In this document: piece by piece, positions 1 through 64,000 of the stretch | Position numbering within the stretch: position 1 is the stretch's first letter | Layout of the letters: every line of letters begins with the position of its first letter | Assembly (NCBI GenBank): GCA_030390025.1 | Contig: CM059431.1 | Coordinates: 142,354,001-142,418,000, forward strand | Reading direction: 5' to 3' | Source of the DNA: Squalus acanthias | Taxonomy: Eukaryota | DNA length: 64,000 nucleotides | Program-made: the position numbers and the translations under genes | Notes under the pieces: model-generated | Told to the model about the DNA's origin: nothing | The model's database searches: none | What the model saw: only the letters and a program-made list of their open reading frames with translations

Positions 1-468
1 TGTTCCAACATTTCCAGATGTTCGCCTGCCGTTCTAACCTTTTCCTATACACTCAGTGAAAAGACATTCCAGTTCATCAGTTGGAGTTTGAGCAATGGCA
101 TCGAGATTCATCAGTAATGAATTAATTCTTGTTTTTAAAGCACACTTCCTGTAACGTTCACATTTACTGTTGGCCGAACTAATCACCTGCATATTAATTT
201 CCTGTTACACCTCAGACATCAAAGTTCCAGTGAATCCTTTCACTCGTTCCAAATGGCAGTGGATCTGCTAGTTCTAATTACGGGAGAAACGTTTCTTCCA
301 ATTACAACTGTTTACAGAGAGCCTTTATGTGATAGAATATTAATATTGTTTCCAGATAATTAACACATGAGAGAAGTATCGGACAATACAAGACCATAGA
401 CAGATAGGATCAATTGGAGGCGATTCCGTTCCTCAATCCTGTTCCGCCAATAACTCAGGTGAGAACTG
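1..468. repeat. Duplicated non-coding module, copy A (partial; cut by the window start and by a LINE)
   Basis: Aligns by eye to 5720-6185 and about 10480-10970 (shared strings such as cagtgaaaagacattccagttcatcag, ctgttacacctcagacatc, gatctgctag, gagagccttta, cagataattaa). Stops in the minus-strand frames I translated. Confidence 0.85.
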
Positions 469-619
469 GCATTCGATAAGGTGCCACACAACAAGTTATT
501 AAACAAAATTAGGGCTCATGGGATAGGGGTAAAATACTAATCTGGATTGAGGATTGGCTGACAGACAGAAAAGAGAGAGTAGGAATAAACGGGTCCTTTT
601 CGGGATGGCAGGCTGTAAC
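469..619 (+). mobile_element. CR1-clade LINE ORF2 fragment (left part of a host element split by a nested insertion)
   Basis: Encodes AFDKVPHNKLLNKIRAHGIGVKILIWIEDWLTDRKERVGING, an RT segment. The reading resumes at 2429. Confidence 0.9.
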
Positions 620-635
620 ATAGATAGTCATAGAG

Positions 636-809
636 ATCTTTCATCCCCTCCCCCATTTCCCAGCCCCTCAACTTGCTTTAAAATCTGTTCCAATTCCTGC
701 TTTTTCCAGTTCTGACGAAAGGACATCGACCTGAAACATTAACTGTGTTTCTCTCTTCACAGATGCTGCCTGACCTGCTGAGTGTCTCCAGCATTTTCTG
801 TTTTTATTT
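636..809 (+). mobile_element. Penelope-like element terminal (pLTR-type) fragment
   Basis: Non-CR1 insert within the LINE tail containing ttccagttctgacgaaaggacatcgacctgaaacattaactg...cagatgctgcctgacctgctgag. It carries a hammerhead core, as known for Penelope-like pLTRs. Family assignment is by recognition only. Confidence 0.65.
707..745 (+). ncRNA. Minimal type I hammerhead ribozyme motif (probably decayed)
   Basis: Stem I CAGTT(707-711)/AACTG(741-745); core CTGACGA(712-718); stem II AGGAC/GACCT (720-732, one mismatch); GAAA(733-736); vestigial stem III. Confidence 0.65.
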
Positions 810-2428
810 TAGTCATAGAGTCATAGAGTTATACAGTACAGAAAGAGGCCCTTCGGCCCATCGTGTCCATGCCGGCCATGAAGCCGTGTCTATTCTAATC
901 CCATTTTCCCGCACTTGGTCCGTAGCCTTGTATGCTATGGCGTTTCAAGTGCTCATCTAAATGCTTCTTGAATCTTGTGAGGGTTCCTGCCTCTACCACC
1001 CTTTCAGGCAGCGAGTTCCAGATTCCAACCACCCTCTGGGTGAAAAGGTTTTTTCCAGAAATCCGCTCGAAACCTCCTGACACTTACCTTGAATCTATGC
1101 CCCCTGGTTATTGACCGCTCTACTAAGGGGAATAGTTATTTTCTATCCACCCTATCTATGCCCCTCATAATTTAGTACACTTCAATCAGGTTACCCCTCA
1201 GCCTTCTCTGCTCTGACGAAAACAACCCCAGCCTATCCAGTTTTTCTTCATAGCTGAAGAGCTCCAGCCCATGTAACATCCTGGTGAATCTCCTCTACAC
1301 CCTCTCCAATGCAATCACATCGTTCCTATAGTGTAGCGACTAGAATCGCACACAGTATTCCACCTGTGGCATTACTAGCGTTCTGTACAGCTCCATCATA
1401 ACCTCCCTGATCTTATATTCTATGCCTCGACTAATGGAGGCAAGTATCCCGTATGCTTTTTTAACCACCTGATCTACCTGTCCTGCTGCCTTCACGGATC
1501 TATGTACATGCACATCAAGATCCCTCTGATCCTCTGTCCATCCTAGGGTCCGACCATTCATTGTGTATTCCCTTGCCTTGTTAGTCCTCCCAACATGCAT
1601 CACCTCACACTTTTCAGTGTTAAATTCAATTTGCCACTGTTCTGCCCATCTGACCAACCCGTCTATATCGTCCTGTAGCCTGAGGCTTCCCTACTCGCTA
1701 TTTACCACCCCACCAATTTCCGTTTCATCTGCGAGCTTACTGATCATAACTCCTACATTCATATCTAATTCATTAATGTACACTACAAACAGCAAACGAC
1801 CCAGCACCGATCCCTGCGGTACACTACTGGACACAGGCTTCCAGTCACAAAGACAAGCATCGACCATAACCCTCTGCCTCCTGCCACGAAGACAATTTTG
1901 GATCCAATGTGCCAAATTGCCCTGGATCCCATGGGCTTTTGCCTTCTTGAAGCCTTACAAAAGTCCATGTAGCCTACATCAACTGCACTACCCTCATCTA
2001 CACACCATTTCACCCCCTCGAAAAATTCAATCAAATTGGTTAGACATGATCTCCCCCTGACAAAGCCATGCTGACTATCCTTGATTAATCCTTGCCTCTC
2101 CAAGTGGAGACTTATTCTGTCACTCAGAATTGTTTCCATTAATTTCCCTTCCACTGATGTTAGGTTCACTGGCCTGTAATTCCCTGATTTATTCCCACTA
2201 CCCTTCTTGAATAATGGTGCTACGTTAGCTGTCCTCCAGTCCTCTGACATCGCCCTGTGGCTAGAGATGTTCTGATAACTTGTGTCAGAGCCCCTGCAAT
2301 CTCCTCCCTTGCCTCACACAGCAGCCTGGGATACATCTCGTCTGGGCCTGGGGATTTATCCACTTTTAAGCCCGCTAAAACCGCTAGTACCTCCTCCCTC
2401 TCAATACTAATTTGTTCAGTTATATCAG

Positions 2429-3453
2429 GTAACTAGTGGGATATCGCAAGGATCAGTGCTTGGGCCTCAGCTATTCACAATCTTCATCAATGATTTGGAT
2501 GAGGGGACCAAATGTAATATATCCAATTTTGTTAATGATATAAAGCTGGGTTGGAATGTAAGTTGTGAGGAGGATGCAAGGAGGCTTCAAAGGGTTGTAG
2601 ACAGGCGAACTGAGTGGGCCAGAATATGGCAAATGGAATATAACGTGGAAAAATGTGAGTTCATCCACTTTGGTAGGAATAATAGAAAAGTAGTGTCTTT
2701 TTTAAATTATGAGAGATTGGGAAATGTTGGTATTCAGAGGGACCTGGTTGTCCCTGTACACGAATCTCTGAAAGTTAACATGCAGGTACAGCAAGAAATT
2801 AGGAAAGCAAATGGTATGTTGGCCATTATTTCAAGAGGATTAGAGTATAAGAATAAAGACGTCTTACTGCAATTATGTAGGGCCCTGGTGAGACCCAACC
2901 TGAAGTTTTGTGTACAGTTTTGTTCTCCTTTCCTAAGGAAGGATATACTTGCCTCAGAGGGAGTGCAGCGAAGGTTCACCAGCCTGATTCCTGGGATGGG
3001 GGATTGTCCTATGAGGACAAATTGAGTAGATTAGGCCTATAATCTCTAGAGTTTAGAAGAATGATGGGTGATTTCATTCAAACAGACAAAATCCTTACCG
3101 GACTTGACAGGGTAGATGCAGGGAGGATGTTTCCCCTGTCTGGGGAGGTTAGAACCAGGGGTCACAGTCTCAGAATAAGGGGTCGTCCATTTATGACTGA
3201 GATGAGGAAAAATGTCTTCACTCAGAAAGTAGTGAATCTTTGGTATTCTCTACCCCAGAGGGCTGTGCAGGATCAGTCGTTGAGTATATTCAACAGAGAT
3301 ATTTGAATATTAAGGGAATCAAGGGATATTGGGATAGTGCAGGAAAGTGGAGATGAGATAGAAGATCAGCCATGATCTTATTGAATTGCGGAGAAGGCTC
3401 GAAGGGCCAAATGGCAAACGCCTGCTCCTATTTCTTATTTTCTTATGTTCTTA
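2429..3453 (+). mobile_element. CR1-clade LINE 3' part (continuation of 469-619) with TTCTTATG-type tail
   Basis: ORFs 2456-3025 and 3061-3306 give RT C-terminal motifs (LGPQLFTIFINDLDEG, KCEFIHFG, RTRGHSL, VVNLWYSLP). The catalytic FADD is mutated to FVND. Tail ttcttattttcttatgttctta. Confidence 0.92.
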
Positions 3454-4680
3454 AAGCAGGCAAGGGTAGGCACTTGTGAGTTTTATCCAATGTTCAAGTG
3501 AAGTTTCTGTTAATGTGCTGTCAAACATTCATTTTTTTATTTTAAAATCTTTCCGTTCCTGGACAGATTTGTGTGCACCTTTGGAAGTGGATTAGCGAGT
3601 TGCAGTGAATGGTGGGACATAACGGTAACCCCCGCAATGCTGATGAATGTGAAAGGAATGGCTTGGGCATTGCAGGGATGCTTTATGGTATTGATGTGGG
3701 GTGGTGCCAACTTGGCGCATCATGTGGCAGCCAGGGTGTGCAGCGTCAAGTGAAGTAAATCTGGCCATGGTGAGGCCATCTCTGGTGTCCCGGGCAACAG
3801 TATGGTCGGGTGCTGATGCCCTCTGTGCTGGGCAGCATCAGTTGATTGTGGAGAAGTTTTGTGTTGTTGTTGGTGCTGGAGGTGCGCCTGGTGCTGCTGC
3901 TGCTGGGGCTGATCGTGTTGGGATTCAGAGGACCAAGGTGACATAGTTTGGATGTCACCATTGCTGATGTAATAGATGGCAGGTGAAGTTGAGAAAGCAG
4001 AAGCGATCTGTCAATGGTGAGAGTGGTTATTCCAATGAGGTGACACTGGATACAGCGTTTACTCAAAACACTTGCACCTTGTATAAAGCACAGTCTATCT
4101 TCCAAATGCAGGAAGCAACAACTTCTGAGCTTTGAAAGTGAACAGCTGTGAGGTGGGAGCTGTTAAAGCACATTTCCAGCTTTCAAGTAATGAGATGATT
4201 CCATGGCCCTTCAACTCCTCCCTGCTTACCTGCCGTGCTCCCCGAGCAGCGTGGACCCAGTGGGCGACCTGCTAAACTCTGAAGTTGAGCTCAAAATTCT
4301 TTTTAAGTGGCTCTTAACAAGGTCATAATGACCTAAATTGCCTACCCCACCGCCGCGTGTCGGGTCTGTTCAGAGTTGTAGACCCGACATCTGCGAAAGT
4401 CGCGTGGCGGCGGGTTGACAAAAAAAATCCCACCCGACCCGTCAATAAACGCGCCGCTGAACCCCAACCCGAATCCCCCCGCCCCCTCAGTGTCTGTCCC
4501 GGGTATTCAGGATCCCGCCCGCCGAGTAGTTCCCAGGACGCCATGTAATGGTCCTTGGAGCACAGGGAATTGAATGAAATTAACTGATCTCAGTTTACAC
4601 CTGGCGATTAGCGCCAGCTCCAGATGTGCGGGGGTTCGGGTGCTGCACAGCCAGGACCACAGAATCCAATCTCCCGCCCA
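3454..4680. mobile_element. Probable non-autonomous DNA-transposon-derived sequence (possibly PIF/Harbinger-related)
   Basis: Q/H-rich low-complexity segment (3720-3944, minus), GC-rich end with cccgaccc motifs, and a 10-bp hairpin (4358-4367/4380-4389). No transposase motif or TIR pair confirmed. Confidence 0.3.
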
Positions 4681-4694
4681 TAATGACAATATTA

Positions 4695-4770
4695 GTGCTC
4701 CGGTAGCACAGTGGTTATGTTCCTGTCCTAGTAATCCAGAGGCCTGGACTAATGATCGGGAGACACGTGG
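4695..4770 (+). mobile_element. tRNA-derived SINE 5' head, truncated before an intact B box
   Basis: A-box-like TAGCACAGTGG at 4704-4714 followed by ttatgttcctgtcctagtaatccagaggcctggactaatgatcgggagac, which resembles a shark SINE head. Confidence 0.55.
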
Positions 4771-6194
4771 TCTCGGTGGTCTCCTGATCCAGCTCCCTGC
4801 CTCGGCCGAGGGTTCTTGTTATTAAACTGAGAGCGGTGTTTGTCCCCATACTGTCTAGATTTATTTCCCTGCTCTTTCAACACAGTCACGCGATTATTCT
4901 GGGGATCTTACTTTAACAGGAAATAAAAACAAGATGTTTCAATTCTTTAAACAGCAACTGGAGTTTCATGAAATGACCTGTAAATTCAAATGTTATAACA
5001 TTCCGATGTGTAAAGAAGGTGACGGTCAAATGTTTTGCCATCGAATTCAATATTTTAGCAGCAATTTAATTGTTCACTGTTAACAATAACAGATTTTGAT
5101 GGCTTATGACAATTAGATTTTCAGAGGTGAAGGGGGTTATTTCCAACAATGTGACTATTTTATTTTTGTATTTCTGTAGATGCGGCGCTGCTTAATGTTC
5201 TGTGCAGGTGGTACTGACGGTGGATTCAGTAAACCCGCATTGTCAGGTCTGGTGGTGTAAAAAATCCGTTATTGGAATCGCAGCTACATGGTTAGAAAAA
5301 CTGGCTGAATGTCCAGGGTTAATGTTCTGAACTAAACTCCGAACATGTGATGCTGGTTTTGCTACTTCCATGTTCAATTATTTTCAGTGAGTGATTTCCC
5401 CTTTTACCAGGGTAACAATCTGTGCGATCTCAGCACAAGAGGCCTATTCTCCAATTTATATCCGAAAGACCCTGAAACATTCAGTGTAAACTCCTGTCTG
5501 TGTATTCGGCAGTCCAGGAGTAGGGACATCTTCTGAATAATTTTAATACAATGGCCAAATTATTAAAATAAGATTATGAAGCTGTTGTGTTGGAACGGTA
5601 GGTTATATAGGTACACGTAATTCGTAATACTTCCTCTTGCTATAATTTAATAATGTTTCTTATATTGATAAAGCCTGTTTTAACCCCTTTTTCAAAAGTA
5701 AATATTGCTCCATGTGTTCGCACAATTTCCAACATTTGCACATGTCCGCCTGTCGTTCTGGCCTCTTCCTACAGACGCAGTGAAAAGACATTCCAGTTCA
5801 TCAGTTTGAGTTTAAGCAATGCCATCGAGATTCACCAGTAATTAATTAATTCTTGTTTGTAAAGCAAACTTCCTGTAAGATTCACATTTACTGTTAACTA
5901 ATCTCCTGTCACATTAATTTTCTGTTACACCTCAGACATCCCAGTTCTCGTGAACACTTTCACTAGTTCCAAATGGCAGTGGATCTGCTAGTTCTAATTA
6001 CATGAGACACGTTTATTTATCTTACAACTGTTTAGAGAGAGCCTTTATTTGATAGGTTGTTAATATTGGTTCCAGATAATTAACACATGCTAAAAATATG
6101 GGACAGTACAAGACCATAGACAGATAGGAACAAGTGGAAGCCATTCAGGCACTCAATCGGTTTCGCCAATATCTTAATGAGAACAAGATAGCCT

Positions 6195-6560
6195 GGCTCT
6201 GTCGCGCAGGCGCAGTCTTGTTCCCTTACTCCCACGTAGGCGCAGTATTGCTCCCTGCCGTTATTCCGGGGATTCCCAGTCACGGGTCAGTTTGCCTCTT
6301 GTGCCGGGCGGCGCGGGGCGATCTGTGAGAGACGGTAAGGAGCAGGACCGTTCTCCGGGGTACAGTGGTGTCGCTGCCTTTAAAGCGGGGATTCCGGGTG
6401 GGCGGGGTTTGCTGTGTGCCGGGCGGCGCGGCGCGGGCCGGTGTGTGATTGACGGTAAGAAACAGGATGGTTGCCCGGGTTACAGGGGCCGCGCTCTGTG
6501 ACTGAGGGAACTCGGCTCCATTCAGCACACGACCTGACAGCGCGGCTGCTCAGCCTTGAG
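6195..6560 (+). promoter_or_regulatory. CpG-island promoter-like segment with candidate first exon(s) and splice donors
   Basis: CpG rich. NRF1-like GCGCAGGCGC 6204-6213; kB-consensus GGGGATTCCC 6268-6277 and GGGGATTCCG 6387-6396; GC box GGGCGG 6400-6405; donors ACG|GTAAGG 6335 and ACG|GTAAGA 6455. Contains an internal duplication of about 120 bp. Confidence 0.55.
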
Positions 6561-6599
6561 TTCAAATCACAGCGAGTGACTTTAAAGTGTAGCTGATTT

Positions 6600-7050
6600 G
6601 TTTCGGGATATAAATCACACGGAAATGTTTTGAACCAGGTCAGAATACAGGGAACGTCCGGTATATAAACCCCAGAGAATGTACTGAACCGCGTCATAAC
6701 ACAGGGGATGGCAAGGTATATAAACCCCAATGAATGGACGGAACCAGGTCATAATACAGGGGAATGCCCGGGATATAAAGTCCAGTGAATATACTAAACC
6801 CGGTCATAATACAGGGAATGGTTCGGGATATGAATCCTAGGGAATGGACTGAACCTTGTCAAAATAAAAGGGAAGGTCCGGGATATAAATCCCATGGGAA
6901 TGAACTGAACCGGGTCATAATACAGTGGATGGTTCGGAAACCAACCCCAGGGAATGGACTGAACAGGGTGATAATACAGGGGATGCTTCAGGTCATAAGC
7001 AGCAAGGAATGTACTGAACTGGTCATGAGACGGGGATGGTCCGGGGATGG
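6600..7050. repeat. 55-bp minisatellite, about 8 diverged units
   Basis: Consensus CCGGGATATAAACCCCAGGGAATGGACTGAACCGGGTCAYAATACAGGGGATGGT. Confidence 0.9.
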
Positions 7051-7278
7051 AGGATGGGGTCAGTGAGATAGAACAGTGTCAGCACTATGGAGAGAAAATG
7101 CGCACTTCCGCCTGGGTGAGTGAAAATGCGGACCTGTCAGGCGGCCGGACTTTCACTATGAGGAGAAATACCAAATTAAACACATAGCTTCGGAGCTGAG
7201 GGTATGCAGATTTGCACAAGTTACAATGCAACTGCCAGTGAGATCAGAAATGTACAACATGGTGGGGGGCGTATGTTA

Positions 7279-7575
7279 TAGTGTGTAACCCGGGGAGGAT
7301 GGGCCCAGTGTGATCAGACAGTATGTAACCCGGGGAGGATGGGCCCAGTGAGATCAGACAGTGTGTAACCCGGGGAGGATGGGCCCAGTGAGCTCAGACA
7401 GTGTGTAACCCGGGGAGGATGGGCCCAGTGAGATCAGACAGTGTGTGAACCGGGGAGGATGGGCCCAGTGAGATCAGATAGTGTGTAACCCGGGGAGGAT
7501 GGGCCCAGTGCGATCAGATAGTGTGTAACCCGGGGAGGATGAGACCAGTGAGCTCAGTAGTGTGTAACCCGGGGA
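7279..7575. repeat. 40-bp minisatellite, left part (about 7 units)
   Basis: Unit GTGTGTAACCCGGGGAGGATGGGCCCAGTGAGATCAGACA. Confidence 0.95.
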
Positions 7576-8498
7576 ATTGTTTCTTTAAATATTTGACGTT
7601 GCTTTTCTACTGTCATATCTTTTAATCTAGTTTCCCGACCTGCCTTAGCCAACTCGCCACTCATACCTATGTAGTTTGCTTTGTTCAGGTTTATTGCCCT
7701 TGTTTCGGACATAACTCAATCACTCTCAAACTCAACACAGCATTCTATTATTTTATGATCACTTATCCCCAGAGGCTCCTTTGCTACAATGATATTCATT
7801 TTCACTGTCTCATTGCACAGTATTAGATCTAAAATAGCCAATTCCCTCGTAGGTTCTGTGATATGCTGATCTAGAAAACTATCTTGAATGCATTCCGTGA
7901 ACTCTACCTCAGCACTATCTCTGCAAATTTGGATCGCCCAGTCTATATGAAAGTTAAAATCCCCTATGATTACTCTATTATCCTTGTTACATGCATTCCC
8001 AATTTCCTGCTTGACGCTCTGCTGGACACTATAAGCACTGTTAGACGGCCTATAGACTACTCCCACTAATGTTTTCTGCACCTTGTTTTTTTTTAGCTCC
8101 ACCCAAGCTGTTTCTACATTTTATTTTTTCCAATCCACGTTCCTTTCTCTCTACTGTCTTTAATCACTCCTTTATTATTAGGGCTACCAGTCCTCCTTTT
8201 CGATTCTGCTCGTCTCCTCTAAAAGTCAAATATCCTGGAATATTTCGTTCCCAAACTTGGTCACTCTGCAAAAAGTTCTGTGTAATGGCAATTAAATTCA
8301 ACCTATTTACTTCTAATGCGCTATTAATTCATCTAGTTTGTTGTGAATGCTTCGTGCATTCAGATATAGCATCTTTAGCTTTAACTTTTTTCTATATTTC
8401 CCTGATGTCGCTTTAGTCTCGAATGCCCTATTACATGAATTAATGTTTCTGTCTCTTCCTGACCCACTCTGCTTATCTTTACCCAGATCACTCATCAA
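7576..8498 (-). mobile_element. Internal CR1 LINE fragment: start of ORF2, APE endonuclease domain
   Basis: LKMLYLNARSIHNKLDEL, LVGVVYRP, IIGDFNFHIDW, ILDLILCNE and LGISDH motifs. No RT or 3' tail. Confidence 0.9.
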
Positions 8499-8735
8499 CT
8501 GTGTGTAACCCGGGGAGAATGGGCCCAGTAAGATCAGACAGTGTGTAACCCAGAGATGATAGGCCCAGTGAGATGAGACAATTTGTCAACCGGGGAGGGT
8601 GGGGCCAGTGAGATCAGACAGTGTGTAACAGGGAGGATGGTCCAGTGAGATCAGACAGTGAGTAACAAGGAGGATGGGTCCAGTGAGATCAAACACTGTG
8701 TCTCCCATGTAGGATGGTCCAGTGAGATCAGACAA
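8499..8735. repeat. 40-bp minisatellite, right part (about 6 more diverged units)
   Basis: Same unit as 7279-7575, resuming after the LINE fragment. Confidence 0.9.
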
Positions 8736-9164
8736 TACGGGTTTGTATCAATCTCAGAGAAGAAAAGTTGAATTTCCGTCCGAACTTTGGGGATTTACAG
8801 GAATCCCTGGCGGGAGGGCCGTGGATTTGAGGAAAGTGACAGAATAGAACAGAAATACTCGGCCCTGATTCGGAAGAGGCGGTGGATCAAGGCAGCTCTT
8901 GATCTTACTGTTATCATGGCAATCCGTCAGATCCAGCACTGGATTTCCTGCTGTAAACTGTAGCTAGACACAGATTCTCATAAACCGCAGCATTGAACAG
9001 GGCAGAAATCGGGCGTTGTGTGAAATAGGCAGCGATTATTTCACTGGACGCGGCTGGGGAGTTATTTCAGTTATTGCAGTCTTCAGGTAAAACTGAGTGA
9101 ATATTTCGAGCAATGTGATGGGTTTTGTTGGGAAGTGAGCGGTGTAGCAGTGGAGAAAGACCAA

Positions 9165-10266
9165 GGACAGGGCAGGCCCGTCACTGGGGAGAAGGCGCGA
9201 ACACAAGACAGGCCCATCACTGGGGAGAAGGACCGAGCACAGGACAGGCCCATCACTGGGGAGAAGGACCGAGCACAGGACACTCGCATCACTGGGGAGA
9301 AGGACTGAGCAGAGGACAGGCCCGTCACTGGGGAGAAGGACCGAGCACAGGACAGGGCCGTCATTGGGGAGAAGGACTGAGCACAGGACAGGGCCGTCAT
9401 TGGGTAGAAGGACTGAGCACAAGACAGGACCGTCACTGGGGAGAAGGACTGAGCACAGGACAGGGCCGTCATTGGGGAGAAGGACTGATCACAGGACAGG
9501 ACCTTCACTGGGGAGAATGACCGAGTGCAGGACACTCCCATCACTGGGGAGAAGGACTGAGCAGAGGACAAGCCCGTCACTGGGGAGAAGGACCGAGCAC
9601 AGGACACTCCCATCAGTGGGGAGAAGGACTGAGCGCAGGACAGACCCCTCACTGGGGAGAGGGTCCAAGCACAGGATAGGACCGTTACTGTGGAGAAATC
9701 CTTAACACAGGACAGGCCCGTCACTGAGGAGAAGGACCAAGCACAGGACACTCCCAGCACTGGGGAGAAGGAACGAGCACAGGACAGGCCCGTCACTGGG
9801 GTGAAGGACCGAGCACAGGACAGGCCCGTCACTGGGGTGAAGGACCGAGCACAGGACAGGCCCGTCACTGGGGAGAAGGAACGAGCGCAGGACAGTCCCA
9901 TCACCGGGGAGGAGGACTGAGCAGAGGACAGGCCCGTCACTGGGGAGAAGGACCGAGCACAGGACAGGTCCGTCACTGGGGAGAAGGACCGCGCACAGGA
10001 CAGGCCCATCACTGGGAAGAAGGACCGAGCACAGGACAGGCCCATCACTGCGGTGAAGGACCGAGCACAGGACAGGCCCGTCACTGGGGAGAAGGGCCGA
10101 GCACAGGACAGGCCCATCACTGGGGAGAAGGACCGAGCACAGGACAGGCCCGTCACTGGGGAGAGGGACGGAGCACAGGACACTCCCAGCACTGGGGAGA
10201 GGGACCGAGCACAGGACAGGCCCGTCACTGGGGTGAAGGACCGATCACAGGGCAGGCCCGTCACTG
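9165..10266. repeat. 36-bp minisatellite, about 30 units
   Basis: Unit CACTGGGGAGAAGGACCGAGCACAGGACAGGCCCGT. Overlapping ORFs show 12-aa periodicity. Confidence 0.95.
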
Positions 10267-10994
10267 GTGTATTCGGCCGTCCAGGAGTAGGAACATTTTC
10301 TGGATACCTGGAGTAATTTTTAACAGAAAGTCTATAACAGTAAACTAAGAATATAGGGCAGTTGTTTCGGAACAGTAGTTTATATAATTCGTAAGATTTC
10401 CTCTTTCCTTGACTTAATAACACTTCTTATATTGATTATGCCTGTTTCAATACCTTTTTAAGGGAGAATATTGTTCCACATGTTATTCAGCTTTCCAGCA
10501 CTGGGGGCGGTGCAGTGATCATTCGCACTTGTTCAACTGCCATTCTGGCCTCTTCCAACAATCGCAGTTCAAACAATTTCCAGTCCATCTGTTTAAGTAT
10601 GAGCAAGGCCATCGTGATTCACTACTAATGAATTAAAAGTCCCATTTTTATGGAACACTTCCTGTAAGCTTCACGCTTACTGCAGGCCATGTCACATTCA
10701 CTTTCTGTTACACCTCAGATATCAAAGTTCCAGTGTAACCACTCACTCGCCGGTACTAAAGGCAGATAATCTGCTAGTGCTGTTTAAATAAGACACGGTC
10801 TTCAACTTAAAACTGTGTCGAGAGAGCCTTCATGTAAATGATTGCTAATATTGGCTTCAGATAATTAATCCATGGTAGAAATATCGGACAGTAAAATACC
10901 ACAGACAGATAGAAATAAGAGGAGCTCATTCAGTCCCTAGATCTTGTTACGCTAATCACTTATATGACAGCTTGCACAGCGGCAATGTTCTCTG

Positions 10995-11355
10995 GCGGAG
11001 GCCGTGTGTCGCGTCCGAGCCCTCCGGCGCAAGCGCACTGTACCTCCCTTGTTCAACCGCGCAAGCGCACTGTCGCTCCCTAGCATTCCCGCGGAAGCGC
11101 AGTGACGCTCCCTTTCATTCCCGCGGAAGCGCAGTGTCGCACCCTTGCTCTCCCGCGTAGGGGCAGTGTCGCTCTTGCCGTGAATCCGGGGATTCCTATG
11201 TGCGGGTTTTGCCTCTTGTGGCGGGCGGCGCAGGCCGGTGTGTGAGTGACGGTAAGAAACAGGATCATTCCTCTAGTCACAGGGGCCGCGCTCTGTGAAT
11301 GAGGGAACTCGGCTCCATTCAGCACACGGCCTGACAGCGCGGCTGCTCAGCCAAG
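10995..11355 (+). promoter_or_regulatory. CpG-island promoter-like segment, paralogue of 6195-6560
   Basis: GCGCAAGCGC at 11027-11036 and 11059-11068, then two GCGGAAGCGC units, all at about 32-bp spacing; GGGGATTCCT 11188-11197; donor ACG|GTAAGA 11252. Confidence 0.55.
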
Positions 11356-11394
11356 GATTTATATCACAGCGAGGGGCTTTACAGTGTAACAGGG

Positions 11395-11725
11395 GTTGGT
11401 CCGGGATATACACCGCAGGGAATGGTCTGAACCGGGACACAATACAGGCGATAGTCCATGATATAAACCCCTGGGAATGGGCTAAACCGAATCAGAACAG
11501 AGGGGATGATCCGGTATATAAACCCCAGGGAATGGACTGAACCGGGTCACAATACAGGGGATGGTCCGGGATATGAACCCCAGGAAAAGCACTAAACCGT
11601 GTCACAATACAGGGGATGGTCCGAAATATAAACCCCAGGAAATGGACTGAACCGTGTCACAATACAAGGGATGGTCCGGGATATAAACCTCAGGGAATGG
11701 TCTGATCCGGTGCAGGATACAGGAG
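11395..11725. repeat. 55-bp minisatellite, about 6 units
   Basis: Same family as 6600-7050. Confidence 0.9.
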
Positions 11726-11914
11726 ATATGTGTGCAACGGGCGGCCAATCCGCTACTCCTCGTTTTTCCCCTCCGTCGAATTTTAATTTTACCCCCATGG
11801 TCTTATGGTTATGTTTTTCTTTGGGTTTTACGGAGTGCTACAAAGCTCCCGCCATTAACTGCAGAACGTGTGTTACTTTGAGCATCCTGTTCGATTTCGC
11901 ACACCAGCAGGTTT

Positions 11915-12540
11915 GCTGACCAAAGCCGAACGCAGTACTCCAGGTGCGGTCTGACCAAGGCTCTGAGAAAGTGAAGCATCACTTCCTCGTCTTTGTATTC
12001 CAGCACCCCTGAGTTAAAGGCTTACATTTCATTAACCCTTTTGATTATATTTTGTACCTGTGCACCAGCTTTTAGCATTTGTGTGCATGGGCACCTAAAT
12101 CCCTCCACGGCTCCTTGTCTCTCGCCAGTCAGAAAATATTCCGACTTTTCTTTCTCGGGTCACTTTCCGTCATTAAACTCCGCCTGCCGCACTCTTGGCC
12201 ACTCATTCATTTTTTCTATGTCCTGTTGTAAGTTCCTGCTCCGATCTACATAACCCACTGAACCTGCTGACCTCGTGCAATATGCAAACTTGGATAAACA
12301 ACTCTCTCTTCCTTCATCCAAGTCATTAATCTATACGGTGAAAACTGAGGCCCCAGTACAGATCCCTGGGGAACATCACTTGTCACATCCCGCCAATCAG
12401 AGAAGGTTCTTTATACCCGTACTATGTCCCCTACTTCCGAGTCAATCGCCAACCTTTGTCACAAGGGTTACCTCCATTTCCGTGCGCATTTAATTGTGTT
12501 GCGAATCTCTGGTGCGGTGCAGCATATCCCGTTCATCTAT
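11915..12540 (-). mobile_element. Old, heavily decayed CR1 RT fragment
   Basis: [29 protein letters not shown], with upstream VPQGSVLG and INDLDEG...SKFA remnants. Confidence 0.8.
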
Positions 12541-12875
12541 ACTCTAGGAAGAACGGGTATAGCCTGCGGCGCTGATCTGCTCTCCAGTCGTGGATGGTGT
12601 AGATTGTAAAATTTCACCCACACTCCAGGAGTGACAGGTACAATCTGTGCAACATTTTTCCAACGTTTCCCTGTTGCGCTAAAATACTTCCTTTTTGTTG
12701 CACCTTCAACCATTATTGTGGCCTTTCTGAGCTTTTCTATTCAATGCGAATCCTGCTGTCCGTTCACTTCCTATTTAATTGCACTGAAACTGTTTCACGC
12801 GAGAACATTCAAATCTTATAGACGCGTCATACATTGAATTGCTGAGTTTTGAAAGGCTGAATATTGTAATTCATT

Positions 12876-13057
12876 GGGAGTTATTTTAACTTTGGGCGAT
12901 AGCGTAACATTGGCAATATTGAACTGGCACCCGATATGCACCAGGCCGATCATCCCTTCCGTTGATATAAATGGATTGGAACATCGGGAGTGGTGTAAGT
13001 GGGCGGATAATTCGATTTCGTCAAATTACACCATCGTCCAAAGTTAAAATTAACCTC
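12876..13057. mobile_element. Palindromic MITE, about 180 bp
   Basis: Left end gggagttattttaactttgggcgatagcgtaa matches the reverse complement of the right end, gaggttaattttaactttggacgatggtgtaa. Imperfect symmetry continues inward. Confidence 0.8.
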
Positions 13058-13149
13058 TGACTGTACTTAGTGCAACGCTCTTTGTATTTAATATCATATC
13101 ATGTCACCGCTGTGTAAACCATATACTTCGAAATATTGAACAGAAAAAA

Positions 13150-14637
13150 ACACTGTTGAACTAAACTGCAGTGTAAAAAGGAAGGGAGTAGCAAAAGTAA
13201 GCGTTGGACCCTTAGAGGCTGAGTCAGGATAAATTATATTGGGGCACAAAGAAATGACACAGACTTTGAAAAATATTTTCTATCTGTCTTCACAGTAGAA
13301 GACACAAAAAAGTATATTAAAAATAGTGGGGAACCAAAGGACTACTGAGAGCGAGGAACTTAAACTAATTAGTATCAGTAGAGAAAAAGTACTTGAGAAA
13401 CTAATGGGACTAAATGCTGACAAATCCCTTGGACCTGACAGCCTAAATCCGAGGGTCCTAAAAGAGGTGGCTGCAGAGATAGTGGATGCATTGGTTGTTA
13501 TCTTCCAAAATTCCCTAGATTCGGGAACGGTCCCAGTGGATTGGAAGGTTGCAAATGTAACCACGATATTCAAGAAAGGATGGAGAGAGAGAACAAGGAA
13601 CAGGGAACAGAAGGCCAGGTAGCCAGATATCAGTCGTCGTTAACATTCTGGAATCCATTATTAAAGAAGTGGTAACAGGGCACTTAGAAAATCATAATAT
13701 GATTAGGCAGGTTCAACATGGTTTTATGAAAGGGAAATTGTGCTTCACAAATATATTAACGTGTTTGAGGATGTAACAAGCAGGGTTGATAAATGGGAAC
13801 CAGTGTGTGTAATGTATTTGGATTTCCAAAATGCATTCGATAAGGTACCACATAAAAGGTTATTCAGAAATATAAGGGCACATGAGGTTGGTAGTAATGT
13901 ATTAGCACGGATAAAATATTGGTTAACAGTCAGAAAACAGAGAGTAGGGATAAACCAATCATTTTTCAGATTGATAGTCTGTAAGTAGTGGGTTGCCGCA
14001 ACGATCAGTGCTTGTGCCTCAGCTATTTACAATGTATATTAATGACTTAGATGAAGGGACCGAGTGCAATTTATACAAGTTTGTTGACGATAAAAACGAG
14101 GTGGAAAAGTAGGATGTGAGAAGTTCGCAAAGTGCCTGCAAAAAATATAGACAGTTTAAGTGAGTGGGAAATAAGATGGCAGATGGAGTATAATATTGCG
14201 AAATGTGAGGTTATTCACTTTGGCAGGAAGAATAAAAAAAGAGAATATTTTTAAATGGTGAGAAACTATTATACATTGGTGTTCAGTGAGATTTAAGTGC
14301 TCTAGTACAAGAAACACGGAGAGTTAGAATGCAGTACAGCAAGCAATTAGAAAGGCAAATGGTATGTTAGCCTTTATTGCTTGAAGTTTGGAGTACAAGA
14401 GTAAGGAAATCCTTCTACAATTGTAGAAGGCTCTTGTGAGTCCACACCGAGAGAACTGTGCAGAATTTTGGTCTCCTTATTTAAGGAAGGATATACTTGC
14501 CATAGAGTCGGTGCAACAAAGGTTCCCTAGATTTATTCCTGGGATGAGAGGGTTGTCGTATGTGGAGAGATTGAGTAGATTGGGCCTATAAACTCTGGAG
14601 TTTAGAAGAATTAGAGGGGATTTCATTGAAACATATA
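13150..14637 (+). mobile_element. CR1 LINE ORF2 (tether + RT), decayed; left part
   Basis: DKSLGPDSLNPRVLKEVAAEIVDAL, DWKVANVT, YLDFQNAFDKVPH, with many stops and frameshifts. Continues at 15320. Confidence 0.92.
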
Positions 14638-15319
14638 GGCCCACGCATGCACGAAAACCAATAACTTGCGAGCTGCTAGAATACACCTGACAGATCGTCC
14701 GCATCCACTGGATAGTGACATTCACTGGCGCAGCTTTGAGATACTTGCCCAACTACTGCCCAGCAAATGCCCGTGAAATTCTTATGTCTGGTAAAAGCAG
14801 GGGTAAGGTCTGATTTTACCCACGTAAGGGATTAAATAAATATTAAAATATTTTTTAAATCTTTTAAACTTAAAAAAACCTGTAAAATAAGTTTAAGTTA
14901 TTTTTGGCACCTTGAAAAATTTTAAAATTTATTTTTCAAAAAAATTAGTTTTGTTTTAAATGATTAATTCAATTATATATTAATTAATGTTAAACATGTA
15001 ATATTTTTTTAATTTCAGTGTTGACAAAATGTATTTTTTATGGGATTCCTGGTATGCCTATGAGGATTCTGCACGTAAATGGTATCGCCATAAGCATACT
15101 GGGAATCCTTCTTTTTGATTGGTTGGGCCGCCCACCTGACCCCAGGGAAGTTTACGAGCCGGTTGCGCCCCTGAGATACGTGGGCCTCTAAGCAGGTTTA
15201 CACCTGCAGGCCCAGGAGTGCGAGACGTCGAAACTCCGGTACCGTCAGGTAGGTTCATAGTTTATTAGCGATTTGGAGGCTACCGCTCATGGGTAGCCTC
15301 CAATAGCAAAATCAGGCTC
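14638..15319. mobile_element. Non-autonomous DNA-transposon-like insertion interrupting the LINE
   Basis: Non-LINE block with GC-rich arms and a very AT-rich core, splitting the LINE between ...gaaacatata and gtaaattc...gacagg. Right end is agcaaaatcaggctc; a matching left TIR is not evident. Confidence 0.6.
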
Positions 15320-15665
15320 GTAAATTCAATGGGTATTGACAGGATAAATGCAGAGAGATTGTTTCCCCTGGCTGGGGATTCTAGAACTAGGGTCCACAGC
15401 CTCAGGATAATGGGCCCCTTTTAAGACGGAGATGAGGAGCAAATTCTTCCCTCAGAGCGGGGTGAATCTTTGGCATTCGCTGCCCGAAAGTGCGGTGGCT
15501 GCTCAGTCGCTGAGTATATTTAAGGCTAAGATAGATAGATTTTTGGACTGCATAGGAATCAAGGGATATGGGCATAGTGCAGGAAAGTGAAGTTCAGGTC
15601 GAAGATCAGCCATGATCTTATTGAATGGCGGGGCAGCCATTGTTCTTATATTCTTATGTTCGTAC
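15320..15665 (+). mobile_element. CR1 LINE 3' end and tail (continuation of 13150-14637)
   Basis: DRINAERLFPLAGDSRTR, 3' UTR gaagatcagccatgatcttattgaatggcgg, tail ttcttatattcttatgttc. Confidence 0.9.
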
Positions 15666-15668
15666 GTT

Positions 15669-18600
15669 CTGACCCACCCGCATGTCCCGCACTCACCCTG
15701 ACCCATCCACACCTCCGGCACTCAAACCTAGATACACCCGCACGTCCCGCATTCACCCCCTGACCCACCCGCAAGTCTGCCACTCACTCTGAACAACACG
15801 CACATCCCACACTCTCCCTGACCCAACCACACGTCCCGCACTCTCCCTGACCCAACCGCACGTCCCACACTCTCCCTTACCCAACCGCACGTCCCGCACT
15901 CACCCTGACCAACCCGCACCACCGGCACTCAATCCCAGACCCAGCCGCACGTCCCGCACTCATCCTGATGCCCCCGCACGTCCCGCACTCACCCTGACCC
16001 CCCCGCACGTCCCGCACTCACTCTGACCAACCGCACATCCCGCACTCACCCTGACCAACCCACACGTCCTGCACTCACCCTGACCCAACCGCACGTCCCG
16101 CACTCACCCTGACCCAGCCGCACGACCTGCACTTACCCTGACCCAACCACACGTCCCCCACTCAACCCCTGATCCACCCACAACGTACCGCACTCACACT
16201 GACCCACTCGTACGTCCTGAACTCACCCTGACCTCACCGCAGGTCCCGCACTCGCCCCCACCCCACCCGCATGTGTCGCACTCACCCTGACCCATCCGCA
16301 CGTTCCGCCCTCACCCTGACCCACATGCACGTCCCGCACTCACCCCCTGACCCACCCACACGTCCAGCTCTCTCTCTGACCCACCCGCACATCCCGCACT
16401 TGCCCTGACCCTTCCGCACTTCCCGCACAAAAACTGACCTATCCGCACATTCCGCACTCGCCCCCTGAGCCAGCCGCACTTCACGCACACACCCTGACCC
16501 ACCCGCTGGTCCCTCTCTCATCCTGACCGAGCCGCACGTCCCGCACTCACCATGACCCATCCGCACGTCCCGCAATCACCCTGACCCACCCGCATGTCCC
16601 GCAGTCACCCTGACCCACCCGCTCTCAACCTGAACCCCCCGTTTGTCCTGCATTCACCCACTGACCCACACGCACATCCCTCACTCACTCTGACCAACCC
16701 GCACACCCCGTACTCACCCCCTGACCCACCCGCACATCCCTCATTCACCACCTGACCCACCGGCGTGGTCCTGACACACCACCTGACCCACATGCACATC
16801 CCTCACTCACCAGCTGACCCAACTGCACGTTCCGCGCTCACATCCTGACCAACCCGAACATCCAGAACTCACCCTGACCCACCCGCACTTCCAGCTCTAA
16901 CCTGACCCACCCGCACGTCCCGCACTCACCCCCTGACCCACCCGCAAGACCCGCCCTCACCCTGACCCACCCGCACATCCCGCATTGAACCCCTAAACCA
17001 CCCACACGTCCCGCATTGAAACCCTGACCCAACCACACGTCCCGCATTGAACCCCTGACCCCACCACACGTCTGGCACTCACTCTGAATAACCCGCACCC
17101 CTCGCACTCACCCGCTAACACACCCGCACATCCCTCACTGACCCTGACCCATCCGCACATCTTGCACTCAACCCCTGAAACACCCGCACATCCCGCACAC
17201 TCCCTGACCCAACCGCACGTCCCGCACTCTCCCTGACCCAACCGCACGTCCCACACGCTCCCTTACCCAACCGCACGTCCCACACTCACCCTGACCCACC
17301 CGCACCACCGGCACTCAATCCCAGACCCAGCCGCACGTCCAGAACTCACCCTGACCCACCCGCAATCCTGCACTCACCCTGACCCACCTGCACGTCCCGC
17401 ACTCATACTGATGCCCCCGCACGTCCCGCACTCACCCTGACCCCCCCGCATGTCCCGCACTCACTCTGACCAACCGCACGTCCAGCACTCACCCTGACCC
17501 ACCCGCAATCCTGCACTCACCCTGACCCACCTGCACGTCCCACACTCATCCTGATGCCCCCGCACGTCCCGCACTCACCCTGACCCCCTCGCACGTCCCG
17601 CACTCACTCTGACCAACCGCACGTCCCGCACTCACCCTGACCAACCCACACGTCCTGCACTCACCCTGACCCAACCGCACGTCCCGCACTCACCCTGACC
17701 CAGCCGCACGACCTGCACTTACCCTGACCCAACCGCACGTCCCCCACTCAACCCCTGATCCCCCGCAACGTACCGCACTCACACTGACCCACTCGTACGT
17801 CCCAAACTCACCCTGACGTCACCGCAGGTCCCGCACTCGCCCCCACCCCACCCGCATGTGTCGCACTCACCCTGACCCATCCGCACGTTCCGCCCTCACC
17901 CTGACCCACATGCACGTCCCGCACTCACCCACTGACCCACCCGCACGTCCAGCTCTCACTCTGACCCACCCGCACATCCCGCACTTGCCCTGACCCTTCC
18001 GCACTTCCCGCACAGAAACTGACCTATCCGCACATTCCGCACTCACCCCCTGAGCCAGCCGCACGTCACGCACACACCCTGACCCACCCGCTGGTCCCTC
18101 TCTCACCCTGACCGAGCCGCACGTCCCGCACTCACCATGACCCATCCGCACGTCCCGCACTCACCCTGACCCACCCGCATGTCCCGCAGTCACCCTGACC
18201 CACCCGCTCTCAACCTGAACCCCACGTTTGTCCTGCATTCACCCACTGACCCACACGCACATCCCTCACTCACTCTGACCAACCCGCACACCCCGTACTC
18301 ACCCCCTGACCCACCCGCACATCCCTCATTCACCACCTGACCCACCGGCGTGGTCCTGACACACCACCTGACCCACATGCACATCCCTCACTCACCAGCT
18401 GACCCAACTGCACGTTCCGCACTCACATCCTGACCAACCCGAACATCCAGAACTCACCCTGACCCACCCGCACTTCCAGCTCTAACCTGACCCACCCGCA
18501 CGTCCCGCACTCACCCCCTGACCCACCCGCAAGACCCGCCCTCACCCTGACCCACCCGCACATCCCGCATTGAACCCCTAAACCACCCACACGTCCCGCA

Positions 18601-19816
18601 TTGAAACCCTGACCCAACCACACGTCCCGCATTGAACCCCTGATCCACCCACACGTCCTGCACTCACCCTGACCCACCTGCACATCCCGCACTCACCCTG
18701 ACCCTCTCGCACATCCTGCACTCACCCTGACCCTCTCGCACATCCCGCACTCACCCTGTCCATCCCGCACTCACCCTGACCCAGCAGCACATGCCGCACT
18801 CACCCTGACCTTCCCGCACGTCCCTCACTCACCCTGACCTTCCCGCACATCCCGCACTCACCCTGACATTGCCGCACGTCCCGCACTCACCCTGACCCCA
18901 CCACACATCTGGCACTCACTCTGAATAACCCGCACGCCTCGCACTCACCCGCTAACACACCCGCACATCCCTCACTGACCCTGACGCATCCGCACATCTT
19001 GCACTCATCCCCTGAAACACCCGCACATCCCACACTCACCCCCTCTAACACCCTCACATCCAACACTCACTCTGACCCCCCAACACATACCGCACTTGCC
19101 CTGACTCTCCCGCACGTTGCGCACTCACCTTGACCCATTAGCACATCCCGCAATCAGCCTGACCCACCCGCATGTGCCGCTATCACCCTGACCCACCCGC
19201 ATGTGCCGCACCCGCCCTGACCCACACGCATGTCCCGCACTCACCCTGACACACGCGCAAGTCCCACACTCACCCTGACTCACCCATAGGTCCCACACTC
19301 ACCCTGACCACACGCACGTCACGCACTCAGCCTGACCCATCCGCACATCCCGCACTCGCCCTGACCAACCCGCACGTCCCGCACTCACCCTGACCCTCCC
19401 GCACGTTCCTCACTCACCCAGACCCACCCCCACGTCCAGCACTCACAATGACCATCCCGCATGTCCCGCACTCACACTGACCAACCCGTATGTCCCGCAC
19501 TCACCCTGACCCGCTCGCATGTCCCGGACTAACCCTGACCCACCCGCACTCACACTGACCCACCCGCATATCCCGCACTCACCCTCACCAACCCGAACTC
19601 ACCCTGACCCATCCGCACATCCCGCACTCGCCCTGACGCATCCGCACATCCCGCACTCACGCTGACCCTCCCGCACGTCCCGCACTGACACTGACACTCC
19701 CGCATGTTCGCACGCACCCTGACACACCCCTACATCCCGCACTCACAATGACCCTCCCGCACGTGCCGCACTCACTCTGACCCACCCGTATGTCCCGCAC
19801 TCACCCTGACCCACTC
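15669..19816. repeat. 29-bp C-rich/CpG-rich satellite, about 140 units, with kb-scale internal duplications
   Basis: Consensus CTGACCCACCCGCACGTCCCGCACTCACC. Variant blocks repeat at a 1585-bp offset (ORF-track pairs 16282/17867, 16605/18190, 16838/18423). Confidence 0.95.
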
Positions 19817-20984
19817 GCCCAATCTTACTGTTAGATTCTAAGTGCCCAGTTATTGCATCCTTTATAATAGATTCCAGCATTTTCCCAACTAATGATGTGA
19901 GGCTAACAGGTCTGTAGTTCCCCGTTTTCTCTCTCCCTCCTTTCTTTAATAGCGCGGTTACATTTGCTATCCTCCAATCTGCAGGAACCGTTCCAGAATC
20001 TATAGAATTTTGGAAGATGACAACCAATGCGTCCACTGTCGCAATGTCCACCTCTTTCAAATCCCTAGGAAGTAGGTCATCCGGTCCTTGATATTTATCG
20101 AATTTTAGTCCCATTAATTTTGCTAGTACTGTTTTTTTACTAATAATAATTTCGTTACGCTCCTCATTCTCGCCACACCTTTGGTTTTCTCGTATTTTTT
20201 TAACGTTTTTCGTGTCTTCCTCCGTGAAGAAAGAAACAAAGTATTTATTTAATTTCTCAGCCATTTCCTGTTTCACCATTATGAATTCTCCCGTCTCTGA
20301 ATGTAAAGGACCTACATTTACCTCCGCCAGTCTTTTCCTTTACACATACCTATAGAAGCTTTTACAATCCGTTTTTATATTTTTCGCTAGTTTGTGCTCA
20401 TATTCCATTTTCACTTTCTTTATCCATTTCTTGGTCCCCCTTTGCTGATTTCTAAAAAGATCCCAATCCTCAGGCTGACCGCTTTTTTGGCAACTTTATA
20501 AGCTTCCTCTAAGGCCTTAATAATAGCTTACATTTATTTTGTTAGCCATGGTTGGATCACTTTTCATTTTGGGTATTTATGCCCTAGATGAATATATGTT
20601 TGTTGCAAATTATGCATTATTTCCTTTGTGTTAGCCATTGTATGTCCACCTTCTTACTTTTTAATGTAGTCTCCCAATCTACCATGGAAAACTTGTCCCT
20701 CATACCCGTGTAGTTTCCTCTGTTTAGATTGAAGACCATAGTTTCAGATTGGACTACATCACTCTCAAACTTAATATAAATTTCAATCATATTATCGTCA
20801 CTTGTCCCTAAAGGCCCCTTTACCGCAGGATTATTGATTAGCCCATTCTCATTACACAGTGCCAGATCCAAAATAGCCTGTACCCTGGTTGATTCCTCCA
20901 CATACTGATCCAGGAAAACCAACTCGCTGCATTCCAATAATTCGTCCTGCACATCATTAGTGGTAATTTCATTTGTCCCCCATG
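19817..20984 (-). mobile_element. Internal CR1 ORF2 fragment (endonuclease C-terminus to RT start)
   Basis: ILDLALCNE, PLGTSDD, LNKYFVSFFTEED, DWRIANVT, GNYRPVSLTSLVGKMLESIIKD. Cut by the 29-bp satellite on its 3' side. Confidence 0.9.
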
Positions 20985-22568
20985 TCATAGTCATAGAGTC
21001 ATAGAGTTATACAGCACAGAAAGAGGCCTTTCGGCCCATCGTGTCCGCGCCGGCCATCAAGCCCTGTCAATTTTAATCCCATTTTCCAGCACTTGGTCCG
21101 TAGCCGTGTATGCTATGGCGTTTCAAGTGCTCATCTAAATGCTTCTTGAACGTTTTGAGGGTTCCTGCCTCTACCATCCTTTCAGGCAGTGAGTTCCAGA
21201 TTCCAACCACCCTCTGGGTGAAAAAGTTTTTCCTCAAATCCCCTCTAAACCACCTGCCCCTGACCTTGAAACTATGCCCCTGGTTATTGACCCCTCCACT
21301 GAGGGGACAAGTTCCTTTCTATCTACCCTATCTATGCCCCTCATAATTTTGTACACCTCAATCAGGTCCCCCCTCAGCCTTCTCTGCTCTAGGGAAAACA
21401 ACCCCAGCCTGTCCAGTCTCTCATCATAGCTGAAGCGCTGCAGCCCAGGTAACATCCTGCTGAATCTCCTCTGCACCCTCTCGAATGCAATCACATCCTT
21501 CCTATAGTGTGGCGAACAGAACTGCACACAGTATTCCAGCTGTGGCCAAAATAGCGTTTTGTGCAGCTCCATCATAACATCCCTGCTCTTATATTCTTTG
21601 CCTCGGCTAATGAAGGCAAGTATACCACAAGCCTTTTTAAAAACCTTATCTACCTGTCCTGCTGCCTTCAGAGATCTATGTACATGTACACCAAGGTCCC
21701 TCTGATCCTCTGTCCTTCCTAGGGTCCTACCATTCATTGTGTATTCCCTTGCCTTGTTAGTCCTCCCAAAATGGATCACCCCACACTTTTGAGGGTTAAA
21801 TTCCATTTGCCACTGTTCTGCCCATCTGACCAACCCGTCTATATCGTCCTGTAGCCTGAGGCTTCTCTCCTCGCTATTTACCACCCCACCAATTTTCGTG
21901 TCATTTGCAAACTTACTGATCATACCTCCTACATTCATATCTAAATCATTAATGTACACTACAAACAGCAAAGGACCCAGCACCGATCCCTGCGGTACAT
22001 CAGTGGACACAGGCTTCCAGTCACAAAAACAACCTTCGACCATCACCCTCTGCCTCCTGCCACTAAGCCAATTTTGGATCCAATGTGCCAAGTTGCCCTG
22101 AATCTCATGGGCGTTTACGTTCTTGACCCGTCTCCCATGCGGGACTTCGTCAAAATTCTTACTGGAGTCCATGTAGACCACATCAACTGCACCCTCATCC
22201 ACACACCGAGTCAGCTCCTCTAAAAATTCTATCAAATTGGTTAGACATGATCTCCCCCTGACAAAGCCATGCTGACTATCCTTGATTAATCCTTACTTCT
22301 ACAAGTGGAGACTATTTCTTTCCCTCAGAATTTTTTCCAATCATTTCCCTACCACTGATGTTAGGCTCATTAGCCTGTAATTCCCTGGTTTATGCCTACT
22401 ACCCTTCTTGAATAATGGTACTACGTCAGCTGTTCTCCAGTCCTCTGGCAACTCCCCTGTGGCCAGAGAGGATCTTAAAATTTGTACCAGAGCCCCTGCA
22501 ATCTCCTCCCATGCCTCACACAGCAGCCTATGATACATTTCGTCTGGGCCTGGGGATTTATCCACTTT
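20985..22568 (-). mobile_element. 5'-truncated CR1 LINE, same subfamily as 620-2428
   Basis: Tail tcatagtcatagagtcatagag. The 333-aa RT-containing ORF 21234-22235 has FADD mutated to FAND. Strong similarity to 812-2370. Confidence 0.94.
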
Positions 22569-22589
22569 TAAAAAAACACCAAAAAAATT

Positions 22590-22988
22590 ACAGGAAAGTT
22601 GTTAGAAAAATAATAGAAGAAAAATAGGAGCAGGTGTAGGCCATTCGGCCCTTGGAGCCTGCTCCGCCATTCAATACGATCATGGCTGATCCTCTATCTC
22701 AATACCATATTGCCGCTCTCTCCCCATACCCCTTGATGACTTTGTGTCTAGAAATCTATCCATCTCGATAATATAAATATATTCAGTGACTTGGCCTCCA
22801 CAGCCTTCTGTGGTAGAGAATTCCACAGGTTCACCAACCCCTGAGTGAAGAAATTTCTCCTCAACTCAGTCCTAAATGTCCTACCCCGTATCCTGCGACT
22901 ATGACCACACGTTCTCGAACCCCCAGCCAGGGGAAACATGCTCCTTGCATTCAATCTGCCTAGCCCTTTCAGAATGTTATACGTTTCA
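22590..22988 (-). mobile_element. CR1 LINE 3' end (host, split by a nested insertion)
   Basis: 3' UTR plus RTCGHSRRIRGRTFRTELRRNFFTQ. Host text gttatacgtttca resumes as caatgagatcc at about 23726. Confidence 0.85.
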
Positions 22989-23725
22989 CAGAAGCATAGA
23001 AGATAGGAACAGGAGAAGGCCATTCGGCCCCTCGAGCCTGCTCCGCCATTTAATGAGATCATGGCTGATCATCCAAATTCAGTACCCTGTCCCTGCTTTC
23101 TCCCCATATCCCTTGATCCCTTTAGCCTTAAGAAATATATCTATCTCCTTCTTGAATATATTTAATGAATTGGCCTCAACTGCCTTCTGTGGTAGAGAAT
23201 TCCACAGGTTCACCACTCTCTGGCTAAAGAAATTCCTCCTCATCTCAGTCCTAAATGGCTTATCCCTTATCCTTAGACTGTGACCTCTGGTTCTGGACTC
23301 CCCCGCCATCGGGAACATCCTTCCTGCATCTAGTCTGTCTAGTGCTGTTAGAATTTTATGAGTTTCAATGAGATCCCCTCTCATTCTTCTAAACACTAGC
23401 GAATATAAGCCTAATCGACCCAATCTCTCTTCATACGTCATTCCTGCCATCCCAGGTATCAGTCTGGTAAATCTTCGCTTCACTCCCTCCATGGCAAGAA
23501 CATCCTTCCTCAGATAAGGCGAACAAACTGCACACAATACTCAAATTGTGGCCTCAGCAAGGCCTTGTACAACTGCAGCAAGACATCCTTGCTCCTGTAC
23601 TCGAATCCCCTCGCTATGAAGGCCAACATACCATTTGCCTTCATAACCTTTTGCTGCACCTGCTTGCTTACCTTCAGCGACTGGTGCACATGGACTCCCA
23701 GATCTCGTTGCACTTCCCCTTTTCC
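22989..23725 (-). mobile_element. Nested 5'-truncated CR1 LINE
   Basis: Own tail (cagaagcatagaagatagg) and ORF2 C-terminal fragments at 23079-23537 and 23510-23740. Confidence 0.88.
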
Positions 23726-24557
23726 CAATGAGATCCTCAATGAGATCCCCTCTCGTTCTTCTAAACTCTAGTGAATAAAGGCCTAGTCGACCCAATCCCT
23801 CCTCGTACGACAGTCTTGCCATCCCAGAAATCATTCTGGTGAACCTTCGCTGTACTTCCTATTTGGCAAGTATATCCTTTCTTCGGTAAGGAGACCAAAA
23901 CTGCACTCAGTACTCCAGGTGTGTTCTCACCAAGGCCCTGTATAACTGTAGTGTGACATCCTTGCTCCTGTACTCAAATCCTCTTGCAATGAAGGCCAAC
24001 ATTCCATTTGCCTTCCTAACTGCTTGCTGCACCTGCATGTTTGCTTTCAGTGACTGGTGTACAAGGACACCCAGGTCCCTTTGTACATCAACATTTCCCA
24101 ATCTACCACAATTTCAATAATACTCTGCCTTTCTGTTTTTTTCCTACCAAAGTGAATTACTTCACATGTATCCACGTTATACTGCATCTGCCATGTATTT
24201 GCCCACTCACTCAACTTTTCTGAAACGCCTTGAAGCCTCTTTGCATCCTCCTCACAACTCACTGTCCCACCAAGCTTCGTCTCGTATGCAAACTTGGGAA
24301 TTTTACATTTGGTTCCCTCATCCAAATCATTGATATACATTGTGAATAGCTGGGGCCCAGCACTGATAATTGCGATACCCTACTAGTCACCGCCAGCCAG
24401 CCCAAAAAAGACCCATTTATTCCTACTCTCTATTTCCTGTCTGTTAACAAATTTTCAACCCATGCCAGTATATTTCCCCCAATCCCATGCGATTTAATTT
24501 TGCACACTAACCTCTTATGTGGGATTTTATCAAAGGCCTTCTTAAAATCCAAATAGT
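23726..24557 (-). mobile_element. CR1 RT region (continuation of host 22590-22988)
   Basis: YLDFKKAFDKIPH, YINDLDEGTKC, GNVDVQRDLGVLVHQSLK. Confidence 0.88.
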
Positions 24558-25345
24558 CATCCACTTTGGAGCTAAAAAGAATAGAACCGGGTATTTTAAA
24601 AATGGTTAAAGCTAAAATTAGTTCAGGTCCAAAGACACGAGGGGGGTCCAGATTCATAGATCATTAAAATGTCATGAACAGGTACAGAAAATAATCAAAA
24701 AGGCTGATGGGATGCTGGCCTTTATATCTGGAGGAGTAGAATACAAAGGGGTAGAGGTTAAGCTGCAGCTGTACAAAAACCTAGTTAGACCACACCTGGA
24801 GTACTGTGAGCAGTTCTGGGCACCACACCTTAGGAAGGATATATTGGACTTGGAGGGAGTGCAGCGTAGATTTACCAGAATGATATCCGGACTTCAATGT
24901 TTAAGTCACGAGGAGAGATTGCACACATTGGGGTTGTCGTCCCTCGAAATTAGAAGGTTAAGGGTTGATCTTATCGAAGTTTTCAAGATATTAAGGGGAA
25001 CAGATAGGGTAAATAGAGAGCAACTATTTCTGCTGGTTGGAGATTCTAGGATTAGTGGGCATAATCAAAAAATTATGGCCAGACCTTTCAGGAGTGAAAT
25101 TTGGAAACACTTCTGCAGACAAAAGGCGTTAAAGTTTGGAACTCTCTTCCTTAAAGGGCAGTTGATGCTAGGTCAATTCTTAATTTTACATTGGAGATTG
25201 ATAGCTTTTTGTTAACCAACGGTATTAATGGATATGGATAAAAGATGGGGATGTGGAGTTAGGTCGCAGATCAGTCATGATCTCATTGAAAGTTGGAACA
25301 GTCTCGAGGAGCTCAATGGCCTACTCCTGTTCCTATGTTCCTAAT
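24558..25345 (+). mobile_element. 5'-truncated CR1 LINE with TTCCTATG-type tail; same subfamily as the satellite-donor copy at 29578
   Basis: HFG...RSLKCHEQVQKIIKKADGMLAFISGGVEYKG; ORF 24712-25215; tail ctactcctgttcctatgttccta. Confidence 0.9.
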
Positions 25346-25699
25346 GGAACCAGAGATCACAGTTGTGATGGAAAGTCGCCCTGTGCTAGGAGATCAATCT
25401 CTATTAGAAAGTTACCTTTTTCTTTCCAAGTGATGTGTACAGAGTATTCTTTAAGAGAGTGCTTCTAATCAGAGTTTTAAATTTGGGAATTTGGAGTGTT
25501 TGGGAATTCGGAACAGAGGAGGAAAGTGGGGTTGATTTTTGCCTCCAATACTTGGAGTGCTTTATGTTACAGGTAAATGTTTAATTTTATCTACATAGAA
25601 CTTAAACTAGATCTAGCAATTAGCTAAAGCAAAACTATAAGCTAAGAAAATTAAAAGCATAAATTTTAGTTCACTATATAAATAAAACAAGGTTATAAA

Positions 25700-26378
25700 G
25701 TGAGGGCAGCGCAGGTGGAGTGCCGCAACTGCAGCTTGTGGGAGTTAGTGGAGCGCATTGTGATCCCGGACAACCACGTTTGCGGTAAGTGCCTGCAACT
25801 TGAGGAACTTCAGCTCAGAGTTTTTGAGCAGGAGTCTGAGGTGCAGACATTGTGGGACATCCGGTAAGGGGAGTGCTATATGGACAATTTGATCCAGGAG
25901 GTAGTCGCACCTCTTAGGTTAGGTAGTGGTACAGGTCTGGTTAGTGGTCATGGCTGGGAGTGTGTGACTGCAATGCAGGCAGGTAAGAGGACACCAGGTG
26001 CAGTGCTGGAGGAGCCTCAGCCTTTGCCCTTGTCCAACAGGTATGAGGTTCTTGCTGCCTTTGTGGATGAGGACAAAGTCTGCAGAGTGGATGAACAAAC
26101 TGACCACGGCAACATGACACAGGAGGCCATTCAAGTGGGGGGAGTGAAAAGGAATTTAGAGGACAGTATAGTCAGGAGGATTGCTTCTGCTCTTTGTAGC
26201 TGCGACAGCGAGTTCCGAAGGCTTTGTTGCCTGCCCGGTGCCAGGGTTAAGGATATCTCCTCGCGGCTGGAGAAGAATTTTGAGTGGGAGTGGGAGGATC
26301 CAGTTTACATTTTCCAAGTAGGAAGCAGGGACATAGGTAGAACTAGGAATGAGGTTCTGCTGAATGAGTTTGAGGAGC
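25700..26378 (+). pseudogene. CR1 ORF1 remnant: C4 zinc finger/coiled coil + SGNH esterase N-terminal part
   Basis: VECRNCSLWE...HVCGKCLQLEELQLRV (one in-frame stop), LSNRYEVL, EDSIVR (GDS motif), CCLPGARVKD, VGSRDIG. Confidence 0.88.
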
Positions 26379-28800
26379 AGATTTGGAAAATAAGTTACTC
26401 AGCTGCTCAAGAACTATAGCCAAGTGACAATGCGAGACTTTAACTAACCCATTATTGAATGGGGCAGTGATTGTGTTAAGGGCAGTGAACGGGAGGAATT
26501 TCTGAAGTGTTTGCAGGAGAATTTTATTGATCATTATGTTTCCTGCCCAATGAAAAATGAAGGATTGCTGGGTGTAATCCTGGGGAATGAACTTTGTCAA
26601 GTGGAGAATGTTACAGTTGGAGTGAATCTCACGAAGAGTGATAATTATATCATAAGTTGCATATTCGTTATGGAAAAGGACAAGGTACAATCTAGAATTG
26701 AAACGAACCTTAACTGCGGAAGGGCTACTCTCAGCGAACTGAGGAGGGATCTGTCCCGGGTAAATTGGAGTCTAATATTGGCAGGCAGAAATGTAATGGA
26801 GCAATGGGCGGCCTTTAAAGAGGAGATGGTTCGGGAACAGTCCAAATACATTCCTACAAGTGGGAAAGGAAGGCCAACTAAAGCCAGAGTTCACTGGATG
26901 ACGAAGGTGTTAGAGAGTAGTATGGAGCAGAAAAGGGGGCGTATGACAGATGTCAGCTTGATAATACAAGCGGATTCAGGCTGAATATAAACAGGTTCAG
27001 AGGAGAATTGAAAAAGGATATAAGAAGAGCAAAGAGACAGTACAAGAATAGAATGGCGGCTAACATAAAAGGGAATGCAAAGGTCATCTATAGGCATATT
27101 AACAGTAAAAGGGTTGTCAGAGGACCAGTGGGGCCGATTAGAGACCAAAATGGAGAACTATCGGTGGAGGCAGAAGGCATGGCTGAGGTAGTAAATTAAT
27201 ACTTTGCATCGTTGTTTACCAAGTAAGAGGGATTTCCCAAAGATATGGTAAACGAGGAGGCTGCTGGAACACTGGGTGAGATACAAGTAGATAAAGATGC
27301 GATACTAGAAAGGCTGGCGGTACTTAGAGTGGATAAGTGACCCGGTCCGGGTGGGATGCATCCTAGGATGTTGAGGGAAGTAAGGGTAGGAATTGCGGAG
27401 GAGCTCGCCACAATCTTCCAATCCTTCTTAGAGACGGGCTGCTGCCAAAATGACTGGACGATTGTAAATCTTACACCATTGTACAAAAAAGGGGAGAAAA
27501 ATAAACCTGGCAATTACACACCAGTCAGTTTAACGTCGATGGCGGGGAAGCTTTTAGAAACAATAATCCGGAGAATATTAGCAGCTACTTAGACAAGCAT
27601 AGATTAAAAAAGGAGACTGAGCACCGATTTATTAAGGGGAAATCGTGTTTTACTAACTCGATTAAGTTGGTTGAAGAGGTAACAGAGAGGGTTGATGAGG
27701 ACAGTGCAGTTGATGCTGTGTATATGGACTTCTATAACGCGGTTGAAAAAAATACCAATAATTAGGCTTGTTAGCAAAAATGAAGCCCAAGGGATAAAAG
27801 GGGCAGTAGCAGCATGAATAAAAAAACTGACTAAGAGACAGAAAGTAGAGAATTGTTGTGAATGGTTATTTGTAGGACTGGAGGCAGGTATAGAGTGACG
27901 TTTCCCAATGTTCAGTACTGGGACCACTGTTGTTTTTGATTCACATTAATTACTTGGATTTGGAGGTACTGGGCACAATTTCGAAATTTTCAGACAGCAC
28001 GAAACTTGTAAGTGTAGTGAACAGTCAGGAAGATAGTTTTAGACTTCAAGAGAACATAGACAGACTGGTGGAAGGACGGTAACATGACAGATAAAATTCA
28101 GCGGAAGAATGTCTAAGGTGAAACAATTTGGTACGAGGATGAGGAGAGACCATACGTACTAAACGGTACAATGTTAAAGTGGGTGCAAGAACAGAGAGAC
28201 CTGGGGGAGTTTTCACAAATGGTTGGACTGGACAAGTTAACAAAGCAGTTAATAAAGGACAAGGGATCCTTAGCTGTATAAATAGAGCCATGGAGTACAC
28301 AAGCCAAGAAGTTACTCTAAACCTGTATAAAACATCAGGTCGGCCCCAGCTGGAGAACTGTATCCAATTCTGGGAACAACACTTTAGGAATGACTTAAAG
28401 GCTTTGGAGAGGCTAAAGAAGAGATTTACTAGAACGGCTCCAGTGATAAAGGAAATACAGTTACGTGGTTAGACTGTAGAAGTTGGGTTTGTTCTCCTTA
28501 GAGCAGAGAAGGACAAGAGAATATTTCATAGAGGTGTTTAAAATCATGAAGGGTTCAGATAGAGTACATGGAAAGTAACTGTTTACAATGGCTGAAGGGT
28601 CGATAACCAGAAGGAACAGATTAAATGTGATTGGCAAAATAAACAGAATCTACTTGAGGAAAAAACTTTTTTCGCAACGAGTGGTTTGGATTTGAAATGT
28701 ACTGCCTGATACGGGGTGAATATAGATTCAATTGTAGCCTTCAAAAGCGTATTGGAAAAAAGCTTGAAGGAGAAAAACATAGCAGGGATATCGGGAAAGA
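26379..28800 (+). pseudogene. CR1 ORF2 remnant (endonuclease C-terminus, tether, RT), many stops
   Basis: DFN, SDNYII, HPRMLRE, GNYTPVSLTS. The RT catalytic motif has decayed to KFSDSTK. Confidence 0.88.
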
Positions 28801-28847
28801 GCGGGGGAGTTGGACTAACTAGATTGCTTTGCGAAAGAGCCGACACA

Positions 28848-29391
28848 AAGAAACATAGAAGCATAGAAACATAGAAGATAGGAGCAGGAGTAGGCCATTC
28901 GGCCCCTCGCGCCTGCTCCACCATTCGATGAGATCATGGCTGATCATCTAAACTCAGTACCCTGTCCCTGCCTTCTCCCCATATCCCTTGATACTTTTAG
29001 CCTTAAGAAATATATCTAACTCCTCTTGAATATATTTACTGACTTGGCCTCAACTGCTTTCTGTGGTAGAGAATTCCAAAGGTTCACCACTCTCTGGGTG
29101 AAGAAATTCCTCCTCATCTCTGTCCTAAATGGCTTACCCCTTATCTTTAGACTATGACCTCTTGTTCTGGACTCACCCACCATCGGGAACATCCTTCCTG
29201 CATCCAGTCGGTCTAGCCCTGTTAGAATTTTATAAGTTTAAATGAGATCTCCTCTCATTCTTCTGAACTCCAGCGAGTATAAGCCCAATCGACCCAATCT
29301 CTCCTCGTACGTCATTCCTGCCATCCCAGGTATCAGTCTGGTGAATCTTCGCTGCACACCCTCCATGGCAAGAACATCCTTCCTCAGATAA
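28848..29391 (-). mobile_element. Nested 5'-truncated CR1 3' fragment with 6-bp TSD
   Basis: Tail aagaaacatagaagcatagaaacatagaag; closely similar to 22989-23520; flanked by gacaca at 28842-28847 and 29392-29397. Confidence 0.92.
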
Positions 29392-29577
29392 GACACAGAC
29401 CCGATGGGCCGTATGGCCTCCTTCTGTGCTGTACTCTTCTAAGATTCTATGATCCTATGAGAGAAACGAGATTTGCTTTGATAACGCAATGCCCAAATGA
29501 CAACCCATGTTACAATATTTCCTCAGTTGTTACATCTAAACAGTAATCATGATTATAAGAATGGTATCGGCTTCCTA

Positions 29578-29978
29578 CTAGGAACATAAGAGCAAGAGTA
29601 GGCCATTTGGCCCCTCGAGCCTATTGCGCCATTCAATGAGATAATGGTCGATCTGGAACCTAATTCCGTATACCCGCCTATACCCAATATAATATAAATC
29701 TGTCAATTTCTGTTTTAAAATTCACATTTACAATCCCTTCTTGGCCGATATGACCTTCCTAAGGTGTGGTGCCCAGAACGGAACACAGTACTCCAGGTGT
29801 GGCCTAACGAGGGCTTCGTATAGATGTAACATAACTTCGACCCCATGTATTCTAGTCTTCTAGATAGAACGCCCAGCATTTCATTAGTCTTTTTGATTCG
29901 TGTCTGTACCTGTCCATGAAAATTTTACCATCTATGTACATGGACCCCGAATGCTCTTTGGAACTCCACTGTTACTAG
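29578..29978 (-). mobile_element. CR1 LINE 3' fragment (internally deleted) that runs directly into the 23-bp satellite
   Basis: Tail taggaacataagagcaagagtagg. The minus strand reads [44 protein letters not shown], then [19 protein letters not shown]. Confidence 0.9.
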
Positions 29979-32900
29979 CTTCGGACCTCCACTGTTTCTA
30001 ACTTTGGACCTCCACTGTTTCTAGCTTTGGATCTTCACTGTTTCCAGCTTTGCATCTCCACTGTTTCTAGCTTTGGACCTTCACTGTTTCTAGCATTGGA
30101 ACTCCACTCTTTCTAGCTTTGGACCTTCACTGTTTCTAGCTTTAGACCTTCACAGTTTCTAGCTTTGGACCTTCACTGTTTCTAGGTTTGGACCATCACT
30201 GTTTCTAGATTTGTATCTCCACTATTTCTAGTTTTGGACCTTCACTGTTTCTAGCTTTGGACCTCGACTGTTTCTAGCTTTGCACCTCCACTCTTTCTAA
30301 CTTTGGACCTTCACTGTTTACAGATTTGGACCTTCACAGTTTCTAGCTTTGGACCTTCACTGTTTCTAGCTTTGGATCTCCACTCTTTCTAACTTTGGAC
30401 CTCCACTGATTCTGGCTTTGGATCTCCACTCTTTCTAGTTTTGGACCTCCACTGTTTCAAGCTTTGGACCTACACTGTTTCAAGCTTTGGACCTTCACTG
30501 TTTCGAGCTTTGGACCTTCACTGTTTCTAGTTTTGGACCTTCACCGTTTCTAACTTTGGAACTTCACTGTTTCTAGCTTTGGACCACCACTGTTTCAAGC
30601 TTTGGAACTTCACAGTTTCTAGCTTTGGACCTTCATTGTTTCTAGCTTTGGACCTCCGTTGTTTCTAGCTTTGGACCTTCACTGTTTCCAGCTTTGTATC
30701 TCCACTGTTTCTAGATTTGGAGCTCCACTGTTTCTAGCTTTGGAGCTCCACGGTTTCCAGCTTTGTATCTCCACTGTTTCTAACTTTGGACCTCCAATGT
30801 TTCTAGCATTCGACCTACACTTTTTCTAGCTTTGGACCACCACTGTGTCTAGCTTTGGAACTCTACTGTTTCCAGCTTTGGTCCGCCACTGTTTCTAGCT
30901 TTGGATCTCCACTGTTTCTAGCTTTGGATCTCCACTGTTTCTAGCTTTGTACATTCACTATTTATAGATTTGGACCACCACTGTTTCTAGCTTTGGATCT
31001 CCACTGTTTCTAGCTTTGGACCTTCTGTCTTTCTAGATTTGGACCTCCACTGTTTCTAGCTTTGGACATTCAATCTTTCTAGCTTTGGATCTCCACTGTT
31101 TCTAGCTTTGATCCTCCACTCTTTCTAGCTTTGGACCTTCACTGTTTCTACCTTTGGACCTCCACTGTTTCCAGCTTTGGCTCTCCTCTCTTTCTAGCTT
31201 TGGACCTTCACTCTTTCTAGCTTTGGACCTTCACTGTTTCTAGCTTTGGATCCTCACTGTTTCTAGCTTTGGACCTTCATTGTTTTAGCTTTGGACATCC
31301 ACTGTTTCTAGTATTTGACCTCCACTGTTTCTAGCTTTGGACCCTCACTGTTTCTAGCTTTGGACCTTCACTGTTTCTAGCTTTGGACCTCCAATGTTTC
31401 TAGCTTTTGACCTTCACTGTTTCCAGCTTTGTATCTCCACTGTTTCTAGCTTTGGAGCTCCACTGTTTCTAGCTTTGGACCTTCACTGTTTCCAGCATTG
31501 TATCTCCACTGCTTCTAACTTTGGACCTCCACTGTTTCTAGCATTGGACCCTCACTGTTTCTGGCTTTGGACCTCCACTGTTTCTAGCTTTGGAGCTCCA
31601 GTGTTTCTAGCTTTGGTCCACCAGAGTTTCTAGCTCTGGATCTCCACTGTTTTTTGCTTTGGATCTCCACTGTTTCTAGCTTTGTACCTTCACAGTTTCT
31701 ACCTTCGGACCTCCACTGTTTCTAGCTTTGGATCTCCACTGTTTCTAGCTTTGGACCTTCACTCTTTCTAGCTTTGGACCTCCACTGTTTCTAGCATTGG
31801 ACCTTCACTGTTTCTAGCTTTGGATCTCCAGTGTTTCTAGCTTTGGACCTCCACTCTTTCTAGCTTTGGAAATTCAGTTTCTAGCTTTGGACCTTCGCAT
31901 TTTCTAGCTTTGGCCCTCCACTGTTTCGAGCATTGGATATCCATTTTTTCTATCATTGGACATTCACTCTTCCTAGCTTTGGATCTCCACTGTTTCTAGC
32001 TTTGTCCTTCACACCTTCTAGCTTTGGACCTTCATTGTTTCTACCTTTGGACCTCCACTGTTTATTGCTTTGGATCTCCTCTCTTTCTAGTTTTGGACCT
32101 TCACTCTTTCTTGCTTTGGAACTTCACTGTTTCTAGCTTTGGATCTTCACTGTTTCTAGCTTTGGACCCTCACAGTTTCTAGCTTTGAACATCCAATGTT
32201 TCTAGCTTTGAACCTTCACAGTTTCTAGCTTTGGATCTTCACAGTTTCTAGCTTTGGACCTCCACTGTTTCCAGCTTTGGACATTCACTGTTTCTAGCTT
32301 TGGACCTTTACAGTTTCTAGCTTTGGACCTCCACTGTTTCTAGCTTTGGACCTCCACTGTGTCTAGCTTTGGACCTTCACTGTTTCGAGCTTTGGATCTT
32401 CACAGTTTCTAGCTTTGGAACTTCACTGTTTCTAGCTTTGGAACTTCACTGTTTCTAGCTTTGGACCACCACTATTTCTAGCGTTGGACCTTCACAGTTT
32501 CTAGCTTTGGACCTTCACTGTTTCTAGCTTTAGACCATCACAGTTTCTAGGTTTGGACCTTCTCTGTTTCTAGCTTTGGACATTCACTGTTAAGAGCGTT
32601 GGACCTTCACTGTTTCTAGCTTTGGACCTTCACTGTTTCCAGCTTTGTATCTCCACTGTTTCTAACTTTGGACCTCCACTGTTTCTAGCATTGGACCTTC
32701 ACTGTTTTTGGCTTTGGACCTCCACTGTTTCTAGAGTTGGAGCTCCACTGTTTCTAGCTTTGGTCCACCACAGTTTCTAGCTTTGGATCTCCACTGTTTC
32801 TAGCTTTGGACCTCCACTGTTTCTAGCATTGGACCTTCACTGTTTCTAGCTTTGGATCTCAACTGTTTCTGGCTTTGGACTTCCACTGTTTCGAGCATTG

Positions 32901-35900
32901 GATCTCCATTTTTGTCTAGCATTGGCCTTGCACTCTTTCTAGCTTTGGATCTCCACTGTTTCTAGCTTTGTCCTTCACACTTTCTAGCTTTGGACCTTCA
33001 CTGTTTCTACCATTGGACCTCCACTGTTTCTTGCTTTAGATCTCCTCTCTTTCTAGTTTTGGACCTTCATTCTTTCTTGCTGTGGAACTTCACTGTTTCT
33101 AGCTTTGGATCTTTACTGTTTCTAGCTTTGGACCTTCACAGTTTCTAGCATTGAACCTCAACTGTTTCTAGCTTTGGACCATCACAGTTTCTAGCTTTGA
33201 ATCTTCAAAGTTTCTAGCTTTGGACCTCCACTGTTTCTAGCTTTGGACCTACACTCCTTCTAGCTTTGGACATTCAATCTTTCTAGCTTTGGATCTCCAC
33301 TGTTTCTAGCTTTGATCCTCCACTGTTTCTAGCATTGGATCTCCACTGTTTCTAGCATTGGACATTCACTTTTTCTAACTTTGGATCTCCACTGTTTCTA
33401 GCTTTGGACCTTCACTCTTTCTAGCTTTGGACCTTCACTGTTTCTACCTTTGGACCTCCACTGTTTCTAACTTTGTACATTCACAGTTTCTAGCTTCGGA
33501 CCACCACTGTTTCTAGCTTTGGATCTCCACTGTTTCTAGCTTTGGACCTTCTGTCTTTCTAGATTTGGACCTCCACTGTTTCTAGCTTTGGACATTCAAT
33601 CTTTCTAGCTTTGGATCTCCACTGTTTCTAGCTTTGATCCTCCACCCTTTCTAGCTTTGGACCTTCACTGTTTCTACCTTTGGACCTCCACTGTTTCCAG
33701 ATTGGATCTCCTCTCTTTCTAGCTTTGGACCTTCACTCTTTCTAGCTTTGGACCTTCACTGTTTCTAGCTTTGGATCCTCACTGTTTCTAGCTTTGGACC
33801 TTCACTGTTTTAGCTTTGGACATCCACTGTTTCTAGTATTTGACCTCCACTGTTTCTAGCTTTGGACCTTCACTGTTTCTAGCTTTGGACCTTCGCTGTT
33901 TCTAGCTTTGGACCTCCACTGTTTCTAGCTTTTGACCTTCACTGTTTCCAGCTTTGTATCTCCACTGTTTCTAGCTTTGGAGCTCCACTGTTTCTAGCTT
34001 TGGACCTTCACTGTTTCCAGCATTGTATCTCCACTGCTTCTAAGTTTGGACCTCCACTGTTTCTAGCATTGGACCCTCACTGTTTCTGGCTTTGGACCTC
34101 CACTGTTTCTAGCTTTGGAGCTCCACTGTTTCTAGCTTTGGTCCACCAGAGTTTCTAGCTCTGGATCTCCACTGTTTCTAGCTTTGGATCTCCACTGTTT
34201 CTAGCTTTGTACCTTCACAGTTTCTAGCTTCGGACCTCCACTGTTTCTAGCTTTGGATCTCCACTGTTTATAGCTTTGGACCTTCACTCTTTCTAGCTTT
34301 GGACCTCCACTGTTTCTAGCATAGGACCTTCACTGTTTCTAGCTTTGGATCTCCAGTGTTTCTAGCTTTGGACCTCCACTCTTTCTAGCTTTGGAAATTC
34401 ACAGTTTCTAGCTTTGGACCTTCGCATTTTCTAGCTTTGGCCCTCCACTGTTTCGAGCATTGGATATCCATTTTTTCTATCATTGGACATTCACTCTTCC
34501 TAGCTTTGGATCTCCACTGTTTCTAGCTTTGTCCTTCACACTTTCTAGCTTTGGACCTTCATTGTTTCTACCTTTGGTCTACCACTGTTTATTGCTTTGG
34601 ATCTCCTCTCTTTCTAGTTTTGGACCTTCACTCTTTCTTGCTTTGGAACTTCACTGTTTCTAGCTTTGGATCTTCACTGTTTCTAGCTTTGGACCCTCAC
34701 AGTTTCTAGCTTTGAACATCCAATGTTTCTAGCTTTGAACCTTCACAGTTTCTAGCTTTGGATCTTCACAGTTTCTAGCTTTGGACCTCCACTGTTTCCA
34801 GCTTTGGACATTCACTGTTTCTAGCTTTGGACCTTTACAGTTTCTAGCTTTGGACCTCCACTGTTTCTAGCTTTGGACCTCCACTGTGTGTAGCTTTGGA
34901 TCTTCACTGTTTCGAGCTTTGGATCTTCACAGTTTCTAGCTTTGGACCTTCACTGTTTCTAGCTTTGGAACTTCACTGTTTCTAGCTTTGGACCACCACT
35001 GTTTCTAGCGTTGGACCTTCACAGTTTCTCGCTTTGGACCTTCACTGTTTCTAGCTTTAGACCGTCACAGTTTCTAGGTTTGGACCTTCACTGTTTCTAG
35101 CTTTGGACATTCACTGTTAAGAGCGTTGGACCTTCACTGTTTCTAGCTTTGGACCTTCACTGTTTCCAGCTTTGATCCTCCACTGTTTCTAACATTGGAT
35201 CTCCACTGTTTCTAGCATTGGACATTCACTTTTTCTAACTTTGGATCTCCACTGTTTCTAGCTTTGGACCTTCACTCGTTCTAGCTTTGGACCTTCACTG
35301 TTTCTACCTTTGGACCTCCACTGTTTCTAGCTTTGTACATTCACAGTTTCTAGCTTTGGACCACCACTGTTTCTAGCTTTGGATCTCCACTGTTTCTAGC
35401 TTTGGACCTTCTGTCTTCTAGATTTGGACCTCCACTGTTTCTAGCTTTGGACATTCAATCTTTCTAGCTTTGGATAACCACTGTTTCTAGCTTTGATCCT
35501 CCACTCTTTCTAGCTTTGGACCTTCACTGTTTCTACCTTTGGACCTCCACTGTTTCCAGATTGGATCTTCTCTCTTTCTAGCTTTGGACCTTCACTCTTT
35601 CTAGCTTTGGACCTTCACTCTTTCTAGTTTGGATCCTCACTGTTTCTAGCTTTGGACCTTCACTGTTTTAGCTTTGGACATCCACTGTTTCTAGTATTTG
35701 ACCTCCACTGTTTCTAGCTTTGGACCTTCACTGTTTCTAGCTTTGGACCTTCACTGTTTCTAGCTTTGGACCTCCACTGTTTCTAGCTTTTGACCTTCAC
35801 TGTTTCCAGCTTTGTATCTCCACTGCTTCTAACTTTGGACCTCCACTGTTTCTAGCATTGGACCCTCACTGTTTCTGGCTTTGGACCTCCACTGTTTCTA

Positions 35901-38900
35901 GCTTTGGAGCTCCACTGTTTCTAGCTTTGGTCCACCAGAGTTTCTAGCTCTGGATCTCCACTGTTTCTAGCTTTGGATCTCCACTGTTTCTAGCTTTGTA
36001 CCTTCACAGTTTCGAGCTTCGGACCTCCACTGTTTCTAGCTTTGGATCTCCACTGTTTATAGCTTTGGACCTTCACTCTTTCTAGCTTTGGACCTCCACT
36101 GTTTCTAGCATTGGACCTTCACTGTTTCTAGCTTTGGATCTCCAGTGTTTCTAGCTTTGGACCTCCACTCTTTCTAGCTTTGGAAATTCACAGTTTCTAG
36201 CTTTGGACCTTCGCATTTTCTAGCTTTGGCCCTCCACTGTTTCGAGCATTGGATATCCATTTTTTCTATCATTGGACATTCACTCTTCCTAGCTTTGGAT
36301 CTCCACTGTTTCTAGCTTTGTCCTTCACACTTTCTAGCTTTGGACCTTCATTGTTTCTACCTTTGGTCCTCCACTGTTTATTGCTTTGGATCTCCTCTCC
36401 TTCTAGTTTTGGACCTTCACTCTTTCTTGCTTTGGAACTTCACTGTTTCTAGCTTTGGATCTTCACTGTTTCTAGCTTTGGACCTCCACTGTTTCCAGCT
36501 TTGGACATTCACTGTTTCTAGCTTTGGACCTTTACAGTTTCTAGCTTTGGACCTCCACTGTTTCTAGCTTTGGACCTTCACTGTGTCTAGCTTTGGACCT
36601 TCACTGTTTCGAGCTTTGGATCTTCACAGTTTCTAGCTTTGGACCTTCACTGTTTCTAGCTTTGGAACTTCACTGTTTCTAGCTTTGGACCACCACTGTT
36701 TCTAGCGTTGGACCTTCACAGTTTCTCGCTTTGGACCTTCACTGTTTTTGGCTTTGGACCTCCACTGTTTCTAGCATTGGACCTTCACTGTTAAGAGCGT
36801 TGGACCTTCACTGTTTCTAGCTTTGGACCTTCACTGTTTCCAGCTTTGTATCTCCACTGTTTCTAACTTTGGACCTCCACTGTTTCTAGCATTGGACCTT
36901 CACTGTTTTTGGCTTTGGACCTCCACTGTTTCTAGATTTGGAGCTCCACTGTTTCTAGCTTTGGTCCACCACAGTTTCTAGCTTTGGATCTCCACTGTTT
37001 CTAGCTTTGGATTTCCACTGTTTCTAGCTTTGGAACTTCAGTCTTTCTAGTTTGGATCTCCACTGTTTCTAGCATTGGACCTTCACTGTTTCTAGCTTTG
37101 GATCTCAACTGTTTCTGGCTTTGGACTTCAACTGTTTCGAGCATTGGATCTCCATTTCTGTCTTGCATTGGACTTGCACTCTTTCTAGCTTTGGATCTCC
37201 ACTGTTTCTAGCTTTGTCCTTCACACTTTCTAGCTTTGGACCTTCACTGTTTCTACCATTGGACCTCCACTGTTTCTTGCTTTAGATCTCCTCTCTTTCT
37301 AGTTTTGGACCTTCACTCTTTCTTGCTGTGGAACTTCACTGTTTCTAGCTTTGGATCTCCACTGTTTATAGCTTTGGACCTTCACTCTTTCTAGCTTTGG
37401 ACCTCCACTGTTTCTAGCATAGGACCTTCACTGTTTCTAGCTTTGGATCTCCAGTGTTTCTAGCTTTGGACCTCCACTCTTTCTAGCTTTGGAAATTCAC
37501 AGTTTCTAGCTTTGGACCTTCGCATTTTCTAGCTTTGGCCCTCCACTGTTTCGAGCATTGGATATCCATTTTTTCTATCATTGGACATTCACTCTTCCTA
37601 GCTTTGGATCTCCACTGTTTCTAGCTTTGTCCTTCACACTTTCTAGCTTTGGACCTTCATTGTTTCTACCTTTGGTCTACCACTGTTTATTGCTTTGGAT
37701 CTCCTCTCTTTCTAGTTTTGGACCTTCACTCTTTCTTGCTTTGGAACTTCACTGTTTCTAGCTTTGGATCTTCACTGTTTCTAGCTTTGGACCCTCACAG
37801 TTTCTAGCTTTGAACATCCAATGTTTCTAGCTTTGAACCTTCACAGTTTCTAGCTTTGGATCTTCACAGTTTCTAGCTTTGGACCTCCACTGTTTCCAGC
37901 TTTGGACATTCACTGTTTCTAGCTTTGGACCTTTACAGTTTCTAGCTTTGGACCTCCACTGTTTCTAGCTTTGGACCTCCACTGTGTGTAGCTTTGGATC
38001 TTCACTGTTTCGAGCTTTGGATCTTCACAGTTTCTAGCTTTGGACCTTCACTGTTTCTAGCTTTGGAACTTCACTGTTTCTAGCTTTGGACCACCACTGT
38101 TTCTAGCGTTGGACCTTCACAGTTTCTCGCTTTGGACCTTCACTGTTTCTAGCTTTAGACCGTCACAGTTTCTAGGTTTGGACCTTCACTGTTTCTAGCT
38201 TTGGACATTCACTGTTAAGAGCGTTGGACCTTCACTGTTTCTAGCTTTGGACCTTCACTGTTTCCAGCTTTGATCCTCCACTGTTTCTAGCATTGGATCT
38301 CCACTGTTTCTAGCATTGGACATTCACTTTTTCTAACTTTGGATCTCCACTGTTTCTAGCTTTGGACCTTCACTCGTTCTAGCTTTGGACCTTCACTGTT
38401 TCTACCTTTGGACCTCCACTGTTTCTAGCTTTGTACATTCACAGTTTCTAGCTTCGGACCACCACTGTTTCTAGCTTTGGATCTCCACTGTTTCTAGCTT
38501 TGGACCTTCTGTCTTTCTAGATTTGGACCTCCACTGTTTCTAGCTTTGGACATTCAATCTTTCTAGCTTTGGATAACCACTGTTTCTAGCTTTGATCCTC
38601 CACTCTTTCTAGCTTTGGACCTTCACTGTTTCTACCTTTGGACCTCCACTGTTTCCAGATTGGTTCTTCTCTCTTTCTAGCTTTGGACCTTCACTCTTTC
38701 TAGCTTTGGACCTTCACTCTTTCTAGTTTGGATCCTCACTGTTTCTAGCTTTGGACCTTCACTGTTTTAGCTTTGGACATCCACTGTTTCTAGTATTTGA
38801 CCTCCACTGTTTCTAGCTTTGGACCTTCACTGTTTCTAGCTTTGGACCTTCACTGTTTCTAGCTTTGGACCTCCACTGTTTCTAGCTTTTGACCTTCACT

Positions 38901-41900
38901 GTTTCCAGCTTTGTATCTCCACTGCTTCTAACTTTGGACCTCCACTGTTTCTAGCATTGGACCCTCACTGTTTCTGGCTTTGGACCTCCACTGTTTCTAG
39001 CTTTGGAGCTCCACTGTTTCTAGCTTTGGTCCACCAGAGTTTCTAGCTCTGGATCTCCACTGTTTCTAGCTTTGGATCTCCACTGTTTCTAGCTTTGTAC
39101 CTTCACAGTTTCGAGCTTCGGACCTCCACTGTTTCTAGCTTTGGATCTCCACTGTTTATAGCTTTGGACCTTCACTCTTTCTAGCTTTGGACCTCCACTG
39201 TTTCTAGCATTGGACCTTCACTGTTTCTAGCTTTGGATCTCCAGTGTTTCTAGCTTTGGACCTCCACTCTTTCTAGCTTTGGAAATTCACAGTTTCTAGC
39301 TTTGGACCTTCGCATTTTCTAGCTTTGGCCCTCCACTGTTTCGAGCATTGGATATCCATTTTTTCTATCATTGGACATTCACTCTTCCTAGCTTTGGATC
39401 TCCACTGTTTCTAGCTTTGTCCTTCACACTTTCTAGCTTTGGACCTTCATTGTTTCTACCTTTGGTCCTCCACTGTTTATTGCTTTGGATCTCCTCTCCT
39501 TCTAGTTTTGGACCTTCACTCTTTCTTGCTTTGGAACTTCACTGTTTCTAGCTTTGGACCTCCACTGTTTCTAGCTTTGGACCATCACAGTTTCTAGCTT
39601 TGGATCTTCACAGTTTCTAGCTTTGGACCTCCACTGTTTCTAGTTTTGTACCTTCAATGTTTCTAGCTTTGGATCTTCACAGATTCTAGCTTTGGACCTC
39701 CACTGTTTCTAGCTTTGGATCTTCACTGTTTCGAGCTTTGGATCTTCACAGTTTCTAGCTTTGGACCTCCACTGTTTCTAGCTTTGGAACTTCACTGTTT
39801 CTAGCTTTGGACCACCACTGTTTCTAGCGTTGGACCTTCACAGTTTCTAGCTTTGGACATTCACTGTTTCTAGCTTTAGACCGTCACAGTTTCTAGCTTT
39901 GGACCTTCCCTGTTTCTAGCTTTGGACATTCACTGTTAAGAGCGTTGGACCTTCACTGTTTCTAGCTTTGGACCTTCACTGTTTCTAGCTTTGGACCTTC
40001 ACAGTTTCTCGCTTTGGACCTTCACTGTTTTTGGCTTTGGACCTCCACTGTTTCTAGCATTGGACCTTCACTGTTAAGAGCGTTGGACCTTCACTGTTTC
40101 TAGCTTTGGACCTTCACTGTTTCCAGCTTTGTATCTCCACTGTTTCTAACTTTGGACCTCCACTGTTTCTAGCATTGGACCTTCACTGTTTTTGGCTTTG
40201 GACTTCCACTGTTTCTAGATTTGGAGCTCCACTGTTTCTAGCTTTGGTCCACCACAGTTTCTAGCTTTGGATCTCCACTGTTTCTAGCTTTGGATTTCCA
40301 CTGTTTCTAGCTTTGGAACTTCAGTCTTTCTAGTTTGGATCTCCACTGTTTCTAGCATTGGACCTTCACTGTTTCTACCTTTGGATCTCAACTGTTTCTG
40401 GCTTTGGACTTCCACTGTTTCGAGCATTGGATCTCCATTTCTGTCTAGCATTGGACTTGCACTCTTTCTAGCTTTGGATCTCCACTGTTTCTAGCTTTGT
40501 CCTTCACACTTTCTAGCTTTGGACCTTCACTGTTTCTACCATTGGACCTCCACTGTTTCTTGCTTTAGATCTCCTCTCTTTCTAGTTTTGGACCTTCACT
40601 CTTTCTTGCTGTGGAACTTCACTGTTTCTAGCTTTGGATCTTCACTGTTTCTAGCTTTGGACCTTCACAGTTTCTAGCATTGAACCTCCACTGTTTCTAG
40701 CTTTGGACCTTCACAGTTTCTAGCATTGAACCTCCACTGTTTCTAGCTTTGGACCATCACAGTTTCTAGCTTTGGATCTTCACAGTTTCTAGCTTTGGAC
40801 CTCCACTGTTTCTAGCTTTGGACCTATACTCCTTCTAGCTTTGGACATTCAATCTTTCTAGCTTTGGATCTCCACTGTTTCTAGCTTTGATCCTCTACTG
40901 TTTCTAGCATTGGATCTCCACTGTTTCTAGCATTGGACATTCACTTTTTCTAACTTTGGATCTCCACTGTTTCTAGCTTTGGACCTTCACTCTTTCTAGC
41001 TTTGGACCTTCACTGTTTCTACCTTTGGACCTCCACTGTTTCTAGCTTTGGATCTCCTCTCATTCCAACTTTGGACGTTCACTCTTTCTAGCTTTGGACC
41101 TTCACTGTTTCCATCTTTCGATCTTCACTGTTTCTAGCTTTGGACCTCCACTGTTTCTAGCTTTGGACCATCACAGTTTCTATCTTTGGATCTTCACAGT
41201 TTCTAGCTTTGGACCTCCACTGTTTCTAGCTTTGGACATTCACTGTTTCTAGCTTTGGACCTTTACAGTTTCTAGCTTTGGACCTCCACTGTTTCTAGCT
41301 TTGGACCTCCACTGTTTCTAGTTTTGTACCTTCAATGTTTCTAGCTTTGGATCTTCACAGATTCTAGCTTTGGACCTCCACTGTTTCTAGCTTTGGATCT
41401 TCACTGTTTCGAGCTTTGGATCTTCACAGTTTCTAGCTTTGGACATCCACTGTTTCTAGCTTTGGAACTTCACTGTTTCTAGCTTTGGACCACCACTGTT
41501 TCTAGCGTTGGACCTTCACAGTTTCTAGCTTTGGACATTCACTGTTTCTAGCTTTAGACCGTCACAGTTTCTAGCTTTGGACCTTCACTGTTTCTAGCTT
41601 TGGACATTCACTGTTAAGAGCGTTGGACCTTCACTGTTTCTAGCTTTGGACCTTCACTGTTTCTAGCTTTGGACCTCCACTGTTTCTAGCTTTGGACCTT
41701 CACTGTTTCTAGCATTGGACCTTCACTGTTTCTGGCTTTGGACCTCCACTGTTTCTAGATTTGGATCTTCACTGTTTCTAGCTTTGGACCATCACAGTTT
41801 CTAGCTTTGGATCTTCACAGTTTCTAGCTTTGGACCTCCACTGTTTCTAGCTTTGGACCTATACTCCTTCTAGCTTTGGACATTCAATCTTTCTAGCTTT

Positions 41901-44900
41901 GGATCTCCACTGTTTCTAGCTTTGATCCTCTACTGTTTCTAGCATTGGATCTCCACTGTTTCTAGCATTGGACATTCACTTTTTCTAACTTTGGATCTCC
42001 ACTGTTTCTAGCTTTGGACCTTCACTCTTTCTAGCTTTGGACCTTCACTGTTTCTACCTTTGGACCTCCACTGTTTCTAGCTTTGGATCTCCTCTCATTC
42101 CAACTTTGGACGTTCACTCTTTCTAGCTTTGGACCTTCACTGTTTCCATCTTTCGATCTTCACTGTTTCTAGTTTTGGACCTCCACTGTTTCTAGCTTTG
42201 GACCATCACAGTTTCTATCTTTGGATCTTCACAGTTTCTAGCTTTGGACCTCCACTGTTTCTAGCTTTGGACATTCACTGTTTCTAGCTTTGGACCTTTA
42301 CAGTTTCTAGCTTTGGACCTCCACTGTTTCTAGCTTTGGACCTCCACTGTTTCTAGTTTTGTACCTTCAATGTTTCTAGCTTTGGATCTTCACAGATTCT
42401 AGCTTTGGACCTCCACTGTTTCTAGCTTTGGATCTTCACTGTTTCGAGCTTTGGATCTTCACAGTTTCTAGCTTTGGACATCCACTGTTTCTAGCTTTGG
42501 AACTTCACTGTTTCTAGCTTTGGACCACCACTGTTTCTAGCGTTGGACCTTCACAGTTTCTAGCTTTGGACATTCACTGTTTCTAGCTTTAGACCGTCAC
42601 AGTTTCTAGCTTTGGACCTTCACTGTTTCTAGCTTTGGACATTCACTGTTAAGAGCGTTGGACCTTCACTGTTTCTAGCTTTGGACCTTCACTGTTTCTA
42701 GCTTTGGACCTCCACTGTTTCTAGCTTTGGACCTTCACTGTTTCTAGCATTGGACCTTCACTGTTTCTGGCTTTGGACCTCCACTGTTTCTAGATTTGGA
42801 TCTTCACTGTTTCTAGCTTTGGACCTTCACAGTTTCTAGCATTGAAACTCCACTGTTTCTAGCTTTGGACCATCACAGTTTCTAGCTTTGGATCTTCACA
42901 GTTTCTAGCTTTGGACCTCCACTGTTTCTAGCTTTCGACATTCACTGTTTCTAGCTTTAGACCTTTACAGTTTCTAGCTTTGGACCGCCACTGTTTCTAG
43001 CTTTGGACCTCCACTGTTTCTAGTTTTATACCTTCACTCTTTCTAGCTTTGGATCTTCACAGTTTCTAGCTTTGGACCACCACTGTTTCTAGCTTTGGAC
43101 CTCCATTGTTTCTAGCTTTGGAAAACCATTGTTTCCAGCGATGGATCTTCACTGTTTCTAGCTTTGGACCTTCACTGTTTCTACCTTGGACCTCCACTGT
43201 TTCTAGCTTTGGATCTCATCTCTTTCCAGCTTTGGATCTTCACTGTTTCCAGCTTTGGACCTTCACAGTCTCTAGCTTTGGACCTCCACTGTTTCTAGCT
43301 TTGTTGCTCCACTGTTTCTAGCTTTGGACCTCCACTGTTTCCAGCTTTGGACTTCCATTATTTCTAGCTTTGGACCACCACTGTTTCAAGCGTTGGACCT
43401 TCACTGTTTCTAGCTTTGGATCTTCACTGTTTCTAGCTTTGGACCCTCACAGTTTCTAGCTTTGAACCTTCAATGTTTCTAGCTTTGAACCTTCACAGTT
43501 TCTAGCTTTGGATCTTCACAGTTTCTTGCTTTGGACCTCCACTGTTTCTAGCTTTGGACATTCACTGTTTCTAGCTTTGGACCTTTACAGTTTCTAGCTT
43601 TGGACCTCCACAGTTTCTAGCTTTGGACCTCCACTGTTTCTAGCTTTGGACCTTCACTGTTTCGATCTTTGGATCTTCACAGTTTCTATCTTTGGACCTC
43701 CACTGTTTCTAGCTTTGGAACTTCACTGTTTCTAGCTTTGGACCACCACTGTTTCTAGTGTTGGACCTTCACAGTTTCTAGCTTTAGACCGTCACAGTTT
43801 CTAGCTTTGGACCTTCACTGTTTCTAGCTTTGGACATTCACTGTTAAGAGCGTTGGAACTTCACTGTTTCTAGATTTGGAGCTCCACTGTTTCTAGATTT
43901 GGATCTCCACTGTTTCTAGCTTTGGTCCACCACAGTTTCTAGCATTGGACCTTCACTGTTTCTAGCTTTGGATCTCCACTGTTTCTAGCTTTGGACTTCC
44001 ACTGTTTCGAGCATTGGATCTCCATTTTTGTCTAGCATTGGGCTTTCACTCTTTCCAGCTTTGGATCTCCACTGTTTCTAGCTTTGTCCTTCACACTTTC
44101 TAGCTTTGGACCTTCACTGTTTCTACCTTTGGACCTCCACTGTTTCTTGCTTTAGATCTCCTCTCTTTCTAGTTTTGGACCTTCACTCTTTCTTGCTGTG
44201 GAACTTCACTGTTTCTAGCTTTGGATCTTCACTGTTTCTAGCTTTGGACCTTCACAGTTTGTAGCATTGAACCTCCACTGTTTCTAGCTTTGGACCATCA
44301 CAGTTTCTAGCTTTGGATCTTCATTTTCTAGCTTTGGACCTCCACTGTTTCTAGCTTTGGACCTACACTCTTTCTAGCTTTGGACATTCAATCTTTCTAG
44401 CTTTGGATCTCCACTGTTTCTAGCTTTGATCCTCCACTGTTTCTAGCATTGGATCTCCACTGTTTCTAGCATTGGACATTCACTCTTTCTAACTTTGGAT
44501 CTCCACTGTTTCTAGCTTTGGACCTTCACTCTTTCTAGCTTTGGACCTTCACTGTTTCTACCTTTGGACCTCCACTGTTTCTAGCTTTGGATCTGCTCTC
44601 TTTCCAGCTTTGGACGTTCACTCTTTCTAGCTTTGGACCTTCACTGTTTCCATCTTTGGATCTTCACTGTTTCTAGCTTTGGACCTTCAGAGTTTCTAGC
44701 TTTGAACCTCCACTGTTTCTTGCTTTGGACCTTGACAGTTTCTAGCTTTGGACCTTCACAGTTTCTAGCTTTGGACCTCCACTGTTTCTAGATTTGTTCC
44801 TCCACTGTTTCTAGCTTTGGACATTCACTGTTACTAGCTTTGGATCTTCGCAGTTTCTAGCTTTGGACCTCCACTGTTTCCAGCTTTGGACTTCCATTAT

Positions 44901-47900
44901 TTCTAGCTTTGGACCACCACTGTTTCAAGCGTTGGACCTTCACTGTTTCTAGCTTTGGACCTTCACTGTTTTAGCTTTGGACCTCCACTGTTTCTAGTAT
45001 TGGACCTCCACTGTTTCTAGCATTGGCCCTTCACTGTTTCTAGCTTTGGATCTTCACAGTTTCCAGCTTTGGACCTCCACTGTTTCTAGCTTTGGAACTC
45101 CACTGTTTCTAGCTTTGGACCACCACTGTTTCCAGCGATGGATCTTCACTGTTTCTAGCTCTGGACCTTCACTGTTTCTAGCTTTGGACCTCCACTGTTT
45201 CTAGCTTTGGACATTCACTGTTTCTAGCTTTGGACCTTTACAGTTTCTAGCTTTGGACCTCCACTGTTTCTATCTTTGGACCTCCACTGTTTCTAGCTTT
45301 GGACCTTCACTGTTTCGAGCTTTGGATCTTCACAGTTTCTATCTTTGGATCTCCACTGTTTCTAGCTTTGGAACTTCACTGTTTCTAGCTTTGGACCACC
45401 ACTGTTTCTAGTGTTGGACCTTCACAGTTTCTAGCTTTGGACCTTCACTGTTTCTAGCTTTAGACCGTCACAGTTTCTAGCTTTGGACCTTCACTGTTTC
45501 TAGCTTTGGACATTCACTGTTAAGAGCGTTGGAACTTCACTGTTTCTAGCTTTGGACCTTTTACTGTTTCTAGCTTTGGACCTCCACTGTTTCTAGCTTT
45601 GGACCTTCACTGTTTCCAGCTTTGTATCTCCACTGTTTCTAACTTTGGACCTCCACTGTTTCTAGCATTGGACCTTCACTGTTTCTGGCTTTGGACCTCC
45701 ACTATTTCTAGATTTGGAGCTCCACTGTTTCTAGCTTTGGTCCACCACAGTTTCTAGCATTGGACCTTCACTGTTTCTAGCTTTGGATCTCCACTGTTTC
45801 TAGCTTTGGACTTCCACTGTTTCGAGCATTGGATCTCCATTTTTGTCTTGCATTGGACTTTCACTCTTTCTAGCTTTGGATCTCCACTGTTTCTAGCTAT
45901 GTCCTTCACACTTTCTAGCTTTGGACCTTCACTGTTTCTACCTTTGGACCTCCACTGTTTCTTGCTTTAGATCTCCTCTCTTTCTAGTTTTGGACCTTCA
46001 CTCTTTCTTGCTGTGGGACTTCACTGTTTCTAGCTTTGGATCTTCACTGTTTCTAACTTTGGATCTTCACAGTTTCTAGCATTGAACCTCCACTGTTTCT
46101 AGCTTTGGACCATCACAGTTTCTAGCTTTGGATCTTCAGTTTCTAGCTTTGGACCTCCACTGTTTCTAGCTTTGGACCTACACTCTTTCTAGCTTTGGAC
46201 ATTCAATCTTTCTAGCTTTGGATCTCCACTGTTTCTAGCTTTGATCCTCCACTGTTTCTAGCATTGGATCTCCACTGTTTCTAGCATTGGACATTCACTC
46301 TTTCTAACTTTGGATCTCCACTGTTTCTAGCTTTGGACCTTCACTCTATCTAGCTTTGGACCTTCACTGTTTCTACCTTTGGACCTCCACTGTTTCTAGC
46401 TTTGGATCTCCTCTCTTTCCAGCTTTGGACGTTCACTCTTTCTAGCTTTGGACCTTCACTGTTTCCATCTTTGGATCTTCACTGTTTCTACATTTGGACC
46501 TTCAGAGTTTCTAGCTTTGAACCTCCACTGTTTCTAGCTTTGGACCTTGACAGTTTCTAGCTTTGGACCTTCACAGTTTCTTGCTTTGGACCTCCACTGT
46601 TTCCAGCTTTGGACTTCCATTATTTCTAGCTTTGGACCACCACTGTTTCAAGCGTTGGAACTTCACTGTTTCTAGCTTTGGACCTCCACTGTTTCCAGCT
46701 TTGGACTTCCATTATTTCTAGCTTTGGACCACCACTGTTTCAAGCGTTGGACCTTCACTGTTTCTAGCTTTGGACCTTCACTGTTTTAGCTTTGGACCTC
46801 CACTGTTTCTAGTATTGGACCTCCACTGTTTCTAGCATTGGCCCTTCACTGTTTAAGCTTTGGATCTTCACTGTTTCTAGCTTTGGACCTCCACTGTTTC
46901 TAGCTTTGGAACTCCACTCTTTCTAGCTTTGGACCACCACTGTTTCCAGCGATGGATCTTCACTGTTTCTAGCTCTGGACCTTCACTGTTTCTAGCTTTG
47001 GACCTCCACTGTTTCTAGCTTTGGATCTTTATAGTTTCCAGCGTTGGACCTTCACTGTTTCTAGCTTTGGATCTCCACTTTTTCTAGCTTTGGACCTACG
47101 CTCTTTCTAGCTTTGGACATTCAATCTTTCTAGCTTTGGATCTCCACTGTTTCTAGCTTTAATCCTCCACTGTTTCTAGCATTGGATCTCCACTGTTTCT
47201 AGCATTGGACATTCACTCTATCTAACTTTGGATCTCCACTGTTTCTAGCTTTGGTCCTTCACTCTTTCTAGCTTTGGACCTTCACTGTTTCTACCTTTGG
47301 ACCTCCACTGTTTCTAGCTTTGGATCTCCTCTCTTTCTAGCTTTGGACGTTCACTGTTTCTAGCTTTGGACCTTCAGAGTTTCTATCTTTGAACCCCCAC
47401 TGTTTCTAGTATTGGACCTCCACTGTTTCTAGCATTGGCCCTTCACTGTTTCTAGCTTTGGATTTTCACAGTTTCTAGCTTTGGACCTACACTGTTTCTA
47501 GCTTTGGAACTCCACTGTTTCTAGCTTTGGACCACCACTGTTTCCAGCGATGGATCTTCACTGTTTCCAGCTCTGGACATTCACTGTTTCTAGCTTTGGA
47601 CCTTCACTGTTTCCATCTTTGGATCTTCACTGTTTCTAGCTTTGGACCTTCAGAGTTTCTAGCTTTGAACCTCCACTGTTTCTAGCTTTGGACCTTGACA
47701 GTTTCTAGCTTTGGACCTTCACAGTTTCTAGCTTTGGACCTCCACTGTTTCTAGATTTGTTCCTCCACTGTTTCTAGCTTTGGACATTCACTGTTACTAG
47801 CTTTGGATCTTCGCAGTTTCTAGCTTTGGACCTCCGCTGTTTCCAGCTTTGGACTTCCATTATTTCTAGCTTTGGACCACCACTGTTTCAAGCGTTGGAC

Positions 47901-50900
47901 CTTCACTGTTTCTAGCTTTGGACCTTCACTGTTTTAGCTTTGGACCTCCACTGTTTCTAGTATTGGACCTCCACTGTTTCTAGCATTGGCCCTTCACTGT
48001 TTCTAGCTTTGGATCTTCACAGTTTCTAGCTTTGGACCTCCACTGTTTCTAGCTTTGGAACTCCACTGTTTCTAGCTTTGGACCACCACTGTTTCCAGCG
48101 ATGGATCTTCACTGTTTCTAGCTCTGGACCTTCACTGTTTCTAGCTTTGGAACTCCACTGTTTCTAGCTTTGGATCTTTATAGTTTCCAGCGTTGGACCT
48201 TCACTGTTTCTAGCTTTGGATCTCCACTTTTTCTAGCTTTGGACCTACGCTCTTTCTAGCTTTGGACATTCAATCTTTCTAGCTTTGGATCTCCACTGTT
48301 TCTAGCTTTAATCCTCCACTTTTTCTAGCATTGGATCTCCACTGTTTCTAGCATTGGACATTCACTCTATCTAACTTTGGATCTCCACTGTTTCTAGCTT
48401 TGGACCTTCACTCTTTCTAGCTTTAGACCTTCACTGTTTCTACCTTTGGACCTCCACTGTTTCTAGCTTTGGATCTCCTCTCTTTCTAGCTTTGGACGTT
48501 CACTCTTTCTAGCTTTGGACCTTCAGAGTTTCTAGCTTTGAACCTCCACTGTTTATAGCTTTGGACTTCCACTGTTTCGAGCATTGGATCTCCATTTTTG
48601 TCTAGCATTGGACTTTCACTCTTTCTAGCTTTGGATCTCCACTGTTTCTAGCTTTGTCCTTCACACTTTCTAGCTTTGGACCTTCACTGTTTCTACCTTT
48701 GGACCTCCACTGTTTCTTGCTTTAGATCTCCTCTCTTTCTAGTTTTGGACCTTCACTCTTTCTTGCTGTGGAACTTCACTGTTTCTAGCTTTGGATCTTC
48801 ACTGCTTCTAGCTTTGGACCTTCACAGTTTCTAGCATTGAACATCCACTGTTTCCAGCTTTGGACCATCACAGTTTCTAGCTTTGGATCTTCACAGTTTC
48901 TAGCTTTGGACCTCCACTGTTTCTAGATTTGGACCTACACTCTTTCTAGCTTTGGACATTCAATCTTTCTAGCTTTGGATCTCCACTGTTTCTAGCTTTG
49001 ATCCTCCACTTTTTCTAGCATTGGATCTCCACTGTTTCTAGCATTAGACATTCACTCTTTCTAACTTTAGATCTCCACTGTTTCTAGCTTTGGACCTTCA
49101 CACTTTCTAGCTTTGGACCTTCACTGTTTCTACCTTTGGACCACCACTGTTTCTAGCTTTGGATCTCCTCTCTTTCCAGCTTTGGACGTTCACTCTTTCT
49201 AGCTTTGGACCTTCACTGTTTCCATCTTTGGATCTTCACTGTTTCTAGCTTTGGACCTTCAGAGTTTCTAGCTTTGAACCTCCACTGTTTCTAGCTTTGG
49301 ACCTTGACAGTTTCTAGCTTTGGACCTTCACAGTTTCTAGCTTTGGACCTCCACTGTTTCTAGATTTGTTCCTCCACTGTTTCTAGCTTTGGACATTCAC
49401 TGTTACTAGATTTGGATCTTCGCAGTTTCTAGCTTTGGACCTCCACTGTTTCCAGCTTTGGACTTCCATTATTTCTAGCTTTGGACCACCACTGTTTCAA
49501 GCGTTGGACCTCCACTGTTTCTAGCTTTGGACCTTCACTGTTTTAGCTTTGGACCTCCACTGTTTCTAGTATTGGATCTCCACTGTTTCTAGCATTGGCC
49601 CTTCACTGTTTCTAGCTTTGGATCTTCACAATTTCTAGCTTTGGACCTCCACTGTTTCTAGCTTTGGAACTCCACTGTTTCTAGCTTTGGACCACCACTG
49701 TTTCCAGCGATGGATCTTCACTGTTTCTAGCTCTGGACCTTCACTGTTTCTAGCTTTGGACCTCCACTGTTTCTAGCTTTGGACCTTTATAGTTTCCAGC
49801 GTTGGACCTTCACTGTTTCTAGCTTTGGATCTCCACTTTTTCTAGCTTTGGACCTTCACTGTTTCTACCTTTGGACCTCCACTGTTTCTAGCTTTGGATC
49901 TCCTCTCTTTCTAGCTTTGGACGTTCACTCTTTCTAGCTTTGGATCTCCACTGTTTCTAGCTTTAATCCTCCACTGTTTCTAGCATTGGAGCTCCACTGT
50001 TTCTGGCATTGGACATTCACTCTCTCTAACTTTGGATCTCCACTGTTTCTAGCTTTGGACCTTCACTCTTTCTAGCTTTGGACCTTCACTGTTTCTACCT
50101 TTGGACCTCCACTGTTTCTAGCTTTGGATCTCCTCTCTTTCTAGCTTTGGACGTTCACTCTTTCTAGCTTTGGACCTTCAGAGTTTCTAGCTTTGAACCT
50201 CCACTGTTTATAGCTTTGGACTTCCACTGTTTCGAGCATTGGATCTCCATTTTTGTCTAGCATTGGACTTTCACTCTTTCTAGCTTTGGATCTCCACTGT
50301 TTCTAGCTTTGTCCTTCACACTTTCTAGCTTTGGACCTTCACTGTTTCTACCTTTGGACCTCCACTGTTTCTTGCTTTAGATCTCCTCTCTTTCTAGTTT
50401 TGGACCTTCACTCTTTCTTGCTGTGGAACTTCACTGTTTCTAGCTTTGGATCTTCACTGTTTCTAGCTTTGGACCTTCAATCTTTCTAGCTTTGAACCTT
50501 CACTGTTTCTACCTTTGGACCTCCACTGTTTCTAGCTTTGGATCTTCACTGTTTCTAGCTTTGGACCTTCACAGTTTCTAGCATTGAACCTCCACTGTTT
50601 CTAGCTTTGGACCATCACAGTTTCTAGCTTTGGATCTTCACAGTTTCTAGCTTTGGACCTCCACTGTTTCTAGATTTGGACCTACACACTTTCTAGCTTT
50701 GGACCTTCACTGTTTCTACCTTTGGACCTCCACTGTTTCTTGCTTTAGATCTCCTCTCTTTCTAGTTTTGGACCTTCACTCTTTCTAGCTTTGGACCTTC
50801 ACTGTTTCTACCTTTGGACCTCCACTGTTTCTCGCTTTGGATCTCCTCTCTTTCCAGCTTTGGACGTTCACTCTTTCTAGCTTTGGACCTTCACTGTTTC

Positions 50901-53900
50901 CATCTTTGGATCTTCACTGTTTCTAGCTTTGGACCTTCAGAGTTTCTAGCTTTGAACCTCCACTGTTTCTAGCTTTGGACCTTGACAGTTTCTAGCTTTG
51001 GACCTTCACAGTTTCTAGCTTTGGACCTCCACTGTTTCTAGATTTGTTCCTCCACTGTTTCTAGCTTTGGACATTCACTGTTACTAGCTTTGGATCTTCG
51101 CAGTTTCTAGCTTTGGACCTCCACTGTTTCCAGCTTTGGACTTCCATTATTTCTAGCTTTGGACCACCACTGTTTCAAGCGTTGGAACTTCACTGTTTCT
51201 AGCTTTGGACCTTCACTGTTTTAGCTTTGGACCTCCACTGTTTCTAATATTGGACCTCCACTGTTTCTAGCATTGGCCCTTCACTGTTTCTAGCTTTGGA
51301 TCTTCACAATTTCTAGCTTTGGACCTCCACTGTTTCTAGCTTTGGAACTCCACTGTTTCTAGCTTTGGACCACCACTGTTTCCAGCGATGGATCTTCACT
51401 GTTTCTAGCTCTGGACCTTCACTGTTTCTAGCTTTGGAGCTCCACTGTTTCTAGCTTTGGACCTTTATAGTTTCCAGCATTGGACCTTCACTGTTTCTAG
51501 CTTTGGATCTCCACTTTTTCTAGCTTTGGACCTACGCTCTTTCTAGCTTTGGACATTCAATCTTTCTAGCTTTGGATCTCCACTGTTTCTAGCTTTAATC
51601 CTCCACTGTTTCTAGCATTGGATCTCCACTGTTTCTAGCATTGGACATTCACTCTATCTAACTTTGGATCTCCACTGTTTCTAGCTTTGGACCTTCACTG
51701 TTTCTAACTTTGGACCTCCACTGTTTCTAGCTTTGGATCTCCTCTCTTTCTAGCTTTGGACGTTCACTCTTTCTAGCTTTGGACCTTCAGAGTTTCTAGC
51801 TTTGAACCTCCACTGTTTATAGCTTTGGACTTCCACTGTTTCGAGCATTGGATCTCCATTTTTGTCTAGCATTGGACTTTCACTCTTTCTAGCTTTGGAT
51901 CTCCACTGTTTCTAGCTTTGTCCTTCACACTTTCTAGCTTTGGACCTTCACTGTTTCTACCTTTGGACCTCCACTGTTTCTTGCTTTAGATCTCCTCTCT
52001 TTCTAGTTTTGGACCTTCACTCTTTCTTGCTGTGGAGCTTCACTGTTTCTAGCTTTGGACCTTCACAGTTTCTAGCATTGAACCTCCACTGTTTCTAGCT
52101 TTGGACCATCACAGTTTCTAGCTTTGGATCTTCACAGTTTCTAGCTTTGGACCTCCACTGTTTCTAGATTTGGACCTACACTCTTTCTAGCTTTGGACAT
52201 TCAATCTTGCTAGCTTTGGATCTCCACTGTTTCTAGCTTTGATCCTCCACTGTTTCTAGCATTGGATCTCCACTGTTTCTAGCATTGGACATTCACTCTT
52301 TCTAACTTTGGATCTCCACTGTTTCTAGCTTTGGACCTTCACTCTTTCTAGCTTTGGACCTTCACTGTTTCTACCTTTGGACCTCCACTGTTTCTAGCTT
52401 TGGATCTCCTCTCTTTCCAGCTTTGGACGTTCACTCTTTCTAGCTTTGGACCTTCACTGTTTCCATCTTTGGATCTTCACTGTTTCTAGCTTTGGACCTT
52501 CAGAGTTTCTAGCTTTGAACCTCCACCGTTTCTAGCTTTGGACCTTGACAGTTTCTAGCTTTGGACCTTCACAGTTTCTAGCTTTGGACCTCCACTGTTT
52601 CTAGCTTTGGACATTCACTGTTACTAGCTTTGGATCTTCGCAGTTTCTAGCTTTGGACCTCCACTGTTTCCAGCTTTGGACTTCCATTATTTCAAGCTTT
52701 GGAACACCACTGTTTCAAGCGTTGGACCTTCACTGTTTCTAGCTTTGGACCTTCACTGTTTTAGCTTTGGACCTCCACTGTTTCTAGTATTGGACCTCCA
52801 CTGTTTCTAGCATTGGCCCTTCACTGTTTCTAGCTTTGGATCTTCACAATTTCTAGCTTTGGACCTCCACTGTTTCTAGCTTTGGAACTCCACTGTTTCT
52901 AGCTTTGGACCACCACTGTTTCCAGCGATGGATCTTCACTGTTTCTAGCTCTGGACCTTCACTGTTTCTAGCTTTGGACATCCACTGTTTCTAGCTTTGG
53001 ACCATTATAGTTTCCAGCGTTGGACCTTCACTGTTTCTAGCTTTGGATCTCCACTTTTTCTAGCTTTGGACCTACGCTCTTTCTAGCTTTGGACATTCAA
53101 TCTTTCTTGCTTTGGATCTCCACTGTTTCTAGCTTTAATCCTCCACTGTTTCTAGCATTGGATCTCCACTGTTTCTAGCATTGGACATTCACTCTATCTA
53201 ACTTTGGATCTCCACTGTTTCTAGCTTTGGACCTTCACTCTTTCTAGCTTTGGACCTTCACTGTTTCTACCTTTGGACCTCCACTGTTTCTAGCTTTGGA
53301 TCTCCTCTCTTTCTAGCTTTGGACGTTCACTCTTTCTAGCTTTGGACCTTCAGAGTTTCTAGCTTTGAACCTCCACTGTTTATAGCTTTGGACTTCCACT
53401 GTTTCGAGCATTGTTTCTCCATTTTTGTCTAGCATTGGACTTTCACTCTTTCTAGCTTTGGATCTCCACTGTTTCTAGCTTTGTCCTTCACACTTTCTAG
53501 CTTTGGACCTTCACTGTTTCTACCTTTGGACCTCCACTGTTTCTTGCTTTGGTTCTCCTCTCTTTCTAGTTTTGGACCTTCACTCTTTCTTGCTTTGGAA
53601 CTTCACTGTTTCTAGCTTTGGATCTTCACTGTTTCTAGCTTTGGACCTTCACTGTTTCTAGCTTTGAACCTTCACTGTTTCTACCTTTGGACCTCCACTG
53701 TTTCTAGCTTTGGATCTCCTCTCTTTCTAGCTTTGGACGTTCACTCTTTCTAGCTTTGGACCTTCACAGTTTCTAGCTTTGAACCTCCACTGTTTCTAGC
53801 TTTGGACCTTCACTGTTTCTAGCTTTGGACCTTCACTGTTTCTAGCTTTGGACCTTCACAGTTTCTAGCTTTGGACCTCAGTGTTTCTAGCTTTGGACCT

Positions 53901-56900
53901 TCACTGTTTCTAGCTTTGGACCACCACAGTTTCAGCGTTGGATCTTCACTGTTTCTAGCTTTGGACCTTCACTGTTTCTAGCTTTGGACCTTCCACTGTT
54001 TCTAGGTTTGGAGCTTTATTGTTTCCAGCGTTGGACCTTCACTGTGTCTAGCTTTGGATCTCCACTTTTTCTAGCTTTGGACCTACACACTTTCTAGCTT
54101 TGGACATTCAATCTTTCTAGCTTAGGATCTCCACTGTTTCTAGCTTTAATCCTCCACTGTTTCTAGCATTGGATCTCCACTGTTTCTAGCATTGGACATT
54201 CACTCTATCTAACTTTGGATCTCCACTGTTTATAGCTTTGGACCTTCACTCTTTCTAGCTTTGGACCTTCACTGTTTCTACCTTTGGACCTCCACTGTTT
54301 CTAGCTTTGGATCTCCTCTCTTTCTACCTTTTTACGTTCACTCTTTCTAGCTTTGGAGCTTCAGAGTTTCTAGCTTTGAACCTCCACTGTTTATAGCTTT
54401 GGACCTTGACAGTTTCTAGCTTTGGACCTTCACAGTTTCTAGCTTTGGACCTCCACTGTTTCTAGCTTTGTTCCTCCACTGTTTCTAGCTTTGGACATTC
54501 ACTGTTACTAGCTTTGGATCTTCGCAGTTTCTAGCTTTGGACCTCCACTGTTTCTAGCTTTGGACTTCCATTATTTCTGGCTTTGGACCACCACTGTTTC
54601 AAGCGTTGGACCTTCACTGTTTCTAGCTTTGGACCTTCACTGTTTTAGCTTTGGACCTCCAATGTTTCTAGTATTGGACCTCCACTGTTTCTAGCATTGG
54701 CCCTTCACTGTTTCTAGCTTTGGTTCTTCACAGTTTCTAGCTTTGGTCCACCACAGTTTCTAGCTTTGGATCTCCACTGTTTCTCGCTTTGGACCTTCAC
54801 TCTTTCTAGCTTTGGACCTTCACTGTTTCTACCTTTGGACCTCCACTGTTTCTAGCTTTGGATCTCCTCTCTTTCTAGCTTTGGACGTTCACTCTTTCTA
54901 GCTTTGGACCTTCAGAGTTTCTAGCTTTGAACCCCCACTGTTTCTAGTATTGGACCTCCACTGTTTCTAGCATTGGCCCTTCACTGTTTCTAGCTTTGGA
55001 TCTTCACAGTTTCTAGCTTTGGACCTACACTGTTTCTAGCTTTGGAACTCCACTGTTTCTAGCTTTGGACCACCACTGTTTCCAGCGATGGATCTTCACT
55101 GTTTCCAGATCTGGACCTTCACTGTTTCTAGCTTTGGACCTCCAATGTTTCTAGCTTTGGACCTTTATTGTTTCCAGCTTTGGACCTTCACTGTTTCTAG
55201 CTTTGGATCTCCACTTTTTCTAGCTTTGGACCTACACTCTTTCTAGCTTTGGACATTCAATCTTTCTAGCTTTGGATCTCCACTGTTTCTAGCTTTAATC
55301 CTCCACTGTTTCTAGCATTGGATCTCCACTGTTTCTAGCATTGGACATTCACTCTATCTAACTTTGGATCTCCACTGTTTCTAGCTTTGGACTTTCACTC
55401 TTTCTAGCTTTGGACCTTCACTGTTTCTACCTTTGGACCTCCACTGTTTCTAGCTTTGGATCTCCTCTCTTTCTAGCTTTGGACGTTCACTCTTTCTAGC
55501 TTCGGATCTTCAGAGTTTCTAGCTTTGAACCTCCACTGTTTATAGCTTTGGACCTTGACAGTTTCTAGCTTTGGACCTTCACAGTTTCTAGCTTTGGACC
55601 TCCACTGTTTCTAGCTTTGTTCCTCCACTGTTTCTAGCTTTGGACATTCACTGTTACTAGCTTTGGATCTTCGCAGTTTCTAGCTTTGGACCTCCACTGT
55701 TTCTAGCTTTGGACTTCCATTATTTCTGGCTTTGGTCCACCACAGTTTCTAGCTTTGGATCTCCACTGTTTCTAGCTTTGGACCTTCACTCTTTCTAGCT
55801 TTGGACCTTCACTGTTTCTACCTTTGGACCTCCACTGTTTCTAGCTTTGGATCTCCTCTCTTTCTAGCTTTGGACGTTCACTCTTTCTAGCTTTGGACCT
55901 TCAGAGTTTCTAGCTTTGAACCCCCACTGTTTCTAGTATTGGACCTCCACTGTTTCTAGCATTGGCCCTTCACTGTTTCTAGCTTTGGATCTTCACAGTT
56001 TCTAGCTTTGGACCTACACTGTTTCTAGCTTTGGAACTCCACTGTTTCTAGCTTTGGACCACCACTGTTTCCAGCGATGGATCTTCACTGTTTCCAGCTC
56101 TGGACCTTCACTGTTTCTAGCTTTGGACCTCCAATGTTTCTAGCTTTGGACCTTTATTGTTTCCAGCGTTGGACCTTCACTGTTTCTAGCTTTGGATCTC
56201 CACTTTTTCTAGCTTTGGACCTACACTCTTTCTAGCTTTGGACATTCAATCTTTCTAGCTTTGGATCTCCACTGTTTCTAGCTTTAATCCTCCACTGTTT
56301 CTAGCATTGGATCTCCACTGTTTCTAGCATTGGACATTCACTCTATCTAACTTTGGATCCCCACTGTTTCTAGCTTTGGACTTTCACTCTTTCTAGCTTT
56401 GGACCTTCACTGTTTCTACCTTTGGACCTCCACTGTTTCTAGCTTTGGATCTCCTCTCTTTCTAGCTTTGGACGTTCACTCTTTCTAGCTTCGGATCTTC
56501 AGAGTTTCTAGCTTTGAACCTCCACTGTTTATAGCTTTGGACCTTGACAGTTTCTAGCTTTGGACCTTCACAGTTTCTAGCTTTGGACCTCCACTGTTTC
56601 TAGCTTTGTTCCTCCACTGTTTCTAGCTTTGGACATTCACTGTTACTAGCTTTGGATCTTCGCAGTTTCTAGCTTTGGACCTCCACTGTTTCTAGCTTTG
56701 GACTTCCATTATTTCTGGCTTTGGACCACCACTGTTTCAAGCGTTGGACCTTCACTGTTTCCTAGATTTGGACCATCACTGTTTTAGCTTTGGACCTCCA
56801 ATGTTTCTAGTATTGGACCTCCCCTGTTTCTCGCATTGGACCTTCACTGTTTCCAACTTTGGACCTTCACTGTTTCTAGCTTTGGACCTCCACTGTTTCT

Positions 56901-59900
56901 AGCATTGGACCTTTACTGTTTCTGGCTTTGGATCTCCACTGTTTCTAGCTTTGGAGCTCCACTGTTTCTAGCTTTAGTCCACCACAGTTTCTAGCTTTGG
57001 ATCTCCACTGTTTCTAGCTTTGGAGCTCCACTGTTTGTAGCTTTGTACCTTCACAGTTTCTAGCTTCGGACCTCCACTGTTTCTAGCTTTGGATCTCCAC
57101 TGTTTCTAGCTTTGGACCTTCAGTCTTTCTAGCTTTGGACCTCCACTGTTTCTAGCATTGGACCTTCACTGTTTCTAGCTTTGGATCTCCACTGTTTCTA
57201 GCTTTCGACCTCCACTCTTTCTAGCTTTGGACCTTCACAGTTTCTAACTTTGGACCTTCGCATTTTCTAGCTTTGGACCTCCACTGTTTCGAGCATTGGA
57301 TCTCCGTTTTTTCTATCATTGGACATTCACTCTTTCTAGCTTTGAATCTCCACTGTTTCTAGCTTTGTCCTTCACACTTTCTAGCTTTGGCCCTTCACTG
57401 TTTCTACCTTTGGACCTCCACTGTTTCTAGCATTGGATCTCCACTGTTTCTAGCATTGGACATTCGCTCTTTCTAACTTTGGATCACCACTGTTTCTAGC
57501 TTTTGACCTTCACTCTTTCTAGCTTTGGACCTTCACTGTTTCTACCTTTGGACCCCCACTGTTTCTAGCTTTGGATCTCCTCTCTTTCTAGCTTTGGTCG
57601 TTCACTCTTTCTAGCTTTGGATCTACACTGTTTCTAGCTTTGGACGTTCAGAGTTTCTAGCTTTGAACCTCCACTGTTTCTAGCTTTGGACCTTGACAGT
57701 TTCTAGCTTTGGACCTTCACCGTTTCTAGCTTTGTACCTCCACAGTTTCTAGCTTTGTTCCTCCACTGTTTCTAGCTTTGGACATTCACTGTTACTAGCT
57801 TTGGATCTTCGCAGTTTCTAGTTTTGGACCTCCACTGTTTCTAGCTTTGGACTTCCATTATTTCTAGCTTTGGACCATCACTGTCTCTAGCTTTGGACAT
57901 TCACTGTTTCTAGCTTTGGACCTATAGAGTTTCTAACTTTGGACCTCCACTGTTTCTAGCTTTGGACCTCCACTGTTTCTAGTTTTGTACCTTCACTGTT
58001 TCTAGCTTTGGATCTTCACAGTTTCTAACTTTGGACCTCCACTGTTTCCAGCGATGGATCTTCACTGTTTCTAGCTCTGGACCTTCACTGTTTCTAGCTT
58101 TGGGCCTCCAATGTTTCTAGCTTTGGACCTTTATTGTTTCCAGCGTTGGACCTTCACTGTTTCTAGCTTTGGATCTCCACTTTTTCTAGCTTTGGACCTA
58201 TACTCTTTCTAGCTTTGGACATTCAATCTTTCTAGCTTTGGATCTCCACTGTTTCTAGCTTTGATCCTCCACTGTTTCTAGCTTTGGATCTCCACTGTTT
58301 CTAGCAAAGGACATTCACTCTTTCTAACTTTGGAACTCCACTGTTTCTAGCTTTGGACCTTCACTCTTTCTAGCTTTGGACCTTCACTGTTTCTACCTTT
58401 GGACCTACACTGTTTCTAGCTTTGGATCTCCTCTCTTTCTAGCTTGGGACGTTCACTCTTTCTAGCTTTGGACCTTCACTGTTTCTTGCTTTGGACCTTG
58501 ACAGTTTCTAGCTTTGGACCTTCACAGTTTCTAGCTTTGGACCTCCACTGTTTCTAGTTTTGTTCCTCCACTGTTTCTAGCTTTGGACATTCACTGTTAC
58601 TAGCTTTGGATCTTCGCAGTTTCTAGCTTTGGACCTCCACTGTTTCTAGCTTTGGACTTCCATTATTTCTAGCTTTGGACCACCACAGTTTCAAGCGTTG
58701 GAACTTCACTGTTTCTAGCTTTGGACCTTCACTGTTTCAGCTTTGTACCTTCACTGTTTCTAGTATTGGACCTCCACTGTTTCTAGCATTGGACCTTCAC
58801 TGTTTCTAGCTTTGGATCTTCACAGTTTCTAGCTTTGGACCTCCACTGTTTCTAGCTTTGGACCTCCACTGTTTCTAGCTCTGGACCTGCACTGTTTCTA
58901 ACTTTGGACCTCCACAGTTTCTAGCTTTGGACCTTTATTTTTTCCAGCGTTGGACCTTCACTGTTTCTAGCTTTGGATCTCCACTTTTTCTAGCTTTGGC
59001 TCTACACTCTTTCTAGCTTTGGACATTCAATCTTTCTAGCTTTGTATCTCCACTGTTTCTAGCTTTGATCCTCCACTGTTTCTAGCATTCGATCTCCACT
59101 GTTTCTAGCATTGGACATTCACTCTTTCTAACTTTGGATCTCCACTGTTTCTAGCTTTGGACCTTCACTCTTTCTAGCTTTCGACCTTCACTGTTTCTAC
59201 CTTCGGACCTCCACTGTTTCTAGCTTTGGATCTCCTCTCTTTCTAGCTTTGGACGGTCACTCTTTCTAGCTTTGGATCTTCACAGTTTCGAGCTTTGGAC
59301 CTCCACTGTTTCTAGCTTTGGACCTCCACCGTTTCTAGCTTTGGACCTTTACAGTTTCTCGCTTTGCACCTTCACTGTTTCCAGCTTTTTATCTCCACTG
59401 TTTCTAACTTTGGACCTCCACTGTTTCGAGCATTGGACCTTCACTGTTTCTGCCTTTGGACCTCCACTGTTTCTAGATTTGGATCTCCACTGTTTCTAGC
59501 TTTGTACCTTCACAGTTTCTAGCTTCGGACCTCCACTGTTTCTTGCTTTGGATATCCACTGTTTCTAGCTTTGGATCTTCAGTCTTTCTAGCTTTGGATC
59601 TCCACTGTTTCTAGATTTGGATCTCCACTGTTTCTGGCTTTGGACCTTCAGTCTTTCTAGCTTTGGACCTCCACTGTTTCTAGCATTGGACCTTCACTGT
59701 TTCTAGCTTTGGATCTCCAGTTTCTTGCTTTGTCCTTCACACTTTCTAGCTTTTGACCTTCACTGTTTCTACCTTTGGACCTCCACTGTTTCTTGCTTTG
59801 GATCTCCTCTCTTTCTAGTTTTGGACCTTCAATCTTTCTTGCTTTGGAACTTCACTGTTTCTAGCTTTGTACCTTCACAGTTTCTAGCTTTGAACCTACA

Positions 59901-62900
59901 CTGTTTCTAGCTTTGGACCTTCACAGTTTCCAGCTTTGGATCTTCACAGTTTCCAGCTGTGGACCTCCACTGTTTCTAGCTTTGGTCCTTCACTGTTTCT
60001 AGCTTTGGATCTTCATAGTTTCTAGCTTTGGATCTCCACTGTTTCTAGCTTTGGACCACCACTGTTTCCAGCGATGGATCTTCACTGTTTCTAGCTCTGG
60101 ACCTTCACTGTTTCTAGCTTTGGACCTCCACTGTTTCCAGCTTTGGACCTTCATTGTTTCCAGCGTTGGAGCTTCACTGTTTCTAGCTTTGGATCTCCAC
60201 TCTTTCTAGTTTTGGACCTCCACTGTTTCAAGCTTTGGACCTACACTGTTTCAAGCTTTGGACCTTCACTTTTTCCAGCTTTGTATCTCCACTGTTTCTA
60301 GCTTTGGAGCTCCACTGTTTCTAGCTTTGGACCTCCACTGTTTCCAGCTTTGTATCTCCACCGTTTCTAACTTTGGACCTCCAATGTTTCTAGCATTGGA
60401 CCTTCACTGTTTCTAGCTTTGGACCTTCACTGTTTCTAGCTTTGGACCTCCACTGTTTCTAGCTTTGGACCTTCACTGATTCCAGCTTTTCATCTCCACT
60501 GTTTCTAGCTTTGGAGCTCCACTGTTTNNNNNNNNNNNNNNNNNNNNNNNNNNNNNNNNNNNNNNNNNNNNNNNNNNNNNNNNNNNNNNNNNNNNNNNNN
60601 NNNNNNNNNNNNNNNNNNNNNNNNNNNNNNNNNNNNNNNNNNNNNNNNNNNNNNNNNNNNNNNNNNNNNNNNNNNNNNNNNNNNNNNNNNNNNNNNNNNN
60701 NNNNNNNNNNNNNNNNNNNNNNNNNNNTTGGATCTCCACTGTTTCTAGCATTGGACATTCACTCTTTCTAACTTTGGATCTCCACTGTTTCTAGCTTTGG
60801 ACCTTCAATCTTTCTAGCTTTGGACCTTCACTGTTTCTACCTTTGGACCTCCACTGTTTCTAGCTTTGGATCTCCTTCTTTCTAGCTTTGGACGTTCACT
60901 CTTTCTAGCTTTGGACCTTCACTGTTTCGATCTTTGGATCTTCACTGTTTCTAGCTTTGGACGTTCAGAGTTTCTAGCTTTGAACCTCCACTGTTTCTAG
61001 CTTTGGACCTTCACAGTTTCTAGCTTTGGACCTTCACAGTTTCTAGCTTTGGACCACCACTGTTTCCAGCGTTGGACCTTCACTGTTTCTAGTTTTGGAC
61101 CTTCACTGTTTCTAGCTTTGGACCTCCACCGTTTCTAGCTTTGGACCTTCATTGTTTCCAGCGTTGGAACTTCACTGTATCTAGCTTTGGACCTTCACTG
61201 TTTCTAGCTTTGGACCTCTACTGTTTCTAGCTTTGGACCTTCATTGTTTCCAGCGTTGGAACTTCACTGTTTCTAGCTTTGGGCCTTCACTGTTTCTGGC
61301 TTTGGACCTCCACTATATCTTGCTTTGGACCTTCATTGTTTCTAGCTTTGGACCTTCACAGTTTCTAGTTTTGGTACGCCACTGTTTCTAGCTTTGGACC
61401 TTCACTGTTTCTAGCTTTGTATCTTCACAGTTTCTAGCTTAGGACCTCCACTGTTTCTAGCTTTGGACCTTCAATGTTTCTAGCTTTGGATCTTCACAGT
61501 TTCTAGCTTAGGACCTCCACTGTTTCTAGCTTTGGACCTTCACTGTTTCTAGCTGGGGACCTTCACTGTTTCTAGCTTTGGACTTTCACTGTTTCTAGCT
61601 TTGGAGCTTCACATTTTCTAAATTTGGGTCTTCGCAGTTTCTAGCTTTGGACCTCCACTTTTTCCAGCTTTGGACCTTCACTGTTTCTAGCTGAGGAACT
61701 TCACAGTTTCTAGCTTTGGACCTTCACACTTTCTATCTTTGGAACTTCACAGTTTCTAGCTTTGGACCTTCACTCTTTCTAGCTTTGGACCTCCACTGTT
61801 TCTAGCTTTGGACCTTCACACTTTGTAGCTTTGGACCTCCACTGTTTCTAGCTTTGGACCTTCACTGTTTCTAGCTTTGGACCTTCACATTTTCTAGATT
61901 TGGAACTTCACAGTTTCTAACTTTGGATCTCCACTGTTTCTAGCTTTGGACCTCCACTGTTTCTAGCTTTGGACCACCACTCTTTCTAGCTTTGGACCTT
62001 CACAGTTTGTCGCTTTGGACCTCCACTTTTTCTAGATTTGGACCTCCACTGTTGCTAGCTTTCGAACTTCAATGTTTCGAGCTTTGGACCTTCACTCTTT
62101 CTAGCTTTGGATCTTCACTGTTTCTAGCTTTGGACCTCCACTGTTTCTAGCTTTGGGCCTCCACTGTTTCTAGCTTTGGACATTCACTCTTTCTAGCTTT
62201 GGACCTTCACAGTTTCTAGCTTTGGACCACCACTGTTTGTTGCTTTGGAGCTCCATTGTATCTAGCTGTGGACCTCCACTGTTTCTAGCTTTGGACCTTC
62301 AGAGTTTCTAGCTTTGGACCTCCACTGTTTCTAGCTTTGGACCTTCACTGTTTCTAGCTTTGGACCTTCACTGTCTCTAGCTTTGGACCGCCACTGTTTC
62401 TAGCTTTGGACCTTCACTCTGTCTATCTTTGGACCACCACTGTTTCTCGATTTGGACCTTCACTGTTTCTAGCTTTGGACCTTCACTGTTTCTAGATTTG
62501 GACCTCCACTTTTTCTAGCTTTGGACCTTCACAGTTTCTAGCTTTGGACCTCCACTCTTTCTAGCTTTGGAACTTCACAATTTCTAGCTTTGGACCTTCA
62601 CAGTTTCTAGCTTTGGATCTCCACGGTTTCTAGCTTTGGACCTCCACTGTTTCTAGCTTTGGAACTCCTCTCTTTCTAGCTTTGGACTTTCACAGTTTCT
62701 AGCTTTGAACCTCCACTCTTTCTAGCTTTGGACCTTCACAGTTTCTAGCTGTGCATCTACTCTGTTTCTAGCTTTGGATCTCCACTGTTTCTAGATTTGG
62801 ACCTTCACAGTTTCTGGGTTTGGACCTTCACAGTTTCTAGCTTTGAATCTCCACCGTTTCTAGCTTTGGACCTTCACAGTTTCTAGCTTTGGACCTTCAC

Positions 62901-64000
62901 AGTTTCTAGCTTTGTACCTTCGCAGTTTCTAGCTTTGGACCTTCACTGTTTCTAGCTTTAGAACTTCACAGTTTCAGCTTTGGACCTTCGCAGTTTCTAA
63001 CTTTGGACCTCCACTCTTTCCAGCTTTGGACCTTCACTGTTTCTCGCTTTGGACCTTCACTCTTTCGAGCTTTGGAACTTCACAGTTTCTAGCTTTGGAC
63101 CTTCACTCTTTGTAGCTTTGGACCTTCACAGTTTCTAGCTTTGGACCTTCACTCTTTCTAGCTTTGGAACTCCACTGTTTCTAGCTTTGGAACTTCACTC
63201 TTTCTAGCTTTGGACTTCCACTCTTTCTAGCTTTGGAACTTCACTGTTTCTAGCTTTGGACCTTCACATTTTCTAGCTTTGGACCTCCACTGTTTCTGGC
63301 TTTCAACCTTCACTGTTTCCAGCTTTGGTCGTTCAGATTTTCTAACTTTGAACCTCCACTGTTTCTAGCTTTGGACCTTCACAGTTTCTGGCTTTCGACC
63401 TTCACAGTTTCTAGCTTTGGACCTCCACTGTTTCTAGCTTTGTTCCTCCACTGTTTTTAGCTATGGACCTTTGCAGTTTCCACCTTTGGACCTCCACTGT
63501 TTCTAGCTTTGGACCTCCACTGTTTCTAGCTTTGGACGCTCACTGTTTCTAGCTTTGGATCTTCCCAGTTTCTAGCTTTGGACCTCCACTGTTTCTAGCT
63601 TTGTTCCTCCACTGTTTTTAGCTATGGACATTCACTGTTACTATCTTTGGATCTTCGCAGTTTCTAGCTTTGGACCTCCACTCTTTCTAGCTTTGGACCT
63701 TCACAGTTTCTAGCTTTGAACCTCCAATGTTTCTAGCTTTGGACCTTCACAGTTTCTGGCTTTGGATCTTCACAGTTTCTAGCTTTGGACCTCCACTGTT
63801 TCTAGCTTTGGTCCTTCACTGTTTCTAGCTTTGGACCTTTACAGTTTCTAGCTTTGGACCTCCACTGTTTCTAGCTTTGGACCTCCACTGTTTCTAGCTT
63901 TGGACGCTCACTGTTTCTAGCTTTGGATCTTCTCAGTTTCTAGCTTTGGACCTCCACTGTTTCTAGCTTTGGACCTCCACTGTTTCTAGCTTTGGACCAC
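29956..64000. repeat. 23-bp satellite DNA array, >34 kb, roughly 1470 monomers in the window, single orientation, with higher-order structure
   Basis: Consensus CTTTGGACCTYCACTGTTTCTAG. Continues to the window end with no interspersed elements seen. Confidence 0.98.
60528..60727. other. Assembly gap (200 N)
   Basis: Run of N with the satellite in the same orientation on both sides. Confidence 0.99.

Follow-up and report, generated by a model that had tools for sequence, protein, structure and literature searches.

A 23-bp satellite array joined in register to a CR1-type LINE in Squalus acanthias, and a probable origin of its period between short direct repeats

The array and its two LINE relatives

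We analysed a stretch of 64,000 nucleotides of Squalus acanthias (assembly GCA_030390025.1, contig CM059431.1, positions 142,354,001 to 142,418,000 of the forward strand), referred to below as the window. In repeat-rich surroundings, it holds a long array of a 23-bp satellite that abuts a fragment of a CR1-type LINE, the donor copy, and a second fragment of the same subfamily, the sister copy, in which one equivalent of the satellite monomer lies between two AAAG motifs (Table 1).

Table 1. Positions in the window of the satellite array, the two CR1 fragments and the sites within the sister copy
Feature	Position	Strand	Remarks
Sister copy	24558..25345	+	CR1-type LINE fragment, decayed and 5′-truncated, with the ORF2 end, the 3′ UTR and a ATGTTCCT tail
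Five bases where seven of the eight other window CR1 copies have six	24607..24611	+	One-base loss in the sister, in the upstream arm or next to it
Upstream AAAG, candidate microhomology arm	24608..24611	+	Last base of one codon plus Lys codon
Single unexpanded monomer equivalent	24612..24634	+	18/23 to the satellite consensus
Downstream AAAG	24631..24634	+	Inside the QRDLG motif (Gln-Arg codons)
Donor copy	29579..29955	−	CR1 3′ fragment, subfamily of the sister copy, in register with the first monomer
23-bp satellite array	29956..63998	−	~1481 units, reaching the end of the window; 89% monomer identity to consensus

The array runs head-to-tail over at least 34 kb, with a 200-N gap at 60528-60727, and its far end, with any 5′ flank there, lies beyond the window. 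A consensus built from the 1471 N-free monomers reads CTAGAAACAGTGAAGGTCCAAAG in the LINE sense. Monomers match it at 89.3% of positions on average, a value that is flat along the array (0.885-0.913) and shows no gradient, and 629-641 stops per frame interrupt its 10190 codons. We found no LINE flank between 29956 and the window end, and a fixed higher-order repeat was rejected, the lag identity being flat at 0.82-0.835. At offsets of 1-5.6 kb the array repeats itself in identical runs as long as 953 bases, a pattern indicative of block duplication through unequal exchange; assembly artefacts could explain some of these runs. A 24-base monomer variant occurs at eight places between 32896 and 53409, several of them ~1.6-1.8 kb apart, and marks block duplications.

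At its near end the first monomer joins the donor LINE exactly, in register and without filler. The donor is without ~310 bases of ORF2 (sister 24862-25174), the junction lying near 29730, and further 3′ it also lacks pieces of 11 and 7 bases. Positions 24643-24861 of the sister align with 29948-29731 of the donor at 78.5% identity over 219 bases, and a second match reaches 77.3% over 97 bases. Over the 224 bases downstream of the monomer the two are 76.2% identical, and each is at most 64.7% identical to the eight other CR1 copies; in this ten-copy comparison they are mutually nearest, in a tree that leaves the sister-donor fork open. Both carry the tail ATGTTCCTA, found in none of the four other tails printed. 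The sister has CCTGTTCCTATGTTCCT at ~25325-25345 and begins within ORF2, so that it shows both a short-repeat 3′ tail and a 5′ truncation. These comparisons bear out two points of the preliminary description, namely that sister and donor share a tail type and that they belong to one subfamily, the latter supported by the mutual-nearest identity as well as by the tail. Its further token of kinship, the QVQ.IIKK coding context, is present but is not diagnostic, as a copy near 12060 that is only ~61% alike to sister or donor reads QVQNIIKR. The sister is related to the parent but is not itself the parent.

The sister's neighbour is also a 5′-truncated CR1 fragment, of a different subfamily, and the two stand head to head at 24555/24558 with ~2 bases between them. 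Twin priming was rejected for this pair because the neighbour belongs to a different subfamily (62%) and covers the same part of ORF2. On the other side, positions 25720-28845 hold a long, decayed CR1 on the plus strand, assigned to another subfamily, with a putative Cys-rich, ORF1-like start near 25720. CR1 fragments also form the closest pairs of repeats that the window holds, 810-2369 with 20988-22571 (87.5%) and 22987-23518 with 28862-29392 (91.5%).

Comparison with proteins places the element, by similarity and by motifs that we take to be typical of the clade, within CR1. At E <= 1e-30 the sister ORF2 piece matched 59 of 214 protein candidates, several of them with PF00078. Like the CR1-clade LINEs of cartilaginous fishes, it finds its relatives among skate, ray, shark and chimaera proteins, with best identities of 42-68%. 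HER1 belongs to the CR1 clade. It has been described as a LINE of sharks and rays (PMC3747384). A protein of the exact sister/donor subfamily was found neither among the 59 matches nor in the one longer candidate, and there were no shorter candidates; Pfam returned no significant match to the sister fragment, its sole match (E 0.26) being spurious. In metagenome contigs the monomer pattern gave no loci and DNA of the sister/donor subfamily was absent, only distant related loci being found, and the sister 22-mer was absent from viral contigs.

The unit and its flanking repeats within ORF2

The monomer is CR1 ORF2 coding sequence, taken from immediately before the QRDLG motif. In its common G variant it translates as KLETVEVQ, for which the score against the family columns is 15.3; the sister peptide KLKLVQVQ reaches 11.5, and none of the other 45 phase peptides exceeds 1.4. 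The satellite thus retains the coding motif better than the sister does. Because the motif fits the family in the LINE frame only (15.3 against at most 1.4), the direction of descent is from LINE to satellite, and insertion of a satellite into an unrelated LINE was rejected, the unit being in-frame LINE sequence. The spacing of the motif is kept in 28 of 30 homologous proteins. The array thus has the properties expected of a satellite derived from a transposable element: it is long and head-to-tail, its unit is homologous to the element, and the direction runs from element to satellite.

The period itself can be read in codons. The Lys codon AAG has its counterpart 23 bases on, where the third position of the Gln codon is followed by positions one and two of the Arg codon, so that the period of 23 equals eight codons minus one base. 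Since 23 is not a multiple of three, an extra unit shifts the frame, and indeed it reads VQS-stop. Given the cis-preference of LINEs, no copy that has gained units could encode a full ORF2 of its own, and dispersed intermediates with 2-10 monomers are therefore not required by the model.

In the sister, 24608-24634 consists of AAAG, CTAAAATTAGTTCAGGTCC and a second AAAG, confirming the earlier reading that the two motifs, at 24608-24611 and 24631-24634, are exactly 23 bp apart. The 18/23 monomer match claimed for this plus-strand LINE also holds against the array consensus. When every rotation of the array was compared on either strand with positions 1-29950, this site topped all matches, the runner-up scoring 16. 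A match of at least 18/23 has a probability of 1.4e-7 at a fixed site, and at most 0.19 such matches would be expected in a blind scan over all rotations; the strength of the match lies in its position, because the downstream homology fixes the site independently. At the same site the eight other CR1 copies match the monomer at only 10-14 of 23 positions, and none matches more than two of the four flanking letters. On this alignment the sister site is homologous to the point at which the array joins the LINE.

How unusual such arms are depends on the question asked. An arm of at least four bases at period 23 is present at 1.75% of breakpoints, or ~1 in 57, in 8200 bases of LINE DNA from the window. 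Over spacings of 10-60, exact repeats of at least 4 bp occur at ~197 per kb, 27 of them within 24560-24700, and repeats matching at 7/9 or better at 52 per kb. As short arms are so common, an arm may fix the period once a segment is duplicated but cannot explain the choice of site. For comparison we drew distant CR1-like loci from metagenomes, 80 being kept of 479, at 36-58% identity, with 42 distinct loci in which the site was readable. None of these 42 has a four-base arm at the register, and three have a three-base arm. With none in the eight other window copies and none in the 42 distant loci, the AAAG pair is neither generic nor common.

Whether the upstream arm is ancestral is complicated by an indel. 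The Gly (24604-6) and Leu (24612-4) codons of the sister are separated by five bases, not six (one of the eight other window copies is rearranged at this interval), and the interval from Gly to Gln codon is 23 bases where 24 are expected. The sister has therefore lost one base, either in the upstream AAAG or next to it. Should the missing base lie ahead of this AAAG, the Gly codon GGT would pair as well with the GGT in front of the downstream AAAG, and the repeat would extend to 7/9 bases (upstream ATGGTTAAAG, downstream AGGTCCAAAG), probably as a longer imperfect arm GGT-nn-AAAG. The residues at the arms are themselves conserved, Lys in 12 and Gln-Arg in 24 of 28 proteins, which raises the prior for an arm match at this register to 0.06-0.08. 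Weighing all codon pairs by the residue frequencies in the 28 proteins, the codon use of the window LINEs and assumed substitution rates of 0.08-0.2, we obtained a posterior of 0.43-0.65 for an ancestral upstream arm of at least four bases and of 0.67-0.82 for one of at least three. On the sequence alone, the upstream AAAG, which is read from a single decayed copy and at an indel, may be ancestral.

The sister is strongly altered near the site, with five mismatches in the monomer, one lost base and two changes at 24598-9. A similar picture comes from sequencing runs, of which contigs from 4 of 24 runs (three organisms) were aligned on 24540-25360 at 80% likeness. Each run contributed 18,000-36,000 aligned contigs, so this CR1 family is abundant and shared. 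In the bin 24596-24623, depth fell to 1230, 1416, 789 and 378, compared with 4,200-72,000 in the adjoining bins (~1-9%), indicating that the sister departs from its family exactly at the site. Among the letter changes listed (40 of 208), those near the site are at 24598 and 24599, and they are consistent with a Leu codon in YFLNG. In two runs, aligned contigs step back by ~40 bases over 25298-25343, where CR1 has its 3′ end, which suggests copies with a tandemly repeated tail.

How the array may have arisen

The explanation that we consider on balance probable is that a microhomology-mediated duplication at the DNA level set the period and that slippage and unequal exchange enlarged the array. 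In one CR1 copy belonging to this subfamily, the ORF2 stretch K-L-E-T-V-E-V-Q-R would have lain between direct AAAG repeats 23 bases apart. Misalignment of these arms, by replication slippage, flap re-annealing or end joining, would have created the first head-to-tail duplication, setting the period and breaking the reading frame. Slippage and unequal exchange would then have extended the dimer, at a later stage in blocks of kb size, until the array reached at least 34 kb, and the sister would represent the unexpanded state. We place this reading ahead of the others because the in-register 4-bp arm has a chance of ~1 in 57 and because arms are usual in microbial tandem duplications. In bacteria and fungi, to which these enrichment figures apply, 70% of new tandem duplications have arms of at least three bases compared with 1.6% expected, and arms are present at more than 90% of the variable loci that exist in several copy-number states (PMC13167724). 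The proposal that slippage or microhomology between the AAAG motifs set the 23-bp period, as put forward in the preliminary description, therefore stands in part: the LINE origin, the homologous single monomer and an in-register arm that is rare by chance (0.0175) favour it, but that arm is seen in one decayed copy, on an indel, and such arms are too common to account for the site. Of the predicted structure flank-arm-(core-arm)n-flank, the 3′ flank is as predicted and the 5′ flank falls outside the window. The sequence shows the homology, the register, the coding origin of the unit, the break of the frame and the block duplications; we infer an ancestral upstream arm, the use of the arms and the birth of the array at this locus.

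The first duplication of the CR1-derived unit might instead have needed little or no microhomology, arising from a staggered break with fill-in or from blunt end joining, in which case the sister's AAAG would be a coincidence of codon use or a product of its own one-base loss or substitution. Ancestors without a four-base arm take up 35-57% of the posterior, the sister has changed a great deal around the site (five mismatches, one lost base, 24598-9), and armless duplications do occur, making up 13% in microbes (PMC13167724). We nevertheless regard an armless start as unlikely, since an arm of at least three bases retains a posterior of 0.67-0.82 and the four-base match in register is both rare (0.0175) and absent from all 8 + 42 control copies.

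Somewhat more doubtful again is that the satellite originated from this subfamily at another locus and later joined the present CR1 copy at its single monomer, through homology-directed repair or recombination, a route that would itself explain the register of the junction; the donor would then not be the birthplace. This would account for the lack of a gradient towards the LINE state at the junction, where the first two monomers match the sister at 16/23, and for the flat identity to the consensus along the array (0.885-0.913); yet the join is exact and without filler, and the homology available for it amounts to only 23-27 bases. Of the explanations weighed here we give least credence, and little of it, to seeding by the reverse transcriptase, in which the cDNA end slipped back at insertion to the downstream AAAG on the RNA and recopied the unit in a telomerase-like manner, with growth at the DNA level later. 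The array does adjoin the visible donor at its 5′ end, on which side cDNA synthesis terminates, and the donor has a second discontinuity in its ~310-base loss, although decayed copies lose segments through ordinary deletion. Template slippage has been proposed for the 3′ repeats of UnaL2, but there it concerns 3′-terminal repeats at initiation and not internal sites (PMC3747384). Moreover, no 23-base step back was present among the 15 of 653 joints listed, nor a 23-base insert among the five indel rows, at a site that is poorly covered. If CR1 reverse transcriptase had seeded the array, LINE insertion would be a direct source of new satellite families.

Comparison with known systems and other tandem repeats in the window

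The favoured reading, DNA-level duplication between the arms, resembles the model of Haber and Louis (1998), in which minisatellites are born between short flanking repeats of 5-10 bp, and the Alu-derived minisatellites of Jurka and Gentles (2006), both as cited in PMC6947457. In each case the unit comes out of a retroposon segment bounded by short direct repeats, is first duplicated through slippage or unequal crossing-over, and is amplified afterwards. Here, however, the exact arm is 4 bp, short of the 5-10 bp of that model, to which the 7/9 repeat would come nearer if the lost base precedes the arm; the array extends over at least 34 kb, and the parent is CR1 coding sequence and not Alu. 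The microhomology-mediated tandem duplications (MTD) of microbes described in PMC13167724 offer a second parallel, since there too a 1x state has arms of at least 4 bp, and arms favour further gain in copy number. Those alleles range from 1x to 3x, whereas here there are ~1480 units and the 1x state is deduced from a paralogue that has diverged by ~24%.

Satellites derived from LINEs form a known class, which includes chicken HinfI (SCR1) from CR1, Phodopus PROsat and seal Pvc20 from L1, and chicken centromere repeats from CR1-C (PMC9659126, PMC6947457). Like these, the present array is a tandem repeat of LINE sequence, ORF2 included; unlike HinfI and PROsat, in which a LINE piece is part of a longer unit, its whole 23-bp unit is LINE coding sequence, with the parent element attached in register. 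A shark genome paper mentions satellites, in passages from which this 23-bp unit is absent (PMC11406177). Our literature search, which left subscription journals mostly outside its scope, found no description of the satellite, and supplementary repeat libraries could hold one. In our view the array adds a real, well-preserved case to a class and a mechanism that are both already known; the key arm is probable rather than proven. The origins of satellites are usually erased. At this locus the element of origin remains attached in register and the single-copy state survives in a paralogue, so that a standard model of repeat birth can be put to the test base by base for an array tens of kilobases long. 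As a single case, it agrees with the known mechanism and does not alter it.

Several other tandem repeats occur in the window. A composite unit made up of a LINE-like piece, a GC-rich stretch and a 55-bp minisatellite is present twice, at 5500-7045 and 10267-11727, with 70-79% identity. The second of these is preceded by a 36-bp array (9152-10267) and contains a 32-bp array (11023-11174). Two arrays that share one 40-bp unit lie at 7280-7575 and 8494-8734, with ~900 bases of other sequence between them, and a C-rich 29-bp minisatellite with strong strand skew extends over 4 kb at 15669-19818.

What the first reader, a model, noticed from the sequence alone, without database searches (positions are those of the whole stretch)
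29740..30100. A >34 kb satellite appears to have been born inside a LINE: the 23-bp monomer is CR1 ORF2 coding sequence and the array starts in register within the donor copy
Seen: on the minus strand the monomer is CTAGAAACAGTGGAGGTCCAAAG, which reads LETVEVQ(R/S). The edge monomer (29956-29978) continues without a break into CR1 ORF2 as KLVTVEFQR-AFGVHVHR...QVQTRIKKTNEML. That is the position occupied by LGNVGIQRDLVV, LGKGEVQRDLGVHVH and GNVDVQRDLGV in other LINEs of this window. Known: satellites derived from retroelements have been reported, including CR1-related tandem arrays in birds. Inference: the array expanded in situ from 23 bp of this LINE copy, so this may be the founding locus of a satellite family that I do not recognise.
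Basis: partly seen in the sequence, partly recalled or inferred. Interest (0 to 1): 0.9.

Follow-up and report, generated by a model that had tools for sequence, protein, structure and literature searches.

The report
Satellite DNA born from a LINE
A 47-kb array of 23-bp repeats is built from a 23-base piece of a jumping gene's reverse-transcriptase gene and still joins that gene in register on one side, a clean but not unprecedented case of a transposon turning into satellite DNA.

Summary
A 23-bp tandem array starts at window 29956, runs off the window and ends at C7:142431336. That is 47.4 kb as assembled, including a 200-N gap.

Read on the minus strand, the commonest monomer (188 of 2031) is identical, 23 of 23 bases, to the majority sequence of a dispersed CR1-like LINE subfamily. 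It matches the ORF2 codons L-E-T-V-E-V-Q-R. The array joins a copy of that LINE exactly in register. In the LINE the 23-mer is flanked by an AAAG direct repeat, which fits birth by slippage.

The "founding locus" idea fails:
- At least 17 arrays (0.8 to about 55 kb) lie within C7:136.7-147.6 Mb and on unplaced contigs. None was found on another chromosome.
- Nine of 10 fetched copies of the proximal flank share the same LINE junction.
- This locus belongs to a young subgroup with a derived ~690-bp deletion at the far edge.
- The LINE does not resume at the far edge in any of 11 junctions examined.

My reading is one birth in an ancestral LINE copy that was 5'-truncated or later broken, followed by spread through segmental duplication. 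This is a new member of a known kind (transposon-derived satellites). An earlier scan note reports another CR1-derived satellite in this genome.

The parts
29956..64000 (-). The 23-bp tandem array, window part. It continues to C7:142431336 beyond the window: 47,381 bp as assembled and 2031 recognisable monomers. The strand is given in the sense of the donor LINE.
   Evidence: TRF. Pattern count against shuffles. Far end located. Whole-array statistics.
29956..29978 (-). Edge monomer. It has 2 mismatches to the LINE 23-mer and is in register with the LINE ORF2 that follows it on the minus strand.
   Evidence: The same junction occurs in 9 of 10 fetched paralogous flanks.
29731..29955 (-). Fragment of a CR1-like LINE ORF2, the donor copy. 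It reads QR-AFGVHVHR...QVQTRIKKTNEML...LEYC.. with a stop and frameshifts. It is 84-85% identical to dispersed copies of the subfamily.
   Evidence: 24 LINE-only matches covering query 329/335 to 548-561. Alignment. ORFs.
29580..29730 (-). 3'-terminal piece of a CR1-like LINE (...IEWRNRLEGPNGLLLLL...) abutting the ORF2 fragment. About 250 bp of ORF2 are missing between the two pieces. Whether it belongs to the same element was not resolved.
   Evidence: Read directly. The assignment is inference.
60528..60727 (.). Run of 200 N inside the array (a scaffold gap or a withheld stretch). True array length and continuity at this locus are therefore uncertain.
24560..25345 (+). A second, unexpanded copy of the donor LINE subfamily in the same window. 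It has one copy of the 23-mer at 24612-24634 (5 mismatches) and a 3' end reading ..TTCCTATGTTCCTA.

Best explanation
The array is a transposon-derived satellite, with a minisatellite-sized unit.

Proposed history:
1. A copy of a CR1-like LINE sat antisense upstream of a B3GALT-like gene paralog on contig C7.
2. In its ORF2, about 50 codons past the end of the Pfam RVT_1 match in a related window LINE, the 23 bases CTAGAAACAGTGGAGGTCCAAAG lie between two AAAG direct repeats. The longer, imperfect form is GTGAAAAG...GTCCAAAG, alike at 6 of 8 positions.
3. A slippage or microhomology-mediated repair event between these repeats duplicated the 23-mer.
4. Further slippage and unequal exchange grew the array.
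5. The array and both flanks were then copied by segmental duplication at least 17 times within about 11 Mb of C7. Each copy has since changed size on its own, from 0.8 to about 55 kb.

The locus in the window is a young copy that has lost about 690 bp at its far junction. The donor LINE ends at the array. It was either 5'-truncated at or near the 23-mer when it inserted, or its 5' part was deleted before the first segmental duplication.

Shown: monomer identity, the in-register junction, the flanking direct repeat, the shared junctions, the restricted distribution and the deletion. Inferred: the slippage mechanism, in-situ birth and the order of events. No cellular function is implied.
For: 1. 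Array and monomer. The commonest monomer, 188 of 2031, equals the LINE 23-mer. The majority consensus differs at one position only, position 11, where T occurs 1075 times and the LINE base C 918 times.

2. Donor family. All 20 fetched subfamily copies, from 11 contigs, carry a single copy of the 23-mer in the ORF2 frame ...FLNGEK[LETVEVQR]DLGVHVHRSLK.... These were 20 of the 24 LINE-only matches. Their majority sequence is 23 of 23 identical to the commonest monomer, and AAAG lies on both sides.

3. Register. The last monomer ends in ...CCAAAG and runs straight into AGCATTCGGGGTCCATGTACAT. The LINE reads AGACTTGGGGGTCCATGTACAT at that point.

4. One origin.
- Sixteen places match nearly the whole 561-bp proximal flank at 82-100%.
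- Nine of the 10 fetched show the same junction. Their degenerate edge monomers are recognisably shared within subgroups.
- One paralog (C3342) shows both junctions around a 1.2-kb array in gap-free sequence.

5. Distribution.
- All 100 exact matches to a two-monomer 46-mer are listed. Of these, 95 lie on C7:137.72-147.19 Mb and 5 on C1118, C3218 and C3762.
- A 35-mer spanning a monomer-to-monomer joint has 4127 matches. The first 100 listed start at C7:136.72 Mb. If the listing follows contig order, C1-C6 hold none.

6. Polarity of the far-edge deletion. Older array-bearing paralogs (L057-L062) have 340 bp of low-copy sequence plus a CR1 3' fragment between the array and the B3GALT-like flank. 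That 340 bp matched at only about 11 paralogous loci, with weak partial hits at a few other places. The same CR1 fragment abuts the flank in 20 array-less paralogs, L063-L082. The young group, L052-L056, which includes this locus, lacks both pieces.

7. Growth by unequal exchange. There is no regular higher-order repeat. Local block duplications at lags of 35-214 monomers reach 95% identity, against an 83% background.

8. The model is in print. Review PMC6947457 (passages seen) describes minisatellite birth by slippage between short direct repeats of 5-10 bp that flank a motif inside repetitive elements, crediting Haber and Louis 1998.
Against: - No significant LINE sequence lies beyond the far edge. 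Eleven far junctions were inspected. Seven far flanks were scored by Smith-Waterman against 2000 shuffles, giving p = 0.09 to 0.99. Six of them were also searched with nhmmer, best E = 0.045, and that match is carried by the last monomer itself. One-sided LINE flanking is also what a secondary, homology-guided junction would leave.
- Two arrays, L088 and L089, which are paralogs of each other, have a proximal flank with no match to window 1-29955.
- One array, L086, abuts the homolog of window 25069-26976 and lacks the LINE flank.
- Two array edges, L087 and L090, sit at assembly gaps.
- The founding copy cannot be named.
- This locus's two junctions are linked only across a 200-N gap.
- The AAAG repeat is only 4 bases long, so it could be there by chance.
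- No unexpanded 'empty' version of the donor LINE was found among the array-less paralogs.
Confidence: 0.78

Rival explanations
1. Secondary junction. The satellite was born in another copy of the same LINE subfamily elsewhere. An existing array then recombined by homology with this LINE copy. That would give an in-register junction on one side only, and all C7 arrays would descend from the recombinant.
For: The LINE flanks the array on one side only, in all 11 far junctions examined. The monomer carries no substitution private to this LINE copy, so the donor copy cannot be identified from the monomer. Arrays with other proximal flanks exist: L088 and L089.
Against: No array was found outside the C7:136.7-147.6 Mb family and its unplaced contigs (by the order of its listing). 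The LINE junction is shared across the deepest flank divergences, 82-96%. This history needs extra steps: birth elsewhere, ectopic exchange and loss of the original.
Confidence: 0.12
2. Birth at integration. The tandem 23-mers were first made when the LINE inserted, by the reverse transcriptase switching template repeatedly at the 5' end of a truncated cDNA. On this view the array marks the element's 5' junction, not a later slippage event.
For: The LINE's 5' boundary coincides with the far end of the array in every paralog examined. This fits a 5'-truncated insertion whose end lay at or within about 15 nt of the 23-mer.
Against: I know of no precedent, and I searched for none. None of the 20 other subfamily copies shows extra 23-mers, including 5 whose LINE part ends within about 60 nt upstream of the 23-mer. 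A later deletion explains the same boundary.
Confidence: 0.07
3. Chance resemblance or reverse direction. Either the monomer only happens to resemble the LINE, or the LINE acquired the 23-mer from the satellite.
For: None found.
Against: The match is 23 of 23 at the exact in-register position. The 23-mer is in frame in ORF2 and is present once in all 20 dispersed copies, on 11 contigs. Other LINE families in the window have homologous codons at the same place: LGKGEVQRDLGV and GNVDVQRDLGV.
Confidence: 0.01

Closest known systems
Chicken HinfI (SCR1) tandem repeat holding a CR1 fragment (Li and Leung 2006). I saw it only as cited in the text and table of review PMC9659126 and in the table of PMC6947457.
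   Same: A tandem repeat family whose unit contains CR1 sequence, including part of ORF2.
   Different: By the review's table, the chicken unit holds the 3' UTR and a partial ORF2 coding region. Here the whole unit is 23 bases of ORF2 and nothing else. The junction with the donor element is preserved in register, and the family is confined to about 11 Mb of one chromosome. I did not read the original paper.
LINE-1 ORF2-related satellites: PROsat of Phodopus roborovskii and Pvc20 of Phoca vitulina. Seen only as listed in review PMC9659126.
   Same: Satellite monomers with similarity to LINE ORF2 coding sequence.
   Different: A different LINE clade and host. The review gives 88% similarity to a small region of PROsat, whereas here the full monomer is identical to the donor subfamily. 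I saw no information there about a preserved birth junction.
Minisatellite birth by slippage or unequal exchange between short direct repeats flanking a motif inside a repetitive element (Haber and Louis 1998, as described in review PMC6947457).
   Same: In the progenitor the unit is bounded by a short direct repeat: AAAG, or 6 of 8 positions for GTGAAAAG/GTCCAAAG. The unit is of minisatellite size, 23 bp.
   Different: The perfect repeat is 4 bp, shorter than the 5-10 bp quoted. Arrays reach about 55 kb, which is satellite scale. The mechanism is inferred here, not observed.
CR1-derived 49-bp satellite in the same genome (earlier scan note e1-7790172). This is an unchecked AI note.
   Same: Same genome, same class of donor, and a tandem array inside a decayed CR1 fragment.
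   Different: That unit comes from the ORF2 stop and 3' UTR. It is reported as very abundant across the genome and its relatives. This one comes from mid-ORF2 and is confined to one chromosomal region.

Membership tests
Transposon-derived satellite or minisatellite DNA | Head-to-tail tandem array of a fixed unit | tested here: met
   TRF gives period 23 and 1481 copies in the window. Of 2030 spacings between monomers, 1956 are exactly 23.
Transposon-derived satellite or minisatellite DNA | The unit is homologous to an internal part of a dispersed transposable element, which carries it once | tested here: met
   The commonest monomer equals the majority of 20 LINE copies, 23 of 23. Each of the 20 copies carries one copy. 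No exact dimer occurs outside the C7 family.
Transposon-derived satellite or minisatellite DNA | The array is embedded in the donor element, with the element on both sides (the in-situ signature) | tested here: not met
   The proximal side is met, in register. The distal side has no significant LINE sequence: 11 junctions were inspected and 7 far flanks tested. This feature is not required for membership of the class. It bears only on the in-situ claim.
Slippage-born minisatellite (short direct repeats flanking the unit in the progenitor) | A short direct repeat at both ends of the unit in the unexpanded progenitor | tested here: met
   The LINE majority reads ...GTGAAAAG|CTAG...GTCCAAAG|AGAC. 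AAAG is perfect and the 8-mer matches at 6 of 8 positions. It is only 4 bp, so it may be chance.
CR1 clade of LINEs | Reverse-transcriptase ORF2 | tested here: inconclusive
   Pfam RVT_1 scores E = 1.7e-19 for a related LINE ORF in the window (21237-22292, minus strand). The donor-subfamily pieces fetched start downstream of the RT domain. A 197-aa donor-like C-terminal ORF gave no Pfam family.
CR1 clade of LINEs | A 3' end made of a short octamer repeat. Eight papers hold the CR1 octamer ATTCTRTG by full-text search, and one abstract gives TTCTGTGA. I saw only the listing and abstract starts. | tested here: inconclusive
   LINE 3' ends in the window read ..TCTTCTATGTTTCTATGCTTCTATGTTTC (minus strand, about 28840-28890). 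The donor-like copy reads ..TTCCTATGTTCCTA (25327-25345). These are octamer-like, but I did not examine them across the donor subfamily.
CR1 clade of LINEs | Phylogenetic placement of the RT among reference CR1, L2 and Rex elements | not testable with these tools
   No transposon reference library was at hand. My recollection that the C-terminal motif ..FF.QRVV..WN.LP..VV.A.S...FK..LD.. is typical of CR1 comes from memory, not from a call.
Centromeric satellite | Marks the centromere (CENP-A binding, primary constriction, one block per chromosome) | not tested
   The arrays are scattered over about 11 Mb of one contig, between gene paralogs. Nothing points to a centromere.

The most novel reading that the evidence does not exclude
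The C7 family is a fossil series of one satellite's life. The birth junction is preserved to the base, with the founding event readable as a 23-bp duplication between AAAG repeats at the very 5' end of a truncated CR1 copy. At least 17 descendants range from 0.8 to about 55 kb, so rates of array growth, block duplication and edge decay could be measured against the flank divergence clock. The boldest form, which the data do not exclude, is that the first tandem copies were made by reverse-transcriptase template switching when the LINE inserted.
Probability: 0.3. Interest if true: 0.5.

Novelty: new member of a known kind. Interest (0 to 1): 0.35.

Why it matters
Transposon-derived satellites are well documented. 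It is rarer to have all three of these together: a unit identical to its donor, a junction still in register, and the flanking microhomology visible. This locus family offers that, along with a natural size series of sister arrays dated by their flanks. That makes it a good teaching or modelling case for how satellites start and grow. It also shows that CR1-like elements seeded tandem arrays repeatedly in this genome. It does not change what is known about satellite origins, and no function is indicated.

Tried and rejected
I used searches and fetched stretches instead.
- Fuzzy-regex anchoring script. It timed out and was replaced by MAFFT.
- nhmmer of the LINE profile on whole paralog loci. 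The output was swamped by monomer hits, so I repeated it on the far flanks only.
- LINE-like stretches seen by eye in the far flank, such as TTTATAAATATGG against TTTCTAAATGG. They did not beat shuffles and I dropped them.
- Search for an unexpanded 'empty site' among 21 paralogs of the B3GALT-like flank that lack the 23-bp array. These share only the CR1 3' fragment, not the donor LINE.
- Regular higher-order repeat. None found. Base-level autocorrelation decays smoothly, and monomer-level lags show only local blocks.
- Single-strand DNA folding of three-monomer stretches. z-scores were 0.04, -0.01 and 1.83, so there is no unusual hairpin to favour slippage.
- RNA evidence. No RNA holder was listed.
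- Cross-species contigs.
  - Organism A, second sample X5: the array bins are about 100 times deeper than the LINE flank.
  - Organism D, X14: 6 listed contigs lie on the array at about 83-89% likeness, and the array bins are roughly 50 times deeper than the LINE flank.
  - Organisms B and C: no such excess, although one contig of organism C covers 5 monomers.
  - No listed contig bridges the junction. Organisms are coded, so their relatedness is unknown. I treat this only as a hint that the satellite is not private to one species.
- Literature search for the four monomer strings. 0 papers.
- Scan notes by sequence and by place near the window. Nothing.
- 'Hot spot of 5' truncation at the 23-mer' (L038, L039). 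On inspection L038 keeps about 25 more LINE bases, and L039 is an internal rearrangement.
Full report
WHAT IS THERE

The window is G000:C7:142354001-142418000. Tandem Repeats Finder reports one array from 29956 to 63998, with period 23, 1481 copies and 82% matches. The consensus monomer occurs 1193 times at up to 3 mismatches, against none in 100 shuffles.

Sampling beyond the window, followed by a 7-kb fetch, placed the far end at C7:142431336. With the missing 12 kb fetched, the array is 47,381 bp as assembled. It contains a 200-N run at window 60528-60727, so its true length and continuity are uncertain.

I recognised 2031 monomers, and 1956 of the 2030 spacings between them are exactly 23 bp. 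Any two monomers are on average 83% identical. There is no regular higher-order repeat. There are only local block duplications, at lags of 35-214 monomers, reaching up to 95% identity. The array looks old and appears to have been reshaped by unequal exchange.

THE MONOMER IS LINE ORF2 SEQUENCE

On the minus strand, the flank next to the array (29731-29955) is a decayed LINE ORF2 fragment. In the genome it matches many dispersed copies at 84-85%.

I fetched 20 of the 24 LINE-only matches, from 11 contigs, and aligned them. All 20 read ...AAATGGTGAAAAG | CTAGAAACAGTGGAGGTCCAAAG | AGACTTGGGGGTCCATGTACATAGA..., with minor differences. The middle 23 bases appear once in each copy and lie in the ORF2 frame...FLNGEK[LETVEVQR]DLGVHVHRSLKCHGQVQKIIKKANGMLAF....

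Mismatches of the 20 copies to this 23-mer are 0 in 4 copies, 1 in 5, 2 in 5, 3 in 4, 5 in 1 and 6 in 1.

The same 23-mer is the commonest monomer of the array, 188 of 2031. The array's majority consensus differs from it only at position 11, where T occurs 1075 times and C 918 times.

The direction is therefore LINE to satellite, and the identity is complete. In the LINE the 23-mer is bracketed by AAAG. The imperfect longer form is GTGAAAAG/GTCCAAAG, alike at 6 of 8 positions. This is the arrangement that the slippage model for minisatellite birth requires, as described in review PMC6947457 (passages seen).

THE JUNCTION IS IN REGISTER AND IS SHARED

The edge monomer (29956-29978) ends in ...CCAAAG. 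It continues AGCATTCGGGGTCCATGTACAT where the LINE reads AGACTTGGGGGTCCATGTACAT.

The 561 bp of flank (29400-29960) is a one-off mosaic of transposon fragments. It has 16 near-full-length matches in the genome at 82-100% identity. These lie on C7 between 136.7 and 147.6 Mb and on unplaced contigs.

Of the 10 that I fetched, 9 carry the array at the same junction. The tenth, L006, has other sequence inside the LINE flank. Degenerate edge monomers are shared within subgroups, so the junction is old and stable.

THE FAR EDGE

At this locus the array ends ...CCACTGTTTCTA | CCAGCAGACCTTTATGTTACTAATCGAGCC.... About 300 bp further on there is a B3GALT-like reading frame. Pfam Galactosyl_T scores E = 5.8e-33 and 1.9e-11 for its two halves, which are separated by an in-frame TAG at L031:2072. 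This is not the LINE.

The far flank has at least 40 paralogs, in three groups:
- Four of them (96-97% identical), together with this locus, form a young group and show the same junction as here.
- Six older ones (88-92%; L057-L062) have an extra ~690 bp between the array and the flank. It consists of 340 bp that matched at only about 11 array-bearing paralogous loci, with weak partial hits at a few other places, and then a CR1 3' fragment in the opposite orientation.
- Twenty array-less paralogs (L063-L082) have that same CR1 3' fragment abutting the flank.

Presence of the fragment is therefore ancestral, and the young group, which includes this window, carries a derived deletion.

In none of the 11 array-bearing far junctions does the donor LINE resume.
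- A profile of 15 LINE copies, searched on the six older far flanks, gave a best E of 0.045. That alignment is the last monomer plus about 10 weak bases.
- Smith-Waterman scores of 90 nt of LINE upstream sequence against 110 nt of far flank gave shuffle p-values of 0.43, 0.09, 0.56, 0.89, 0.31, 0.45 and 0.99.

One paralog (C3342) shows both junctions around a 1.2-kb array in gap-free sequence, so the architecture is not a scaffolding artefact.

DISTRIBUTION

An exact two-monomer 46-mer has 100 matches in the 3.7-Gb assembly, and all are listed. Ninety-five lie on C7:137.72-147.19 Mb. Five lie on unplaced contigs: C1118, C3218 and C3762.

A 35-mer spanning a monomer-to-monomer joint, at up to 1 mismatch, has 4127 matches. 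The first 100 listed all lie on C7, starting at 136.72 Mb. At this array's density of 8.0 matches per kb, that implies roughly 0.5 Mb of the satellite genome-wide.

Pairing proximal and distal flank coordinates gives array sizes from about 0.8 kb to about 54 kb. This is my arithmetic from those coordinates.

I checked further array edges:
- One array (L086) abuts the homolog of window 25069-26976. This is a 3-kb deletion variant.
- Two arrays, L088 and L089, which are paralogs of each other, have an unrelated proximal flank.
- Two array edges (L087, L090) stop at assembly gaps.

The LINE junction is therefore the majority state and the most deeply shared one, but it is not universal.

READING

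The simplest history has five steps:
1. One LINE copy sat upstream of a B3GALT-like paralog.
2. The 23-mer was duplicated between the AAAG repeats.
3. The array grew.
4. Array and flanks were copied by segmental duplication within one 11-Mb region.
5. Each copy then changed size independently.

The donor LINE ends at the array. It was either 5'-truncated there on insertion or lost its 5' part before the first duplication.

The main rival is a homology-guided secondary junction with an array born elsewhere. One-sided LINE flanking fits it too. But it needs an unseen founder array, and I give it about 0.12. Birth by template switching at integration is not excluded; I give it about 0.07.

The window's locus is not the founder.

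COMPARISON WITH WHAT IS KNOWN

Reviews list satellites derived from LINE coding regions. Examples are the chicken HinfI repeat with a CR1 fragment, chicken centromeric satellites from CR1-C, PROsat and Pvc20 from L1 ORF2 (passages and tables of PMC9659126 and PMC6947457). For PMC12628747 I saw only the search listing.

The monomer strings occur in none of the searched papers. A shark comparative-genomics paper mentions only other satellites in the passages I saw.

This is a new member of a known kind. It is notable for its clarity, not for its principle.

The 'CR1' label rests on three things. An RVT_1 match was found in a related window element. The 3' tails look octamer-like (with the octamer named in the listing). 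I also recall a C-terminal motif as typical of CR1. It was not tested by phylogeny.

OTHER SPECIES

Contigs of a second sample of the same organism label, and of a differently labelled organism D, hold arrays of this monomer. Those of two other labels show no excess. The labels are coded and no listed contig bridges the junction, so this is only a hint.

Noticed in passing
window 23365-24102: A 373-bp unit repeated twice at 80% identity (TRF). It is a tandem duplication of a CR1-like ORF2 C-terminal segment. The two copies are the minus-strand ORFs ..LGKGEVQRDLGVHVHQSLK.. and ..LGNVDVQRDLGVLVHQSLK... This is a second, larger LINE-internal tandem duplication in the same window.
   Followed up: no
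L083 (G000:C2617:509779-511941), about 1360-1500: At least three tandem copies of a ~42-bp unit (..GGCTCGAGGGGCTGAATGGCCTCCTCCTGTTCCTGTGTAACA..) made of a CR1 3' end. They sit exactly where the CR1 3' fragment abuts the B3GALT-like flank in a distant paralog. This may be related to the CR1-derived 49-bp satellite of scan note e1-7790172.
   Followed up: no
L031 1649-2412 (C7:142431649-142432412), just beyond the array: A B3GALT-like reading frame (Pfam Galactosyl_T) interrupted by an in-frame TAG at L031:2072-2074. Its upstream region has at least 40 paralogs on C7, C29 and many unplaced contigs, so this is an amplified gene or pseudogene family.
   Followed up: partly
window 60528-60727; also L087 3806-4005, L090 7864-8063, L091 9741-9940: 200-N runs inside or at the edges of arrays of this satellite. 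Several arrays are not fully assembled.
   Followed up: partly
L088 and L089 (C7:139083301-139093300 and C7:139235601-139245600): Two arrays of the same satellite share a proximal flank (...CAGAAATTATTT | TTTGCACCATCGC...) that has no match to window 1-29955. This is a secondary rearrangement within the family.
   Followed up: partly
L039 (G000:C1:232311868-232312701): In this LINE copy, ORF2 sequence ..LEYCVQFWALHFRKDI.. is joined directly to ..LEVVEGQRDLGV.., the 23-mer region that normally lies upstream of it. It looks like an internal tandem duplication or rearrangement at two similar motifs, LALEGVQR and LETVEVQR.
   Followed up: no
window 6604-19818: Several other minisatellite arrays: 29 bp x 142 (15669-19818), 36 bp x 31 (9152-10267), 40 bp (7280-7575 and 8494-8734) and 55 bp (6604-7045 and 11389-11710). 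Their origin was not examined.
   Followed up: no
window 29976-30100, coded runs X14 and X10: Contigs from a differently labelled organism D lie wholly on the array at about 83-89% likeness (6 listed). One contig of organism C covers 5 monomers. The satellite may predate the species.
   Followed up: partly
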